Assembly (NCBI GenBank): GCA_044229975.1
Contig: JBGARZ010000003.1
Span: 576,001-640,000 of the forward strand
DNA length: 64,000 nt
Direction of reading: 5' to 3'
DNA from: Polyangiales bacterium
GTDB taxonomy: Bacteria; Myxococcota_A; Polyangia; Polyangiales; Ga0077539
The translations under genes were made by a program, and so were the position numbers. The notes below the pieces were generated by a model. The model searched no databases. It was not told the origin of the DNA and worked only from the letters and a program-made list of their open reading frames with translations. Each line of letters starts with the position of its first letter. Within the stretch, counting starts at the first letter, position 1. Below, piece after piece: positions 1 through 64,000 of the stretch.

Positions 1-233
1 GTCTCCACCGCGTGGAGGAAGCGCTCCATGGACTCGTAGCCCACCGCCCGCGCCGCGCCCTTCAGGCTGTGCACCGCGCGAAACACCTCCGCCGCCGCGG
101 CCCGCTTCGCCTCACCGGCCTCCCCCTCCCGGGCGAGCGCGAGCGACGCGCGCTCGATGTTGACCAGGTGGTCGTCCACCTCGTCGCGGAAGACCGCGCG
201 CAGCTCGGCGAGGATGTCGTCGCTCTCGGCCAC
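1..233 (-). CDS. cheA: Chemotaxis histidine kinase CheA, N-terminal Hpt domain (runs off the window edge)
   Basis: Manual translation from GTG at 233: MAESDDILAELRAVFRDEVDDHL...EVFRAVHSLKGAARAVG. HSLKG is the Hpt phosphoacceptor motif; lies directly downstream of the MCP. Confidence 0.88.
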   Translation of the reverse strand, partial: MAESDDILAELRAVFRDEVDDHLVNIERASLALAREGEAGEAKRAAAAEVFRAVHSLKGAARAVGYESMERFLHAVE

Positions 234-243
234 CTCGGCCTCG

Positions 244-2015
<1,772 letters not shown>

Positions 2016-2019
<4 letters not shown>

Positions 2020-2621
2020 CGGGGTGGGGGCTCTTCCTGGCGGGTGCGCCGCGTCGCGATGGGCCGCGCCGACGCCTCACGGGGGATGGGAATCTCGACG
2101 ATCAACCGCGGCGAGGCGAGCAGCGCGTCGTGGTCGATGAAGGGAATGCCGCGCGCATCGACGCCGCGAAGCAGCGCGCGCACCGACGGGGCGACGTCTT
2201 CGGGCGGCGGCCGCAGCGTCTCCGGGTCGACGGCCCCGAGGTGCTCGACGGCGTCGACCACCAGCGCGACGGCTTCGGCGCCTTCGCCCATCAGCACCAC
2301 GCGCCCGTACTCGGGCAGCGCTCCGAGGGGCAGGCCCAGCACCACCCGGAGGTGAAACGCCGGGACGATCTCGCCGCCGCGCGCGATGAGCCCCGCGACC
2401 GAGGCAGGCGCGTGCGGAAGCGCCGTGAGCTTCGTGAGGGCCGCGACGGCGCGCACGGCGTAGGCCGCGATGGCGTATCGCTCACCGGCCACGCGCAACC
2501 CGAGCGCATCGTGGTGATCGGAGCGGGTGACGCGCGCGGGCTGCGACGCAACCGCGCGGGTGCGGGCGTCGAGCAGAGCGCGGGTGGCGTCATCCCAGGG
2601 TTGGTCGCGGTCGGCGGTCAC
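2016..2621 (-). CDS. cheW: CheW-like coupling protein
   Basis: GERYAI...[32 protein letters not shown]...ALVVDAV; operon context. Confidence 0.85.
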
Positions 2622-2627
2622 GCGCGA

Positions 2628-3986
2628 TCACCCACCCTGTCGACGGGCAGGCGGCGCTTCGCCCAGCGAGCGGGCCATGCGGTCGCAGAGCGTGATGAGC
2701 CCTTCGCGGCTCTGTCCCTCGCTATGCGGCACCGGCCGGTCGTCGCCTGCGCGAAGCAGGCCGCGCGCGTTGCGGAGGGCGCGCCGAGCGGTGTCGGAGT
2801 CGCCGAGGCGGGCGTGCGCTGCGGCCGAGAGCACGTGGGCGAAGGCCAGCGATCGGTCGAGAAACACCGCGCGATCGGCGTCCAGGCTCGCACCGCGGTC
2901 GTCACCAGCAGCCTGTCGAACGGTCGATCGCAGGAGGTAGAGGGCGGGGTTGAGTCCGTCGAGCACCACGGCCTTATTGAGCAACCGGGTCGCACCCGCC
3001 AGATCCCCCGTGTCGGCGAGTGATCGGGCGGCCGCGACGACGTCGTCTTGTTCGACCGCCTCGACCGCCGCGGGCACAGGGCGACGGGGCGGTGACGGCG
3101 CGGGCACTGCGGGGAGGGCGACGACGGGCGGCGGTGCGGCGGCGAGCGGCTTCTCCGCGGAGGTGCGTCGGTAGACGAGCGGCCCTCGGACCGCGGCGAC
3201 GAGCCCAAGCCCCGTGGGCAGCAACGGATCAGACGGCCCCGGCACCAGCCACGCTCCGTCGACGAGCGAGCGGGCGATGGAGGCGGCCACGCGGCCGACG
3301 GTCTCCAGATCGAAGTAGATCGCGACGTTGCGGCAGAGCACCACATCGACGCCTCGCGGCCACCGCTCCGACGAACCGTCGAGGAGGTTGAGCGGCGCGA
3401 AGCGCACCGAGCGACGCAGCGCGGGCACCACGCTCCACCGGTCGCCGTCGGGGCGAAACCAGCGTTCTCTGCGGGCCGCGTCGACGCCGCGAAAGGACCA
3501 CTGCCCATATCGCCCGCGCCGGGCCCGCTCGATGAACCTCGGGTTGAGGTCGGTGCCGATCACCTCGATGCGCTCGGCGTGTTCGCTGCCCAGCGCTTCG
3601 TGGGCGACGATGGCGAGCGACCACGCCTCCTCGCCGGTCGAGCATCCTGCCGACCACAGCCGCACGGTCCCACCGCGCGCGAGCGCCTCGGGGATGGCCA
3701 CGTCCCTGACGAACGCGAAGTGCCCGTCGTCCCGGAAGAGGTACGTCTCGCCGACGGTGAGCTCCTCGGCCAACGCTTCGATGGCCTCGGCGTCGCCTCC
3801 CATCAGCCGACGCAGGAGACCGTCCGCGTCGCGCTCACCGAGCCGCGCTGCGGCGGCGATGATCCCCCGGTCGAGCGCGCCCGCCCGGCTCGGCGGAAAC
3901 ACCAGGCCCACGGCATCGCGTACGGCCCCCGCCAGCGCCTCGCGAACCTCCGCCGTCAGCACCACGTCCGACGGCGCGATCTTCAC
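2628..3986 (-). CDS. cheR: CheR methyltransferase with C-terminal TPR region
   Basis: LTVGETYLFRD, LWSAGCSTGEE, GTDLN, LCRNVAIYF motifs; helical TPR-like tail. Confidence 0.93.
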   Translation of the reverse strand: MKIAPSDVVLTAEVREALAGAVRDAVGLVFPPSRAGALDRGIIAAAARLGERDADGLLRRLMGGDAEAIEALAEELTVGETYLFRDDGHFAFVRDVAIPEALARGGTVRLWSAGCSTGEEAWSLAIVAHEALGSEHAERIEVIGTDLNPRFIERARRGRYGQWSFRGVDAARRERWFRPDGDRWSVVPALRRSVRFAPLNLLDGSSERWPRGVDVVLCRNVAIYFDLETVGRVAASIARSLVDGAWLVPGPSDPLLPTGLGLVAAVRGPLVYRRTSAEKPLAAAPPPVVALPAVPAPSPPRRPVPAAVEAVEQDDVVAAARSLADTGDLAGATRLLNKAVVLDGLNPALYLLRSTVRQAAGDDRGASLDADRAVFLDRSLAFAHVLSAAAHARLGDSDTARRALRNARGLLRAGDDRPVPHSEGQSREGLITLCDRMARSLGEAPPARRQGG

Positions 3987-4444
3987 GGGGCCGACGCCAT
4001 CTGCTGGAGACCGCGGTCGACGGACTCCTCTTCGTCGAGGGACAGCACCGCGTCGAGGTCTTCGATGAGCAGCAGCCCGTCGTCAAGCGCCACCACGCCG
4101 CGCACATGCCGCGACGGAATCATCGGCACCTGCACCGCCTCGGGCGCGAGCTCACGCAGGTCGGACACCCGGTCGACGACGAGGGCGAGCACACGCCGCG
4201 CGCCCCGCACCACCAGCAGGTGGTCGTCCGTCGAGGGTGCCTTCGGGCAGTGCCCGAGGCGCGGTCGCAGATCGACGGCGACGGTCACCGACCCGCGGTA
4301 ATTGAACACCCCGACGACCACCTCCGCGGCCCCCGGCAGCGGCGTCACCCAGATGCGCGGAACCACCTCGATCACCCGCTCGACGGGCACCGCGTAGCGC
4401 GCGTCCGCCAACTGAAACTCCAGCACCTGCATCGCACCCATCAT
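3983..4444 (-). CDS. cheW: CheW coupling protein
   Basis: RYAVPVERVIEVV...TPLPGA...GVFNYRGSVTVAVDLR...ALVVDRV. Confidence 0.9.
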   Translation of the reverse strand: MMGAMQVLEFQLADARYAVPVERVIEVVPRIWVTPLPGAAEVVVGVFNYRGSVTVAVDLRPRLGHCPKAPSTDDHLLVVRGARRVLALVVDRVSDLRELAPEAVQVPMIPSRHVRGVVALDDGLLLIEDLDAVLSLDEEESVDRGLQQMASAP

Positions 4445-4467
4445 AGGCGATGCTCACTCCAACGCGC

Positions 4468-5505
4468 TCACGCCGACGGTTTGCTGTCGGGCGCGAGACA
4501 AGCGTCGAAGCCCTCCTGCACCTGTCGCAGGAAGCCGTCGTCGACGTCACGGAAGATGAGCACCGCGCGGCAGCCGTGGTCCTCGTCGGGCCACGCGTCG
4601 AGGATCACCGACGGATACACCACGTGCTGCACCGCGTGGACGATGACGGGCCCCGGCTCGCCCTGCACCCGCAGCATCGCCTTGCAGCGCAGCAGCTTCT
4701 CTCCGTTGAACTGCGTCAGCAGCGACAGCCACATGGAAAACGCCGTCCACCGCACCGTGCGCGCCCGCACCAGCGCGAGCGTTCGCACCCGCGTGTGGCG
4801 CGGGGCGGCGGCCACCACCCAGCGACCGTTCTCCGCGGGCGACGCCGCGATCATCCCCCGCACCCGCTCGCCCGGGAGGTCGGCCGAGAGCCTCCCTCGG
4901 AGTCGCTCCGGGTCGACCGCCCCATGACTGGCGACGTCCACGGTGGCCGCGGGGTTGAGGGCCTGGAGGCGCTCGACGAGGGCGGCCGTAGCGACCGGCC
5001 CCGCGAGCTCGGACTTGGTCACCACGAAGTGATCGGCCGCCACCGCCTGCTGGAGCGCCTCGTGGTGCTCTTCGAGCTGCCCCGCCCCGTGGGTGGCGTC
5101 GACGACGGTGACCACGCCGTCGAGCTCGAAGCGCGCGAAGAGGCGGTCGTCCCCGGTGATCGTCGCGAGCACGGGCCCCGGATCGGCGAGCCCGGTGGTC
5201 TCGACCATCACCCGCGCAAACGGCGGAATCTCCCGGGCGGTACGGCGTCGATCGAGGTCGAGGAGGGTCTCGACGAGGTCGCCGAGGACGGTGCAGCACA
5301 CGCACCCGCCGCCCAGCACCATCACCCGGTCGTCGACCTTGCGAACGAGCAGGTGGTCGAGCGCGACGGCGCCGAGCTCGTTGATGACGACGGCCGTGTC
5401 GGACAGCTCCGGCCGGCCGATGAGGCTGTTGAGCAGCGTGGTCTTGCCCGCGCCCAGAAACCCGGTGAGCACCATCACGGGCAGTCGCGGTCGGTTGGGC
5501 AGCAT
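4468..5505 (-). CDS. CobW/COG0523-family G3E metallochaperone GTPase
   Basis: LTGFLGAGKTT, INELG, GCVCC, ETTGLADP, and C-terminal LLRCKA..HAVQH. Confidence 0.92.
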   Translation of the reverse strand: MLPNRPRLPVMVLTGFLGAGKTTLLNSLIGRPELSDTAVVINELGAVALDHLLVRKVDDRVMVLGGGCVCCTVLGDLVETLLDLDRRRTAREIPPFARVMVETTGLADPGPVLATITGDDRLFARFELDGVVTVVDATHGAGQLEEHHEALQQAVAADHFVVTKSELAGPVATAALVERLQALNPAATVDVASHGAVDPERLRGRLSADLPGERVRGMIAASPAENGRWVVAAAPRHTRVRTLALVRARTVRWTAFSMWLSLLTQFNGEKLLRCKAMLRVQGEPGPVIVHAVQHVVYPSVILDAWPDEDHGCRAVLIFRDVDDGFLRQVQEGFDACLAPDSKPSA

Positions 5506-5566
5506 GGGCGCGGGACTCTACGCCGGTTGCGGTCGTTGGCGATCGCCCCGTAGATTGCGCCACCCG

Positions 5567-6712
5567 ATGCGCGCGCGACACCTCCTGCCCCTGAGCGCGC
5601 TGCTGACCATCGCGTCGTGCGGCGGCCCGACGGAGCACATCGACCAGGTGGTCAGCGAGGCCGTGGTCTGCGGCCGTGGCCCGACGGTGGAGGGCATCGA
5701 CGTCTCGCAGTACCAGGCGACGGTCAACTGGCCGATGGTGCGCGCGGCGGGCAAGCGCTTCGCCATCGCGCGCATCCTGCACTGGCCCACGCGCGACACG
5801 CAGTTTGAGCGCAACTGGCGGGAGATCCGCGCCAACGGGCTCATCCGCGGCGCGTACATCTACTTCGATCCGCGCTACGAGGTCGCCGCGCAGGCCGACA
5901 TCGTCGTGCGCGCGGTGGGCCGCCTCGGCGAGGGCGACCTCCCGGTGACCCTCGACATCGAGCAGCCCAACCCAGGGCTTCCGACGCCCGCGCGGTACGT
6001 CGCGATGATCCGCGACCTCGCGGCGCGCGTGGAGGCGGGCACCGGCCGCGCCCCGATGATCTACACGGGCCGCTACTACTGGCCCAACTACGTTCAGTCG
6101 ACGGAGTTTCGCGACCTGCCGCTGTGGCACGCGCAGTACACGACGACACAGCCGTGCCCGTACATCGCCGACGCGTGGCGCGACTGGGCGTTCTGGCAGT
6201 ACTCGTCGACGGGGCGCGTCAGCGGCATCACGGGCAACGTCGACCTCGACCGCTTCAACGGCAGCTACGCCGACCTCCAGCGCCTCGCGGGCGTCGGGGC
6301 CGTGGACGCCGGAACGCCCCGCGACGCCGCCGTCCCGAGAGACGTCCCGACGGCGAGAGACGTCCCCGCAACGCGCGACGCCATGGCCACCGATGGTGCT
6401 GGGTCGCGCCTCGACGCGGTGGCCGCCGACGTCCGTGTGGCCACCGATGTCACGCTCGACGCCCCCGACGCTTCGTCCCCCGACGTTCCATCGGAGCCCG
6501 ACGATGTCGTCCTCCCGGCGCCCGACGTGAGCGCGCCGGACGTGCCCGATGAGACCGACCTCGGCGTCGAAGCGCCCGCCCCTCCCGCGGGATGCGGTTG
6601 CCACGTTGGAGCGATCGACCACGGCTCGCCCATCGCTCTCTCGATCGCGGCGCTCTTCTTCACCCTTCGGCGACGCCGACCGTCCCGCAGCACCCCACCA
6701 CACGGAGCCTGA
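5567..6712 (+). CDS. GH25 muramidase (lysozyme) with N-terminal lipobox and C-terminal MYXO-CTERM-like tail
   Basis: GIDVSQYQ, LDIE, WAFWQYSSTG..GITGNVDLD; LLTIASC lipobox; GCGC-hydrophobic-RRRR tail. Start chosen at ATG 5567. Confidence 0.9.
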   Translation: MRARHLLPLSALLTIASCGGPTEHIDQVVSEAVVCGRGPTVEGIDVSQYQATVNWPMVRAAGKRFAIARILHWPTRDTQFERNWREIRANGLIRGAYIYFDPRYEVAAQADIVVRAVGRLGEGDLPVTLDIEQPNPGLPTPARYVAMIRDLAARVEAGTGRAPMIYTGRYYWPNYVQSTEFRDLPLWHAQYTTTQPCPYIADAWRDWAFWQYSSTGRVSGITGNVDLDRFNGSYADLQRLAGVGAVDAGTPRDAAVPRDVPTARDVPATRDAMATDGAGSRLDAVAADVRVATDVTLDAPDASSPDVPSEPDDVVLPAPDVSAPDVPDETDLGVEAPAPPAGCGCHVGAIDHGSPIALSIAALFFTLRRRRPSRSTPPHGA

Positions 6713-6719
6713 GACCCTT

Positions 6720-7535
6720 ATGAGCCTTCGAGGAAAGACCCTGTTCATCACGGGCGCGAGCCGCGGCATCGGCCTCGCCATCGCGAAGCGCGCCGCGCAG
6801 GACGGCGCCAACATCACCATCGCCGCCAAGACCACCGAGGCCCACCCGAAGCTCCCGGGAACCATCTACACCGCCGCCGCCGAGATCGAGGCCGCGGGCG
6901 GCAAGGCCCTGCCGCTGGTGGTCGACGTGCGCTCGGACGAGAGCGTGCTCGCGGCGGTGGCGAAGACCGTCGAGACCTTCGGCGGCATCGACATCCTCGT
7001 GAACAACGCCAGCGCCATCAGCCTCACCGGCACGCTCGAGACGCCGATGAAGCGCTACGATCTGATGCACCAGATCAACCTGCGCGGAACCTACCTCTGC
7101 TCGCAGGCGTGCCTCCCTCACCTGCTCAAGGCCGCCAACCCGCACGTCCTCAACCTCTCGCCGCCGCTCAACATGGAGGCGCGTTGGTTCTCCGGGCACG
7201 TCGCGTACACGATGGCGAAGTTCGGCATGAGCATGTGCGTGCTGGGGATGGCCGAGGAGTTCGCCGGTCGCGTTGCCTTCAACGCGCTCTGGCCCCGCAC
7301 CGCCATCGCGACGGCCGCCGTGCAGAACCTCCTCGGCGGCGACGACGCCATCGCGGGCTGCCGCACCGTCGACATCATGTCCGACGTCGCCTACGAGATC
7401 TTCCAGCGCCCCGCCGCGAAGTTCAGCGGCAACTTCGTCATCGACGAGGACTTCCTCCGCGCGATGGGCGTCACCGACTTCGAGAAGTACGCTGTCACCC
7501 CTGGGGCGCCGCTGGTCCCCGACTTCTTCGTCTGA
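6720..7535 (+). CDS. Short-chain dehydrogenase/reductase (HSDL2-like)
   Basis: TGASRGIG, AAKT..HPKLPGTI, VNNASAI, YTMAK, NALWPRT. Confidence 0.92.
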   Translation: MSLRGKTLFITGASRGIGLAIAKRAAQDGANITIAAKTTEAHPKLPGTIYTAAAEIEAAGGKALPLVVDVRSDESVLAAVAKTVETFGGIDILVNNASAISLTGTLETPMKRYDLMHQINLRGTYLCSQACLPHLLKAANPHVLNLSPPLNMEARWFSGHVAYTMAKFGMSMCVLGMAEEFAGRVAFNALWPRTAIATAAVQNLLGGDDAIAGCRTVDIMSDVAYEIFQRPAAKFSGNFVIDEDFLRAMGVTDFEKYAVTPGAPLVPDFFV

Positions 7536-9006
7536 TCTCCGCGGCCACCGCGCCGACCTTCTCCCGCAATCCCCGCCGCCTCCGCTCGACGCCTTCGCTG
7601 CGCTCCGGGCGCAGCGCCATCACGCCCACGCCACCGCCCTCCGCCGCCGCGTGCTCGACGGCCTCCGCGTCGCCGCACGGCATCAGCGCCCACGCGCCCA
7701 CGCACCCGGCGATGGCGTCGCGGTACGCGTGCATCTTCTCGACGGAGCCCGGAACGTCCGCGCGAAACTTCGCATCGAACACCAGGCGCGCCCCGCCAAC
7801 CTCCAGCACCAGGTCGGGCCGATACGCGAGCCCGTACGACGGAACCACCCGTCGATCAGGCTGGCTCCACAACCACGCCTTGCTGCCATCGATGGAGCAC
7901 TCGGCGCGGCCACCCGGCGTGACCGTCGCGGCGAGACCCAGCGCGCGCGAGACCTCCATCGCGCACCAGCGTTCGTAGAGCAGCGCGGAGTCATCGAGGG
8001 CGAGTCGCACCGCGGGGTCATACGGGTCCGTGGCGACGGCGAGTCCCTCCAGCCAACGGCGCATCGCCGACAGCTCGCGGTAGCCGGGGTGACGCGACCC
8101 GGCGAGCGTCGAAGCCGCGCCCGCCGAAGGCAGATCACGAAACCCGACACGACCCGCGAGCGCCATCACCTCGGCGAGCGCATCGGCGAGCGCGGGCGTC
8201 GGATCGGGATCGGTCATCACCGACGACACCAGGCGCAGCAGCGATGCGACCGCGCGGTTTTCGGGCGTGTCGACGGAGAGCCCGGGCTCGTCGGCGCGGA
8301 TGAGCACCCGCGACGGATCATCACCACGAGCGAACGCGGGGTTCGACACGAGCTCCTCGACGCGCACCCGACGCGCATCGGCCCATGGGATCACCCTTCG
8401 CACCGCTGCCACGCTTCGCAGCGGAGCGTGCGCCGCGAGCGCCAGCGCCCGATGCAACGTCGAAGAGCGCAGCAGCCACGCCACCAACACCCGCAACGCA
8501 GCCCCGCGATCACGACAATGAACGAGCGCGGTCTCCGACGGGCCATCGTCCGCGAGGGCGAGCGCGAAGGACTCCGCGAGCAGATCATCGATCATCACGC
8601 GGTGAGCGTCACGACCGCGCAGCAGCGGGCTCTCCACGTGGAGCGCGAGGCGGGCCGAGCGATCCCCACGACGCAGCGCGAGCCACGACTCGCCGATGCG
8701 CCCGGCGAAGGAGACGAGCGCGGCGTCCGACTCCCATCGCGTCACGGTCACGCCATCGGGCACCTCGATCTCACACCCCGCGTCGGCGCTCACCCGCAAC
8801 GTGGCGCGGTCGTCCACCATCAGCGCCGCGAGCCCCTCGCGTGGCGCATCGGGGCACCACCGCATAGCGCTCGCCCCCATCGCGAAGTCCCCATCGAGCT
8901 CTCCTGTCAGCGCCACCCTCTCCGCTGTCCGCGGCGCTGATGTCGCGAGCGAGAGCCCGCCGAGCTCAGAGCGCCACCACACCTTCGCCAGCGCGCGCTC
9001 GTCCAC
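7495..9006 (-). CDS. DUF2357 + PD-(D/E)XK nuclease-domain protein (McrC-like)
   Basis: SVDTPENR, LYERWC, YRPDLVL...VFDAKFR, KMHAYRDAI motifs. Confidence 0.8.
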   Translation of the reverse strand: MDERALAKVWWRSELGGLSLATSAPRTAERVALTGELDGDFAMGASAMRWCPDAPREGLAALMVDDRATLRVSADAGCEIEVPDGVTVTRWESDAALVSFAGRIGESWLALRRGDRSARLALHVESPLLRGRDAHRVMIDDLLAESFALALADDGPSETALVHCRDRGAALRVLVAWLLRSSTLHRALALAAHAPLRSVAAVRRVIPWADARRVRVEELVSNPAFARGDDPSRVLIRADEPGLSVDTPENRAVASLLRLVSSVMTDPDPTPALADALAEVMALAGRVGFRDLPSAGAASTLAGSRHPGYRELSAMRRWLEGLAVATDPYDPAVRLALDDSALLYERWCAMEVSRALGLAATVTPGGRAECSIDGSKAWLWSQPDRRVVPSYGLAYRPDLVLEVGGARLVFDAKFRADVPGSVEKMHAYRDAIAGCVGAWALMPCGDAEAVEHAAAEGGGVGVMALRPERSEGVERRRRGLREKVGAVAAEIRRRSRGPAAPQG

Positions 9007-9052
9007 GACGCATCACCGTATCGCGGAACGTGACCCGTCGTAGTCTCCGCGC

Positions 9053-9637
9053 ATGCTCCTCCAGGGACGTTCGGTGACGGTGTATCTCGGCGCGGCGGAC
9101 GGTAGCTCTCCTCGCTACCTCGAAGCGGCCACCGAGCTCGGCCGCCTGCTCGCCGAGCACGGCGCCACGCTCGTCTACGGCGGCGCCTCGGTCGGAACCA
9201 TGGGCGCCCTCGCCAACGGCGCCCTCACCGCGGGCGGTCGCGTCACGGGCGTCATTCCCCGCTCGCTGCAAGACCGCGAGCTCGCGCACGGTTCGCTCAC
9301 CGAGTCGCTCGTGGTGGAGACGATGCACGTCCGCAAGCTGGCGATGATCGACCGCGCCGACGCCTTCGTCGCGCTCCCCGGCGGCTACGGAACCTGGGAA
9401 GAAGTGCTGGAAGTGCTCACCTGGAAGCAGATCGGCTTGCACCAGAAGCCCGTGGTGCTGATGAACCTCAACGGCTTCTACGACCCGCTGCTCGCGATGA
9501 TCGACCGCGCCGTGACTGAGGGCTTCATCCGCCCTCACCTGCGCGACTACGTGCTGCTGGCCCACGACCCGATGGGCGTGATCGCGACGCTGGAGGCGTA
9601 CGAGCCCCCAGCGGCGACCGTCGACCGCTGGGCGTAG
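9053..9637 (+). CDS. LOG-family nucleotide phosphoribohydrolase (TIGR00730-like)
   Basis: LVYGG..G.MG, MHVRK, PGGYGTWEE, WKQIGLHQKP. Confidence 0.93.
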   Translation: MLLQGRSVTVYLGAADGSSPRYLEAATELGRLLAEHGATLVYGGASVGTMGALANGALTAGGRVTGVIPRSLQDRELAHGSLTESLVVETMHVRKLAMIDRADAFVALPGGYGTWEEVLEVLTWKQIGLHQKPVVLMNLNGFYDPLLAMIDRAVTEGFIRPHLRDYVLLAHDPMGVIATLEAYEPPAATVDRWA

Positions 9638-9638
9638 T

Positions 9639-11054
9639 TCAGCTCCCGGTCTTGCGGCGCGCGGGAGTCGCCGCGGGCTTCGAGCGCACGACACCGGGGC
9701 CCACCCGAACGGCGTTGGGCAGCGGCGCGTTGGGCGACTTCGCGATGGCCTCGATGAGGGCCGCGGGGTCGCTCCACCGCGGCTGCGGCAGCGAGCGCCC
9801 CGGCTTGTGGAACATCAGCACCCGGTCGACCTTGGTGGCCTCTCCGCGGTGCGCGAGCCCCCAGATCTTGGACACCTTGCCGAGCTGATTGACGTCGTCG
9901 GTCACCGCCGCGCCGAGCACCAGCGGAACCTCGTCCTTCATCGACTCCCACGCTTCGAGCGCGAGGGTTCGGGAGCCGTGTTCCTTGTTGCGGACGTCGC
10001 CGATGGTGACGGCGCAGACGCCGTCGTCGCGCAGCACCCGCGCGCACTCGGTGAGCACGGTCTTGAGGAAGCCGCAGTAGCCCTTGAAGCGCATGCGATC
10101 ACTGAGCGCGAGGCGACGGTCGGTGGCCTCGACGCGGAGCGAGCGATCGACGTCGGACACCGACTCGCCGAGGAGCCACAGCCTGATCCAGTTGAACTTC
10201 CCGTAGCGCACGACGTTGAGGTACGGCGGCGACGTGACGATGAGCTTCGCGCTGCCGGGCTCGACGATGGCGGAGAGCCTGCGAGCGTCGCCGCGCAGCG
10301 CCTGTCCGCGCTGGGCGGGCACCCCTTCGGCGAACTCGAAGTGCATCCGCAGACGGAGCTTCTCGAAGGCATCGAAGGGCGGCCGCACGAGCTTCTTCTC
10401 GGCGATGTACCGGGCGAGGTAGCCGGGCGACATGCTGAAGGTGTTGGGCATCGACACGCTGAGGCAGCGCGAGCTGACGACGTCGCGGGTGTGGTTGCCA
10501 TGGAGGATGCCGGCGAGGGACGCGAGCAGGAAGCGGTCGGTGCGATCGCGCGGGTCGAGGCACGCCTTCATGTGGAGCATCTGTGGGAGCGTGACCGTCT
10601 CCTCGAAGAGCATGCGGATCTCCGGCGGCGCACGATCGCCCACCGGCGCCGGGACGTACGAGCGCTGGAGCTCATCGAGGCGACGCAGTGTGTCTTCGAG
10701 GCACGGCGGATCGAGCTTTACGGCCGTGAGCATCGACGCGAGCGGGTTGAGGTCGACGCCGATGCCGGTGCGCCCGGCGAGGCACGCTTCGAGCGGCGCG
10801 GTGCCGCGACCCGAGAAGGGGTCGAGCACCGTGTCGCCGGGCTCGGTGAGCTGCTCGATGAGGTAGCGCGGTAGTCCGGGGGGGAAGCTCCCCATGTACG
10901 AACAGAGCGAGTGGAAGACGTGACCGTAGCGGCGACCGAGGCCCTTCCACCACGGCGCGAGCCACGGCGCCTGCACCTCCCCGCTCAGCGAAGGAAACAC
11001 AGACGAGTCGAGCTCGTCGGAGGGTTGAACCGGTAGGAGCTCCAGGGTCTGCAC
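9639..11054 (-). CDS. DNA amino-methyltransferase (probably N4-cytosine); start uncertain
   Basis: HSLCSYMGSFPP, SAM-binding LDPFSGRGT, catalytic TSPPY. GTG 11054 chosen as start; the upstream part of the long ORF is antisense shadow. Confidence 0.85.
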   Translation of the reverse strand: MQTLELLPVQPSDELDSSVFPSLSGEVQAPWLAPWWKGLGRRYGHVFHSLCSYMGSFPPGLPRYLIEQLTEPGDTVLDPFSGRGTAPLEACLAGRTGIGVDLNPLASMLTAVKLDPPCLEDTLRRLDELQRSYVPAPVGDRAPPEIRMLFEETVTLPQMLHMKACLDPRDRTDRFLLASLAGILHGNHTRDVVSSRCLSVSMPNTFSMSPGYLARYIAEKKLVRPPFDAFEKLRLRMHFEFAEGVPAQRGQALRGDARRLSAIVEPGSAKLIVTSPPYLNVVRYGKFNWIRLWLLGESVSDVDRSLRVEATDRRLALSDRMRFKGYCGFLKTVLTECARVLRDDGVCAVTIGDVRNKEHGSRTLALEAWESMKDEVPLVLGAAVTDDVNQLGKVSKIWGLAHRGEATKVDRVLMFHKPGRSLPQPRWSDPAALIEAIAKSPNAPLPNAVRVGPGVVRSKPAATPARRKTGS

Positions 11055-11138
11055 CTCCGAGGGAATGCCCTGTCGAGAGGGTGCGACGCAAGAGTTTCGA
11101 GCCGATCGTCGCGGTGCCACTATCGCGCGAGGCGATTG

Positions 11139-11591
11139 ATGACCCGAGCCGAGGCCACGCGATCGATGCTGCTGGCGCTGTTGCTCGCCGCGGAGGCGGT
11201 CATCGCGCTCGCCCGGGTCCGCACCGACCGGGCCGCACCCGTCTCGGGGCGCTTCTCGTGGAGCATGTTCGGCGGGCCCATCACCGGGCGCTGTCACCAC
11301 TCGCTCACCGCCCACGACGCGCTCGGCCACCCGGTCGCCGTCCCGTTGCCGCGCGACAACCCCGCGTTGCGCGCAGTTCTCCTGGCCGACGTCCCGACCC
11401 GCTTCGCCGCGGTGGTGCCGTGGTTCGCGCCCTATGCCGACAGCGACGCCGACGTCTCCCGCTCGCTCGACGACCTGCTCGGTCGCTACCACCGCGCAAG
11501 CGCCCCCAGGCTGGACCTCACCAGTCAACTCCGCTGCAACAGCCCGGGCGCTCGCCCCTTCGCCCGCACCGCGCGATGGCCGGCGCGCTGA
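11139..11591 (+). CDS. Small membrane-anchored protein, probable HTTM partner
   Basis: N-terminal TM followed by RFSWSMF; overlaps the start of the HTTM gene. Confidence 0.6.
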   Translation: MTRAEATRSMLLALLLAAEAVIALARVRTDRAAPVSGRFSWSMFGGPITGRCHHSLTAHDALGHPVAVPLPRDNPALRAVLLADVPTRFAAVVPWFAPYADSDADVSRSLDDLLGRYHRASAPRLDLTSQLRCNSPGARPFARTARWPAR

Positions 11592-12655
11592 CCCCCTCGC
11601 CCATCCGCGACCGCGCCCTCTTTGCGGGCGTCGCGGCGCTGCTCTTCCTCGGCGCGCACCACGCCATGGTCGAGTGGCGCCCTGCCATCGCGCTGTGGTC
11701 CGTCGGGCGCTCGCCCCCGTGGACGTGGCTACCCCCGATCGCGCTCGTCGCGCTCCACGGGTTCGCGCTGGCGATGCTGCTCTCCCCCTCCCGCCGCGCG
11801 TTCGCCTTCGCGGCCTGCGCAACGCTCGCCTCGCTCTACGCCGCCATTCCAGCGACCTACCACAACAACCACTACCTGCTCTTCCTGCTGCTCCTCCTGG
11901 TGGCGCTGGTGCCGGTCGACCTCGCGCGCGCCATCCGCTGGCAGCTCTCGCTCGTCTACTTCGCGTCTGCCGTCGTGAAGCTCACCCACCCGTGGTGGCG
12001 CGGAACGGGCGGCGTCCTCCGCTGGCTCGCCGAGACCCGCGCCCCCGAGTCCAACCCCGACGCGCTGCTCCCACGCGTGCTCGCCCCGCTGCTCTCGCGA
12101 CCGATCCCCTCACGCCTCGCCGACGTCGCTACCATCGCCCTCGAACTCGCACTCCCCTTCGCGCTCGCCCTGCCTCGCACCCGACGCCCCGCCATCGTCG
12201 TCGGCGCGCTCCTCCACCTGTCCATGCAGGAGTGGCTGTTCCCCCAGCTCTTCACCTTCCTCATGCTGCTCGGGTACGCCGCGTGGTCACCCGCCGGCGA
12301 CCGCGCCTGGACCTTCTCTTCGAGCTCCCCGCGCCTCGCCCGCGTTGTGTCCCTGGCCGACGCGCTCCATCGCATCGAGATCCTCGCGCCCACCGACTCC
12401 ACCGTGCTCACCAGCCCCGATGCCCTGCGCCTCCGCGGATGGCGCGCCCTCCCATGGCTCCTCGCGCTCTCGCCATGCTCCGTCATCGCCTACGCCGCCC
12501 TCGCGCTCGCCTTCCCAGACCTTCGCTCCATTGGCCCCATCCCTCGTGACGCCATCGAGAACCTCGTGGTCGCCCTCTTCCTCGTGACCCTCGCGACCTC
12601 CCGACTCTCGGCGGGCCTCGCGACTCCCTGGGAGGAAAACATCCCACCCAAATGA
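11576..12655 (+). CDS. HTTM-domain membrane protein with degenerate DCC/DUF393-like C-terminus
   Basis: YHNNHYLL, QLSLVYFASAVVKL..W, GALLHL motifs typical of HTTM/VKGC-like proteins. Confidence 0.75.
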   Translation: MAGALTPSPIRDRALFAGVAALLFLGAHHAMVEWRPAIALWSVGRSPPWTWLPPIALVALHGFALAMLLSPSRRAFAFAACATLASLYAAIPATYHNNHYLLFLLLLLVALVPVDLARAIRWQLSLVYFASAVVKLTHPWWRGTGGVLRWLAETRAPESNPDALLPRVLAPLLSRPIPSRLADVATIALELALPFALALPRTRRPAIVVGALLHLSMQEWLFPQLFTFLMLLGYAAWSPAGDRAWTFSSSSPRLARVVSLADALHRIEILAPTDSTVLTSPDALRLRGWRALPWLLALSPCSVIAYAALALAFPDLRSIGPIPRDAIENLVVALFLVTLATSRLSAGLATPWEENIPPK

Positions 12656-12757
12656 ACACCCGAACTCCCAGGCACCGCCCGACCTCCCACCCTGGTCGAT
12701 GAGAGCCGACGCGCTGAAACGCACGGGTCTGTTCCCACAGCGAGTGCCTCTTCCCTC

Positions 12758-12773
12758 TGGCACATCGACTGCA
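12758..12773 (+). promoter_or_regulatory. Putative sigma-54 (-24/-12) promoter of the Tad operon
   Basis: TGGCACATCGACTGCA = GG-N10-GC, close to consensus TGGCAC-N5-TTGCW, 14 bp before the first pilin. Confidence 0.6.
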
Positions 12774-12786
12774 CTAGCCTCGGCCC

Positions 12787-12972
12787 GTGAGCGATCTGCG
12801 GCGAAATCTGCGAGCCCTGCACGACGACCAGTCGGGCGCGGCCTTCGTGGAATACGTGGTGGTGCTCCTGCTGATCGGCACCGTGGCGTCCGTCGCCACC
12901 TACTCACTGGGTAGGCCGTTCGTCGACTACTATCGGTTCGCGCAGCTCATCGTCTCGATGCCATTCCCGTGA
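12787..12972 (+). CDS. Flp-family pilin (minor)
   Basis: DDQSG^AAFVEYVVVLLL: G cleavage site with E+5, Y+6. Confidence 0.8.
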   Translation: MSDLRRNLRALHDDQSGAAFVEYVVVLLLIGTVASVATYSLGRPFVDYYRFAQLIVSMPFP

Positions 12973-13028
12973 TCGTCCGCGATCACGTCGGGCAGACCGT
13001 TCAAAACCACGTCAGGAAGGACTCGATC

Positions 13029-13211
13029 ATGAACAACAAGAAGAACCTCAAGGCGCTGCTCCGGGACGACGCGGGTCTCTCCACCGTGGAGTACGTGATC
13101 ATCCTCATCCTCATCGCCGTGGTCGGCATCTCCGCCTGGCGCACCTTCGGCAACAACGTCGTCGGCAAGATCACCTCGGGCAGCAACCAGATCCAGGGCC
13201 TCGGACCGTGA
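13029..13211 (+). CDS. flp: Flp-family pilin (probable major pilin)
   Basis: RDDAG^LSTVEYVIILILIAVV; AGGA-type RBS upstream; hairpin downstream. Confidence 0.88.
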   Translation: MNNKKNLKALLRDDAGLSTVEYVIILILIAVVGISAWRTFGNNVVGKITSGSNQIQGLGP

Positions 13212-13218
13212 TCTGACG

Positions 13219-13239
13219 GGGCGGGCCCTCAGCCCGTCC
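13219..13239 (+). terminator. GC-rich hairpin after the major pilin (attenuator or mRNA stabiliser)
   Basis: gggcgggc-cctca-gcccgtcc stem-loop; no U-tract. Confidence 0.35.
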
Positions 13240-13346
13240 AATCCCCACCTGCATCGGTGGGCGATCGTGGTTGTCTCGCGGCGCGCCGCGGCCTACTCCC
13301 CTTTCCAGTCGGAGTACCCGCGGCGCAGCCATTTTGGAGGTCTCTT

Positions 13347-13886
13347 TTGCTGGGCGGATCGGTCGGTCTCTTCAACGTCGCGCTCGCAGTGCTCGTCACC
13401 GCAGCCGCGGGGTATTTCGACTTCCGCACCGGCCGCATTCCCAACTGGTTGACCTACGGCGCCATGGCCCTCGGTGTCGCGCTCCGCACCCTCCAGGCTC
13501 AGCCCCACGGCGTCGGCGCCCTCAACAGCCTCTTCGGCATGCTCGTCTGCCTGCTCGTCCCCTACCTGATCTGGCGGAAGGACGGCATGGCCGGCGGCGA
13601 CGTGAAGATGTTCGTCGCGCTCGGCGCCATCCTCGGCGCCTTCCACGGCATCGAAGCGCAGTTCTATGCCTACGTCGCCGGCAGTCTGCTCTCGATGGGG
13701 CGCCTCGCCTGGCACGGCAAACTCCTCGGCGTCCTCGCCAACTCCTTCTTCCTCGCCCTCAACCCGGTGATGCCCCGCGCCTGGCGTCGGGAGATCCCCG
13801 TCGAGATGCTCACGCGCTTCCGCCTGGGCGGCTCGATCTTCGCAGGCACCTGTGTGTCTGCCCTCTCCCTCCTACCCACCGTGTGA
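13347..13886 (+). CDS. cpaA: A24 prepilin peptidase (CpaA/TadV)
   Basis: DFRTGRIPNWL and MAGGDVKM aspartate motifs; TTG start 6 nt after GGAGG. Confidence 0.9.
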   Translation: MLGGSVGLFNVALAVLVTAAAGYFDFRTGRIPNWLTYGAMALGVALRTLQAQPHGVGALNSLFGMLVCLLVPYLIWRKDGMAGGDVKMFVALGAILGAFHGIEAQFYAYVAGSLLSMGRLAWHGKLLGVLANSFFLALNPVMPRAWRREIPVEMLTRFRLGGSIFAGTCVSALSLLPTV

Positions 13887-13897
13887 CGAGCCAACGC

Positions 13898-14884
13898 ATG
13901 AGCGCCACGAACACACGCCCGCGCCCCTCGCTCCACCAGGACACGGGCGGAGCCGTCTACGTCGAGTTCCTCGTCGCCTTCATCCCCTTCTTCATCCTCG
14001 TTCTTGGGATGATGCAGCTCGCCCTGCTGTACAGCGCTCACCTGGTGGTGCAGCACGCGGCTGCCTCGGCGGCCAGGGCGGCGATCGTGGTCTTCCCCGA
14101 CTGCCCGGCCCGTTACGACGGCGCCCCCGAAAACGTCGTCAACGGCGGCGGGCGCGGCGACGACCCGGCCTCGGCCCTCGGCTCCATCTTCGGCGCGGGC
14201 GCTCCTCCCGGCGGCATCGGCCTCGGCGGCAGCTCCACCAGCGGCGGCGCTCGCCTCGACGCCGTGCGCTTCGCGGCCGGCTTTCCCCTCGTTGCAACTT
14301 CCCCCTCCCTCGACGAGCTCACCCACGATCGCGACCCGCGTCGTCAGGGCATCTACGACGCCATCGGCGGCACCACCTCGCCCGCCGTGCGCCTCGCTCT
14401 CGGGGCGCTCGCCTACAACAACGTCGCGATGGCGGTGACCTTCCCCCGCAGCGTGCGCGAGGCCCAGTACCTCGATCGCTTCCGCGACAGCCGCGCCGAC
14501 CTCACCACGCGCGTCACGTACCTCTTCCACTGCGGCGTCCCCATCGTGTCGAAGATGGCCTGTGACGACGCGCTCCAGCTCTTCACCAACATCCCGCTGG
14601 AGCAGATCCGTCAGGCCACCGAGTCCATCCGCGCAGGCCGCGGCTCCATCCGCGACGTGCAGATCCAGATGGACACCGTGCAGGCCGCCCGCGAGCGCCT
14701 CCAGGCCGCGCAGCCCGGGCTCGACGAGCTCTCTCGCACGGGCGTCGGCTCGTCGCTGAGCGCCGTCCTCCTCGGCCTCACCGGCGGCCACTACTACGTC
14801 ATTCGCGCCGAGGCGACGCTGCCCCTCCAGGGCATCGACCGGCGCATCGCTGGCGCTTGCTACAACGCTTCCCGCTCGAGGTAA
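13898..14884 (+). CDS. tadE: TadE-like minor pilin with long C-terminal extension
   Basis: DTGG^AVYVEFLVAF...VQHAAASAARAA. Confidence 0.85.
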   Translation: MSATNTRPRPSLHQDTGGAVYVEFLVAFIPFFILVLGMMQLALLYSAHLVVQHAAASAARAAIVVFPDCPARYDGAPENVVNGGGRGDDPASALGSIFGAGAPPGGIGLGGSSTSGGARLDAVRFAAGFPLVATSPSLDELTHDRDPRRQGIYDAIGGTTSPAVRLALGALAYNNVAMAVTFPRSVREAQYLDRFRDSRADLTTRVTYLFHCGVPIVSKMACDDALQLFTNIPLEQIRQATESIRAGRGSIRDVQIQMDTVQAARERLQAAQPGLDELSRTGVGSSLSAVLLGLTGGHYYVIRAEATLPLQGIDRRIAGACYNASRSR

Positions 14885-14889
14885 TCCCC

Positions 14890-16002
14890 ATGCGCGCCGC
14901 CAACACCCGCACGCTGTCTGACCTCCATCGCGACGACTCCGGCGCCATCATGGTGATCGGCGTCTTCATGGCGATGCTGGTGACCGGGTTCCTCTATTAC
15001 ATCATCGGAATTGGCAACACGATCATCTTCCGCGAGCGCATGCAGGACGCGGCCGACGCCGTCGCCTTCTCTGGCGCCGTCATGCACGCCCGGGGCATGA
15101 ACCTCATCGCCATCATCAACATCGTGATGGCGCTGCTGGTCTCCATCCTCTTCGCGATGCGCCTCATCCAGTACGCCCTCTTCGCTGCCGCCGCCTTCAC
15201 CGTGTGGGCCCCGCCGCTGTCCGCGACGCTCGCGAACTTCGGCAACATCGTCCGCAACATGGCCAACACCTACCAGAACAGCATCGTCGAGCCGGCGCTG
15301 CGCCTCGGGCACTCGGCCCAGGATGTCATCCGCACGACGTGGCCGTACCTCGCGCAGACCCGCGTCGTGGTGACGACGCTCTCGGGCACCTACCGCCCGC
15401 CGGTCACCGCCGGCTTCATCCACCCGATGATCGATCACCCGCTGCCTGTGCGGCCGGTCAACATTCGCAGCACCTGTCTCCACGCCGCGGAGCCCATCTC
15501 GCGCTTCATCACGTTCCCGCTGTCGTTCATCCCGGGCATCAGTCGGGTGGCGAGCTGGATCACGCGCTTCCTCGACGAGGCGATGGCCCTGTTCTTCTGC
15601 CCTCGCAACGACTCCAGCATGCGCCCGCACGAGATCGACCCCGGCGACGGGAGCTGCAACGACGGCATGCCCGGTCAGGACTGCGAGTACGTCCAGATCC
15701 GCGGCATCGTCATCGGCTCGCCGCCCTTCACCAACAACGAGAAGGGCGTCTCGATGGCCGCGTGGGGACGTAGCGCGGGCGGCGGCGGGCTCTTCGGCGC
15801 CATCGGCAACCTGTCCCGCGTCGGGCTCGCGCAGGCCGAGTACTACTACGAGGGCGACGAGGCCCGCGACGAGTGGACCTGGCACATGTACTGGCGTGCC
15901 CGCTTCCGCCGCTTCCGCATGCCGAGCAACCTCACGGGCATCAGCGGCGCCGTGGGCCCGGGCATCGACCTCAGCATCATCGACCGGGTCATCATCCACT
16001 GA
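14890..16002 (+). CDS. tadG: TadG-like pilus-associated protein
   Basis: DDSG^AIMVIG...RERMQDAADAVAFSGA Tad domain signature. Confidence 0.8.
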   Translation: MRAANTRTLSDLHRDDSGAIMVIGVFMAMLVTGFLYYIIGIGNTIIFRERMQDAADAVAFSGAVMHARGMNLIAIINIVMALLVSILFAMRLIQYALFAAAAFTVWAPPLSATLANFGNIVRNMANTYQNSIVEPALRLGHSAQDVIRTTWPYLAQTRVVVTTLSGTYRPPVTAGFIHPMIDHPLPVRPVNIRSTCLHAAEPISRFITFPLSFIPGISRVASWITRFLDEAMALFFCPRNDSSMRPHEIDPGDGSCNDGMPGQDCEYVQIRGIVIGSPPFTNNEKGVSMAAWGRSAGGGGLFGAIGNLSRVGLAQAEYYYEGDEARDEWTWHMYWRARFRRFRMPSNLTGISGAVGPGIDLSIIDRVIIH

Positions 16003-16016
16003 GAGGATCTGCCGAC

Positions 16017-16520
16017 GTGAACGCAACGACGACCCGACAGCCCCGCCGCCGACCCCGCCACTCTTCGCGAGGCGCCGCCTACGCCGAGACCGTGGTGATG
16101 CTCCCATTCTTCGTGGCGGTGTTCTCCTGCATGATGTTCGTGCACAAGGCCTGGAGCACCAAGCTCTACGTGATGGAGGAGAACCGCCATTGCGTGATGA
16201 GCTACGCCTACGAGGCCTGCGAGCGTCGGCCCCCGGGTTGCGCCCATGTGCAGACCGGCACCGACGCCAACCCCGGTGAGCGCCCCGGCGCGCTCAACTC
16301 GTTGCAAAACCTCCTCGGCGGCGCGGGCGGCGCGCTGCTCGGCGGCTTCTTCGGCCAGACCGCCTCGGGTCGGCTCACCCGCACCGTGGCGCGTCCGACG
16401 CTCCTCGGCGGCGGTTCGCTCGGCGCGCTCGCGGCCAACAGCATGGCCTGCAACACCAAGCGCATGACGCCGGCCGACGTCGCGCGGCAGCTCTTCTGCG
16501 GCGTCGTCCCCATCTGCTGA
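16017..16520 (+). CDS. tadE: TadE-like minor pilin
   Basis: SRG^AAYAETVVMLPFF; Cys-rich globular part. Confidence 0.78.
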   Translation: MNATTTRQPRRRPRHSSRGAAYAETVVMLPFFVAVFSCMMFVHKAWSTKLYVMEENRHCVMSYAYEACERRPPGCAHVQTGTDANPGERPGALNSLQNLLGGAGGALLGGFFGQTASGRLTRTVARPTLLGGGSLGALAANSMACNTKRMTPADVARQLFCGVVPIC

Positions 16521-16546
16521 TTGTCCTTGGGAGGAAAGAGGCGCTC

Positions 16547-17488
16547 ATGTTTCGTCGCATCCGACAGCTCCCGCAGCTCACGCGACTCGGCGCGTTCGTG
16601 GTCACGGGCATGCTCGTCACCGCCGTGGTCAGCGTGCGCTCGGCCCGCGCCCAGGTGAACGAGGGCCTGCGCCACCTCGCGCGCCAGCTCATGCCGTACG
16701 CCGAGCAGGGCGTGATGGAGTCCCCCCGCCGCGTGCTGATCAACGGCGAGTCGCTGTACCTCGCCATGGGCACCACCCGCGACGGTGTCGACGCGGTGCT
16801 CGACTACTACGAGGCCCGCTGCGCCCGCAGCTCGGGGCACCTCGCCGAGAGCCTGCGCGGCCTCGACCACGCCACCTTCAACCAGCTCTGGACGCCCGGC
16901 TCGCGCCGCGCCGCCGCCCTCGAGACGGTGCGCTTCGGCGACGCCGACGGCGGCTACGTCGCCTGCCTCGACGTCGGTGAGACGCGCCTCAATCCGCAGG
17001 AGATCCTGCGCCGCGCCGAGTCCATGATCGCCACCGGCGACCTCGCCCGCTACGGCGACCTTCGCTACGCGTACGTCACGCGCAGCACCACCGGCGGCAC
17101 GCGCATCCTCACCGTCGCCACGCAGGGTCAGTTCAACATCCTGCGACTCTTCCCCGAGCAGGGTGACGCGCCCGGCGCCGACATCCCCGGCCTCGCCCGC
17201 TACCCCCAGATGCGGCGCGTGATCTCGGCCTACGAAGACGGCATCCCCAACAAGCTCGGCGTGTACACCGTGCGCGCTCCCGCGGCGCAGGTTCGCACCT
17301 TCTACCGCGACGAGATGGCCCGCCGCGGGTGGACCGTCCTCGACCTCCCGCGCGGCCGTCAGTTGCCGCCCGAGATCGAAGCCCGCCGCGACCGCATGGT
17401 CGCCTTCGAGAAGGGCCAGGAGACCCTCTTCCTGGTCTTCGATCACGCCGACGGCGTGACCTCGATGATGTCCCTCCTCGGTCGCTGA
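16547..17488 (+). CDS. Uncharacterised exported protein within the Tad operon
   Basis: GC3-biased ORF with RBS and N-terminal signal/TM; no recognised motif. Confidence 0.75.
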   Translation: MFRRIRQLPQLTRLGAFVVTGMLVTAVVSVRSARAQVNEGLRHLARQLMPYAEQGVMESPRRVLINGESLYLAMGTTRDGVDAVLDYYEARCARSSGHLAESLRGLDHATFNQLWTPGSRRAAALETVRFGDADGGYVACLDVGETRLNPQEILRRAESMIATGDLARYGDLRYAYVTRSTTGGTRILTVATQGQFNILRLFPEQGDAPGADIPGLARYPQMRRVISAYEDGIPNKLGVYTVRAPAAQVRTFYRDEMARRGWTVLDLPRGRQLPPEIEARRDRMVAFEKGQETLFLVFDHADGVTSMMSLLGR

Positions 17489-17636
17489 TCCCTCATCCTT
17501 CCATCGCACACCGCGACGCCCCCACGAGGCTTTCGAAGCCGTTGTGTCGGGTGATGCGTTCGGCGTAGGCTGCGGCCCGCGAGACCCGGCCGAGGTCGGC
17601 CCCGCGCTGACCCTCCCGCCTCCGGAGACCGATGGG

Positions 17637-18470
17637 ATGAACACCAAGGCGCTCATCATTGCGATCGGTGCAGCAGCCCTCGGGCTGGTGCTGTTGCTCC
17701 TCTACAAACAACGCTTCGAGGCTGAAGCCTCGGGCGGCGTCCCGGTGCGCGTGCTCATCGCGGTGCAGGACATCCCCCTCGGCGCGGCCCTCTCCGAAAA
17801 CATGATGGGCTACCGGCTCATCCCCCAGGCCTACCTGGAAGATCGCTTCATCCGGTACTCGGACGTCCGCCGCATCATCGGCGTGCGCGTCTCCAACGGC
17901 CTGCGCGCCAACCAGACCGTGATGTGGACCGACCTCGCCACCGCCTCCGATGCGCGGCGCGACCTGTCGTCCCTCGTCTCCACGGGCATGCGCGCGATTA
18001 CCGTCCGCGCCGACATCACCAACTCCTTCGGCGGCCTCCTCCGCCCCGGCGACCGCGTCGACGTGCTCGGCACCCTCTCCCGCACCGGCGGCGAGACCGA
18101 CCGCGTGACCATCCCGCTGCTCCAGAACGTCCTCGTGCTCGCTGCTGGTCGTGACACCGGCGGCGAGGCCCAGCGGCAGACGGTCAACGGCACCGCCACC
18201 ACCAACGCGCCGGTGGAGATCTCGCAGATCACCCTAAGCGTCTCGATGGAGGAAGCCCAGCTCCTCACCTACGCCGCCGATCGCGGCGGCGCGGGCGGGC
18301 GGCACACCGGCCTCACCCTGGTGCTCCGTAACCCCGAGGACATCGCGATCCTCGAAGGCGTCCCGGAGACCAACATCGAGGACATCTTCGAGCCGACACG
18401 ACGCGCCAACGTCTCGCGACGCCGACGCCAGGTCATCGAGCGCATCGGCTCGCAGGCCCCCACCCTCTGA
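17637..18470 (+). CDS. cpaB: Flp pilus assembly protein CpaB/RcpC
   Basis: SAF-like VLIAVQDIPLG; GMRAITV...LRPGDRVDVL...LLQNVLVLA. Confidence 0.93.
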   Translation: MNTKALIIAIGAAALGLVLLLLYKQRFEAEASGGVPVRVLIAVQDIPLGAALSENMMGYRLIPQAYLEDRFIRYSDVRRIIGVRVSNGLRANQTVMWTDLATASDARRDLSSLVSTGMRAITVRADITNSFGGLLRPGDRVDVLGTLSRTGGETDRVTIPLLQNVLVLAAGRDTGGEAQRQTVNGTATTNAPVEISQITLSVSMEEAQLLTYAADRGGAGGRHTGLTLVLRNPEDIAILEGVPETNIEDIFEPTRRANVSRRRRQVIERIGSQAPTL

Positions 18471-18490
18471 ACCACCACGCGGTCGCACCC

Positions 18491-19840
18491 ATGAAGTCCC
18501 TTCGAATCGGATCGTTGGCGGTTCTCACCTGCGCGGGTCTTCTCGCGAGCACCACCGCCTTCGCCCAGCAACCCGCCACACCGCCCGCTACGCCGCCCAG
18601 CACGGCGCGCGGCACCGGCCGCGACCTCTCCCTCGCCGTCGGTGAGCAGGTCCTCGTCCCCGCCGATGGCATCCGGCAGTTCTCCGAAGGGACGCCCGGC
18701 ATCGTCGATGTCCGCACCCCCGCCGACGGGCGCAACCTCGTCGTCGTCGGCCAGCGCGCGGGCGCCACAACCCTGCTCCTCATCCGCACCTCTGGCGCGC
18801 AGGAGACCCTCCAGATCACCGTCTTCGCGCGCCGCCCCGAGGCCGTGCAAGCCGAGATCGAGAACCTCCTCGAAGGCTACAACGGTGTGCAGATCCGCCG
18901 CATCGGCGCGCGCCTCTACCTCGAAGGCGGCGTCGCCTCCGATCAGCAGCAGCACCGCGTGCAGCAGATCGCGGCGCTCTACCCCGGCCAGGTCGAGTCG
19001 CTGGTTTCCATCGACGCCACCATCGTCGAGCGGCGCATCAACGTCCGCCTCGACCTCTACTTCGTCGACTTCGCCACCAACAACGGCCGCCAGGTCGGCA
19101 TCGCCTGGCCTTCGTACATCGGCGGCAATCCCCCCAACGCCCAAGGGACCGCGACCATCAACCTCGTCGCCCCGATGGGCATGGGCGGCGTCGGTGAGGG
19201 CGTTCAGCTCGCCCAGGCCATCATCACCAACCAGCCGCTGCCGCGCCTCGACATCGCCAGCAACGGCGGCTGGGCGCGCATCCTCCGCCAGGCGACGGTC
19301 ATCACCGCTAACGGCAACGAGGCCGTCTACCGCAACGGCGGCGAGCTCAACTTCAAGCTCCTCGGCTCCAACGGGTCGGCCTCGCTCGCGACCATCAACT
19401 ACGGCACCAACCTCACCGTTACGCCGCGCTTCGATCCGCAGAGCTCCCGCATCGACATCCGCGTCAACGCGGACATCAGCGACCCCATCGAAAACGGCGG
19501 CGACATGCCGGGGCGCAACATCTCGCACGTCCAGACGCTGGTGAACCTCCAGCTCGGGCAGTCCATCGTGATGTCGGGCTTTCGCTCGCGGCAGCAGTCG
19601 CAGGGCTCCAACGGCCTGCCGGGTCTGCGGCAGATCCCCATCCTCGGTTACCTCTTCGGCTCCGAGCGCAACGCCGAGCAGGAGCACGAGGGCATGATCT
19701 TCATCGTTCCGACGGTGGTCGAAGGGCTCTCGCGCAGCGCACAAGACCGCGTGGCCGAAGCGCTGCGCCAGTACGAGCAGTTCTCCGGGGACGTCGACGA
19801 GGTGCGCCTCTACGAGCCCACCGGAACCCAGTACCGCTGA
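18491..19840 (+). CDS. cpaC: Secretin CpaC/RcpA
   Basis: Signal peptide; YGTNLTVTP, GQSIVMSG, GLPGLRQIPILGYLFG, IFIVPT. Confidence 0.92.
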   Translation: MKSLRIGSLAVLTCAGLLASTTAFAQQPATPPATPPSTARGTGRDLSLAVGEQVLVPADGIRQFSEGTPGIVDVRTPADGRNLVVVGQRAGATTLLLIRTSGAQETLQITVFARRPEAVQAEIENLLEGYNGVQIRRIGARLYLEGGVASDQQQHRVQQIAALYPGQVESLVSIDATIVERRINVRLDLYFVDFATNNGRQVGIAWPSYIGGNPPNAQGTATINLVAPMGMGGVGEGVQLAQAIITNQPLPRLDIASNGGWARILRQATVITANGNEAVYRNGGELNFKLLGSNGSASLATINYGTNLTVTPRFDPQSSRIDIRVNADISDPIENGGDMPGRNISHVQTLVNLQLGQSIVMSGFRSRQQSQGSNGLPGLRQIPILGYLFGSERNAEQEHEGMIFIVPTVVEGLSRSAQDRVAEALRQYEQFSGDVDEVRLYEPTGTQYR

Positions 19841-19868
19841 AGGGCGGAGGAGGAGAGAGGGCATCGCG

Positions 19869-21692
19869 ATGGACCAGGTGCTCCTCTCGATCGAGACCCC
19901 GAACGCGCCGCCCATGACCTACATGGTGCCGTCCGGGGGGGAGATCTCCATCGGGCGCGACGAGACCTGCACCGTGGTGCTGGCCTCGCCGGACATCTCC
20001 CGGCGACACGTCTCGGTGATGATCCAGTCGTCGGCCATCGTGGTGCGCGACTCGTCCTCCAACGGCACGCAGGTGGGGTCGCAGCGGGTGTTCCGCTCGG
20101 AGATTCCGGTGCCCTTCGGGACGCCCATCCTCGTGGGGCCGTACATCATCCGCGTGGTGCGGCAGGCGCCCACCGCCGTGGGCCCGTCGGGCTCGCCGAC
20201 CATCATGCCCGGCCAGGGCCCCGCGCTGCCGCCGTTGCCGGGGAGGCCCAACAACGGTCCGCCACCCCACGCCGCGTCGCAGGGGATGAACGGCCTCGGC
20301 GTCACCGCGCACAGCCCCGACCCGCGACCGCGCACGGTGATGCCCACGCAGATGGGGCAGCAGGCGCCCGCGCCACCGCCCGCCCCGGCCGCAGCCTACC
20401 GACCGGGGGGCGGAACGTCGGGCACGATGCACGTCTCCGTCGAGCTGCGTCGGCGCATCCACCGGATGCTGCTCGACAACCTCGACCTCGCGGTGCTCGA
20501 CCGCTCGAAGATGGGCGACGCGCAGATGCGCCCCAAGGTGCGCGACGCCCTGAAGCGCATCGTCGCGCAGGTCGCCAACGAGATTCCGCCTGGCACCGAC
20601 CAGGACAAGCTGATGCAGGAGATCTCCGACGAGGCGCTCGGCCTCGGTCCCCTGGAGCAGTTCCTCGCCGACGGGACCATCTCGGAAATCATGGTCGTCG
20701 ACCCGCAGACGATCTTCGTCGAGCGGCGCGGCAAGCTGCAACGCGCCGACGCGCGCTTCACCGACGACGAGGCCGTCCGCTCGTGCATCGAGCGCATCGT
20801 CACCCCGCTCGGCCGCCGCATCGACGAGAGCACGCCGCTCGTCGACGCCCGCCTGAAAGACGGCTCGCGCGTCAACGCGGTGATTCGCCCGCTCGCCATC
20901 AAGGGCGCGTGCATCACGATCCGCAAGTTCTCCAAGACCCCGCTCACCCTCCAGAACCTCATCGAGTTTGGTGCGCTCACCGAGCAGATGGCCCGCTTCC
21001 TCACCCGCTCGGTCATCGCCAAGAAGAACATCGTCATCTCGGGCGGCACCGGCTCCGGCAAGACCACCACGCTCAACGTTCTCTCGGCCGCAATCCCCAA
21101 GGAGGAGCGCATCGTCACCATCGAGGACGCCGCCGAGCTCCAGCTCAGCCAGCCCCACGTGGTGTCGCTCGAATCGCGCCCCGCCAACATGGAAGGCAAA
21201 GGCGAGTACACCATCCGCGACCTCGTGAAGAACGCCCTCCGCATGCGCCCCGACCGCATCGTGGTCGGCGAGTGCCGCGGCGGCGAGTGCCTCGACATGC
21301 TCCAGGCCATGAACACCGGCCACGACGGCTCGCTCACCACCACGCACGCCAACTCCCCGCGCGAGGCCATCAACCGCCTCGAAGTGCTCGCGCTCATGAG
21401 CGGCATCGACCTCCCATCGCGCGCCATCCGCGAGCAGATCGCCAACAGCGTTCACGTCGTGGTGCAGCAGTCGCGCTTCTCGGACGGGTCGCGGCGCATC
21501 ACCTCCATCGCCGAGGTCATCGGCATGGATGACAACTTCGAGATCCAGCTCCGGCCCATCTTCGAGTTTCAGCGATCGGGCATCGGGGACGACGGCAAGG
21601 TGCTCGGCGAGTACCGCCCCACCGGCTACCTCCCCTCGTACCTCGACGCCTTCGTCTCCTACGGACTGGTGAAGGGGAAGGACTTCCTATGA
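19869..21692 (+). CDS. cpaF: Tad ATPase CpaF/TadA with N-terminal FHA domain
   Basis: FHA (IGR, SRRH, SSNGT), Pro-rich linker, GGTGSGKTT, TIEDAAEL, LRMRPDRIVVGE, NTGHDG. Confidence 0.95.
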   Translation: MDQVLLSIETPNAPPMTYMVPSGGEISIGRDETCTVVLASPDISRRHVSVMIQSSAIVVRDSSSNGTQVGSQRVFRSEIPVPFGTPILVGPYIIRVVRQAPTAVGPSGSPTIMPGQGPALPPLPGRPNNGPPPHAASQGMNGLGVTAHSPDPRPRTVMPTQMGQQAPAPPPAPAAAYRPGGGTSGTMHVSVELRRRIHRMLLDNLDLAVLDRSKMGDAQMRPKVRDALKRIVAQVANEIPPGTDQDKLMQEISDEALGLGPLEQFLADGTISEIMVVDPQTIFVERRGKLQRADARFTDDEAVRSCIERIVTPLGRRIDESTPLVDARLKDGSRVNAVIRPLAIKGACITIRKFSKTPLTLQNLIEFGALTEQMARFLTRSVIAKKNIVISGGTGSGKTTTLNVLSAAIPKEERIVTIEDAAELQLSQPHVVSLESRPANMEGKGEYTIRDLVKNALRMRPDRIVVGECRGGECLDMLQAMNTGHDGSLTTTHANSPREAINRLEVLALMSGIDLPSRAIREQIANSVHVVVQQSRFSDGSRRITSIAEVIGMDDNFEIQLRPIFEFQRSGIGDDGKVLGEYRPTGYLPSYLDAFVSYGLVKGKDFL

Positions 21693-22582
21693 CCGCCGCG
21701 CCGCAGACGATGCTCATGGGCTGGATCGGCCTGCTGATGTTTCCGCTGGGCTTCGCAGCGGCCATCTACGTGACGCTGACCTTCCCCGACAGCCCGCTGC
21801 ACCAGGCGTACTCCCGCTACGCCAAGCACATCGACGTCGAGCTGCGGTCGATGTTCATCCAGAACCCCACCGGCAAGCAGGTCACCAACTGGCAGCTCGG
21901 CATCATCGCCGCGCTCCTGCTCTTCGAGCCGGCCCACCTCGCCATCATGGGCGTCGCGTCGGGCATCCCCGTCGCGCTCGTCGGCGTCCCCATCACCGCC
22001 ATCGCGCCGAAGATCTGGATCAGCGACGCCCGCGCCAAGCGGCAGCTCGCCATCGAGGCCCAGCTCGACACCTTCCTCCTCGCGCTCGCCAACGCACTCA
22101 AGGCGTCGCCCTCGCTCGGCGATGCGCTCGGCGCCTGCGCCATCCTCATGCGCGCGCCGATGAAGCAGGAGCTGGAGCTCACCATGAAGGAGAACCAGCT
22201 CGGCATGCCCCTCGACACCGCGCTGCTCAACATGGCGACGCGCGTCGGCACCCGCGCGTTCTCGGGCGCGCTCACCACGGTGCTCATCGGGCGGCAGACC
22301 GGCGGTGACCTCCCGAAGATCCTCGAGACGAGCGCCTCGACGCTGCGCGAGATGGCGCGCCTCGAAGGCGTCGTGCGCACCAAGACCGCCGAGGGTCGCG
22401 CGCAGGCGTGGGTGCTCGGGGTGATTCCCCCGATGCTCGTGCTGCTCCTCAACTGGATGGACCCGGAGTGGCTGCGGCCGCTCTCCACCAACTTCATCGG
22501 CTACATCATCTCCAGCATCGCGGTGATCTTCTGGGTGGCGGCCGTGTTCGCCGCGCGGAAGATCCTCGCGGTGGACATCTGA
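21689..22582 (+). CDS. tadB: TadB inner-membrane platform protein
   Basis: T2SSF-like RQTGGDL...TAEGRAQAW. Confidence 0.9.
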   Translation: MTAAPQTMLMGWIGLLMFPLGFAAAIYVTLTFPDSPLHQAYSRYAKHIDVELRSMFIQNPTGKQVTNWQLGIIAALLLFEPAHLAIMGVASGIPVALVGVPITAIAPKIWISDARAKRQLAIEAQLDTFLLALANALKASPSLGDALGACAILMRAPMKQELELTMKENQLGMPLDTALLNMATRVGTRAFSGALTTVLIGRQTGGDLPKILETSASTLREMARLEGVVRTKTAEGRAQAWVLGVIPPMLVLLLNWMDPEWLRPLSTNFIGYIISSIAVIFWVAAVFAARKILAVDI

Positions 22583-22604
22583 GCGCGAAGGGACGCGAGA
22601 CGCG

Positions 22605-23513
22605 ATGACTCCCTCCACAGAACTCCTCGGCTTCGTCGCCCTCGGGCTGCTCGCCCTGGCCGTCGCGACGGTGATCTACCAGTTCGCGCTCACCCCGGCC
22701 GACCTCCAGCCCGACGTCGGACAGAAGGGACTGAAGCGCAAAGCCGTGCTCGAAGAGGAGGGCCTCTTCAACACCATCGAGCCGCTCATGCGCTGGCTCG
22801 CGCGGCGCATCGCGGGCCTCCCCCTCGACGAGACCCGCGACCGCATCAACACCCAGCTCCGTCAGTCGGGCGAGTACCTCGGGCTCACCGCCGACGAGTA
22901 CCTCGCGCTGTGCGTGCTGTCAGCGCTCGGGATGCTCGTGTCGGGCCTCGTCATCGACAAGCTCTCCAACATCGGCGGCATCGTGGTGCTGATGTTCGTG
23001 GGCTTCGGATCGATCCTCCCGCACATGCAGGTGTCGGGTGAGATCGAGCGGCGCTTCAAGCAGGTCAACCGCGGATTGCCGGGCGCCATCGACCTCGTGG
23101 CCCTCACCATGAGCGCGGGCCTCGACTTCCCCGGCGCGCTCCGACAGGTGACCGAGAAGACCGCCGACAAGAGCGACGCCCTCTACGAAGAGCTCACCCG
23201 CATCCTCCAGGAGCTGGAGCTCGGTCGCACCCGCAAGCAGGCGCTCTTGTCGTTCGCGGAGCGCAGCCCGACCGAGTCGGTGCGCGACTTCGTCTCGGCG
23301 GTGGTGCAGGCCGAGGAGAAGGGCAACCCGTTGGCCGAGGTGCTCCAGATCCAGGCGACGATGCTCCGCATGCGGCGCAGCATCGCGGCGGAGGAGAGCG
23401 CCGCGCGCGCGGGCGTGCTGATGATGGGCCCGCTCCTGCTCATCTTCTGCACCATCATGATGATCATCCTCGGGCCGTTCGCGGTGAACATCGCGGCCGG
23501 CAAGGGAATCTGA
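22605..23513 (+). CDS. tadC: TadC inner-membrane platform protein
   Basis: LPGAIDL...AGLDF...VQAEEKGNPLAEVL...AEESAARA. Confidence 0.9.
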   Translation: MTPSTELLGFVALGLLALAVATVIYQFALTPADLQPDVGQKGLKRKAVLEEEGLFNTIEPLMRWLARRIAGLPLDETRDRINTQLRQSGEYLGLTADEYLALCVLSALGMLVSGLVIDKLSNIGGIVVLMFVGFGSILPHMQVSGEIERRFKQVNRGLPGAIDLVALTMSAGLDFPGALRQVTEKTADKSDALYEELTRILQELELGRTRKQALLSFAERSPTESVRDFVSAVVQAEEKGNPLAEVLQIQATMLRMRRSIAAEESAARAGVLMMGPLLLIFCTIMMIILGPFAVNIAAGKGI

Positions 23514-23527
23514 AAGGCTCCGCCGCG

Positions 23528-24421
23528 ATGGCCACCCCGCAGCTCGACGTCTACCTCCCCGACGGCTCGGTGCAGTCGTACCCCCTCACCGAAGAGCGCG
23601 TGGTGGTGGGCACCGCCTCGCGCTGCCTCGTGGTCATCGATCGCCCTGAGGTGGCCCCCGAGCACCTGCTGCTCTCGGCGCGCCCCGACGGCTGCTGGGT
23701 GGCCGTAGCGCGCGGCGTGACGACGCCGACGCTGCTCGACGGCGAGCCCTTCGAGCGCGGCGTGGTGGCGTGGGGACGAGCGCTCACCATCGGCCCGGTG
23801 CGCCTCGGCCTCAACGACGGCACCAAGGTCATCAAGAAGACGGGCAAGGACGGCGAGAAGAAGGAAGAGAAGGTCTCGCCGGTGCTGCTCATCGCGGCGG
23901 CGATCATCATTCCGTTCGCGTTGTACTCGTCGTTCAGCAACAGCAACAACGCGCCGCCCGCGCGCATCGGGACGCAGGCACCGGCGCTGTTCGATGATCC
24001 GCTGGTGCGGCCGTGCACGGCGACCGACCCGACGCTCAACCGCCAGTCGGCCGAGGAGAGCACGCGCGTGGCGCTGTCGAAGGCCGAGCGCATGCCGTTC
24101 CGCATGCAGGATGGCGTGGAGTCGGTGCTGTATTACACGCAGGCCGCGAGCTGCTACACGGCGGCGGGAGACGCGGCGTCGGCCGACCAGGCGTCGCGGC
24201 GGGCGGCGTCGATCAAGAACCGCCTGGAAGATGAGTACCGGGCGCATCGGTTCCGGTTGGAACGCGCGCTGGAGCAGTCGCGGACGGAAGACGCGCTGTT
24301 CGAGGTGCGGATGATCAAGGCGATGGTGAGCCACCGGCGCGGGCCGTATCAGGACGCGCTCGTGGCGCTGGAGCGGCAGCTCACGCTCCGGCTCGACCAG
24401 GCGCAGGCGGCGCAGCGCTGA
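23528..24421 (+). CDS. FHA-like domain, TM segment and helical periplasmic region
   Basis: Degenerate FHA (VVGT..C.V..PEVAPEH), single TM; last gene of the Tad operon. Confidence 0.7.
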   Translation: MATPQLDVYLPDGSVQSYPLTEERVVVGTASRCLVVIDRPEVAPEHLLLSARPDGCWVAVARGVTTPTLLDGEPFERGVVAWGRALTIGPVRLGLNDGTKVIKKTGKDGEKKEEKVSPVLLIAAAIIIPFALYSSFSNSNNAPPARIGTQAPALFDDPLVRPCTATDPTLNRQSAEESTRVALSKAERMPFRMQDGVESVLYYTQAASCYTAAGDAASADQASRRAASIKNRLEDEYRAHRFRLERALEQSRTEDALFEVRMIKAMVSHRRGPYQDALVALERQLTLRLDQAQAAQR

Positions 24422-24431
24422 CGGGGTTGAG

Positions 24432-24648
24432 GGCTGGGGTTCGGGCGTCGGCCCTCACCCCAGGCAATAACAAGCAGGCGCCCCGGACATCGTCCGGGGC
24501 TTACGAACGGGAACTCGTTCGACCTGGGGATTGCGGTCGCGACTCTCTGCCAGAGGGTCCGTCGAGCTCCGGTCCGAAAGCCCCGGACAATGTCCGGGGC
24601 GCCTGCTTGTTATTGCCTGGGGTGAGGGCCAACGCCCGAACCCCAGCC
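24432..24648. repeat. 217-bp palindromic element with 71-bp inverted arms (REPIN/MITE-like)
   Basis: 24432-24502 is the reverse complement of 24578-24648 at 69/71 positions; each arm holds its own hairpin gccccggaca-N-tgtccggggc (one mismatch in the left arm). Confidence 0.92.
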
Positions 24649-24664
24649 ACGGACGCGAAGTGGT

Positions 24665-24868
24665 GACCGCAACGCTTGCGACGCCCCACTCGGGCGCCTG
24701 GATGGCGGTTGCAACCGTTGCAACGCCCGCCAAGGCGGCCTGGAAGGCGTCGCAACGGTTGTAAGCCCCGACAAGGCCGGGGAGTGGGCGCTTGCAACGG
24801 TTGCAACGGCCGACAAGGCGGCCTGGAGGGCGCTGCAACGGTTGTAATGGCCGCCAAGGCCGAGGAGT
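24665..24868. repeat. Five-unit 41/42-bp tandem array with palindromic core GCAAC-NN-TTGYRA
   Basis: GCAAC cores start at 24669, 24711, 24752, 24794 and 24835 (spacing 42, 41, 42, 41). Confidence 0.88.
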
Positions 24869-25567
24869 TCAGCCGACGGGCGGGGGATCGACGGGCGGGG
24901 GCTCCGGGACGTCGTCAGACACCCCGACAGCGCGGTGCTGCTGGGCGAGGTCGTCGAAGACGAGCGGGAGCAGCTCCAGCCGATTGGCGTGGCGGAGCAC
25001 ACCGGTGATGAGCGCCTTGTTGGCGGTGTACACGGCGAGCCAGTCTTCGCGCGCGTCGACGATCTCGGGGCGGAGCATCGCGGCGTCGACCTTCTTGCTG
25101 CGCGACTCGGCTTCGAGCGCCGTGAGGGCGACAGCGTGGGCGCGAAACTCCGCGAGCCACTCCTGGTGGTTGGGCAGGGCGGCTCCGTGATGCTCGATGC
25201 GCGCGGCGACGTGCTTCACGAGCGCGATGAGCTTGAGCAGACGGCGGCGCGCGGCGACGGAGGGAACCTCGCGCTCGAAGAAGCTCGCGAGCGGAACGGG
25301 CGCTCCTTTGACGGACTCGACGTACTTGCCGAAGCGGACGACCGAGTCGCGCGCGTCGGCGACGGGGTCGCCGCCGGTCGCGGTGGGCGCAGGCTGGCGG
25401 TCGAGCACGAGCTTCATGGCGGCGTCGGCCGTCGCCTGCGAGGTGCCGGCGAACTTCACGGCGCCGTCGAGCGCGGGGACGAGCCCGAGGCAGACGGCGT
25501 CGAACTGCTCGCGCGCGAAGGCGCCGTAGATCTGGGTCTCCCGCGGGTCGATGTACGAATCACTCAT
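24869..25567 (-). CDS. Uncharacterised alpha-helical protein (232 aa) directly upstream of the array
   Basis: MSDSYIDPRETQIYG...; AAGGAG RBS; GC3 bias; Pro-rich C-terminus. Confidence 0.8.
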   Translation of the reverse strand: MSDSYIDPRETQIYGAFAREQFDAVCLGLVPALDGAVKFAGTSQATADAAMKLVLDRQPAPTATGGDPVADARDSVVRFGKYVESVKGAPVPLASFFEREVPSVAARRRLLKLIALVKHVAARIEHHGAALPNHQEWLAEFRAHAVALTALEAESRSKKVDAAMLRPEIVDAREDWLAVYTANKALITGVLRHANRLELLPLVFDDLAQQHRAVGVSDDVPEPPPVDPPPVG

Positions 25568-25668
25568 GGGCGTTGCTCCTTCGGGCGAGGGGCGTCGCGG
25601 GTGATCCGCAGCGCCGATTGCCGCGGAGGGTTCATCGGTCGGAGTGACGGGCGGCTGAAGGGGCGCCG

Positions 25669-25684
25669 AACATTTCGAGTGCCA
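25669..25684 (-). promoter_or_regulatory. Possible sigma-54-like promoter for the helical gene
   Basis: Minus strand TGGCACTCGAAATGTT (GG-N10-GT, imperfect -12). Confidence 0.3.
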
Positions 25685-25780
25685 CTCTTCAACGGCTGGG
25701 TGGCTATCGAGGAGAAGCGCAGGATATCGTCCCGTCACTTTGTGCGGCATCGAGTAGCGGTGCCGGGAGAGACGACGACG

Positions 25781-26941
25781 ATGATCACGCGAACGATCCC
25801 GGCCCTGTGGGCGTGTCTGCTGCTCGGCTGCTCCGATGGGGCCACGACGCCGACGCCGGGCGACGCCGGTGTCCAACCGGACGACGCGGCGGTCGCCGTC
25901 GACGTGGGCGGTGGGCCCGAAGACTCGGGGTGCGTGGAGTCCGACACCGAGTTCTGCACGCGGGTGTCCGCGGTCTGCGGGAGCGTCGCGGCGCCGGATG
26001 CGTGCGGCCGGTCGCGAGTCGTCACCTGCGGCCAATGCACCGAGTCGAAGGTGTGCAGCTCGACGTTTCAGTGCGTCTCGGTCGTCCGCTGGCAACGCAC
26101 GGGTGGGGGCCTCTCGTTCGTCTCCTACGAGGGTGTGGTGGGGTCGGGCGCGAACACCTTCGCGCTCCAGGGCAACGGCACGCTGGAGCGACTCGGCCCG
26201 ATGCTGACCGACCGGACCCGCGCCGCGATGTTGCCGCCCGAGAGCAACGGGTTGTTCGGTCGCGGATCGACCTTCTACGCGTTCGGGTACGGCTACGTCA
26301 CCCGCTACACCGGGATGACTGCCTCGCGGGTGGGCAACATCGTGGGGGAGGTAAAGGCTCTCAACGGGAGCGGCACCGAAGACCTGTGGGCCGCGATGCT
26401 GACGGGCGGCTTGCGCCATTGGGACGGCACTGCCTGGTCCTACAACAGCGACATCGACCTCCCCGGCGGCGCCAACTCCGACGTCCGCGGGCTCTACAGC
26501 TTCAGCGCCTCCGACGCCTGGGCGGTGGGCACCAACAGCGGGGCGTTTCACTGGGACGGCACCGCGTGGGTGCGCACGCCGACGGGGCTCGACAGCGTCA
26601 CGCTGCTCGGCGTGTGGGGCAGCGCGCCCGGCGACGTCTGGGCGGTCGGTGGCATCAGCGTCCTCAGCCGAACGCAGGGCTACCTGATCCGCTATCGGAG
26701 CGGCCGGTGGTCGCGGTCCGAGGTTCCCTCCATCACGGCCGTGCGAGCGATCCACGGCCTCTCGGCGTCCGACGTCTGGGCCGTCGGCGACGATGGGCTC
26801 ATCCTCCATTTCAACGGCACGCGTTGGGAAAACCAGTCGATTGCGGGCACGACCGAAGACTTCTACGGCGTCTGGGCGCAGGCCGCCGACGACGTCTGGG
26901 CCGTCGGCTCCGGCGGCATCATCGCGCACTACGGCCTGTAG
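25781..26941 (+). CDS. Lipoprotein with Cys-rich region and DVWAVG beta-propeller repeats
   Basis: LLLGC lipobox; repeated DAWAVG/DVWAVG...H(W/F)(D/N)GT.W units. Confidence 0.85.
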   Translation: MITRTIPALWACLLLGCSDGATTPTPGDAGVQPDDAAVAVDVGGGPEDSGCVESDTEFCTRVSAVCGSVAAPDACGRSRVVTCGQCTESKVCSSTFQCVSVVRWQRTGGGLSFVSYEGVVGSGANTFALQGNGTLERLGPMLTDRTRAAMLPPESNGLFGRGSTFYAFGYGYVTRYTGMTASRVGNIVGEVKALNGSGTEDLWAAMLTGGLRHWDGTAWSYNSDIDLPGGANSDVRGLYSFSASDAWAVGTNSGAFHWDGTAWVRTPTGLDSVTLLGVWGSAPGDVWAVGGISVLSRTQGYLIRYRSGRWSRSEVPSITAVRAIHGLSASDVWAVGDDGLILHFNGTRWENQSIAGTTEDFYGVWAQAADDVWAVGSGGIIAHYGL

Positions 26942-26958
26942 CGAGGGGCCGACTCCGC

Positions 26959-28074
26959 TCAGCGCGGGCTGCTCGCGCAGCGGAACCCGATGTGGACGCC
27001 GTCACTCCAGTCGTAGTTCGCGATCCGCGAGCTCCCATGGACCTCGGTGGCGCGAACGTCTCGCCAAGAGCCGCCACGGATCGTGCGTTGGACCCTGTCA
27101 CCAGTGTTGCCGACGATGCAGAGGGGATTTCGTCGGCGGAAGGCACCGCCCCAGCAGTCGACACCGTAGACGCTGAACTCGTCGGCGGCCCACTCCGCGG
27201 CGCCTCCGACCAGGTCGTAGAACCCGCGCGAGGCGGGATAGGCGCCCGCGCTGCACGGTGACGTCCGTCTGGTCGGGGTGCTCCAGCAGAGCTGTGAGCC
27301 GGGCGGCTCTTCTCCCCATGGATAGGACAGGCTCGCGCCTGCCGTGGCTGCCAGCTCCAACTCCGCCTCGGTGGGCAGGCGCCCACCGTCCCAGACGCAA
27401 AACGCCTGAGACAGCGCCCACCCGAGTGAGTTCATGGCGTAGTCCTCGTGAGACCCCGGCGTGGTCGACCAACCAGCGCTCCGTCCGGGGTCGTGGACGC
27501 TGCCGCGGTACGGCAGCTCGACTCCCCCCGGGTAGTGGACGACTGGTCCTGGCGCCGGGTGCCCCGCGTCCCAGAACCGCCGAAACCGCGCGACCGTCAC
27601 CTCGTGAGTGTCGAGGTAGTAGTCGCTGACGCTGATGCGATCGAGGGCGGGCGATGCACCGTAGGCCAGGCTTTCACGCCCCATCGAAAAGGTTCCGCCG
27701 ACGACGCGCAACCGCCCGCACCCGACGACTGGCGTTGGCTCACAGCTCCGCTGCGACGACGGGTCACGCGCTGCGCAGGCGCCACCACCGCACGCTTCAC
27801 CCGCGTCGCAGGTCCGACCGCAGGCGCCGCAGTTGGCGCCGTCAGTCATGAGGTCGACGCACGCGTCGGCGCACGACGTGAGCCCAGTTGAGCAGGACGC
27901 CGCGTCAGTGCTTCCCGCATCCGTGGCCCCGTCGTTGAGAGTTATCGCGGACCCTTGGTCATCGCGCACTCCGTCCGTGACGCCTGGCACGTCCATTGAC
28001 GGACGAGTGTCAGACGCGCAGCCGACGAACATCGTGAGGACGGTCGACGCGCACCCCACTACGGCAACCTTCAT
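26959..28074 (-). CDS. FGE-sulfatase (SUMF1/C-type-lectin fold) lipoprotein; start uncertain
   Basis: HEVTV, CVWDGGRLPTEAE, YPWG, RGGSW, IGFRC; MFVGC lipobox. Confidence 0.88.
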   Translation of the reverse strand: MKVAVVGCASTVLTMFVGCASDTRPSMDVPGVTDGVRDDQGSAITLNDGATDAGSTDAASCSTGLTSCADACVDLMTDGANCGACGRTCDAGEACGGGACAARDPSSQRSCEPTPVVGCGRLRVVGGTFSMGRESLAYGASPALDRISVSDYYLDTHEVTVARFRRFWDAGHPAPGPVVHYPGGVELPYRGSVHDPGRSAGWSTTPGSHEDYAMNSLGWALSQAFCVWDGGRLPTEAELELAATAGASLSYPWGEEPPGSQLCWSTPTRRTSPCSAGAYPASRGFYDLVGGAAEWAADEFSVYGVDCWGGAFRRRNPLCIVGNTGDRVQRTIRGGSWRDVRATEVHGSSRIANYDWSDGVHIGFRCASSPR

Positions 28075-28176
28075 GGCGTCCACGGTAGCCTCCATTGGTC
28101 CAACACCACCAGTGCCTGCTGCCGCGCGTCTCCGAAGGCGCTCGAACACTTCCAGTACAACGCCGACTTCGAGTCT

Positions 28177-28839
28177 TCAGCCGCCCAGCTTCGCGAGGAG
28201 AGCGCGCAGGCGCGCCACCTCGGCCTCGGCGCTCTCGGCGCGCTCCGCCGCCGTAGGCACGAGCGACTCACCCCGCGCACCGGTGGCGAGCCGCAGCCGC
28301 GGTTGCCCCTGCTCGTTCACTGCGCGCAGCCAACAGCCCAACGAGCGGGACGCCACGCGGTCACCCAGGGAGGTCTCCACGCGCACCATCCGCCCACGCA
28401 CCCGCCGCCAGACCTGCCAGCGCATCCGCTTGCGCGAGCGCGCCGTGGCCCACGGGTCGAACACCACCAGCTCCCGCGCCCCCATGGCCTCGTAGTCGGG
28501 CGGCGCGGCCTCGTAGTCCTTCTTCCAGTCCTCGCCGACGACCTCCAACGCGAAGCTCGGCGCGTGGCCCTCCCACACCTTCCACGAGCTCACCGCGGGG
28601 ACGTCCTGCGCCACCCCGTCGACCACGTAGACGTCGGGCGCGCGGTGCACCCCGGCGTCTCCAGGCACCCAGTAGAAGAACTGGTCGGCCCCCGCGTGCG
28701 CCACCCTCCCCTGCGAGGCCAGCCATTGCGCCAGCAGCGGGCGCAACAGCTCCGCGATGAGGCGCTGGAGTTCGTGCTCCGCGGTGTCATCGCTCTCTGG
28801 GTAGCGGACCGCGTCCCACCGCTTCGCCGCCGCGACCAT
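28177..28839 (-). CDS. Uma2/DUF820-family PD-(D/E)XK endonuclease-fold protein
   Basis: E...H, APDVYVV, PSFALEVV, DY, ELVVFDP; ERAE coiled tail. Confidence 0.88.
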   Translation of the reverse strand: MVAAAKRWDAVRYPESDDTAEHELQRLIAELLRPLLAQWLASQGRVAHAGADQFFYWVPGDAGVHRAPDVYVVDGVAQDVPAVSSWKVWEGHAPSFALEVVGEDWKKDYEAAPPDYEAMGARELVVFDPWATARSRKRMRWQVWRRVRGRMVRVETSLGDRVASRSLGCWLRAVNEQGQPRLRLATGARGESLVPTAAERAESAEAEVARLRALLAKLGG

Positions 28840-28903
28840 GACTCCCGATGTATCACACGGCGCCCGGACCGACGACGGCGCGGTGGTAGAGTCGGCGGCG
28901 CCA

Positions 28904-29320
28904 ATGCCGCAACGGGATGCATTTCATCAAGCGGTCAAGGACGCCCTCGAACGTGATGGCTGGGTGGTGACGCACGACCCGCTTGCCCTGCGCTTTGGAT
29001 CGCGCCGACTCTTTGTCGACCTCGGCGCCGAGGCACCCATGGCGGCCGAGAAGGGTGGGCGCAAGATCGCGGTGGAGGTGAAGAGCTTCCTCGGGGAGTC
29101 CGAGATGAGGGAGCTCGAACAGGCGCTCGGCCAGTACGCGCTCTACCGTTTCGTCCTCGATCGCGACGACCCGGACCGGGCGCTGTTTCTTGCGGTCGCC
29201 GGAGCGACATACCAGCGCCTGTTCGACGACGCGGACGGGCGTGACCTGGTGGCTGCGCAGGGCGTGAAGCTGCTGGTCTTCGACGTCGAGAAGGGATTGG
29301 TCACCCGATGGATCGAGTGA
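28904..29320 (+). CDS. xisH: XisH-family protein
   Basis: MPQRDAFHQAVKDALERDGW.VTHDP...DLGAE...KIAVEVKSF...ALGQY. Confidence 0.9.
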   Translation: MPQRDAFHQAVKDALERDGWVVTHDPLALRFGSRRLFVDLGAEAPMAAEKGGRKIAVEVKSFLGESEMRELEQALGQYALYRFVLDRDDPDRALFLAVAGATYQRLFDDADGRDLVAAQGVKLLVFDVEKGLVTRWIE

Positions 29321-29643
29321 ACGAATGGCGCGCGCTCATCAAGGAGATCATCCGTGAGTACGCGGTGGTCGACCCGTCGAACAGTGACGTCACCGTGGAG
29401 ACGGTGTTCGACGACGAGCACGGGCACTACGAGCTGGTGCACGTCGGCTGGGAGGCCGGGAGGCGCGTGCACGGGGCGGTGATCCACGTCGACATCCGCG
29501 ACGGGCGGATCTGGGTACAGCACGATGGTACGGAGGAGGGCATCACGACGCGGTTGCTCGCCGCGGGCGTCACGCCGGGGGAGATCGTGATGGGGTTTCA
29601 CCCGCCGACGCAGCGTCACCTGACGCGCTACGCGACGGGGTGA
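29308..29643 (+). CDS. xisI: XisI-family protein
   Basis: HY.LV.VGW....RVHG..IHVDI.DG.IWVQHDGTE.GI...L...GV...IV.GF; 13-nt overlap with xisH. Confidence 0.9.
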   Translation: MDRVNEWRALIKEIIREYAVVDPSNSDVTVETVFDDEHGHYELVHVGWEAGRRVHGAVIHVDIRDGRIWVQHDGTEEGITTRLLAAGVTPGEIVMGFHPPTQRHLTRYATG

Positions 29644-29794
29644 ACGACTGCGCGGGAAGGTCGATGGGTTGAGGTGTGGGAGCGCCCGCTCACCTCGGCC
29701 CAACGCGCCTCACCGTCGCGCAGCGACGGGGCGACCGCGACGCTTCGGTCGATCGTCGGCCGTGGTCACCCGTCGATGAAGACCGTCGATGCCG

Positions 29795-31072
29795 TCATGG
29801 GCGACGTCGGCTGCGGACGCAGCGGAAGCCGAGCCCGCCGCCCGACGCACTCGCCGGAACGCGCCCCCGCGCCGCCCCGTGCACCATGGCGTAGTTGAGC
29901 TCCTGAAACCGTCCCCCCCGGATGACGTTCACGAAAAAGCCGCCGCTCCGAGAGGCCGCGGAGAAGGGATCGACGCGCGGACGGCCACCCCACGAGCTCG
30001 GCGCCGCGTACTCGATGAACCCGCTGGCAGTGTACTCGGAGACGTTCCCGGCCAGGTCGTAGATGCCGCCGATGGGGGGAAGGCTTCCGACTTGGAGGAA
30101 GCGATAGCCCAGCGTCGTTTCGCCTTCGCAGACGATTCCGAACTGCGCCACCACACATTCGGCGCCCGCGAGTTCGTTGCCCCAAGGGTAGGCCCGCGGC
30201 GACGGGAGGCCTTCAATCGGCCACGCCCTCGCCACATACTCCCACTCCGACTCGGTGGGCAGACGGCCGCCGTCCCATACGCAGAAGCACTGGGCAGTCG
30301 CGATGTCGAGGCAGACCAGGGGGAGCAGTTCGCGCCCCATCGGCACGCGAGACCAGTCGCAGCCGTCTGCCTGGTTGGTCCCCGGTTCGGTCACTACGTC
30401 ATGCTTCCCACGAAACCACGGTACGGGACCGCCCGGGTAGGCGACGTCTCCAGGGAGGTCGGGATGGCCCGCGTCCCAGAAGCGCCGGAAGCGCCCCACG
30501 GTCACTTCGTACGCATCGATCGCGAAGTCGCTCACGGTGATCGACGGCTGCACCGGCGCCGCGTAGGTGAAGTCCGGCAGCGTCGCGTCGCCCTGCGCGA
30601 AGGTGCCGCCGGTGACCTCGACCAGGCCGCAGCCACGGCCGCCTGCTCCCGGGCAGCTCCGCTGCTCACCGATGCATGAACCCCTGATGCACGACTGCCG
30701 GGCAGTGCACGCCTGTCCGCATCCGCCACAGTTCATCGGGTCCGTCACGAACGCCACGCAAGCCGTGCCGCAGCGGGCCTCGCCGACCGGACAGCGCCCG
30801 TTGTCGGCGACGACGTCGACAATCCGCGGGACGTCGGGCGCCACGTCGACTCCCATCGCGATGTCGACCGCGAGCACATCGGGCTGCCCCCGGTCGGGCG
30901 TCGGGGCGATGGCGTCGAATCCCGCGTCGAGGTCGTCGTCGAAGCCCACGTCGATGGCGACGGACACCTCGACGTCCGGTGACGACGGGACATCCGAAGC
31001 GGGCGTCAGGGTCGCCTCGCATCCGAGGTGGAGGAGCCCCATCGCGACGGTAGAGAAAACGAGAGCGCGCAT
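29795..31072 (-). CDS. Second FGE-sulfatase-fold lipoprotein
   Basis: LHLGC lipobox; YEVTV, CVWDGGRLPTESEWE, YPWG, LAGNVSE, LGFRC. Confidence 0.88.
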   Translation of the reverse strand: MRALVFSTVAMGLLHLGCEATLTPASDVPSSPDVEVSVAIDVGFDDDLDAGFDAIAPTPDRGQPDVLAVDIAMGVDVAPDVPRIVDVVADNGRCPVGEARCGTACVAFVTDPMNCGGCGQACTARQSCIRGSCIGEQRSCPGAGGRGCGLVEVTGGTFAQGDATLPDFTYAAPVQPSITVSDFAIDAYEVTVGRFRRFWDAGHPDLPGDVAYPGGPVPWFRGKHDVVTEPGTNQADGCDWSRVPMGRELLPLVCLDIATAQCFCVWDGGRLPTESEWEYVARAWPIEGLPSPRAYPWGNELAGAECVVAQFGIVCEGETTLGYRFLQVGSLPPIGGIYDLAGNVSEYTASGFIEYAAPSSWGGRPRVDPFSAASRSGGFFVNVIRGGRFQELNYAMVHGAARGRVPASASGGGLGFRCVRSRRRP

Positions 31073-31389
31073 CGGACGTCGAGCCTTTCCGTGGGGCGCT
31101 GATCGAGACCGATCGCCCCGAGACGATTAGAGCCGCGCCGAGAAGAAGGGTCAAGCGAGCCCAGCGGATCGCTGGTGGTGGTGTTGGTGATGGGCGCCGG
31201 AGGGAGCCGTCACTCCGGAAGGCGACCGTCCACGCCCGCGGTGCGCGTCCCTCCGGGTAAGGACGCGCACCGCAGGCGTCGTCGATCGCTACGCCAAAGC
31301 CCCCGATTCCCGTCCCCGCTACACGCCCCGCACCTGCCCGGTATATAAACCCCGCCGTGACCCGCCCTGGGACAGCGACGCGACAGCCG

Positions 31390-32139
31390 ATGGTGCTGCT
31401 CCTCCTGCACCTCTCGCTCACGTCGTGCGCCGGTTCACGCAATTCACTCCGCCCGCCGCCCGACCACGACCCCATGAACGACGTTCAGGGTCAGCAGCTC
31501 TTCGACCAGGGCATCTCCCTCGCGCGCTCCGGCGACCTCGTCCGCGCCGAGCAGTACCTCGCCGCCAGCATCACCCGCGGCATGCGCGAAGACCGCGTGC
31601 TCCCGCTGCTGCTGGAGGTGTGCGTCGCAGCGTCGCGATTCCGCGCGGCGGTGTCGTACGCCGAGCCGTATCTCCAGCGGCACCCGCAGGCGTGGCGGCT
31701 GCGTTTCCTCGTCGCGACCATCCGCGTCGGGCTCGACGACCGGGCTGCCGCGAGGCGCGACCTCGAGGCCGTGCTCGCCGCGAAGGAAGACCACTCCGAG
31801 GCCCACTTCGTCCTCGCGACCGTGCTCCGTGAACACTTCAACGACCCGGTCGGCGCTGACCCGCACTACCGGCGTTACCTCGCGATCGAGCCCTCGGGCG
31901 CGCACGCAGACGAGGCCCGCGCAGGGCTCCTACAGCAGGTGAATCATGATCCCGAAAGAGGTGTACGAGGAGACGCTGCTGTCGTTCCTGGCGCCGGTGA
32001 GGCCCTTCCTGGACGACCCGAAGGTGTCGGAGATCATGATCAACGGACCGGATCAGATCTTCATCGAGAAGGCGGGCAAGCTCACCCTGACGGAGGCGCG
32101 CTTCCCCAGCATGGAGGCCCTCAACGCCTGTCTCCGTAA
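31390..32139 (+). CDS. TPR lipoprotein (possible pilotin-like role); 3' end overlaps the next gene
   Basis: LSLTSC lipobox; TPR-like helices ending HYRRYLAIEPSGAHADEAR. Confidence 0.7.
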   Translation: MVLLLLHLSLTSCAGSRNSLRPPPDHDPMNDVQGQQLFDQGISLARSGDLVRAEQYLAASITRGMREDRVLPLLLEVCVAASRFRAAVSYAEPYLQRHPQAWRLRFLVATIRVGLDDRAAARRDLEAVLAAKEDHSEAHFVLATVLREHFNDPVGADPHYRRYLAIEPSGAHADEARAGLLQQVNHDPERGVRGDAAVVPGAGEALPGRPEGVGDHDQRTGSDLHREGGQAHPDGGALPQHGGPQRLSP

Positions 32140-33115
32140 CATCGCCCAGTACGTCGGGAAGATGGTCAACGAGGACAACCCCATCCTCGAAGCGCGACTG
32201 CCCGACGGCTCCCGCATCGAGGCCGTGATCCCGCCCGCCGCGCCCGACGGCCCCGACGTCTCCATACGCCGCTTCTTCAAGGAGACGCTCACCGTCCAGC
32301 GCCTCGTCGACTTCGGGTCGCTCACCGCCGAGGCCGCCCAGGTGCTCGAGTGCCTCGTCGTCATGAAGCAGAACGTCGTCGTCGCCGGCGGAACCGGCTC
32401 CGGCAAGACGTCCATGCTCAACGCGCTGAGCTCGTTCATCCCCGACGGGGAGCGCATCGTCATCATCGAGGACAGCCGCGAGGTGCAGCTCCAGCGGCAG
32501 CACGTCGTTCAGCTCGAAGCGCGACCGGGCGACGCCAAGGGGAAAGGGCGCGTCACCATCCGCGACCTCTTCCGCGCGACGCTGCGTATGCGACCCGACC
32601 GCATCGTGGTGGGCGAGATTCGCGGCGGCGAGGCGCTCGACCTCGTGCAGGCGATGACCTCGGGTCACGGCGGCTGCATCACCACCGTGCACGCGACCTA
32701 TCCGCACGACACACTGACCCGGTTGGAGACCATGTCCCTCATGAGCGACGTCGAGCTCCCGCTGTCCGCGCTCCGCGTGCAGCTCGGGAGCGCCATCAAC
32801 CTCGTGGTGCAGACCTCCCGACTCCAAGACGGCAGCCGCAAGGTGACGCACGTCTCCGAGGTTCGCGGGTACAGCCAGGACAAGGGCTTCCAGATCGTCG
32901 ACCTCTTCGTGCGGCGCTTTCACGGCCGCGACGAGGGGGGCAACCTCATCAGCAGCTTCGACCCCACGGGCGAGCTTCCGCTCTGCACGGACATGGTCCA
33001 CTCGTACGGCATGGCGTTTCCCGAGGCGGTGTACGAGGCGGCCCGCATCCGCGCCGAGCAGGGCCCCGACGACGCACCCACCGACTACGGGCAGGTCGGA
33101 GGCCATCACGGATGA
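31946..33115 (+). CDS. cpaF: Second CpaF/TadA-family ATPase (no FHA)
   Basis: SEIMING, GGTGSGKTS, IEDSREV, LRMRPDRIVVGE, SGHGG. Confidence 0.93.
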   Translation: MIPKEVYEETLLSFLAPVRPFLDDPKVSEIMINGPDQIFIEKAGKLTLTEARFPSMEALNACLRNIAQYVGKMVNEDNPILEARLPDGSRIEAVIPPAAPDGPDVSIRRFFKETLTVQRLVDFGSLTAEAAQVLECLVVMKQNVVVAGGTGSGKTSMLNALSSFIPDGERIVIIEDSREVQLQRQHVVQLEARPGDAKGKGRVTIRDLFRATLRMRPDRIVVGEIRGGEALDLVQAMTSGHGGCITTVHATYPHDTLTRLETMSLMSDVELPLSALRVQLGSAINLVVQTSRLQDGSRKVTHVSEVRGYSQDKGFQIVDLFVRRFHGRDEGGNLISSFDPTGELPLCTDMVHSYGMAFPEAVYEAARIRAEQGPDDAPTDYGQVGGHHG

Positions 33116-34641
33116 CCCACGGCGCGCACAACAACAGCAACGTCGTGACGCTCTCGCTCTCGCAGGGAGAGAGCGCCAACCCGACGGCGACGTTCACGCA
33201 GGCGATGGCCGCGCGGCAGGTCATCCTGGGGTCGGGTCCGTCGGCGCATTGGAAGGTGCGCGGGCACGGCGTCGAGGCGGCCCACCTGGAGCTGTACTGG
33301 GACGGTCGGCTGCTCTGGGTGCGTGACGCCGGGAGCCTCTCGGGAGTGTACGTCGGCGTCGATCGCGCCGAGGACTGGCAGCAGATCTTCGACGGCACCG
33401 AGGTGTACTTCGGGCAGGCCGTGATCCGCGCGACGGTGATGGGGCCCGACGCGCGCGAGAAGGCCGCGACGGGGCCGATCAACCCGAAGGCCGCGGCGTT
33501 CATCGATGAAGAAGAGAGCACGATGGTGTTCTCCAGCGAGGGCATCGCGGCGGCGCTCGGGTCGTCGTATCCGCCGCCGGCGATGTCGGCCGGACCGATG
33601 CCGACGCCGCCGCAACAACGCGCGGCGACGGGGCAGCTTCCGTCGCTTCCGGGGCGCCCTGCGACGATGGCTCCGACACCTGCGCCCGCGCCCGCACCGA
33701 TGCGCACGCAAGGCTTCACGCCCGACCTGGGACTGCCGCCTGCGAGCTCGGAGGCGACGGTCATCCGCGCGTCGCCGTACGCCGCGATGGAGGCCGCCGG
33801 GCTGCTCAACACCACCCAGGCCGCACCGCTCACGCCGCTCGCGGGCATGCGCAGCAGTCAGGCGCCCGTGGTGCAGCCCGCGGTCAACCTCCACGCCGCG
33901 CCCCGGCCCGGAACCATGGCCCCACCGATGGCCCAGAACATGGGCCAGGGCATCGGGCCGAACATGGCCATGGGCGGCTTCGTCCCGGGAGCGTTTGGTC
34001 CGTTGGTGGGACCCTCGCCGACGTCGTCGCCACCGCCCTCGACGGGCGTCGGTCCGTCGCCGTCCAACGGCTTCGACGATCCCTTCGGCCCGATGGAACT
34101 CCCTCCCCCGCCCCCCGCTGGCGCCAAGAAGGACGGCGGCACGCCGGGGCCCGGCGGACTGCCCGTACGAACGTGGCTGCTCGCCGCGCTCACGCTGGGT
34201 GTGGCCGCGCTCGGGATGACCTTCGACAACGCGCCGCGCCCCAACCAGGGAGGCAATGCGCGTCGGATGGTGAGACAGGTCGTTCGCACGACGGCCGCCC
34301 CGGCGCCGCTGAGCAACAACCTCCTCGGGTTGCCCATCGGGGCCAACCAGCTCCTTGGGGTCATCGTCCCGGCCCCCATCGTCGCGCCGCCAGGGCCCGA
34401 CGGTCGCCCGCGCTTCCCACCGGCCAACCCGCAAGACCCGATCAAGCTCGCCTCGGACATGATCGCCGCCCACCGCTACGCCGAGGCCGCCGCGCTCTAC
34501 GAGGCCCTCGCCGCGCAGCACCGCGAGGCACCGCTCTTCCGTCACTTCGCGTTGGTGCTCCGCGCCCGCGCCGCCCAACCCACCTGCACCCCAGGAGCCG
34601 CCGGATGCACCCCCGTCGCCGCGCCCCCCACCTCGCCCTGA
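33112..34641 (+). CDS. FHA-domain, Pro-rich membrane protein with TPR-like tail
   Basis: FHA-like ILGSG...GVEAAH...VRDAGSLSGVYV; E-x-T-M/V motifs; TM WLLAALTLGVAALG. Confidence 0.75.
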   Translation: MTHGAHNNSNVVTLSLSQGESANPTATFTQAMAARQVILGSGPSAHWKVRGHGVEAAHLELYWDGRLLWVRDAGSLSGVYVGVDRAEDWQQIFDGTEVYFGQAVIRATVMGPDAREKAATGPINPKAAAFIDEEESTMVFSSEGIAAALGSSYPPPAMSAGPMPTPPQQRAATGQLPSLPGRPATMAPTPAPAPAPMRTQGFTPDLGLPPASSEATVIRASPYAAMEAAGLLNTTQAAPLTPLAGMRSSQAPVVQPAVNLHAAPRPGTMAPPMAQNMGQGIGPNMAMGGFVPGAFGPLVGPSPTSSPPPSTGVGPSPSNGFDDPFGPMELPPPPPAGAKKDGGTPGPGGLPVRTWLLAALTLGVAALGMTFDNAPRPNQGGNARRMVRQVVRTTAAPAPLSNNLLGLPIGANQLLGVIVPAPIVAPPGPDGRPRFPPANPQDPIKLASDMIAAHRYAEAAALYEALAAQHREAPLFRHFALVLRARAAQPTCTPGAAGCTPVAAPPTSP

Positions 34642-35306
34642 GCCTCCTGGGCTTCGCGCTCGGCTGCGGCAACGTCGCGCCGCCGCCGCTCTATCCCATC
34701 ACCCTGCGCGTGGTCTCCGACGACCACCCGCTCCCTGGCGCGGCCATCGTCATCAACGGGCGCGAGCTCGGTGCGACCGATGCGCAGGGGCGCTTCCGCA
34801 TGGAGACCGTCGGCGTGGAGGGCACCGCCGTCGAGGTGACCGTGCGGTGCCCCAACGGGTTTCGCTCACCCGCGCAGCCGCTCGCCGTGGTGCTGCGCTC
34901 GATCCGGCAACTCGACCAGACGCAGCGGGGACAGGGCATCGAGACCACCGCGCAGTGCCCGCCCACGCAGCGCATCGCCGCGGTGGTGGTGCGAAGCCGC
35001 CCCAACCTGCCCGTCATCTACGAGAACCGCGAGATCACCCGCACCGACCTCCAGGGCGTGGCGCACATGATCTTCCGCGTCAGTGCCAACGACACGCTGC
35101 GGCTGCGGCTCAACACCAACGAGCAGCCCTTCCTGCGGCCCGCCAACCCCGAGCTCGTGGTGCACACCAACGACACCGACAATGTCTATGTGAGCGCGCA
35201 GAACTTCGAAGAAGCCGCCGCCCCACGCGCCCCGCGGGTGCACGTGGCGCCGCGCATCGGCCCGACGCGCATCGTCCCGCAGCGACGGCCGGGCGGGTTC
35301 TTCTAG
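34605..35306 (+). CDS. Lipoprotein with PEGA/carboxypeptidase-regulatory-like beta domains
   Basis: FALGC lipobox; PLPGA.I.ING..LG.TD.QG and a second TDLQG repeat. Confidence 0.7.
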   Translation: MHPRRRAPHLALSLLGFALGCGNVAPPPLYPITLRVVSDDHPLPGAAIVINGRELGATDAQGRFRMETVGVEGTAVEVTVRCPNGFRSPAQPLAVVLRSIRQLDQTQRGQGIETTAQCPPTQRIAAVVVRSRPNLPVIYENREITRTDLQGVAHMIFRVSANDTLRLRLNTNEQPFLRPANPELVVHTNDTDNVYVSAQNFEEAAAPRAPRVHVAPRIGPTRIVPQRRPGGFF

Positions 35307-35410
35307 GACAGGTTACGTCCGGGCAGGGACTGGCCATCGGTTCAGTGCTGGGGTAGTTGTGGTCGAGAGAGACCGCAGCGGGCAATCGCCCCCCAACAGG
35401 AGAACCGGAG

Positions 35411-36106
35411 ATGAAGCCAAACACCTCACGCAGCCAGTACCGCGGACAGATGTCAGCGGAGGACGTCGACGGAAAGGTCAGCCGCCTGCGCGAGCGCCTC
35501 GGGTTGGAAGACGTGACCTTCACCGAGGGCACGGGGCTCGACGTGGGCAGCGTGAGCCTGCGGTTCGTGGTGCTCGGTCGTCGGGTCGAGCGCACCTGCG
35601 CCACGCAGGCGACGCCGGCGGCCAACACCGCCTGCCTCGCGCTCTGGCTCGAAGACCGCGCCCGCAACCTTGAGCGCGGCATCGAGTCGTTCGAGGAGGC
35701 CTTCGCCGACTGCCTCGTGCTCGCGGCCAACGACAACACCGACGCCGCCAAGGGCGCCTGGCGGGTCAACCACTACGAAGGGCAGCGGAGCATCGAGGAC
35801 TGCATCGAGGTGTTTCGATCGAGCCTCGCGCGGCTGTCGGTGGCCGAGCGCGACGTGAAGGTGACCTGGGATACGGCGGCCAACTGGGCGCGCCTGCGCA
35901 TGCGGCTCCCGTCCGGCGCCATCGTCGACAAGACCTCGCGCACCCAGAAGACCTGCGAAGGCAACCTCGCGGCGCTCGCGTTGTGGTTGCAGTCGCGCGC
36001 CCGCAACTGGGAGCGCGGCATCGAGAGCCTCGACCTCGATCGGGTGTTCGCGGGCAACCTGCTCCCGGCACCGGCACCGGCGGCAGCAACGGCCAAGGTC
36101 GCCTGA
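35411..36106 (+). CDS. Uncharacterised protein made of two tandem ~105-aa repeats
   Basis: LALWLEDRARNLERGIES and LALWLQSRARNWERGIES; GGAG RBS. Confidence 0.8.
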   Translation: MKPNTSRSQYRGQMSAEDVDGKVSRLRERLGLEDVTFTEGTGLDVGSVSLRFVVLGRRVERTCATQATPAANTACLALWLEDRARNLERGIESFEEAFADCLVLAANDNTDAAKGAWRVNHYEGQRSIEDCIEVFRSSLARLSVAERDVKVTWDTAANWARLRMRLPSGAIVDKTSRTQKTCEGNLAALALWLQSRARNWERGIESLDLDRVFAGNLLPAPAPAAATAKVA

Positions 36107-36132
36107 GACGACGGCGGAGAGGGGCGTAGGCG

Positions 36133-37155
36133 ATGGTCAGGAAGGTGTCGTTCGTGGTGCGGCCCAACCCGGCGCTGGGTGCGCTACTGGCCTTCGCGCG
36201 CGCCTCGCGCGGCCGATCCGTCGGGCTCGGCGAGCGGCTGGAGCGTGAGGTGCGTCTCGCCCTCGATGGCGCCTCGCGAACGCTCGAAGCACCCATCGCG
36301 CTGCTCCGCTGGCTCGCTCGTGGCGGGTCGGCGAAGACCACGGGGTACGTCGACGCGAGCGGCCTCTCGACCGAGGTCGCGGTGACCTTCGACCTGCGCT
36401 CGGCGGTCGTCGCCGCGCTCGCCCAACACCCGCGCGTCGACGGCCGCGCCTGCGCCGATCTCTACGCCCTGCGCTCGCTCCTGCGCGCGCTGCGGAAGTG
36501 CGAGCTGCTCTCGCTCGATGACGTGGCGCTCGGACGTCAGGCCGACAGCGCACGCTCGCTCCTGCGCGTGGTCGAGGCGGCCTGCCGTGAGACCGCCCTC
36601 GCGGATGAAGCGGCCGTGCCGAGAGCCTTCGCGCGACCCGTCGCCCCGACGTCGACTCCGATGGTCGATGAGGTCCCGACGAAGGAGACCAGGACCCGCG
36701 CGAAGAAGCCGCCCGAGGCGGCGAAGGCCGCGTCGTTCTTCGGGGGGCTGCCCGACGACGCGACGTCGGCGCCGCCAGTGGTGGAGGTTCCTCGCAGCGA
36801 GCGCGGGCTCACGCTCGATGGGGAGTTCTTTCTGAGCGTTGCGGGGGTGGCGGTGTGGCCCTGCGCGCCGAACGCGCTGTCTCGCGCGCGCAAGGCCGTG
36901 TTGATGAAGCTGCACCCCGACCGCGCAGGTGACGGCGCCGAGGCCGACTTCGGGCGTGCGCTGCGAGGCTACGAAGATCTGGTCACGGTGCTCGCCGCAC
37001 TGCCACCGCCACCGCCGAAGGTGCGCGTTGCGACGCCGACCGTGACCGTCGCGCCGACGACCGTGAGCTCGCCCATCGGGCAGTGGCCGCCACCGCCGAG
37101 CGCGACCACCGAGGTCGTCTCGCGTCAGTCCTTCAAGAGGTCGTCGAAGGCCTGA
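36133..37155 (+). CDS. Protein with a C-proximal J-domain-like HPD module
   Basis: VWPCAPNALSRARKAVLMKLHPDRAG...DF....GYEDL. Confidence 0.7.
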   Translation: MVRKVSFVVRPNPALGALLAFARASRGRSVGLGERLEREVRLALDGASRTLEAPIALLRWLARGGSAKTTGYVDASGLSTEVAVTFDLRSAVVAALAQHPRVDGRACADLYALRSLLRALRKCELLSLDDVALGRQADSARSLLRVVEAACRETALADEAAVPRAFARPVAPTSTPMVDEVPTKETRTRAKKPPEAAKAASFFGGLPDDATSAPPVVEVPRSERGLTLDGEFFLSVAGVAVWPCAPNALSRARKAVLMKLHPDRAGDGAEADFGRALRGYEDLVTVLAALPPPPPKVRVATPTVTVAPTTVSSPIGQWPPPPSATTEVVSRQSFKRSSKA

Positions 37156-39629
37156 TCGACCTCCTCGGCCCCGGGCGCCATCGAGACGTTGGAGCGCATC
37201 GGCCCCGAGGCCCCGTGCTGCTGGATGGACTGCACGCGCAGCCGCACGTTGCGGAAGGTCGGGTCGTGCTTCTCCACCTTCTGGAGGTAGTAGAGCGCCT
37301 CGCCGATGTCCCCGAGCAGCTCGTAGGCGTTGCCGATCTCGAAGTAGAGACCGAGCTCTTCGTGCTCGGTGCGCTGCGGCGCCTGGAGCCCCGCGCGGAA
37401 GTGCTCGATGGCCATCGCAGGGTCGCCCTTCTCGACGTGGCAGATGCCCAGCATGAGCTCGCCGATGCACCGCCGCGCGGGAGACGCCGTCGCCACGCGA
37501 AACTCCGCGATGGCGTCGTCGAGCAGGCCCATCTCCTTGTAGGCGATGCCGAGGTCGTAGTGGGTGTCGCAGTCCTCCAGCGACAGCGAGGACGGATCAC
37601 CCGCGCTCGCCGCGTCGAAGACGGCGTGCATCTCGGCCACGGACTCTTGCGGGAGGTTGTCCGACCAGAGCGGGTCGGCCAGCGCCTCGATCTCGTCGGC
37701 GAAGGGCGCCGCCTCCTCCACGTCGTTGCCGCCGTTGGTGCCCTCCTGCGCCTGGAGGATCTGCTCGATCTCCGACCAGCGATCCATCACCAGGGGGTGG
37801 TTGGGGTGCGCTTCGAGGAGCTGGAGCAGGATGTCGCGCGCGTCGTCGTAGAGCCCCTGGGTGACGAAGAACTCCGCCTCGTCGAGGCCGTCTTCGATCT
37901 CGCGGCGTGGCGGAAACCCGTCCTCGCCGTTGGGCAGCGGCTCCATCGCGCCGTCGTCCTCGGGCGCGCCGATGTTGTCGGGGAGGTACTCGCGGAAGTG
38001 CTCCGAGCTCGCGTAGACCTCGGCCTCGGGCGGGTCGACGAGCGCGACGACGGAGTTCTCTTCGATCTCGGGCGCCATCGGGTCGTCGCCGGAAAAGAGC
38101 GAGAGGAGCTGCCGAGCGAGCGCGTTGGTCGGGTCGATCTCCAAGGCGCGACGAACCATCGCCTCGGCCTCGGCGGGGTCGGACTCTTGAAGGATGCCCG
38201 CGAGCTGGAGGCACTCCTGGAGTACGCCAGCGGGGTCGTTCATCGCGGCGTAGAGGTCGCGAATGCGGACGTGGAGTTCGGCCGTGACCGGGTCGAGTCG
38301 CGAGGCGCGACCGAGGTGGTCGGTGACCTTCGAGCGCAGCCCGTACTTGAGGAAGATCTCGGCCTCGTTGACGAGGCGCACGGCCTCGGCGCCGGGGCTG
38401 CGATCGACCGGCGTGAGGGACGTCGGCGGGGGCGGCGCGACGGGCGACGCGAAGGGACGCGCGACGGGCGCAGCAGCGACGGGCGCACGCAGGCGTGACC
38501 GCGCGGCGTCGTTGGCCTCGGGCGGGAGGTGCACCCCCGAGGTCGCCTCGGGCGCCGGCGGGACGGTCGGCTTCAGCTCGAAGTTGGCCGACTCGTCCTC
38601 GACCACGAGCAGCTCGGCGTCGACCTCATCGGGCTCCTCCGAGGGCGGGTGCGAGCGCGAGGCGCTCACGGGCGGCGCGCTCTCGGACTTCTTCGGCGGC
38701 GGCGGCGACGAGGTGCGACGACCCGCGGCCCGGCCACCCACGCGCAGCGCGTCGCGGGCTTCCTGATCGGTCGGCGCCAGCTCCAGCACCCGCTGGTAGA
38801 CGTCGTTGCGCTCGCGCGCCCGGCCCGCGTCGCCGTGCAGTCGCGCGACCTCCTTCAACACCGACAAGGTCTTCTGGATCTGACCGAGGCCGCGGAAGGC
38901 GCCGGCCAGGAGTTCCAGCGTTTGAACGTCCTTGGCGTTGGCCTTGTAGGCCACCTGGAGCTTCGGAAGGGCGCGTCGTGCGTCGTCGCGTTCGAGGTAG
39001 TAGCCCGCGAGCCGCAGCGCCGTCTGCACGTCGTCCGGGCGATGGAAGAACAACCGCTCGGCGACCTTGGACCACTCGTCCACGCGACCGGCCTTGTCGA
39101 GCAGCGAGGCGCCCGCCTCGAACTCCTTGGCCGCCTCGTCCCCGCGCCCGCTGCGGCTGAGCAGCTCGGCGAGGCGGATGCGCGTACCGACGGAGCCCGG
39201 GTCGACGCTCAGCATCTTGCGGTAGACGTCCGAGAGCCCCGTCTCGTCGCCCACCTTCGCGTAGCGCTGCGCCAGGAGCTCAAGACTCTGGAGCGCGTCC
39301 GACGAGAGCCCGAGCTTCATGTAGAGCTCGCTCAAGCGACCGTAGAGGTCGATGCGCGTCGGGTCGATCTGGAGGATCTGCTTGTAGACCGCGACGCCCT
39401 TCAGGAAGAAGCCCTGCTGGTCGTAGGCCTGCGCGACCTTGGTGTACGTCTCGACGGCGGCGGCCTTGGCGCTCATCCGCACCTGGAGGTCGCCGACCTT
39501 CAGGAGGATGCGAACGTCCGACGGGTCTTCGCGGAGTACGCGCTGGTACTCGATCACGGCCTTGTCGAACTGGTTCTTGGCCGTGAACTTCTGCGCTGCG
39601 TCGATGACCTTCTGTCGATCGATGCTCAC
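37125..39629 (-). CDS. sgmX: Large TPR protein, SgmX-like type IV pilus activator
   Basis: N-terminal TPRs (KAVIEYQRVL, GFFLKGVAVYKQIL); C-terminal THYDLGIAYKEMGLLDDAI; synteny with accC/accB/mglC as recalled for Myxococcus. Confidence 0.78.
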   Translation of the reverse strand: MSIDRQKVIDAAQKFTAKNQFDKAVIEYQRVLREDPSDVRILLKVGDLQVRMSAKAAAVETYTKVAQAYDQQGFFLKGVAVYKQILQIDPTRIDLYGRLSELYMKLGLSSDALQSLELLAQRYAKVGDETGLSDVYRKMLSVDPGSVGTRIRLAELLSRSGRGDEAAKEFEAGASLLDKAGRVDEWSKVAERLFFHRPDDVQTALRLAGYYLERDDARRALPKLQVAYKANAKDVQTLELLAGAFRGLGQIQKTLSVLKEVARLHGDAGRARERNDVYQRVLELAPTDQEARDALRVGGRAAGRRTSSPPPPKKSESAPPVSASRSHPPSEEPDEVDAELLVVEDESANFELKPTVPPAPEATSGVHLPPEANDAARSRLRAPVAAAPVARPFASPVAPPPPTSLTPVDRSPGAEAVRLVNEAEIFLKYGLRSKVTDHLGRASRLDPVTAELHVRIRDLYAAMNDPAGVLQECLQLAGILQESDPAEAEAMVRRALEIDPTNALARQLLSLFSGDDPMAPEIEENSVVALVDPPEAEVYASSEHFREYLPDNIGAPEDDGAMEPLPNGEDGFPPRREIEDGLDEAEFFVTQGLYDDARDILLQLLEAHPNHPLVMDRWSEIEQILQAQEGTNGGNDVEEAAPFADEIEALADPLWSDNLPQESVAEMHAVFDAASAGDPSSLSLEDCDTHYDLGIAYKEMGLLDDAIAEFRVATASPARRCIGELMLGICHVEKGDPAMAIEHFRAGLQAPQRTEHEELGLYFEIGNAYELLGDIGEALYYLQKVEKHDPTFRNVRLRVQSIQQHGASGPMRSNVSMAPGAEEVDQAFDDLLKD

Positions 39630-39725
39630 GGTAGGTAACGACCTTGATGAAGACAGCGGGTGGGTGCGGCCAAAGCGTCTTCCTTACTTTCTAGGCTAGA
39701 AGGCCGCGCACGGCAGCGTCAAGAA

Positions 39726-41066
39726 TCACCCGCGCAGCACGTGCTCTTCGAGGAACCGTGTGCTCATCGGGCCCACAGTGAAGGCAGGGTGGTCGAGGAT
39801 CTTGCGGTGCAGCGGGATGTTGGTTCGCACCCCCTCGACGATGAACTCGTCGAGCGCGCGGCGCATGCGGGCGATGGCCTGCGGGCGCGTCGCAGCGTGG
39901 ACGATCACCTTGGCCAGCAGCGAGTCGTAGTAGGGCGACACCGTGCAGCCGCCGTACACCCCGCCGTCGACGCGAACCCCCGTCCCGCCGGGCGGGTGGT
40001 ACTCGGTGATGCGACCCGGCGATGGCGCGAAGGTGACCGGGTCTTCGGCGTTGACCCGGCACTCGATGGCGTGACCACGCGGCGCGAGCGCTTTTACGGG
40101 AACGGTAAGCCGACCACCCCCCGCGATGAGGATCTGCTCGGCCACGAGGTCGAGCCCGCTCGTCATCTCGGTGACGGGGTGCTCGACCTGCACGCGGGTG
40201 TTCATCTCCAGGAAGTACCCGCTGCCCTGCTCATCGACGATGAACTCCAGCGTCCCGAGCGAGCGGTAGCCCGTCGCGCGCAGCGCCTCGATGGCGCCGT
40301 CGAGCAGCCCGCCCTGGCGCTCTTCGGAGAGCAACCCCGGCGACGACTCCTCCAGCACCTTCTGGTGCCGCCGCTGGATGCTGCACTCGCGCTCGCCCAC
40401 GCACGACACGTGGCCGTGGTGGTCGGCGATGATCTGGAGCTCGATGTGCCGCGGGCGCTCGATGAAGCGCTCCAGGAAGAGCTCGGGGTTGCCGAAGCCC
40501 GCCATCGCCTCGGCCCGCGCGCTGTCGAACGCGCGCTTGAGCGCCTCTTCGTCGCGCACCACCTTGAGCCCGCGACCGCCGCCACCACCGCTCGCCTTGA
40601 GCATGAGCGGGAAGCCGATCTCGCGCGCCGCGGCGAGGGCGGCGGCGAGGTCGGGGAGCGTGTCGGTCCCGGGCAGGAGCGGGATGCCGAAGCGTCGGGC
40701 CTGGGTGCGCGCCGAGACCTTGTCGCCCCACGCCCGCATGGCCTCCGGGGTCGGGCCGATGAAGGTGATCTGGCAGCGGCGGCACACCTCGGCGAAGGCC
40801 GCGCTCTCGGAGAGGAAGCCGTAGCCGGGGTGGATGGCATCGGCGCCGGTGATCTCCGCCGCGGCGATGAGCGCGGGGATGTGCAGGTACGAGCGGCTCG
40901 CGGCGGGCGGACCGATGCACACGGCCTCGTCGGCGAGGCGCACGTGCAGCGCGTCGACGTCGCACTGCGAGTGCACGGCCACGGTGCGGAGACCGAGCTC
41001 CTTGCACGCGCGGATGACGCGCACGGCGATCTCGCCGCGGTTGGCGATCAGTACCTTGCGAAACAC
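39726..41066 (-). CDS. accC: Biotin carboxylase
   Basis: KVLIANRGEIA, HPGYGFLSE, GGGGRG, ERECSIQRRHQK, EMNTRVQVEHP. Confidence 0.97.
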   Translation of the reverse strand: MFRKVLIANRGEIAVRVIRACKELGLRTVAVHSQCDVDALHVRLADEAVCIGPPAASRSYLHIPALIAAAEITGADAIHPGYGFLSESAAFAEVCRRCQITFIGPTPEAMRAWGDKVSARTQARRFGIPLLPGTDTLPDLAAALAAAREIGFPLMLKASGGGGGRGLKVVRDEEALKRAFDSARAEAMAGFGNPELFLERFIERPRHIELQIIADHHGHVSCVGERECSIQRRHQKVLEESSPGLLSEERQGGLLDGAIEALRATGYRSLGTLEFIVDEQGSGYFLEMNTRVQVEHPVTEMTSGLDLVAEQILIAGGGRLTVPVKALAPRGHAIECRVNAEDPVTFAPSPGRITEYHPPGGTGVRVDGGVYGGCTVSPYYDSLLAKVIVHAATRPQAIARMRRALDEFIVEGVRTNIPLHRKILDHPAFTVGPMSTRFLEEHVLRG

Positions 41067-41067
41067 G

Positions 41068-41546
<479 letters not shown>

Positions 41547-41550
<4 letters not shown>

Positions 41551-42008
41551 GGGGTGGTCCGCTGGTCGAGGTGGGCGATGAGGCCGCGCAGCGCGAGGGT
41601 GTAGCTGTCGGCGCCGAAGCCCGACACCGCGCCGATGCAGGCGGCCCCGACGCGAGAGCGCCGTCGAAAGGGCTCGCGTGCGGCGAGGTTGGTGAGGTGG
41701 CACTCCACCGTCGGGAGCGCGCAGGCCCGCACGGCGTCGAGGAGGGACACGCTCGTATGGGTGAGCCCGCCGGCGTTGAGCACCACGCCGTCGACCACTC
41801 CGCGCGCGGCGTGGAGGCGGTCGATGAGGGCGCCCTCGTGGTTGGACTGGAAGCACTCCACCGCGGCGCCGAGCGCGGCCCCCTCGCGGGTGAGCGCGGC
41901 GTCGACGTCGGCGAGCGTGGCGCGGCCGTAGAGGTCGGGCTCGCGGGTTCCGAGGAGGTTGAGGTTGGGTCCGTGCAGGACGAGCACGCTCCAGCGCGGC
42001 GCTGGCAT
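41547..42008 (-). CDS. aroQ: Type II 3-dehydroquinate dehydratase
   Basis: HGPNLNLLGTREP, QSNHEG, HTS, HLTN..REPFR. Confidence 0.96.
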
Positions 42009-42016
42009 CGGGTGTC

Positions 42017-42376
42017 TCAGCTCAGCGCGGCGACGAACTTCGGCGCGGCGATGCGAAGCAGGAAGCGCCCCTTGCCGAGGTTGCCGTCGGGCGCGAGCGC
42101 GAGCGCCACGAAGTAGTCTCCATTGAGCATGCGGACCACCGTGGTGAGCTTCTCGGCCTGGATGGCCACCTCGCGCGCGCCGCCCGCTTCGAGCTGCTCG
42201 GCCGCGCGGCGGATGTCCTTCAGCACCATCGAGAGCTCCATGCCCACGGTGGTGATGTCGAGCTCCGCGTCTTCTCGCGCCCAGCTGTCGACGGGGATAC
42301 CGTCGAACCCCATGAGCAGCCCGGCGATTCCGCCTTCGGTTCCCTCGACGATTTCCCGCAGGGTCTCATTGAACAT
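42017..42376 (-). CDS. mglC: Roadblock/LC7 protein, MglC-like
   Basis: MGFDGI (FDI surface), GNLGKGRF.LR..APK; synteny with accB/accC/sgmX. Confidence 0.82.
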   Translation of the reverse strand: MFNETLREIVEGTEGGIAGLLMGFDGIPVDSWAREDAELDITTVGMELSMVLKDIRRAAEQLEAGGAREVAIQAEKLTTVVRMLNGDYFVALALAPDGNLGKGRFLLRIAAPKFVAALS

Positions 42377-42397
42377 CGCATCAGCCTCGCGTTTCCG

Positions 42398-43858
42398 GTG
42401 ATCCGCGTCGATCGTGCCAGCGCGGCGGAGAACGCGTCAACCTCCGCGCATTCCGCACCCCTCGCCCTGTGGTCGCTTGCCATCGCCGCGTCGATCGTCA
42501 TCGGCCCGCGCGCGCCGCTCTATTGGGACAGCCTCGGCTACGTCGAGCAGGCCATCACCGGCCGCGTCGGGGGCCTTCTCCTCGGCCGTCCGCTCTTCAT
42601 CCTCGTCTCCCACGGCCTCGCCCGCGCCGCTGTCACCCTCGGCCTCTCGCCCTGGTCGCTGGAGCCCCTGCTCCGCCACGCGTGGCTCTTCGTCGCCGCC
42701 CTCGCCGCGCCGCTCGCCGCCGCCCTCGCCCGCCGCGTCGGCCTCGGCGCGCGCGCTTCCCTCATCGCCGGTCTCCTCGTCGCGCTCTCGCCCGCCGGCG
42801 CGCACACCCGCGACGCCGTGCTCACCGACGGGCCCGCCACCGCCGTCGTGCTCCTCGCGCTCGTCTTCGCCGCGGGTGCTCCCACCGCGCGCAACGCGCT
42901 GCTCTCCGGGGCGTCACTCGGTCTCGCGTTTGGCCTCCGCGAGCAGGCCGCGCTGCACCTCTCCACGGCGCTCCTCCTCGGCGCGATGGCCTCTCCGCGA
43001 CGGCGCTGGCGCGACGCATCCCTCCTCGCGCTGGGGTTCGCCGTCGTCGCCGCGACGCTCCTCCTCCTCGCCTGGAACTCCAACCCCGACTACCCCGCCA
43101 CCCTCTCCCGCTGGCTCCACGGCATGGCGCTCGAACGCCTCGAAGCCCGCGACCCAGTCGAGAAGGTCACCCGCTACGCGCTGTGGCTCGTCGCCCTCTC
43201 GCCCATCGCCCTCGGCGCCACCATCGCGTGGTGGGTGCGCGCCCGCGATCGCTGGTGGCTCGCGCTCATCCCCGCCACGCTCGGTCTGCTCGCGCTCTCG
43301 CGCTACCAGGACATCGCCTGGTCGCCGCGCTACCTGCTGACGGAGTTTGTCGTCGCCACGACGCTCCCGGCCGCCGCGTGGCTCGACCGCGCCTTCCCGC
43401 GCCGCGTCGCGCACCTCGCGTGGTTGCTCCCGTCGCTCGCGTTGCTCCCCATCGCGGGCCATCTCCTGCACGCCCGACAGCGCCCGCTGCAATCGCTCGT
43501 CGCCGCGCTCCCCGACCGTCTCCGGCGTCTCCCTCCCGACGCGCTCATCGTCACGGGGCAACCCTGCGCCGCCGTTCGTCTCGACGCGCGCATCGCCACG
43601 ACCTGGCCCGCCGCGTGGTCCGCCCCTCCCCCGCGCTGGACCACCCTCTGCCCCGGCTGGTCGTGGCCCGCCAACCCAGCGGTCCATCTCGACGCCGCGC
43701 TCGCCCGCGGGACCACCGTCGTCCTCGACCTCCGCGACGCCGCCTGGATCGGCGCCCCACAACGCCGCCGACGCGACGAGCTTGCCCGCTTCGCCGCCGA
43801 GCACGCGCGGGACCCGCGGGTGATTTCGTGGCGCGATGGGAGCAACGCCTCGCGGTAG
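42398..43858 (+). CDS. Multi-pass membrane protein, GT-C/PMT-like glycosyltransferase; start uncertain
   Basis: WDSLGY loop after the first TM, VLTD, RYLL, many TMs. Confidence 0.6.
   Translation: MIRVDRASAAENASTSAHSAPLALWSLAIAASIVIGPRAPLYWDSLGYVEQAITGRVGGLLLGRPLFILVSHGLARAAVTLGLSPWSLEPLLRHAWLFVAALAAPLAAALARRVGLGARASLIAGLLVALSPAGAHTRDAVLTDGPATAVVLLALVFAAGAPTARNALLSGASLGLAFGLREQAALHLSTALLLGAMASPRRRWRDASLLALGFAVVAATLLLLAWNSNPDYPATLSRWLHGMALERLEARDPVEKVTRYALWLVALSPIALGATIAWWVRARDRWWLALIPATLGLLALSRYQDIAWSPRYLLTEFVVATTLPAAAWLDRAFPRRVAHLAWLLPSLALLPIAGHLLHARQRPLQSLVAALPDRLRRLPPDALIVTGQPCAAVRLDARIATTWPAAWSAPPPRWTTLCPGWSWPANPAVHLDAALARGTTVVLDLRDAAWIGAPQRRRRDELARFAAEHARDPRVISWRDGSNASR
42404..42419 (-). 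promoter_or_regulatory. Putative sigma-54 promoter upstream of the mglC operon
   Basis: Minus strand TGGCACGATCGACGCG (GG-N10-GC), 28 bp before the ATG. Confidence 0.45.
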
Positions 43859-43872
43859 TGTGGCCGCGCGCC

Positions 43873-44556
43873 ATGCGAATCCTCGCCCTCGACACCAGCA
43901 CCGCCAGCGCGTCCGTCGCCGTCGTCGACGACGAGGTCGTCCTCGCGGAGGTCACGCGCCGACTGACCACCGGCCACGCGACGCAGCTCCTTGGGGTCAT
44001 CGAGCAGGCGCTCACCCTCGCGGGCGTCGCCCTCACGCAGCTCGACGCGCTCGCCATCGGCCGCGGTCCGGGGTCGTTCACCGGGCTGCGATCGGGCCTC
44101 GCCACCATCCGCGGCCTCACGCTCGCGACCGACCTCCCGCTGTGGGGTGTCGGCTCGCTGCGCGCGCTCGCGGCCGTCGTCGCGACGCCCGGGACGCTGA
44201 GCCTCGTGTGCACCGACGGTCGGCGCGACGAGCTCTTCGCGCAGGGCTTCGACGGCGACGACGAGTGGCTCCCGCTGCTGCACGTCGCGCCCGAGGAGAT
44301 CGGCGCGCGCGCGCTCGAAGCCGCGGGAGGGCGGCCGATCGTGGTCTGGGGCGACCTCCAGCCGACGGCCGTCGCGAGGCTCGCGACGAGTGATCGCTTC
44401 GTGGTTCGGCCACGCGCACTCGGCTCACCGAGCGGTCGTGGCGTGGCGCTGGAGGTACTCGCCGGCCGCGCCCTCCGCGACGACGGAACCATGGAGCCGC
44501 TCTACATCCGCCCCCCCGACGCGAAGCTGCCGAAGATGGTGCAGGGCGCGCGATGA
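43873..44556 (+). CDS. tsaB: tRNA t6A biosynthesis protein TsaB
   Basis: ILALDTST, GPGSFTGLR, EPLYIR. Confidence 0.95.
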   Translation: MRILALDTSTASASVAVVDDEVVLAEVTRRLTTGHATQLLGVIEQALTLAGVALTQLDALAIGRGPGSFTGLRSGLATIRGLTLATDLPLWGVGSLRALAAVVATPGTLSLVCTDGRRDELFAQGFDGDDEWLPLLHVAPEEIGARALEAAGGRPIVVWGDLQPTAVARLATSDRFVVRPRALGSPSGRGVALEVLAGRALRDDGTMEPLYIRPPDAKLPKMVQGAR

Positions 44557-45002
44557 GGGCCGTCGCGCAGCGCGTGGCGAGCGGGCGCGTGGTGGTCGCG
44601 GGCGAGACCGTGGGCGCGATCGCGAAGGGCCTGCTCGTGTACCTGGGCGTGGGCGCCGGGGACGACGAGACCGCGGCGCAGTACATCGCCGACAAGGTCG
44701 TCGGCCTGCGGGTCTTCGAAGGCGACGACGGGAGGATGACCCTCGACCTGGCGGCCGTCGGCGGCGCGGTGCTGCTGGTGTCGCAGTTCACGCTCTACGG
44801 CGACGTGCGCAAGGGTCGTCGGCCGTCCTTCGAGCGCGCGATGGAACCCGTCGCGGCGGAGGCTCTCTACCGCCGCGTGGCGGAGCTCATCCGGGCCAGA
44901 GGGGTCGTGGTAGAAACGGGGGTGTTTCGCGCGGACATGCTGGTGGAGAGCGTCAACGAGGGGCCCGTGACCATCCTCATCGACAGCACGCGCGCCTTCT
45001 GA
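44553..45002 (+). CDS. dtd: D-aminoacyl-tRNA deacylase
   Basis: MRAVAQRV, SQFTL, G.RPSF, NEGPVT. Confidence 0.97.
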   Translation: MRAVAQRVASGRVVVAGETVGAIAKGLLVYLGVGAGDDETAAQYIADKVVGLRVFEGDDGRMTLDLAAVGGAVLLVSQFTLYGDVRKGRRPSFERAMEPVAAEALYRRVAELIRARGVVVETGVFRADMLVESVNEGPVTILIDSTRAF

Positions 45003-45022
45003 AACTCCGAGGGAGGTCCACG

Positions 45023-46054
45023 ATGTCTCGCTACGTGATCCGAGGGGCGACACCGGACGACGCGACGCAGATGATGGAGCTCGCGCGGCACCTCAACACC
45101 GTCAACCTCCCGCACGACGCCGAGGCCGTCGCGGAGATCCTAGACCTGTCGCAGCGCTCGTTTTCGGGTGCGCTGAAAGACCTGCGGAAGCGGGAGTACG
45201 TGTTCGTCCTCGAAGACCTCGAAGCGGGTCGCATCATCGGGACGAGCAAGATCCTCGCGCAGCTCGGTCGGAGGGACGCGCCGTACATCTTCCTCGACGT
45301 CATCGTGGAGGAGAAATACTCGCAGACGCTCGACCGGCACTTCGTCCACACCGTGCTGCGCCTCGGGCACTCCTACGAAGGCCCGACAGAGATCGGCGGG
45401 CTCATCGTGCTGCCGGAGTTTCGCCTCGTGCCCGAGCGCGTCGGGATGATGATCTCGTACGTGCGCTTCCTCTTCATGGCGATGCACCGCGGACTCTTCC
45501 GCAACGAGGTCGTCGCCGAGCTGCTCCCGCCGCTGCTCCCCGATGGCACGAGCCATCTCTGGGAGGCGCTCGGGCGGAAGTTCACGGACATGAGCTACTC
45601 GGAGGCCGACCGGCTCTCCAAGCGCAACAAGGAGTTCATCAAGTCGCTCTTCCCCAGCGGCGACGTGTACGTGTCGCTGCTGCCCAACGACGCGCAGGAC
45701 GTCATCGGCAAGGTCGGGCGCGAGACCCGCGGCGTCGAGAAGATGTTGCGGCGCATCGGGTTCCAGTACTGCAACCGCATCGACCCCTTCGACGGCGGGC
45801 CCCACTTCCGCGCGGCCACCGACGAGATCCTGCTGGTGAAGAAGACCCGCCGCGGCCCCGTTCGACCCGTCGACGGGGTGGCGGAGGGACAGCGATCCAT
45901 CGTGGCCACCGACCTGAAGGAAGCACCGTACTTCCGCGCAACGAGCTGCCCGGCGATGGTGGCGGACGATGGCGGTGTGAGGGTTCCGCGGGCGGTGTTC
46001 CAGTTTCTCGGGGTGGCCGACGGAGCGGAGATCTCGGTGCTGCCGCTCGATTGA
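45023..46054 (+). CDS. astA: Arginine N-succinyltransferase family protein
   Basis: TEIGGL, RFLFMA, WEALGRKF, AD.LS..NKEFI, AQDVIGKV, IDPFDGGP. Confidence 0.88.
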   Translation: MSRYVIRGATPDDATQMMELARHLNTVNLPHDAEAVAEILDLSQRSFSGALKDLRKREYVFVLEDLEAGRIIGTSKILAQLGRRDAPYIFLDVIVEEKYSQTLDRHFVHTVLRLGHSYEGPTEIGGLIVLPEFRLVPERVGMMISYVRFLFMAMHRGLFRNEVVAELLPPLLPDGTSHLWEALGRKFTDMSYSEADRLSKRNKEFIKSLFPSGDVYVSLLPNDAQDVIGKVGRETRGVEKMLRRIGFQYCNRIDPFDGGPHFRAATDEILLVKKTRRGPVRPVDGVAEGQRSIVATDLKEAPYFRATSCPAMVADDGGVRVPRAVFQFLGVADGAEISVLPLD

Positions 46055-46103
46055 GATCCAGAAAGTTCACCCTGCGGCGGGCGCCCACCTACCCTGCAAA
46101 CCG

Positions 46104-46415
46104 ATGGACGCCCTCCGCGCGCGCTTCACCCTGGCGCTGCCCCTCTTCCTGCTGCTCGTCACCGTGATCGGCGTCCCGACCATGATCTTCGGCGCCAACG
46201 GTCTGCCGCGCCATCGACGACTGCGCGCGCAGCTCACGGCGCAGCTCGACGAGAACCACCGCCTCGCCACGGAGCTGCTGCGCCTGCGGTCGGAGCTCGA
46301 GGCGTTTCAGCGAGACCCGCGGGCGCGCGAGCGGGCCGTGCGCGAAGAGCTCGGCTGGGTGCGTCGGGACGAGATCATCGTGGAGATCCCGGCACAGCGG
46401 GCGCGGTCGCTGTAG
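46104..46415 (+). CDS. ftsB: FtsB/DivIC septum formation initiator
   Basis: TM, coiled coil, ERAVREELGWVRRDE. Confidence 0.85.
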   Translation: MDALRARFTLALPLFLLLVTVIGVPTMIFGANGLPRHRRLRAQLTAQLDENHRLATELLRLRSELEAFQRDPRARERAVREELGWVRRDEIIVEIPAQRARSL

Positions 46416-46478
46416 CGACGACGAGGGCCGTCGCTGGTCTGCCCCATGAGCGTGCGGTAGAGGCTTTCCAGGAGCCGC

Positions 46479-46649
46479 ATGGTGATCGTGCTCGGGGTGT
46501 TGTCGCTCGCCTTCATGGGCTGCGCTGCGGGGCTGCCGCTGCTGTCGCCGCAGCCCTCGGCGGGCCCCGGGCTTGCGCCATCGGGGTGTCAGACGGTGTA
46601 CCAGTACGGGTCGCGATACGGCTGGGGCGGCGGCACGCACTGTCGTTGA
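46479..46649 (+). CDS. Unannotated 56-aa putative lipoprotein/secreted peptide
   Basis: AGGAG RBS; MVIVLGVLSLAFMGCAAGLPLLSPQPSAGPGLAPSGCQTVYQYGSRYGWGGGTHCR; below the ORF-track length cutoff. Confidence 0.5.
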   Translation: MVIVLGVLSLAFMGCAAGLPLLSPQPSAGPGLAPSGCQTVYQYGSRYGWGGGTHCR

Positions 46650-46659
46650 GCGGCGCGCA

Positions 46660-48453
46660 CTACGGAGCGAGCGACCACCGCCCCGCGAGCGGCTCCGTCG
46701 ACAGTGACGCGGCGATCGCACGGGCCGCGGCCACTCGTTCCGCCATCGGTCGATCGTCATAGAACGACACGCTCGCTGCGCCCCCGGTGATGGGCTCCAA
46801 CACTTCAGGAGCCGAGTGGATCCGCTCGTCGAGCACGATCGCGACGAGGTGGCGCACCGACGCGCGGGTGAGCGCCTCGAAGGCCCGCGCACCCTCTGGC
46901 GTAAACACGACCCGCACGTACGGACTCCCATCGTCCTCCTGCGTGAGCGCCTCGGCGGACGCGATGTGACGGTTGGTGACGGCGGGCGTCGGTTCGAGCC
47001 GGAGCGCGAAGCACCGTGACTCTGGATGGCGGGAGCTACCGCTGCAGTGGATGCGCGTGACCGCGCCGGGGGCGGACTCGGAGCGGCGTACCACGGGCGC
47101 GAGCGACTCCTCCGTCGGGCCCGCGTACACGGTCGCGTAGGGGCGACCGATGACGCGAATCGCCAGCCCCTCGATGGTCGGACCGTTCGAGGGCATGAGC
47201 GGCTCCTGATCGTCCGAAGCGCGATAGATCGCGAAGTCTCCGCGAGGTAGCAGCGACGCCACGACGGCCCGCGCGTCTCCGTCGACCACGGCCACGCGCA
47301 ACGAGATGCGACCGCCGTTGGCCTCGGCCACCTCGGCGCGGTGGTGCAGCGCGCGCAGCCGTTCGACCAGGCGCGGTGCGTCGATGGAAGCCGTCGCCTC
47401 GTCGCCGCGGAGTGAGACCGTCGTCCACGCGGGCGACGGATCGAAGGACGCGACCACGTGCGACGGGATACGCCCGCCGTGGGAGACCATGCCCGCGGCC
47501 ACGGCAGCGATACAGGCCAACGGGAGGGCGATCGCCGCCGCGAGGCTCGCGCGCGACGGGGCGTAGGGAGAGCGTTGCCGCAGCCAGCGTGCAATGAGGC
47601 CCGCGACCGCGAGACCCGCCGCGAGCTGAAGAGCGAGCGCGACGAAGGCGTGGGCGTGCCCGGCGCGCTCGGCGAGGAGGCTCACGCGCGACGCGGCGTA
47701 GAGCGGCAGCGGGAGCAGGTCGAGCGGAGACAGCGCCTGCACGCCGCGGAAGAAGCGCTGCGGCCACGAGCGCGGCGACCAGCGCCAGAGCGCGACGAGG
47801 AGCGCCATGGTCGGGACGATGGTTCCAACGACGGTGCCGGCGAAATCGAGGGCGGCGTGGTCGCGTGAAGCGGCGCGGCCGTCGGCGTAGAGCGAGGCGG
47901 CGAGCGAGAGCGTGAGTTCGGCGCACACGAGCGCCATCGGGCCGTGCGCGACGTTGGCGCGGGTGATGACGGTCGCGAGCGCCCACACGGCAGCGCCGCT
48001 GAGGGCGAAGAGGGCCATCAGGCCAGCGCGAAAGGCCCACCCAGGTTCGGCGACGAGGCTGATGTACTCGTGCGTGTGCGCGGACTCCAGCCAGATCGCG
48101 GTGCTCAGACCCTGCGTGACCATCATCAGCCCGAAGATGACGGCAGCGCGGCGGTGCCATCGCCGACGGCGTTGTTCGTCGCGGCCGTGGGTCGCGAGCG
48201 CCAGGACGGCACGCACGACGAGCACCGCGCTCAGCGCCGTCCCGACCAGCGACACGATGTGGCCGCGGCAGTACGGAGCGAAGTCAGAGGGCGACCCGAG
48301 GACGAAAGCTCGCGCGGCGTCGCGGTCGACACCCGGTAGCGGCATCGGGATGAAGTTGCCCGCCACCCAGGCGGCGAGCGCGAGCAACGCGGGCCACCAG
48401 CGGCGCGTCAGCGCGGGAGGGTCTTCGAGCGGCGGATCGCGGTAGGCGGTCAT
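46660..48453 (-). CDS. Fusion of a SecY-like N-terminal membrane region and a SecD P1-head-like domain
   Basis: IPMPLPGVD, TQG, LVAEPGWAF, ITRANVAHG (SecY-like); PYVRVVFTPEGA.AF..LT......AIVLD..IHSAPEVLEPITGG (SecD P1). Confidence 0.7.
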   Translation of the reverse strand: MTAYRDPPLEDPPALTRRWWPALLALAAWVAGNFIPMPLPGVDRDAARAFVLGSPSDFAPYCRGHIVSLVGTALSAVLVVRAVLALATHGRDEQRRRRWHRRAAVIFGLMMVTQGLSTAIWLESAHTHEYISLVAEPGWAFRAGLMALFALSGAAVWALATVITRANVAHGPMALVCAELTLSLAASLYADGRAASRDHAALDFAGTVVGTIVPTMALLVALWRWSPRSWPQRFFRGVQALSPLDLLPLPLYAASRVSLLAERAGHAHAFVALALQLAAGLAVAGLIARWLRQRSPYAPSRASLAAAIALPLACIAAVAAGMVSHGGRIPSHVVASFDPSPAWTTVSLRGDEATASIDAPRLVERLRALHHRAEVAEANGGRISLRVAVVDGDARAVVASLLPRGDFAIYRASDDQEPLMPSNGPTIEGLAIRVIGRPYATVYAGPTEESLAPVVRRSESAPGAVTRIHCSGSSRHPESRCFALRLEPTPAVTNRHIASAEALTQEDDGSPYVRVVFTPEGARAFEALTRASVRHLVAIVLDERIHSAPEVLEPITGGAASVSFYDDRPMAERVAAARAIAASLSTEPLAGRWSLAP

Positions 48454-48523
48454 GGTCGAGCGTTCCCCGTCGGCGCGTTCTGCGCAGAGCGGGACTCTAC
48501 AAGAAGGCGATCGTGGCCCGAGA

Positions 48524-49180
48524 TCAGTTCGCGCCTGCGCGGATCCAGTCTTCGACGAGCGCGATCTCGGCCGCGGTGCGCACCGCGAGCCCGTTGTGGT
48601 TGAAGCCGCAGCCGTCGGTGCGACCGCGAAGGATCGCCACGAGTGAGCTCTGCGCCGGGTCGCACGGGGCGACGTGCAGGCAGTTGCGCCCGCGCACGTT
48701 GACGAGGTTGGCGAAGGCCGTCGCGGCGCTGGTCAGCTCGAAGACCTCGCCCGGATTGCCGTGGCATCGGCTGCTGGTGGTGCAGCCCGCGGGGCGCGAA
48801 CTCGAATCGCCCATCACCGTGTCGTAGATCAACTGGAACTGGGGCGACGGAACGCCACCGTCCGCATGTGAACAGGCCGACCCGTCCGCGCTCGCACTGA
48901 CGTCGACGCCACGATCGATCGGCACGTCCATGGGCGTGGTCGCATCCGTGACGCCACTGTCGAAGCCACGATCGCCGGGGACATCCATCACCGTCGGTGC
49001 GTCGATGCTCGCGCGGTCGATGGGCACGTCGACGACACCGGCGTCACTCCCTGCATCCGCCGCGGGAACATCACTCGCGGCGTCATCGACCACCGCCGTC
49101 TCGGCGCAGCCGATGGCCATCACGACCACCATCCAGCGACCCCGCCTCGACCACCCACGCAGACCTCGACCCGTCGACAT
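48524..49180 (-). CDS. Lipoprotein with atypical cytochrome-c-like C-terminal domain
   Basis: MAIGC lipobox, acidic linker, CTTSSRCH, PCDPAQS, EIALVEDWIRAGA. Confidence 0.65.
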   Translation of the reverse strand: MSTGRGLRGWSRRGRWMVVVMAIGCAETAVVDDAASDVPAADAGSDAGVVDVPIDRASIDAPTVMDVPGDRGFDSGVTDATTPMDVPIDRGVDVSASADGSACSHADGGVPSPQFQLIYDTVMGDSSSRPAGCTTSSRCHGNPGEVFELTSAATAFANLVNVRGRNCLHVAPCDPAQSSLVAILRGRTDGCGFNHNGLAVRTAAEIALVEDWIRAGAN

Positions 49181-49330
49181 CGCGATGCTCCTCGTCCGCG
49201 TGCGTGGCCGTCGCCTCCGCGATCCGTCATCGCGCCCTTCGATTCGCCCTCCGCCGCTCACAGTGTAGGCACTCGGCCGTTTTCTTGCGGCACCGCTCCG
49301 CCCGCTGCTACCGGCCCTGCCCAGGGTGCG

Positions 49331-51532
49331 ATGCCGCGCATGAACATGGTCGTGCTCTTCGGTTCGGTTCGGCGCGTCGCGCGGGTCGTCGCCGCGCCCG
49401 CGGTCACCCTCGCCGTGGCCGCGCGCATCGCCGATGGGGCCATGCGGCCCGGAACCATCCACGTCCTCGACGGCGTCGTCGTCGGCGCCGGTGCCGTGGG
49501 CCTCGTGCTGCGGCTCATGCCCATCAAGCGTCGCGCGGTCGACGGCGAGCAACCCCCGCTCGACCTCGGCGCGGCCATCCTCTGCCTCTCGCTCACCTAC
49601 GCGCTCACATCCGTCGGCGGCGGCCTCGCCGGTCCCCTCTCGGCGCTCCCGCTGCTGGTGCTGGCCGCGGCCGTCGCGCTCGGCGCCCCCAGGCGCACCT
49701 GGGTCGTCGTCGTCTGCGCGGTTCTCCTCGAGCTCGCCCTCCACCACGCCGCCTTCCCGGCGCTCGACCCGCGCGACCTCGGACTACGCCTCGCCGTCGT
49801 GCTCGGCAGCGCCGCCATCCACTTCATGCTCACGCGCGCCGAGGTGCTCCGCGTGCGCGCCCACGCCCGCACGCTCCTCCACGACGAGCGCCGACGGCAG
49901 CGCGACTCCGCCCGCTCGCTGCGCCTCGGCGCCACCGCCTCGCAGGCGAGCGCGCGCCCGAAGGGGAGCGAAGAGGCGCGCACCCGCGGCAGCCTCGAAG
50001 AGATCCACGCCTCGCTCGTCGGGCTGCTCAACCTCACGCGGCGGACGATGCAGCTCCGCACCTGCGCGCTGCTCTGGGTCGACGCGAAGGGCCAGCACCT
50101 GCGCCTCGTCGAGGCGGCGACGGACGACGCGATCCAGACCGAGCCCATCCCCTCGGGGGCGGGCGCGCTTGGAGCCGTGATGCAGCTCGGTCGGCCGGTG
50201 GCGCTGTCGAGCCTGCGCCCCGACTACGCGGGCCTGCCGTACTACCCGACGCCGTCGGGTGTGCGGTGCTTCGCGGGCGTCCCCGTGATGGACGACGGCG
50301 CCGTGCGCGGTGTGTTGGCAGCCGACCGCGACGACGACCGGGGCTTCACCGCGGAGGAGCAGGCGACGCTGGAGAGCGTGGCGCTCCAGGCCCGGCGGCT
50401 CATCAACAACGAGCGCGTCTTCGCCCGCCTCGAACGCATCAAGAACGACATGACCGCCCTCTTCGAAGCCTCGCGCGCCCTCGGCGAAGCGATGACCGAA
50501 GACCAGTGCCTCACCGCCCTCGCCCACGCCGCGCAGTCCATCGCGCCGCACGACCTGCTGGTGTTCACGGCCTACGACGCGATCGCCGATCGGCACCGCG
50601 TCCGGCACGTCGCGGGTGAGGCGCCCGCCGGGCTCGCGACGGCGGAGTTCGCCGACAACGGTGGCCTCGTTGCGGCCTCGGTGCGCTCACGCGTCGCGCT
50701 GCCGTACCGCGGTCAGGTCGACCCGAAGACGCAGTTCGTGTTCACCAAGGCGCTGCCCCTGAAGACCATGACCTCGGTGCTGGTGCTGCCCCTCGTGGCG
50801 CGCGACAAGGCCCTCGGAACGCTCACCCTCTGCGCCCAGCGCAAGGGCGCCTTTCCCGAGGCCATCCGTCAGCTCTTCGGCGTGCTCGCCTCGCACGCGT
50901 CGGTGACGCTCGCCAACGCCGCCGCGGTGCGCCGCCTGGAGGAGATGGCCACCACCGACCCGATGACGGGGCACCTCAACAAGCGCGCGCTGGAGACGGA
51001 GTTCGAGCAGCGGCTGCGGGCGGCGGCGCGCTTCGGTCGAACGCTCGGGCTCATCGTGCTCGACATCGACAAGTTCAAGACCGTCAACGACACCTACGGT
51101 CACGCCGTGGGTGACGTGGTCATCAAGGGGCTCGGCGCCGTGCTCGGCCGCTGCCGACGCGAGACGGACATCATCGCGCGCTTCGGCGGCGAGGAGTTCG
51201 TGCTGGTGTGCGAGCAGACCGACGCGGCGGGGACCTTCCTGCTGGCCGAGCGCATCCGCGAAGAGCTTCAGCGCGAGGTGTTTCGCACCGAGCACGGGGC
51301 GCTCAGCGTGACCTGCTCGCTCGGCGTGGCGGCGTTTCCGGGCGACGGCGACACCCGCGGCGGGCTCTTCGAGAAGGCCGACCAGGCCCTCTACGCGGCC
51401 AAGCACGGCGGCCGCAACCAGACCCGCTCGGCCTCGCCGGTGGAGGGCGCTGCGGATGGTGCGCGCAAGGCCGCGGTCAGCACGAGGCGCGCGCCGAAGC
51501 CTTCGTCGTCGAAGGTCGCGAAGTCGGCCTGA
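49331..51532 (+). CDS. Membrane-bound diguanylate cyclase with two GAF domains
   Basis: N-terminal TMs, two GAF-like regions, DIDKFK.VND.YGH, RETD I-site, RFGGEEF. Confidence 0.93.
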   Translation: MPRMNMVVLFGSVRRVARVVAAPAVTLAVAARIADGAMRPGTIHVLDGVVVGAGAVGLVLRLMPIKRRAVDGEQPPLDLGAAILCLSLTYALTSVGGGLAGPLSALPLLVLAAAVALGAPRRTWVVVVCAVLLELALHHAAFPALDPRDLGLRLAVVLGSAAIHFMLTRAEVLRVRAHARTLLHDERRRQRDSARSLRLGATASQASARPKGSEEARTRGSLEEIHASLVGLLNLTRRTMQLRTCALLWVDAKGQHLRLVEAATDDAIQTEPIPSGAGALGAVMQLGRPVALSSLRPDYAGLPYYPTPSGVRCFAGVPVMDDGAVRGVLAADRDDDRGFTAEEQATLESVALQARRLINNERVFARLERIKNDMTALFEASRALGEAMTEDQCLTALAHAAQSIAPHDLLVFTAYDAIADRHRVRHVAGEAPAGLATAEFADNGGLVAASVRSRVALPYRGQVDPKTQFVFTKALPLKTMTSVLVLPLVARDKALGTLTLCAQRKGAFPEAIRQLFGVLASHASVTLANAAAVRRLEEMATTDPMTGHLNKRALETEFEQRLRAAARFGRTLGLIVLDIDKFKTVNDTYGHAVGDVVIKGLGAVLGRCRRETDIIARFGGEEFVLVCEQTDAAGTFLLAERIREELQREVFRTEHGALSVTCSLGVAAFPGDGDTRGGLFEKADQALYAAKHGGRNQTRSASPVEGAADGARKAAVSTRRAPKPSSSKVAKSA

Positions 51533-53911
51533 TCAGAGCGGCGTGAAGCGCACGCGCGTGGTCGGAGTGACGGTGCCGACGTAGTTCACGCCGCGGGGAG
51601 AGGTGACCGAGCGGAAGTCCTGCAGGCCGACCGTGACGTTGGTCGGCGACACCACGGGGGTGCCTCCCGGCGACATGAACGGCGTGTTGAAGACCATGTC
51701 GAGGTAGCCCGCGGACTCGTAGGCGATGAGCTCGTAGGCGAAGGCAGTCGGGTCGAGCGTGCCTTCGGAGCTGTCGTAGAGCTGCGCGCCCGACGACTGC
51801 ACGACGAAGCGACGGTTGGGCGCGGCGCCCTGCACCGCGACGCACACGCCCTGCGAACCCTGCACGAGGTCGATGCCGAAGACGTACGCCGCCGGGAGGG
51901 GCGTTCCGGCCCGCGGGAGAGAGTTGTAGTGGCGCCACGGCATCGTCATGGGGAGGGCCGTGATGTTGGCGTAGTAGTCGCCAAACCCGACCCAGCCGTT
52001 GGAGCTCACGAAGTAGGTGAAGTTCGTCGAGCCCCAGAACTCCACCGGAAACGGCAGGATGCCTCGCTCGATGGCGTCGTCCTGGTTGGCCAGGATGCGC
52101 GTCATCCCGGGCAGCGAACACGCCTCGATCCAATCGACGCCCATGGGGGAGGTGCCAACGCTGTAGCCCGCGAAGGTCGGAAGCGAGCAGCGCCCCGCGA
52201 CGCAGGTACGGCCTCCCGTGCAGACGTTGCCACACGCGCCGCAGTGCTGGTTGTTGGCGACGGGCTCGGTCTCGCACCCGTTGGCCGCGAGGCCGTCGCA
52301 GTCGGCGTAGTTGGGGTTGCAGGTCGTGACGGTGCAGGCGCTCGCCGCGCAGGTTCCCGTCCCGTTGGCAGGCGCGCAGGCACGACCGCAGGCGCCGCAG
52401 TCGGTGCTGCTCGCCCGCACGTCGGTCTCGCAGCCGTTGAGCGCGTTGCCATCACAGTTGCCGAAGCCCGGCAGGCAGGTGATGCCGCACACCCCCGCAG
52501 CGCAGGAGGGCACCGAGTTGGGCCGCGTCGGACACGGCCGACCGCAGCCGCCGCAGTGCGTGATGGACGTGGTGGTGTCGACCTCGCACCCGTTGGCGGC
52601 GACCCCGTCGCAGTTGCCCGCGCCGGTCGAGCACGCCCCGAGCACGCACGCCCCCGCGACGCAGGTCGCCGCGGCCTGCGTGAACGCGCAGCTCCGACCG
52701 CACGCGCCGCAGTGCGCGACGGAGGTGGCGAGCGTCGTCTCGCAGCCGTTGTTGGTGTCACCGTCGCAGTTGTCGAAGCCGGTGTCGCAGCGGCCGATGG
52801 CGCACGCGCCCGCGACACACACCGCCGAGCCGCGGCTGAAGAGGCAGGCGGTGCTGCACAGCCGGCAGTGGTTCGCGTCGCTGAGGAGGTCGACCTCGCA
52901 GCCGTTGGCCGTGTCGCCGTCGCAGTCGCCGCGGCCGGTGGCGCACGCGGTGCGCGTACACACGCCGCCGACACACGCGGCCGTACCCCCGGCGATGGTG
53001 CACGCGCTGGCGCAGCGACCGCAGTGGGTGAGCGACCGGGCGACGTCGGTCTCGCAGCCGTTGGTCGGGTCGCCGTCGCAGTCGCCGTAGCCCATGGCGC
53101 ACGCGTACGAGCACGCCCCGCTCGCGCACGACGCGACGGTGTTGGGCCGCTCGGCGCACGGCCGACCGCAGCCGCCGCAGTGGGCGACCGAGGACTGGGT
53201 GTTGGCCTCGCAGCCGTTGGTGGGGTCGCCGTCGCAGTCGCCGAAGGGCTCGTTGCAGCGACCGACGCCGCAGCGGCTCGCCACACACGCCGGAACACCA
53301 TTGGCCGATGTGCAGAGCGAGCCACACACGCCGCAGTGGTTGGGGTCGGCCGCGGTGTCGACGCAGGCGCCGCCGCAGCAGGTGCGATCGGCGGGGCAGC
53401 CGCGCGCGGCGTCGCAACCGGCCACGCAGGCGCGGTCGAGGCAGCGCGTGCCGACGGGGCACTGGTCGGTGGTGAGACACTGCACGCACGCGTGGGTGGC
53501 CGGGTCGCAGTGCGACGCGGGAGCGCCCGCATCGGGGGCGCCCGCATCGGAGGTCATGGCGAGGCAGGCGTCGTCGTCGCGGCAGCCGGCAGCGCAGGTG
53601 TGATCGGCGGTGCAGTAGCGGCCATCGCCGCAGACATCGCGAGCGACGGTGCAGGCGACGCAGCGGCCTGCGACGGTGTCGCACACGGGGCGCTCGCTCG
53701 ACGCGAGGCCACACTCCTCGTCGTTGGCGCAGACGGTGGTGGCGGCGTCGGGGGTGTCCATGGTTCCGACGACGTCGGTGGTGAGCGTATCGACGACGGA
53801 GGCGTCGACGGGAGCGGCGCCGGGGACGTAGCGGTCCCACTCCCACGAGCAACCGAGGGCGGCGCAGAGCGAGGCGAGCGAAGCGGCGCGGAGGATGATG
53901 GAGTGGCGCAT
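51533..53911 (-). CDS. Cys-rich repeat lipoprotein
   Basis: AALGC lipobox; 7 repeats of CDG...NGCE...C..C...C; C-terminal beta-rich domain. Confidence 0.88.
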   Translation of the reverse strand: MRHSIILRAASLASLCAALGCSWEWDRYVPGAAPVDASVVDTLTTDVVGTMDTPDAATTVCANDEECGLASSERPVCDTVAGRCVACTVARDVCGDGRYCTADHTCAAGCRDDDACLAMTSDAGAPDAGAPASHCDPATHACVQCLTTDQCPVGTRCLDRACVAGCDAARGCPADRTCCGGACVDTAADPNHCGVCGSLCTSANGVPACVASRCGVGRCNEPFGDCDGDPTNGCEANTQSSVAHCGGCGRPCAERPNTVASCASGACSYACAMGYGDCDGDPTNGCETDVARSLTHCGRCASACTIAGGTAACVGGVCTRTACATGRGDCDGDTANGCEVDLLSDANHCRLCSTACLFSRGSAVCVAGACAIGRCDTGFDNCDGDTNNGCETTLATSVAHCGACGRSCAFTQAAATCVAGACVLGACSTGAGNCDGVAANGCEVDTTTSITHCGGCGRPCPTRPNSVPSCAAGVCGITCLPGFGNCDGNALNGCETDVRASSTDCGACGRACAPANGTGTCAASACTVTTCNPNYADCDGLAANGCETEPVANNQHCGACGNVCTGGRTCVAGRCSLPTFAGYSVGTSPMGVDWIEACSLPGMTRILANQDDAIERGILPFPVEFWGSTNFTYFVSSNGWVGFGDYYANITALPMTMPWRHYNSLPRAGTPLPAAYVFGIDLVQGSQGVCVAVQGAAPNRRFVVQSSGAQLYDSSEGTLDPTAFAYELIAYESAGYLDMVFNTPFMSPGGTPVVSPTNVTVGLQDFRSVTSPRGVNYVGTVTPTTRVRFTPL

Positions 53912-54879
53912 CAGAAGGTTCCTCCCACGCCGAGGCTGCGAGGACCGATGGCGACCGAGACGGGCGGCGGCGTCGACGATCGACCGATGGCGAAGAGGGT
54001 GATGGCCGCGGCGGCGCCCGCGATGCCGACGCCGAGCGAGATGTTGGTGAGGAGCTGATAGGTGCGCCCCGCGTCGACCTCGCTTTGCGGGATCGCGGAG
54101 CACGGCGTCACCGGGCAGCGTTGACCGAAGTCGTCGAAGCGACCGCTGGCCAGCACATAGAAGCCCGCGAACCCGGCGAAGCCGACCGCGCCGACGCCAA
54201 CGCCGATCCAGCCGAGCGCGCGGGGCGGACCACGACGCGGGGGTGGCGCAACGGGCGGCGGAGTGTTGACCACGACCGCGGGCGCGGTGACCTCCGGCTC
54301 GGGGAGGCGACGCAGCGCCACGCTCACCGTCGCCTCACGACCGACGGCCACCTCCGCACTGCGCTCTTCGCGCTCGAAGCCAGGCGCCTCGACGACGATG
54401 GCGAGCGCGCCGGGCATCACCGGGATGGCGATGCCGAGCGCCGCAACCGGGATCTCTCGCCCGTTGACGTGCACCGACGCCGTCGCGGGGATGTCCGGGA
54501 TGGTCAGCGTGAGGCGACCGACACGGGCCTCCGCTTGCGAGAGCTCTGCCTGCGCGGCGTCGCGGGTCTGTCGGTACCGCGGGTCTTGCAGCGCGCGGTC
54601 GGCGGCCTCGCGAACAGCGCGTTCGAACTCCGGCACGGCCTCATCGAAGCGGCCGAGCTCGCGCAGACAGCGACCGAGATAGAGCCGGGTGTTGGGCGAT
54701 CCGAAGAGGGCGATGGACGCGCGAAACTCCTCCAACGCGTGGGGATAGTCGTGGGCGTCGTAGAGCGCCGTGCCGCGGGTGAAGCGCTGCTGCGCGAAGG
54801 CCGGGCTCTCCTGCGCCGACGCGACCGAAGGGAGGGAGGCACCGACGAGGGCGGCGAAAACGAAAGGAAGAGTTCGCAT
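53911..54879 (-). CDS. TPR + PEGA-like exported protein
   Basis: Signal peptide, TPR helices, VHVNG...PG...APGF, C-terminal hydrophobic hairpin ending GGTF. Confidence 0.85.
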   Translation of the reverse strand: MRTLPFVFAALVGASLPSVASAQESPAFAQQRFTRGTALYDAHDYPHALEEFRASIALFGSPNTRLYLGRCLRELGRFDEAVPEFERAVREAADRALQDPRYRQTRDAAQAELSQAEARVGRLTLTIPDIPATASVHVNGREIPVAALGIAIPVMPGALAIVVEAPGFEREERSAEVAVGREATVSVALRRLPEPEVTAPAVVVNTPPPVAPPPRRGPPRALGWIGVGVGAVGFAGFAGFYVLASGRFDDFGQRCPVTPCSAIPQSEVDAGRTYQLLTNISLGVGIAGAAAAITLFAIGRSSTPPPVSVAIGPRSLGVGGTF

Positions 54880-54885
54880 GGGAGG

Positions 54886-56415
54886 TCAGATCGATCCGGG
54901 TCGGAACTCCCCCGTGGGAGTGGGGTCGGTCGTGGGTTGGGTGACGCCAGACCCGGGGCGGCGCGGCGGCGGGAGACGACGAACACCAGGCCGCGCGACG
55001 ACGACCGGGCGCGGCGTCTCGACGGGCGCGGCGGGTGGCGGTGGCGGCGGCGCGGCCTCGACCGGAGGCGGCACCACGACGGGCTCGGGCGGCGGTGCGA
55101 GCGGCGGTGCCTCGGGCGGCGCAGCGGGTCGGGCGGCGACGGGACGAGGCGCGGGGCGATCGGCGGGATGGCGAGCCGCGAGCGCGATGCCCGCCACCAG
55201 CAGGAGCAACAGCACCGGCAGGGCGATGAGCGCCCACGATCGGCTGCGCGCCGGGGCTGCGGGCTCGTCCAGTTCGAGCTCTGCTTCCAACTCAACAGGC
55301 GCTGCGGGCGCGAGCGGAGGGGGCAGCGATGACGCGAGGGACAACGAGAGGTCGGTACGGGCGAAGCGAACGGCCGACGGGTTGGTGAGCTCGGCGAGCA
55401 CCAGCGGCTCGCCCTCTCCGATGCGACGAACGAGGTCGCGCCGCGCGGTCAGGGTGGCGCCCTGGAGTTCTTGCACGAGGGCGCTCACGGCGCGGGCGTT
55501 GGCGATCTTGAGCGGAAGGTCTTCGATGGCGTCGGCGAAGGCGGCCGCCGTGGCGAAGCGCGCCTCAGGGTCGCGCGCGATGGCCTTCATCACGATGGGA
55601 TCAAACGCGGGGTCGATGTCGTCGGACACCTCCGACGGGCGCTTCACCTCGGCGCGCAGCACGGCCTCGACGGTCTCCACGTCGGTCTCGCCCCGGAAGA
55701 GCCGCTTGCCGGTGAGCGTCTCCCAGAGCACCACGCCGGCCGCGTAGATGTCCGTGCGGCGGCTCACCGATCCGCCCTCCCCGAGCTGCTCGGGCGCCAT
55801 GTACGAGAGCTTGCCCTTCACCTTCTTCAGCCCGGTGGTGGTGATGCGGGCCTGGGCCTTGGCGATGCCGAAGTCGGTGATGCGCGCGACCCCGTCGACG
55901 CCCACCAGGACGTTCTGCGGCGACACATCACGGTGCACCACCGCGAGCGCGGAGCCGTCGCCGTCGGTGAGCTCGTGCGCCGCGTGCAGTCCCGAGAGCA
56001 GGTCGATGAAGATGCGCGCCGTCACCCCGATGGGGACCCTGCGCGCGCGCCGGCCCGCGGCCTTGATGAGCCCCGAGAGCCGGTCGCCCTCGATGTACTC
56101 CATCACCAGGAAGAGCCGCCCGGCCTCGTCGCCCACGTCGAGGGTGCTCACCACGTTGGGGTGGTGGATCTTCGCCGCCAGCCGCGCCTCGTCGAGGAAC
56201 ATCCCCGCGAACTCCTCATCCGAGCGCAGGTGCGGGTGGCAGACCTTCACGGCCACGACGCGCTCGAAGCCCGCCACGCCCCGCGCCCGCCCGAGAAACA
56301 CCGAGGCCATGCCCCCGCTCGCGATCTCCGTCAGGAGCTCGTAGCGACCGAGCGCGCGAGCGTGCGGGGCAGCGTCTCCGCCCGGCGGCTCCTTGTTGTC
56401 GGCGTCTGACGCCAT
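54886..56415 (-). CDS. Membrane Ser/Thr protein kinase (Hanks type)
   Basis: ASGGMASV, VAVK, HRDVSPQN, DFG, YMAPE; TM and Pro-rich tail. Confidence 0.96.
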   Translation of the reverse strand: MASDADNKEPPGGDAAPHARALGRYELLTEIASGGMASVFLGRARGVAGFERVVAVKVCHPHLRSDEEFAGMFLDEARLAAKIHHPNVVSTLDVGDEAGRLFLVMEYIEGDRLSGLIKAAGRRARRVPIGVTARIFIDLLSGLHAAHELTDGDGSALAVVHRDVSPQNVLVGVDGVARITDFGIAKAQARITTTGLKKVKGKLSYMAPEQLGEGGSVSRRTDIYAAGVVLWETLTGKRLFRGETDVETVEAVLRAEVKRPSEVSDDIDPAFDPIVMKAIARDPEARFATAAAFADAIEDLPLKIANARAVSALVQELQGATLTARRDLVRRIGEGEPLVLAELTNPSAVRFARTDLSLSLASSLPPPLAPAAPVELEAELELDEPAAPARSRSWALIALPVLLLLLVAGIALAARHPADRPAPRPVAARPAAPPEAPPLAPPPEPVVVPPPVEAAPPPPPPAAPVETPRPVVVARPGVRRLPPPRRPGSGVTQPTTDPTPTGEFRPGSI

Positions 56416-56474
56416 GGCCTCGTGATTGTGCGTCCAGCGAAAGCGCCGTCGCAAGCTCCCATCTAGAGAGCCTT

Positions 56475-57494
56475 CTACACGTCCTCGGGGTCGTCGCCCA
56501 CCCCGAGGGTGTCCTCCACCGCGTCGCCGAAGCGCTCGACCAGCCGCGCCCGAAACCTCGCCCGCAGGCCGTTGGCGAGCTGCCCGAGGCGCTGCTTGGT
56601 CTGCCCGAAGCGGGCAGCCAGCTCGGACAGGGGCTTCGGGTCTTCGCCGCGCAGGTGCTCGTCCCACAGCGCGCGCTCCCGCGGGTCGGTGAGCGTTCGA
56701 CCGAACTCATCGGCCAGCTCGCGCAGGGCGCCGAGCACCTCGCGGCCCGCCGCCGCCCGCTCGGGATTGTCCGCGGAGGTCAGCGCTCCGGCGAAGTTGC
56801 CGCCAGGCCCGAGCATCGGCGCGTCGAGGCCCACTTCGCCGCCCGCGAGGGAGGCCGAGACCTCGCGCACGTCGGCCTCGGAGGTGTCGAGGTTGGCCGC
56901 GAGCTGCTTCGGGGTCGGGTCGATGCCCGCGCCGAGGAGGCGTCGACGCTCGCGTTCGAGCTGGAAGAAGAGCTTGCGACCCGCGCGGGTGTTGCCGGTG
57001 TGCACCAGCCGGAAGTTGGTCAACAGGAACCTCAACACGAAGGCCCTGATCCAATACGCGGCGTAGGTGCCGAAGCGCGCCCCCTGGTCGGGCTCCCACC
57101 GCCGTGACGCCTCGACGAGCCCGGTGGAGCCCTCCTGGATGAGGTCGAGGGCGTTGGTCCACTGGCGGCGAAACTCGAAGGCGATGTGCACCACGAGTCG
57201 GAGGTTGTGCACCACCAGCTTGCGCATCGCATCGGCGTCGCCCTCATCGCGCGCGCGTCGGCCGAGGGAGCGCTCCTCCTCCTCGCTGAGCAGGGGGTAG
57301 CGCTTGATCTGATCGAGGAAGCGCCCGATGGCGTCGCGCGGACCGGCCGGGACGATGGCCCGCTCGTCGTCGGGCGAGCGCACCAGCTCACCGCCAATCG
57401 ACTCGACGTCGAGGACCTCGCCGACGAGGGCCTCGTCGTCGTCATCGGGTGTGTTGTTGGAGTCGTCGTGCTCGTCGTCGTCCGGCGCGTTCAC
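56475..57494 (-). CDS. Sigma-70 family factor, RpoH/sigma-32-like
   Basis: YPLLSEEEE, NLRLVV, DLIQEG, RFGTYAAYWIRA, RKLFF (RpoH-box-like). Confidence 0.88.
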   Translation of the reverse strand: MNAPDDDEHDDSNNTPDDDDEALVGEVLDVESIGGELVRSPDDERAIVPAGPRDAIGRFLDQIKRYPLLSEEEERSLGRRARDEGDADAMRKLVVHNLRLVVHIAFEFRRQWTNALDLIQEGSTGLVEASRRWEPDQGARFGTYAAYWIRAFVLRFLLTNFRLVHTGNTRAGRKLFFQLERERRRLLGAGIDPTPKQLAANLDTSEADVREVSASLAGGEVGLDAPMLGPGGNFAGALTSADNPERAAAGREVLGALRELADEFGRTLTDPRERALWDEHLRGEDPKPLSELAARFGQTKQRLGQLANGLRARFRARLVERFGDAVEDTLGVGDDPEDV

Positions 57495-57546
57495 AGCGCG
57501 CGGTGGATAAGCACTTCCGAAGGCGGAGGGAAGGGAACGCGCTGGC

Positions 57547-58872
57547 TTAGTAGCGGTAGTGGTTGGGCTTGAAGGGCCCGGCCACTGGCACGCCGAGGTA
57601 GTCGGCCTGCGCGGTGCTCAGGGTCGAGAGCTCGACGCCGAGCTTGGCGAGGTGGAGCGAGGCGACCTTCTCGTCGAGCTCCTTCGGCAGCACGTGGACG
57701 CCGAGCGGGTACTTGGCCGGCTCGTTCCAGATGGCGAGCTGGGCGAGGCACTGGTTGGTGAAGGAGCTCGACATCACGAACGACGGGTGACCCGTGGCGC
57801 AGCCGAGGTTCATCAGGCGCCCGGAGGCGAGCACGGTGAGGCGCTTGCCGTTGGGGAAGATGTACTGGTCGAGCTGCGGCTTGATGTTCTCCTTCTTGAT
57901 CTCGGGGTGCTTCTCCAGATAGGCGACCTGGATCTCCGAGTCGAAGTGCCCGATGTTGGCGAGGATCGCGCTGTCCTTCATCCGCACCATGTGCTCGCCC
58001 GTGATGACGTCCGAGCAGCCCGTGGCGGTGATGAAGATGTCGGCCGTCTCGACGACGCTCTCCAGGCGACGAACCTCGTAGCCCTCCATCGCCGCCTGGA
58101 GCGCGCAGATGGGGTCGATCTCGGTGATGACCACGCGGGCGCCCATGCCGCGGAGCGACTGCGCGCAGCCCTTGCCCACGTCGCCGTAGCCGCAGACCAC
58201 CGCGAGCTTGCCCGCGACCATCACCTCGGTGGAGCGCTTGAGGCCGTCGAGCAGCGACTCGCGGCAGCCGTAGAGGTTGTCGAACTTCGACTTGGTCACC
58301 GAGTCGTTGACGTTGATGGCGGGGACCTTGAGCGTGCCCTTGCGGTGCATCTCGTACAGGCGGTGCACACCCGTGGTGGTCTCCTCGGAGATGCCGCGAA
58401 CGGGGTCGGCGCCCTCGAAGAGCTGCGGGTACTTGTTGTGGATCAGCACGGTGAGATCACCACCGTCGTCGAGGATCATGTTGGGGCCCTTGCCGCCCTC
58501 GAACGCGTAGATCTGCTGCTCCAGGCACCAGTCGTACTCGGCCTCGGTCTCGCCCTTCCACGCGAACACCGGCACGCCCGTCACCGCGATGGCGGCGGCG
58601 GCCTCGTCCTGCGTCGAGAAGATGTTGCAGCTCGTCCAGGTGACCTCGGCGCCGAGCGCAGTCAGCGTCTCGATGAGCACCGCGGTCTCGATGGTCATGT
58701 GCAGGCAGCCCGCGATGCGCGCGCCCTTGAGCGCCTTCGTCGGACCGAACTCCGCCCGCACGGCCATGAGCCCCGGCATCTCCTTCTCGGCCATGCGGAT
58801 CGCCTTGCGACCGAGCTCCGCCAGCGCGAGATCCTTGACCTTGTACTTCCCAGCCTTCTCGTTGTTGCTCAT
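57547..58872 (-). CDS. ahcY: S-adenosylhomocysteine hydrolase
   Basis: [46 protein letters not shown]. Confidence 0.98.
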
Positions 58873-59918
58873 CGTCTCTTCTCTTTCTTCGCTGCGCTCG
58901 CAGCGACCTTCGTCGTCGATCGATCGTCCCCCGCCACCCTCGCGCTCAGCACCGTCCACGGCACGCCCCGGTCGGGACCGTTGCCGCGCCACGCCGCCGG
59001 AACCTCCACCACCGTCGCCTGCTCCAGGCCCGCCTCGCGCGCGAAGCGGCGCAGCTCGTCGGCCTCGAAGCCCAGCCACAGGTCGGCCTGCTGCGCCCGC
59101 AGCGCCTCGTCGTCGTGCGGACCGTAGTCGAGCACCATCACCGCGCCGCCCGGTCGCGCCAGCGCCGCCATGCGACGGAGCGTGTCGGCTGGCCGCGGCG
59201 CGTGGTGCAGCACCCTCGACGCAAACACCACATCAGCCCCGACCGGGCACAGCTTCTTCAGCGCCCGCCGCACCTCGACACCATCGACCTCGCCCTCGAC
59301 GAGCTCGACGTTGTCGAACCCGCGCTGCGCCACGCGCTCGGCGCTCATCGCGAGCTGCGCGCCCGCCCGATCGATGGCCAGCACCCGCGTGAACACCGGC
59401 GCCAGGATCTCCAGCAGTCGACCGTCACCCGTGCCCACGTCGACCGCGAGCGCGCGCTGCGGGATGAGCGGCGCTAGCGCCAGGAGGTAGGCCGCGAGCT
59501 CGGGCGGCGGGCCGACCACCACCGCGCCCTTCGACGAGCGCGCGAAGAACTCCCGCGTCGAGCGCTCGCGCGCCCCCACCACGTCGGCGACCCGCGCGAG
59601 GCTGCCGTCCTTGTCGCAGAGCGAGCGCCCGGTGCGCAGCGCGTCTTCGACCACGGCGTCTCTGCGCCCCTCGCCCGCCACCTGCACGAGAGCCCAGGTG
59701 CCGTGACGACGCACCTGCACCAGGCCCGCCTGCCGCAGGGCCGCGACGTGGCGCGATACGTTGGGCTGGAGCTCGCCGAGGAGCTCTGCGAGCTCACCCA
59801 CCGCGAGCGCGTCGACCGAGGCGAGCGCCAGCAGCCGCAGACGAACGGGCTCGGACAGGAGCCGGTACAGCTCCCATCGGGCCTGTGGGGTCGGGGCGTT
59901 GGCGAGCTGCGGCTCCAT
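58869..59918 (-). CDS. sahR: ArsR-HTH + SAM-dependent methyltransferase regulator (SahR-like)
   Basis: RLRLL...[30 protein letters not shown]; 4-nt overlap with ahcY. Confidence 0.85.
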
Positions 59919-59930
59919 CCGGGGATCGGT

Positions 59931-59950
59931 ATATACGTCCATACGAATGT
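59931..59950. promoter_or_regulatory. Putative SahR operator (imperfect 20-bp palindrome)
   Basis: ATATACGT-CCAT-ACGAATGT, arms matching at 6/8; AT-rich in a GC-rich genome; 12 bp upstream of sahR. Confidence 0.55.
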
Positions 59951-60087
59951 CTGCAAGCACCGACCGTGACTCGGGTCATCCGCGGGCATTCCGAGGCTGC
60001 GGGGAGCGTCTCTGCTAGCGACGGGCGGACGTTTGCTCATAGAGTCCGACCCGTTCGGCGGACGCTGAACAGGGAGTGTTTTGACCC

Positions 60088-63030
60088 ATGGCAGGTGCCG
60101 CACCGACCGCGAAGCCAGCGCCCTTTCTCCGACCCCTCGACCGCCTCGACCGGGGCGTGTTGCTGGCGGAGAGCTCGCTGAGCCTGGTCATCGTTGTCTT
60201 CATGCTGTTCGCGGCGGTCTCGGAGTCCGCGTTCCGCATCATCCAGAACTGGTCGACCTTCGCGCGCATCGGGCTGTGCGCCGCTATCTGGCTGCTGCTC
60301 GTTGGGCTCAAGCTCTCCGGCGCGCCCAACGAGCCGGCACCCGCCGAAGGTCTGCTGAAGCGCCTGCTCGGGAAGGAACTCCCGCGTCGCGTCGCCGTGA
60401 ACCAGGCCGTGATGATGTTCGTGCCGGTGGCCTTCGGGCTCGGCGCGCTCACCGAGTGGCTCATGCGCGCCGTGCTCCCCATCGCCTCCGACGTGCTGCT
60501 CCACGGAACCATGTGGGCCGCCTTCCTCGGCGCGAGCTTCGCGACGCGCGGCCGCAAGCACCTCGCCATCGACGCCCTCTCACGCCTTCTCCCCGACCGC
60601 GGCCGTCGCCTCGTCGTGGGCGTCTCCGCGACCATGGGCGCCTTCGTGGCGTTTGCGCTCGCGTCCGGCATCAACCGCTGCCTGCACGAGGCCACCGTGC
60701 AGGTCGCGCAGACCCTCATCGAAAACCAGCGCAACGGCGTGGTCAGCTCCGTCGACCAGTCGTTTCAGTTCCAGTACGTGATCCCGGCGGGCTTCCTCTT
60801 CATCGGGCTGCGCCTCGCGCTGCACGGGTTCCACGAGTTCGTCGCGGGCCTCGCCAACTACAAGGCCCCCGCGGGCGAAGCCCCCATCGACCCCGCGAAG
60901 GTCGACCCCGTGGCCGCCGCACACGAGGGCGCCGTGGTCGAAGAGGCCAAGGCCCCGCCCGCCATCGACCGCGCCGACGCCACCGAGGTGGGCATCGCCC
61001 TCGGCGCGCTCGTCGCGCTCGTCGCGGCCTGCTCGGCGGGCGCTGCCACCGTCGTGAAGCCCGCGATCTTCATGAGCGTGCTCGCCGCGATCACCCTCGT
61101 GGTTCCGCTCATCAACCGCAAGCGCGCGACGGGCTCCTACGACCCGCCTCACCCCGACGTCTACGAGCCGGTGCAGGGGCAGACGCAGCACTTCGCCATC
61201 GCCGCCGTGGTGGTGCTCGGCATCCTCGCCGCGATGCGCTTCGGCCTCGCGCCGCACATCGCCACCATCCCGCTGACGGCCGGCGTGGCGTTCTTCGCGG
61301 TGATGGCCCTCCTCGGGGCGCCGCTCTTCAGCTTCCTCGGCGGCATGGGCCTGTTCCTCTTCGTGAAGCACCTGCTGAGCGAGGGCGACGCCAACAGCCA
61401 CGCCAACGTCTTCGCCAACTCGGTCGAGGACATCCTCGGCAACCACTTCGCCCGCATGAGCGTGCTCGCCACGATCCCGCTCTTCACCCTCGCGGGCTAC
61501 ATCATGTCCGAGTCGCGCATGCCCCAGCGGCTCGTGCGCGTCTCCCGAGCCCTCCTCGGGTGGATGCCCGGCGGCCTCGCCGTCGTGTGCGTCTTCGCGT
61601 CGGCGTTCTTCACCATCTTCTCGGGCGCGTCGGGCATCACCATCGTCGCCGTCGGCGGGCTCCTCGTCCCGGCGCTCCTGCGTGACAAGTACCCCGAGAA
61701 GTTCTCCCTCGGCCTCGTCACCGCGGGCGGCGCGCTCGGCATCACCGTGCCGCCGTGCCTGCCGCTCATCGTCTACGGCATCGTCGCCGGCCTCCAGGAG
61801 CCCGCCCCCGGGCAGGAGCGCCTCGAGCTCCAGAAGTTCCTCGTGGTGGGCCTCGTGCCAGGGCTCGTCGCCATCGGCGTGGTCATCGTCTACTGCGTCG
61901 TCGTCGGCGTCATCTCGAAGGTGCCACGCTCGCGCTTCGACTGGGCTGAGGCCAAGGCCGCGCTGTGGGAAGCCAAGTGGGAGCTCATCCTCCCCGTCTT
62001 CCTCCTCACCGGCCTCGTGAAGGGCATCTTCAACCCGTCGCAAGCGGCAGCCTTCACGGCCTTCTACGTCGTCGTCATGGAGGTCTTCGTCTACCGCGAC
62101 CTCACCATCCGCAACGACCTCCCGCGCATCATCCCGGAGTCCATGGTGCTCGTCGGCGCCATCTTCGTGAAGCTCTGCGCGGCGACGGTGCTCGTCGGCT
62201 ACTTCGTTCAGGCGCAGATCGCCGACCGCCTCTTCGAGTGGCTCACCTGCGGGCCGCCCGCGCTCGCGTACATGCACGCGCACGCCGACTCCATCGGCAC
62301 CTGCCGCGAGGCCGTCGACATCCTCGGCCAGCAGCACCAGTCCGCCGGCGGGCTCATCGACTCGAAGCTCTCGTTCCTCATCGCGCTCAACTTCTTCCTG
62401 CTGTTGATCGGGATGTTGATGGACATCTTCTCGGCCATCGTGGTCGTGGTGCCCCTCATCGCGGGCATCGCGCTCCACTTCAACATCAACCCCTATCACC
62501 TGGGCATCGTCTTCCTGATGAACCTGGAGATCGGGTACCTGATGCCGCCGATGGGCCTGAACCTCTTCATCGCGGGGTTCCGCTTCAACCGCCCGGTGCC
62601 CGACCTCTACAAGATGGTGATGCCCTTCATCGCTCTCTTCGTCGGCGCGCTGATGATCGTGACCTACGTCCCGTGGCTCACGACGTTCACCATCCCGCGC
62701 CCCACGGCGGCGACCGCTCCGGTGGTCCTGCCCGGCGCGCCCACGGCCAACACCGCCAACCCGACGGCACCCGGCCCCGACCAGGCGCCCGGCGCCCGCA
62801 ACTGCGACACCCCCGGCGAGGACGAGTCCTTCGACGACTTCACGCGGCGTTGCAGCGGCGGCGACGATGGCGGTGGCGCGGCCCCGACCCCGGCCGCGGC
62901 CAACTGCGACACGCCCGGCGAGAGCGAGTCCTTCGACGACTTCACGCGACGCTGCGGCGGTGCCGACGCTGGCGCCGCTCCGGTCGACGGCGCTGCGACC
63001 GCGAGCGACGCCGTCGCGACCGGCGGCTGA
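60088..63030 (+). CDS. Fused TRAP transporter DctQ-DctM permease
   Basis: WAAFLGASFAT...HLAID (DctQ); IPLFTLAG, SGASG, G..G...PP, MPPMGLNLF (DctM). Confidence 0.9.
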   Translation: MAGAAPTAKPAPFLRPLDRLDRGVLLAESSLSLVIVVFMLFAAVSESAFRIIQNWSTFARIGLCAAIWLLLVGLKLSGAPNEPAPAEGLLKRLLGKELPRRVAVNQAVMMFVPVAFGLGALTEWLMRAVLPIASDVLLHGTMWAAFLGASFATRGRKHLAIDALSRLLPDRGRRLVVGVSATMGAFVAFALASGINRCLHEATVQVAQTLIENQRNGVVSSVDQSFQFQYVIPAGFLFIGLRLALHGFHEFVAGLANYKAPAGEAPIDPAKVDPVAAAHEGAVVEEAKAPPAIDRADATEVGIALGALVALVAACSAGAATVVKPAIFMSVLAAITLVVPLINRKRATGSYDPPHPDVYEPVQGQTQHFAIAAVVVLGILAAMRFGLAPHIATIPLTAGVAFFAVMALLGAPLFSFLGGMGLFLFVKHLLSEGDANSHANVFANSVEDILGNHFARMSVLATIPLFTLAGYIMSESRMPQRLVRVSRALLGWMPGGLAVVCVFASAFFTIFSGASGITIVAVGGLLVPALLRDKYPEKFSLGLVTAGGALGITVPPCLPLIVYGIVAGLQEPAPGQERLELQKFLVVGLVPGLVAIGVVIVYCVVVGVISKVPRSRFDWAEAKAALWEAKWELILPVFLLTGLVKGIFNPSQAAAFTAFYVVVMEVFVYRDLTIRNDLPRIIPESMVLVGAIFVKLCAATVLVGYFVQAQIADRLFEWLTCGPPALAYMHAHADSIGTCREAVDILGQQHQSAGGLIDSKLSFLIALNFFLLLIGMLMDIFSAIVVVVPLIAGIALHFNINPYHLGIVFLMNLEIGYLMPPMGLNLFIAGFRFNRPVPDLYKMVMPFIALFVGALMIVTYVPWLTTFTIPRPTAATAPVVLPGAPTANTANPTAPGPDQAPGARNCDTPGEDESFDDFTRRCSGGDDGGGAAPTPAAANCDTPGESESFDDFTRRCGGADAGAAPVDGAATASDAVATGG

Positions 63031-63040
63031 TCCCGCCTCG

Positions 63041-63418
63041 TTACTGAACCACCACACTCCCCCGGTACATGTTCATCCCGCAGGTGAACGCCAGCGCCCC
63101 CGAGGCTGGCGTCGTCACCGCGACCTCCACCGACTGACCCACCGGCAGATCGCGCTCCAATCCGAGCGACGGGAAGCGCAGCTTCTCGCCGCAGTTGAGC
63201 GCGTCGGCCCGCCGAAACACCAGCGTGAGCGCGCGCCCCGGCGCCGAGCGCACCGTCGACGGGTGGTAGCCCTGGTCGTCGACGGTGATCTCCACGCGGC
63301 CGTTGGCGGGCGCGGTCACCGAGGCGGGCGCAGGCGCAGGGCGGGTCGATGCCTTGGGCTCGCAGGCGATGACGATGAGGCTGAGCGAGAGGGCGCCGAG
63401 GCGCGAAACGGGCGTCAT
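63041..63418 (-). CDS. Cupredoxin-domain lipoprotein
   Basis: IVIAC lipobox; GYHP, NCG, FTCGMNMYRG. Confidence 0.88.
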   Translation of the reverse strand: MTPVSRLGALSLSLIVIACEPKASTRPAPAPASVTAPANGRVEITVDDQGYHPSTVRSAPGRALTLVFRRADALNCGEKLRFPSLGLERDLPVGQSVEVAVTTPASGALAFTCGMNMYRGSVVVQ

Positions 63419-63499
63419 GTTTGATAAGCTCCTGATGGGCGATTGTCGGTCTTGTCGGGACTGTGCCTGCGATCGGGGACCGCTGCTATGGTCGCGCCC

Positions 63500-64000
63500 A
63501 TGAAGGGCCGATGGATTGGTTTGTTCTCTGTGGTGGCGGCTTGTTCGAGCCGTGGCGGATCGCTGGATCTCTTCCTCGACGGAGCGGTGACCTCCGACGT
63601 CACCGCCGTCGATCTGGGCGCCAGCCCCAATGACACGGGCACCAGCCCCAATGACACGGGCACCGGCCCCGACGACGCTGGCTTCCCGACCAACGACGTC
63701 GGGACGCCGCCCACCGACACCGGAACTCCCCCCGTCGACACCGGCCCGATGACCGAGTGCACCATCGACAGCGAGTGCGCCGCGCTCGGTCGGGTGTGCG
63801 ACCGCGTGATGAACCGCTGCGTCGAGTGCATCGCCGACGCCGACTGCGCGCGCGGGCGCTTCTGTCCGCCGTCCCACGTGTGCACGGTGCAGGTCTGCGC
63901 GCCCAACGAGTCGAGCTGCGTCAGCACCAGTCGGCAGTCGGTGTGCAACTCGCGCGGCAGCGCGCAGGTCGAGTCGGCCTGCGCCTCGGGCGAGACGTGC
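63500..64000 (+). CDS. Cys-rich lipoprotein, partial (runs off the window)
   Basis: MKGRWIGLFSVVAAC lipobox; (S/G)PNDTGT repeats (21-bp tandem at 63621-63662); C..D.EC...RCVEC..DADC. Confidence 0.8.
   Translation, partial: MKGRWIGLFSVVAACSSRGGSLDLFLDGAVTSDVTAVDLGASPNDTGTSPNDTGTGPDDAGFPTNDVGTPPTDTGTPPVDTGPMTECTIDSECAALGRVCDRVMNRCVECIADADCARGRFCPPSHVCTVQVCAPNESSCVSTSRQSVCNSRGSAQVESACASGETC

Follow-up and report, generated by a model that had tools for sequence, protein, structure and literature searches.

The window, the whole stretch of 64,000 nucleotides that was analysed, is a GC-rich chromosome segment of the Myxococcota type. A Tad/Flp pilus operon (14857-24421 and 31357-35306), with genes for a secretin, for two ATPases of the CpaF type, one of them fused to FHA, and for FHA/YscD-like proteins, is split there by an insertion, in which a Uma2 endonuclease-like gene and a XisH/XisI pair lie at 28180-29643. 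The subject of this work is a gene within the insertion, whose product is here named P0001, together with the repeat array that adjoins it. The features of the locus are as follows.

24422 to 31316, no strand assigned: 6.9-kb strain-specific insertion in the Tad pilus operon, carrying the module and Uma2, XisH/XisI and FGE-sulfatase-like genes (comparison with relatives)
24432 to 24648, no strand: long nested inverted repeat with 93-nt arms (90%), dispersed and MITE/REP-like, not part of the module
24662 to 24868, no strand: phased array of five units, period 41/42, with an 83-bp higher-order repeat (TRF, core positions)
24667 to 24681, no strand: dyad A of unit 1, distal and degenerate (core positions)
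24709 to 24723, no strand: dyad A of unit 2, a perfect palindrome (core pattern)
24750 to 24764, no strand: dyad A of unit 3 (core pattern)
24792 to 24806, no strand: dyad A of unit 4, a perfect palindrome (core pattern)
24833 to 24847, no strand: dyad A of unit 5, gene-proximal (core pattern)
24731 to 24743, no strand: dyad B, which includes CAAGGC; further copies at 24689-24701, 24772-24784, 24814-24826 and 24855-24867
24869 to 25567, minus strand: gene for P0001, 232 aa, predicted all-alpha with a low-confidence Pro-rich tail (ORF, structure and homodimer models)
25576 to 25581, minus strand: AAGGAG, Shine-Dalgarno-like, ahead of the ATG (direct reading of the sequence)

A preliminary description of this DNA had reported a 232-aa minus-strand ORF at 24869-25567 whose stop codon abuts five repeat units, with cores recurring at 42, 41, 42 and 41 bp and an 83-bp higher-order repeat, and these readings were borne out. 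The array begins at the stop codon of the P0001 gene. The 15-bp dyad-A cores start at 24667, 24709, 24750, 24792 and 24833, which gives exactly that spacing, and the copies at 24709 and 24792 are perfect palindromes. TRF returned a period of 42 (4.6 copies, 73% matches) and a period of 83 (2.0 copies, 85%). The core pattern matched 6 times in the window against 0.12 expected, and none of 100 shuffles reached 6. Across the 10-Mb genome, 310 sites scored at least 12 bits, and only 4 phased pairs were found, all of them within the window array. The CAAGGC motif, which had been taken for a second conserved block, is present in units 2-5, but it is the left arm of a second dyad rather than a separate block. 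This dyad B (C-NN-GG-NNN-CC-NN-G) is centred 20-21 bp from dyad A, and each unit thus contains two dyads. Dyad B was also considered as a family-wide feature and was not retained, as the test was non-discriminating (20/28 versus 16.6 expected).

In three of the four same-genus relatives the insertion site is empty: the FHA gene is joined directly to the TPR gene, and the Tad operon continues from 24421 straight to about 31317-31337. DNA similarity to same-genus genomes spans about 24662-25570 at other loci, whereas the match to the Tad operon stops at 24421. One related contig could be aligned from 24662 to 25641, where 67 letters differ and there is one gap, but its loose end realigns and it was therefore not used for boundaries. 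The neighbours of the gene and array differ from locus to locus in the relatives. Gene and array match elsewhere as one block and the site is empty in relatives, which shows that they move as a unit and supports the gene-plus-array module suggested in the preliminary description. Family searches of the window genes revealed no integrase in the 6.9-kb insertion. The possibility that the array is part of the convergent Tad operon was rejected, because no core site lies near the FHA genes of four relatives. The inverted repeat at 24432-24648 has 4 full copies and many partial matches of ~30 nt in this genome and dozens in relatives, and repeats of this type are absent beside the arrays of P0001 homologues. 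No ParA gene was found among the window neighbours, nor among the 50 scanned of the 63 listed homologue neighbours; about 8 of these 50, a count made without a control, are of defence or mobile type (HsdM, Uma2, SduA, AAA_21, IS200).

The AlphaFold2 model of P0001 (pLDDT 89) contains helices only, with a 60-residue helix at 134-193 and a low-confidence tail. No match was found in Pfam, PHROGs, NCBIfam, PADLOC or PDB sequences, and Foldseek returned 0 matches at E≤0.001 against PDB and viral structures. The best VIA-align hit had a Z of 10.8 (rmsd 2.2, 82 residues aligned), which is under the mark for helical bundles; 2rld, an S23/Avd-like four-helix bundle, matched the models of both P0001 and DUF6261 with a Z of 8.3 and is taken as a lead only. 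The structure prediction and fold search that had been suggested thus gave an all-helical model and no fold match. When modelled as a homodimer, P0001 scored 0.54 versus 0.00 for the best control, with 100% contact agreement between runs and a pLDDT of 80; the score mark used is reached by 20 of 30 solved homodimers and by 1 of 23 monomers. P0001 is hence predicted to be a symmetric homodimer, with an interface formed by residues 30-43 and 178-195 at one end of the long helix. By helix rise alone, a dimer arranged end to end could span ~15 nm, which is near the 14.3 nm of 42 bp. Basic residues R73, R78, R173, K184 and R196 are conserved family-wide; R107-R109 and K112 are conserved in the close clade, and the R107-K112 patch falls below 60% conservation in the wider family. 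Of 40 close members, 39 carry a net negative charge, and neither a recognisable DNA-binding motif nor a known DNA-binding fold emerged from the family and fold searches.

The homologue searches yielded 43 proteins, 209 clusters at 50% identity and 99 loci; no relatives were present among the viral contigs, phages or plasmids searched. A Planctomycetota-labelled MAG (L026) encodes a close homologue with the same array type, which may reflect transfer or mis-binning. As a PWM count (21/32) is circular for the positives, the linkage of gene and array was counted by sequence-independent autocorrelation, after removal of near-duplicates and of loci with <300 nt of flank. Of the 32 close homologues, 25 had a 41-42-bp period on the downstream side; upstream it was seen in 1 of 37, and among 999 random genes 11 had it downstream. 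Distant homologues showed it in 15/44 cases downstream and 6/34 upstream, and these counts overstate independence because the homologues are related by descent (13 Sorangium rows). Arrays were found in many subclades of a quick tree of P0001. They are absent in 7 of the 32 close homologues, in most distant ones and in one conserved paralogue subfamily; the lack of arrays beside homologues, named beforehand as evidence against a module, thus applies to a minority of the close ones and to most of the distant ones. Two same-genus genomes without a close-clade gene (92% and 91% complete) had no phased core pair, and the three with the gene had one. These results show that gene and array are linked across Myxococcota. 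This genome has 6 P0001-family genes, 4 of which have arrays (two downstream, two upstream). An array-less paralogue, L104 (G000 C11:255143-255838), has a long secreted-looking gene close behind it; in the P0001 family about one match of similar strength is seen per genome, possibly a domesticated copy.

In most close homologues the array starts 23-34 nt past the stop codon. The homologue spacings of 41-43 bp (n = 78) comprise 16 at 41, 61 at 42 and 1 at 43, with a mean of ~41.8 bp, in support of the four-turn phasing first proposed from the window. The number of units is held at about five while the linkers drift, same-position units across genomes being 53% alike and units within one array 52%. 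Spacings of 31 and 52-54 bp were dropped as whole-turn steps, their source being a doubled core 10-12 bp off that is shared by descent. The doubled dyad-A core, offset by 10-12 bp, occurs in the gene-proximal unit of L011, L013, L019-L021, L026, L028, L067, L072 and L074, and persists in the solo copies L174 and L176 too.

Repeats of type III toxin-antitoxin systems are on a 35-55-nt scale, and in REPIN-RAYT systems one gene is linked to its own palindromic repeats, which also occur singly at other sites of the genome. P0001 lacks a HUH/Y1 transposase domain (no Y1_Tnp match, all-helical model), and REPIN-RAYT repeats are dispersed in many copies, whereas here there is one phased cluster in the genome, with 1-2 solo copies in some relatives. 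With type III systems (ToxIN, CptIN, TenpIN) the module has in common one gene with a short repeat array in cognate pairs (PMC5086642). The P0001 array differs in being downstream, palindromic, degenerate and without a terminator, although some distant paralogues have upstream arrays, and P0001 has no ToxN, CptN or TenpN match in Pfam or PADLOC. In its geometry the module parallels sopC/SopB of the F plasmid (type Ia ParABS; PMC3177203), where tandem 43-45-bp units with a short inverted repeat lie beside the gene of a dimeric protein; the sopC units are 43 bp, or four helical turns, with a 16-bp inverted repeat each. The window likewise has tandem 41/42-bp units with a 15-bp dyad directly after the stop codon. 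In contrast, P0001 shows no sequence relationship to ParB and its model lacks strands, and no ParA/SopA gene was seen among the neighbours scanned. The P0001 module is chromosomal and was not found on plasmids, a genome holds many different pairs, each unit has two dyads, and arrays occur on either side. TIGR-Tas also combines a small dimeric protein with an array of two conserved blocks per unit; its units are 36 nt with two independent variable spacers (PMC12045711), whereas those of the P0001 array are 41-42 nt with short linkers that mirror each other, a symmetric consensus and no phage match. The P0001 module is found in cellular myxobacteria rather than phages, and for the TIGR-Tas Nop domain there was no Pfam match in P0001, the fold searches returning generic helical bundles only. 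We conclude that the module is a member of none of the sopC/SopB, type III toxin-antitoxin, TIGR-Tas and REPIN-RAYT systems. No description of the gene-array pairing was found in the openly available literature searched.

In our model, to which we give an even chance, dimers of P0001 occupy the phased dyads on double-stranded DNA and assemble there into an ordered complex that works for the module itself. The locus would then be a stand-alone mobile two-part module, in which the gene of an all-helical protein is paired with an array of five units, each a double palindrome, at intervals of four turns. Two-fold symmetric P0001 dimers would bind the dyads on one face of the double-stranded DNA, P0001 rather than a host factor being the putative binder, and the loaded dimers might assemble into an ordered nucleoprotein filament, or wrap as is the case on sopC for SopB, which binds its repeats and stabilises the replicon. 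Such a complex may serve the upkeep of the module, i.e., its maintenance, autoregulation or spread, a role proposed because no partner gene is conserved.

A DNA platform and a 3′ RNA processed into units had both been offered in the preliminary description. If the array acts as RNA, it would be transcribed, as a 3′ UTR or on its own, and fold into long hairpins that P0001 binds or cuts into ~42-nt units, in the manner of type III antitoxin arrays or of TIGR arrays, which are processed into unit-length RNAs. The start of the array so close to the stop codon and the conserved unit number are in keeping with this, as are the stable predicted fold of the window array (z -6.4) and a within-unit complementarity slightly above permutation in 2 of 6 tests (p 0.019 and 0.008). 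However, palindrome arrays of any kind fold well, and the folding energy shows no strand preference (mean z -6.4 sense and -6.3 antisense over 19 arrays). In one assembly, two loci (L058 and L059) have gene and promoter 96% identical over 754 nt, and one of the two has the array behind its stop codon, its homologue at the other locus being upstream of the gene and inverted; the upstream arrays of L035 and L079 also match each other in inverted orientation. Among 11 genus-level arrays no unit-to-unit pairing register beat the cross-genome permutation (p 0.12-0.99). In 12 arrays of the Polyangiaceae type almost every register did so, which is attributed to a lineage-wide change of both arms rather than to one fold: both dyad arms change together by lineage, from CAA/TTG to CAG/CTG. 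The array gave no Rfam match at gathering score, no terminator pattern was found at it, and no phage match was found to it. The switching of side and orientation, together with the lack of register-specific covariation, favours a double-stranded DNA site over an RNA, and we consider the RNA reading unlikely.

With a DNA site preferred, it has to be asked whether the adjacent gene acts on the array. Five solo arrays of the same type (L174-L176, L178 and L179) lie beside unrelated genes in four related genomes; these genomes carry a P0001-type gene elsewhere, and none within about 2 kb of the array. One of them, L174, is relic-like: a stop codon preceded by 47 nt of coding tail is still present there, with an identity of 82%. 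In Sorangium cellulosum So ce56 there are two solo copies besides the gene-linked array. Two further arrays, in G008, lie at contig ends and are left out of the count of solo copies. Occurrence beside unrelated genes throughout the genome had been named beforehand as evidence against a module; the window array is unique in its genome, and such copies were seen in these four relatives. The solo arrays fit trans-acting sites, relics or independent mobility.

Beyond this family, the intergenic non-overlapping tandem repeats of this genome peak at 41-44 bp (51 arrays). Within 1.5 kb of 22 of the 51 lie genes of seven unknown families (Ala-rich, with Pro-rich tails and no Pfam match), a share that is not an unbiased rate because the families were first picked by array proximity; the other 29 have no such helical gene within 1.5 kb. 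Among helical-family genes found by HMM, a set that leaves out the array-bearing seeds by construction, 1 of 10 passed the array threshold, and a second has its array inside a mis-called start. Only 2 of 17 consensus rows from arrays beside other helical families are palindromic at p<0.01. Array sequences differ between paralogues within one genome, and unrelated repeat sequences beside different helical families have the 41-44-bp period in common, 43 being common in sister modules. The invariant across the helical-family arrays is thus the period, not the palindromes. The likeness of several solo 41-44-bp arrays to gene-linked ones, at 70-90%, is confined to the array, and some of them occur as inverted pairs. 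Related 42/43-bp arrays, partly gene-linked, partly solo and some in inverted pairs, lie at G000 C6:6161, C32:37949, C32:665623, C32:713138, C34:261790 and C34:420930. An intergenic peak at 53/54 bp was rejected as a five-turn version of the module, since it is a separate single dispersed repeat family (G000 C26:70463-72492, C28:43541-44338 and ~20 more loci, often as inverted pairs), whose longest copies (10-18 units) flank a DUF6261-like gene and a weak family-III gene.

DUF6261 (PF19775) resembles P0001 in being stand-alone, all-helical in models, of similar size and with the same helix order, and the central F-x-P/F-P-x-G turn aligns. By TRF, 42-44-bp arrays lie beside 16 of the 29 DUF6261 loci examined in the phylum, with array sequences unrelated to those of P0001. 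HHalign of P0001 against DUF6261 gave a 10.5-11.2% probability (E 0.003), in register over 112-134 columns, versus ≤0.6% for reversed controls; narrower alignments gave 0.5-0.6%, out of register. PF19775 was not matched above the Pfam cut-off by P0001 or by 30 distant homologues, it had 0 matches in the genome, and the Atlas score of 0.88 is below the Atlas lead threshold. These results are at most suggestive of kinship between P0001 and DUF6261. One genome of the phylum (G170; L144, L157 and L168) has 20 DUF6261 matches.

The solo copies, the likeness of solo to gene-linked 41-44-bp arrays over the array only, with its inverted pairs, and the relic-like tail of L174 might also mean that another enzyme, or recombination, spreads the arrays as REP/MITE-like repeats, which the helical gene marks or attracts without acting on them, or that solo arrays are relics of gene loss. 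This seems quite unlikely to us, as the position at the stop codon and the period are kept across Myxococcota families while the linkers drift, unrelated repeats beside different helical families have the period in common, and the window array occurs once in its genome. It is improbable that the array is a phased platform for a host factor, be it a nucleoid protein or a regulator, by which the gene is controlled or silenced, and that the role of the helical protein lies elsewhere. The DNA-level evidence is equal to that for P0001 binding, and an acidic protein with no known DNA-binding fold would suit such a division of labour; but the difference of array sequences among paralogues of one genome is hard to square with one factor, and a genome-wide comparison with cores of other spacer lengths showed no enrichment of isolated cores. 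Finally, a degenerate coding repeat of 14-residue units (a readthrough extension or a small ORF) is largely refuted and highly improbable: 42 is divisible by three, the linker conservation has a 3-nt rhythm, and on the strand of the gene no frame of the three is closed within the window array, since the 41/42 alternation, described earlier as breaking any reading frame, puts no stops in them, but 16 of the 78 spacings are 41 bp, 16 of 23 homologue arrays change frame internally, the array survives inversion and relocation, and period 43 is common in sister modules. As no frame is kept among orthologues, the array is argued to be non-coding, as first proposed. We conclude that the array: i) tolerates either side of the gene and either orientation, ii) moves as a unit with the gene, and iii) has no conserved frame.

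Binding of P0001 dimers to the phased dyads thus remains our preferred reading. A wider proposal, which we regard as rather unlikely, is that a superfamily of rod-shaped helical dimers (the P0001 family, DUF6261 and at least 5 more families in the genome) constitutes new selfish protein-DNA modules. Each protein would polymerise on its own four-turn array, and through this complex the module would be duplicated, inverted and spread, as would solo arrays in trans, with no known transposase or recombinase fold involved; a genome would hold at least 20 orthogonal pairs.

The findings point to a class of protein-plus-repeat modules that is abundant in Myxococcota and not yet described, with ~20 in this genome, in which the four-turn period is fixed and the sequence is free. 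If it is true that each protein reads its own array, the modules would represent a new architecture for DNA binding and offer a natural library of protein-DNA pairs that are orthogonal to one another; the marked 41-44-bp peak of intergenic repeats in these genomes would be accounted for as well.

Follow-up and report, generated by a model that had tools for sequence, protein, structure and literature searches.

Why would a bacterium with a full ordinary Sec set carry a further gene built from translocon parts? The question is raised by an open reading frame at 46660-48453, on the minus strand of the window (the whole stretch of 64,000 nucleotides that was analysed), which encodes 597 amino acids. 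Few cellular proteins are as conserved as SecY. An earlier note, made from the letters alone, had read this protein as a degenerate chimera of a SecY-like membrane region and a SecD P1-head-like domain. Every motif quoted there is present, and both halves have the codon pattern of a gene (GC3 0.88 and 0.85). The AlphaFold2 model of the 597-residue protein (pLDDT 89.4, pTM 0.82) shows nine long helices and, after them, an alpha/beta domain. The features are the following, in order along the protein:

46660..48453, minus strand: whole gene (P0001), 597 aa, with a SecY N-half, four further helices and a SecD P1 domain (homologs, model)
47866..48420, minus strand: residues 12-196, homolog of SecY TM1-TM5, plug region shortened (profile, fold, BLAST)
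48211..48213, minus strand: Arg81 in TM2b, aligned to E. coli SecY Ser89 (alignment)
47572..47865, minus strand: residues 197-294, helices 6-8, collinear with SecY TM6-TM8, with a short cytoplasmic beta-hairpin and the conserved motifs W230-P231 and S242-x-x-D245 (model, alignment)
47431..47571, minus strand: residues 295-341, ninth helix and linker, probably where SecD has TM1 and its GG motif (weak profile alignment)
46663..47430, minus strand: residues 342-597, complete SecD-type P1 (base and head), predicted periplasmic (profile, fold)
47011..47046, minus strand: Cys470/Cys481 pair in a P1 insert, likely a disulfide (56/60 family members)
46729..47004, minus strand: Pfam SecDF_P1_head, residues 484-575 (Pfam)

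Across the family, the predicted inner loops carry on average 1.4, 3.2, 1.4, 3.2 and 3.6 Lys plus Arg, and the outer loops 1.2, 0.3, 0.8 and 0.1. As these charges alternate, they fit the predicted topology of nine helices, with the N-terminus inside and P1 outside.

A SecY N-half joined to a SecD P1 domain

Residues ~12-196 descend from SecY TM1-TM5, as the earlier note had claimed for the N-terminal ~200 residues. BLAST aligns residues 13-178 with the SecY of the same genome at 28% identity (E 8e-14), while profile-profile comparison of residues 12-196 with SecY N-halves gives P 99.5 and E 7e-23, and the 48-member family profile matches SecY 3dl8_G with E 8.5e-27. In the structural overlay proposed in the note, model residues 14-195 superpose on SecY 13-202 (8ya3_Y; Z 13.1, rmsd 3.3, 166 aligned). 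Searched alone against Pfam and NCBIfam, this protein gives no SecY match; 9/48 members match SecY weakly (best E 1.5e-5 and 1e-5). An Atlas feature search with residues 1-325 returned SecY clusters with scores up to 0.81, which we take as a lead only.

Within the membrane domain, the N-half is best preserved. It retains the PG, LES and PGWxFR motifs, W157 (46/48) and G171 (48/48). The plug region is shortened to a median of ~25 residues from 33, shows a plug-like motif in 12/48 members and is modelled with low confidence. Position 81, equivalent to E. coli Ser89, is Arg in 32 of the 48 members and polar in 90% of them. At each of 17 membrane positions, at least 80% of 21 SecY sequences have a polar residue; in the 48 members, 11 of these positions are mostly taken by non-polar residues, including those matching E. 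coli Q93 and S188, and 6 are retained; this contrast is inflated, because the SecY set is closely related and the family is fast-evolving and high in GC.

The C-terminal part had been described as P1-head-like. The head is there (Pfam SecDF_P1_head at 484-575, E 2.3e-16, above the cut-off), and it does not stand alone: residues 342-597 superpose on the whole of P1, base and head (3aqo_C; Z 18.4, rmsd 3.1, 200 aligned), and the profile-profile match to SecD spans the entire P1 (P 100, E 1.8e-39). The 48-member family profile likewise matches SecD P1 3aqo_A (E 3.8e-32). NCBIfam gives partial SecD/SecDF matches only, far under the cut-off (39.5 bits vs 244.4). All 60 members of the family end 0-15 residues after P1, where SecD TM2 would start, so that SecD TM2-6 are missing, in agreement with the note's remark that no downstream SecD helices follow. 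Cys470 and Cys481 likely form a periplasmic disulfide. The pair is present in 56/60 members. It also occurs in 26/48 hits of 240-335 residues that have no SecY part, some of which may be fragments, and in 0/24 SecD-type sequences and 0/3 other SecY-P1 fusions.

The open reading frame is therefore a real chimera of a SecY N-half and SecD P1, both parts being verified by profile and fold. A profile of 48 homologs run against 66,190 six-frame open reading frames of the genome gave three matches: the fusion gene, canonical SecY (E 2.4e-34) and canonical SecD (E 6.9e-34). That two frames might have been joined by error, or the assembly be at fault, is rejected, since the same junction recurs in homologs that are 21-45% identical to the query. 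Public sequencing runs matched with short fragments only, and no RNA run was among the matches listed.

Helices 6-9 and the docking loops

Four helices are predicted at 202-326, between the SecY-like part and P1, for a total of nine; a hydropathy scan counts 8 helices in the fusion vs 10 in the SecY of the same genome, and the model has no predicted tenth helix (SecY TM10). The likeness to SecY that the earlier note extended over residues ~15-300 holds up to ~196. Beyond that point it is not significant when residues 197-330 are compared alone with the SecY C-half, the score of 12.7 falling in the range of the controls (at most 11.8 for shuffles, 13.6 for the reversed sequence). When the full profiles are compared, helices 6-7 are in register with SecY TM6-TM7, and whole-model alignments are collinear and loose up to about residue 298 against SecY 342 (5nco_g; Z 12.2, rmsd 5.6, 235 aligned). 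A separate model of helices 6-9 (pLDDT 90.5) found no match with Foldseek; in a fold search it returned generic bundles (best Z 6.8) and no SecY among the 50 matches listed, a result that leaves room for SecY likeness. We take helices 6-9 as putative SecY C-half homologs only, since the isolated profiles are not significant; the collinearity and the loose overlap remain.

Helix 9 precedes a segment that aligns weakly to the SecD GG motif (profile 334-413 vs 3aqp 36-123). The assignment of helix 9 as SecD TM1 is putative, the isolated profile test not being significant. SecY TM1-TM8 plus SecD TM1-P1 is thus a plausible reading only of the whole protein, which is a 'half-SecY'. A candidate catalytic or proton-relay role for Asp245 was dropped, as S-x-x-D at the start of a helix would fit a helix cap.

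The inner loops that would correspond to SecY C4 and C5 are short. The helix 6-7 loop, at the C4 position, has ~21 residues vs 35 in the SecY of the same genome, and the loop between helices 8 and 9 is 11 residues long in the median vs ~40 for SecY C5, leaving no room for a C5 docking loop. According to the accessible part of PMC4602035, the C4 and C5 loops of E. coli SecY bind the ribosome, FtsY and SecA, and C5 (residue 357) contacts SecA, FtsY and uL23.

Family, related layouts and genomic surroundings

The fusion belongs to a family, as the survey of its distribution suggested in the note made clear. A word-index protein search recovered one relative only, and a full HMMER scan was needed; it gave 986 hits at E ≤0.001, of which the best 150 were judged for layout. 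A SecY-like part followed by P1 was found in 60 of these 150, the query included (414-673 aa; two partial at the N-terminus). This count leaves out P0099 and P0104, which have another layout, and P0108 (294 aa). The family alignment, from which the HMMs were built, holds 48 hand-picked full-length homologs. Full or near-full copies occur in at least 8 of 151 genomes of the order, at least 4 of 201 of the class and at least 3 of 401 of the phylum, the genome under study counting in each, and thus in at least 12 distinct carriers with a patchy distribution; as 3-9 candidates were scored per genome, these figures are lower bounds. Five same-genus genomes (91-94% complete) gave no match, and five more genomes of the order match only positions ~284-598, an anchor plus P1. 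Source labels of members include Deltaproteobacteria and Sandaracinaceae bacteria. The cluster that comes nearest in the Atlas (score 0.90) has 140 members, a length of 801 aa and a P1 head plus SecY, and is mostly from Myxococcota; together with the labels it suggests a myxobacterial source for the window. None of the curated Pfam or NCBIfam models covers the family. Eight members (P0017, P0023, P0033, P0069, P0079, P0128, P0134 and P0147) are shorter, at 476-525 aa, with a reduced P1 insert, and most of them retain the Cys pair. The copy in G023 (C11:48317-49947, L029) seems split near the P1 head and secD of this genome has an internal stop, so an assembly error is likely there.

SecY-like sequences and P1 also meet in other arrangements. 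P0099 (749 aa) and P0104 (669 aa) are SecY-DUF2007-P1 proteins, and in P0163 (817 aa) P1 comes first and SecY second, with DUF2007 recognised by eye only. The genome under study encodes P0156, a second divergent SecY paralog (G000:C20:196527-198164, plus strand, L002), with an N-terminal Cys-rich segment, a weak SecY match (E 5e-5), a weak C-terminal DUF2007 match and no P1. These proteins resemble the fusion in being divergent SecY copies, three of them fused to P1; they differ by DUF2007 (found in 0/48 members of the fusion family), by a seemingly full-length SecY-like domain, by lacking the Cys pair in the three P1 fusions and by their place on a separate branch. In a tree of 42 N-halves (24 of the family, 7 DUF2007-type, 11 canonical) each group falls on one side of a branch (99/95, 98/94 and 100/98, respectively). 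In a quick version of this tree, canonical SecY has branches several times shorter than the family's. Although the tree splits the different SecY-P1 fusions, a constraint that unites every paralog bearing P1 was not rejected (p-AU 0.166), and separate origins were not retained as a conclusion. A P1 tree left the groups unresolved, and domain order and the Cys pair are the only characters that would point to separate origins.

P1 is found as well in proteins that otherwise have just a signal or anchor segment (G081, G074, G131 and many hits of 240-335 aa). Consequently, P1 can be kept without motor or channel. Anchor-plus-P1 proteins of ~270-300 aa, with no other SecD part, lie at L030:7500-8384, L032:8039-8929 and L033:7860-8660, and lipoprotein-like versions are among the database hits for stand-alone P1. 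P0136 (762 aa) is a BlaR1/M56 peptidase fused to a SecDF P1 head. P0140 (529 aa) starts with several membrane helices of unknown family, goes on with a SecD-like P1 and ends after it.

Canonical secY and secD exist elsewhere in the genome, which has one each of secY, secD, secF, secE, secA and yidC. The secY gene lies between two open reading frames named by eye from their translations, which we take to be rplO and adk, and secD adjoins secF (C38), away from the fusion gene. With both halves verified and this gene standing alone, the description as a stand-alone, degenerate, translocon-derived protein holds. Eight other carriers were tested for the ordinary genes: a full secY was found in 6 (none in G024; G023 is 54% complete) and a full secD in 7. 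One secA was found in each of G000, G149 and G022, two fragments in G088 and none in G135, while yidC was present in 5/5 carriers tested.

The immediate neighbours of the fusion gene differ at all loci. Across 12 loci, with rough gene calls and two short loci (L009, L026), only Ser/Thr kinases and apparent Cys-rich repeat proteins were common, with no shared secF-type neighbour. Since no neighbour gene is common to the 12 loci and there is no second secA, nothing points to the special substrates imagined in the earlier note. No promoter or terminator match was found at the fusion gene. In the window, a gene at 48524-49243 (minus strand) lies 70 bp upstream on the same strand; its product is lipoprotein-like, with several Cys and a CH motif, has no Pfam match and is absent from the other loci. 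Converging on the fusion gene, at 43873-46415 (plus strand), are a TsaD-family gene (tsaB-like by eye), a D-Tyr-tRNA deacylase, an arginine N-succinyltransferase and a DivIC/FtsB-like gene. Near the G378 copy (L100:1241-2548) there are long repeats that read as runs of HV/YV.

Possible roles of the fusion

The fusion resembles SecY (PF00344, TIGR00967; 3dl8_G, 5abb_A, 8ya3_Y) in the sequence and fold of TM1-TM5, the predicted N-in orientation, the PG and PGxxF motifs, the TM4 Trp and the TM5 Gly. It differs by its nine helices, short inner loops, missing TM10, shortened plug region and loss of most polar membrane residues, by scoring under the HMM cut-off and by the position of its gene outside the ribosomal protein operon. 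SecE binding is a feature of SecY. With SecD/SecDF P1 (PF22599, TIGR01129; 3aqo, 5yhf) it shares the whole base and head, a membrane helix before them and an end at the last P1 strand, whereas TM2-6, the proton relay and a linked secF are missing and the Cys pair is added. Known extra SecY copies (SecY2) have been described as export channels with a second SecA. Like the accessory SecY2/SecA2 systems, as presented in the accessible part of a preprint (10.1101/202358), the fusion is a second SecY-derived gene besides housekeeping secY; unlike them, it comes without SecA2 and without a linked substrate gene, is not a full SecY and bears P1. Neither 'SecD' nor 'fusion' occurs in that part of the preprint.

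We tentatively favour, at somewhat less than an even chance, an explanation in which the fusion would be a periplasmic holdase, unpowered and tethered to the membrane, that works beside the normal translocon. The part derived from SecY would have ceased to be a pore and would provide an anchor and docking scaffold, while unfolded chains that emerge from the housekeeping SecYEG would be caught by the P1 head, as a holdase or passive ratchet next to it with no motor. We infer that the P1 head would still bind preproteins, that the channel would be dead and that the SecY-derived surface would dock on partners of the Sec machinery. For a protein that lacks a motor and docking loops and has fewer polar residues in the membrane, the simplest working model is a holdase on a tether or a passive ratchet, and the loss of most polar membrane residues favours a chaperone over an insertase. 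PpiD and YfgM are membrane-anchored periplasmic chaperones, and a tethered holdase at the translocon exit is the role that the fusion might have in common with them. The proposal is supported by a P1 intact in sequence and fold, by the full ordinary Sec set of the genome, by the occurrence of P1 in proteins with an anchor alone, by loop charges that fit a P1 outside and by the lack, in 60/60 members, of the proton-driven part of SecDF. In the available part of PMC5974789, this part has essential Asp and Arg residues in TM4, TM10 and TM11, and the SecDF P1 head cavity, which crosslinks to precursor proteins, is the precursor-binding site. Against it, one anchor helix suffices for P1, so that a membrane domain of ~300 residues needs a reason, for which docking is only proposed; a pure scaffold need not keep six polar positions nor a position 81 that is polar in 90%; and two relatives, P0002 and P0053, have a degenerate P1 head.

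Alternatively, the fusion could be a natural half-channel, a SecY cut to one functional half and joined to a SecD catcher, working as a one-chain, motor-free insertase or translocase; the N-half would be YidC-like, with Arg81 in a membrane-exposed groove, and the P1 head a passive ratchet on the far side. We consider such a living half-SecY unlikely, although it is the main rival. In its favour, the N-half is the best-kept membrane part, Arg81 is frequent, SecY-like sequences and P1 are fused in two other layouts, one of them reversed, which suggests coupled functions, and homology of SecY and YidC has been proposed, as stated in the accessible parts of PMC8675477 and PMC7616256. The fusion resembles YidC/Oxa1 in the common fold proposed for these and a SecY half (PMC8675477, accessible part) and in a positive intramembrane residue present in two thirds of members; it differs in descending directly from SecY, and its hydrophilic groove is putative. 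The loss of 11/17 polar membrane positions, those of Q93 and S188 among them, the absence of Arg81 in 16/48, the lack of an evident ribosome or SecA docking loop, the presence of YidC in all five carriers tested and the lack of a substrate gene travelling with the fusion gene in 12 loci argue against this half-channel. A remodelled full channel, in which helices 6-9 would be the SecY C-half, pair with SecE/SecG and export a few substrates into its own P1 head, seems improbable: the in-order alignment of the whole model to ~298 and the register of helices 6-7 would fit it, but residues 197-330 alone score within the shuffled and reversed controls, the docking loops are short, a tenth helix is not predicted and there is one secA only.

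It is similarly doubtful that the protein acts as a sensor or regulator, P1 sensing unfolded periplasmic protein or the SecY-like part titrating Sec partners so as to tune export or a stress response. The P1 head on the BlaR1/M56 peptidase P0136 indicates that the domain is reused outside export, and the patchy distribution fits a dispensable regulator; however, all inner loops are short, with no cytoplasmic output domain, and no regulator gene is common to the loci except ubiquitous Ser/Thr kinases. Least of all do we believe in a functionless relic or assembly chimera. Long branches, the lack of a match in the five same-genus genomes searched and the apparently split G023 copy could suggest decay, but 60 homologs retain the layout, the 48 aligned ones have residues in common that are invariant or nearly so, the SecY-like parts group on a single branch (99/95) and the model is confident.

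In full-text literature searches no description of such a fusion was found, and subscription papers or supplementary tables may mention one; the architecture is conserved, made of two known Sec parts, real and apparently undescribed. In one lineage, selection has maintained the N-half of SecY, the docking loops and the last helix have gone, and the preprotein-binding domain of SecD has been added without its proton motor. If the protein is a holdase, Sec parts would have been recycled into a new accessory factor, in which P1 could be studied apart from proton flow. If instead it inserts proteins, it would offer a direct test of the half-channel origin of SecY, and a living half-SecY would be a natural test of the idea that a YidC-like half-channel is the ancestor of either half of SecY. 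As the related fusions with other layouts suggest, these bacteria may have a whole set of proteins derived from Sec that is yet to be explored.
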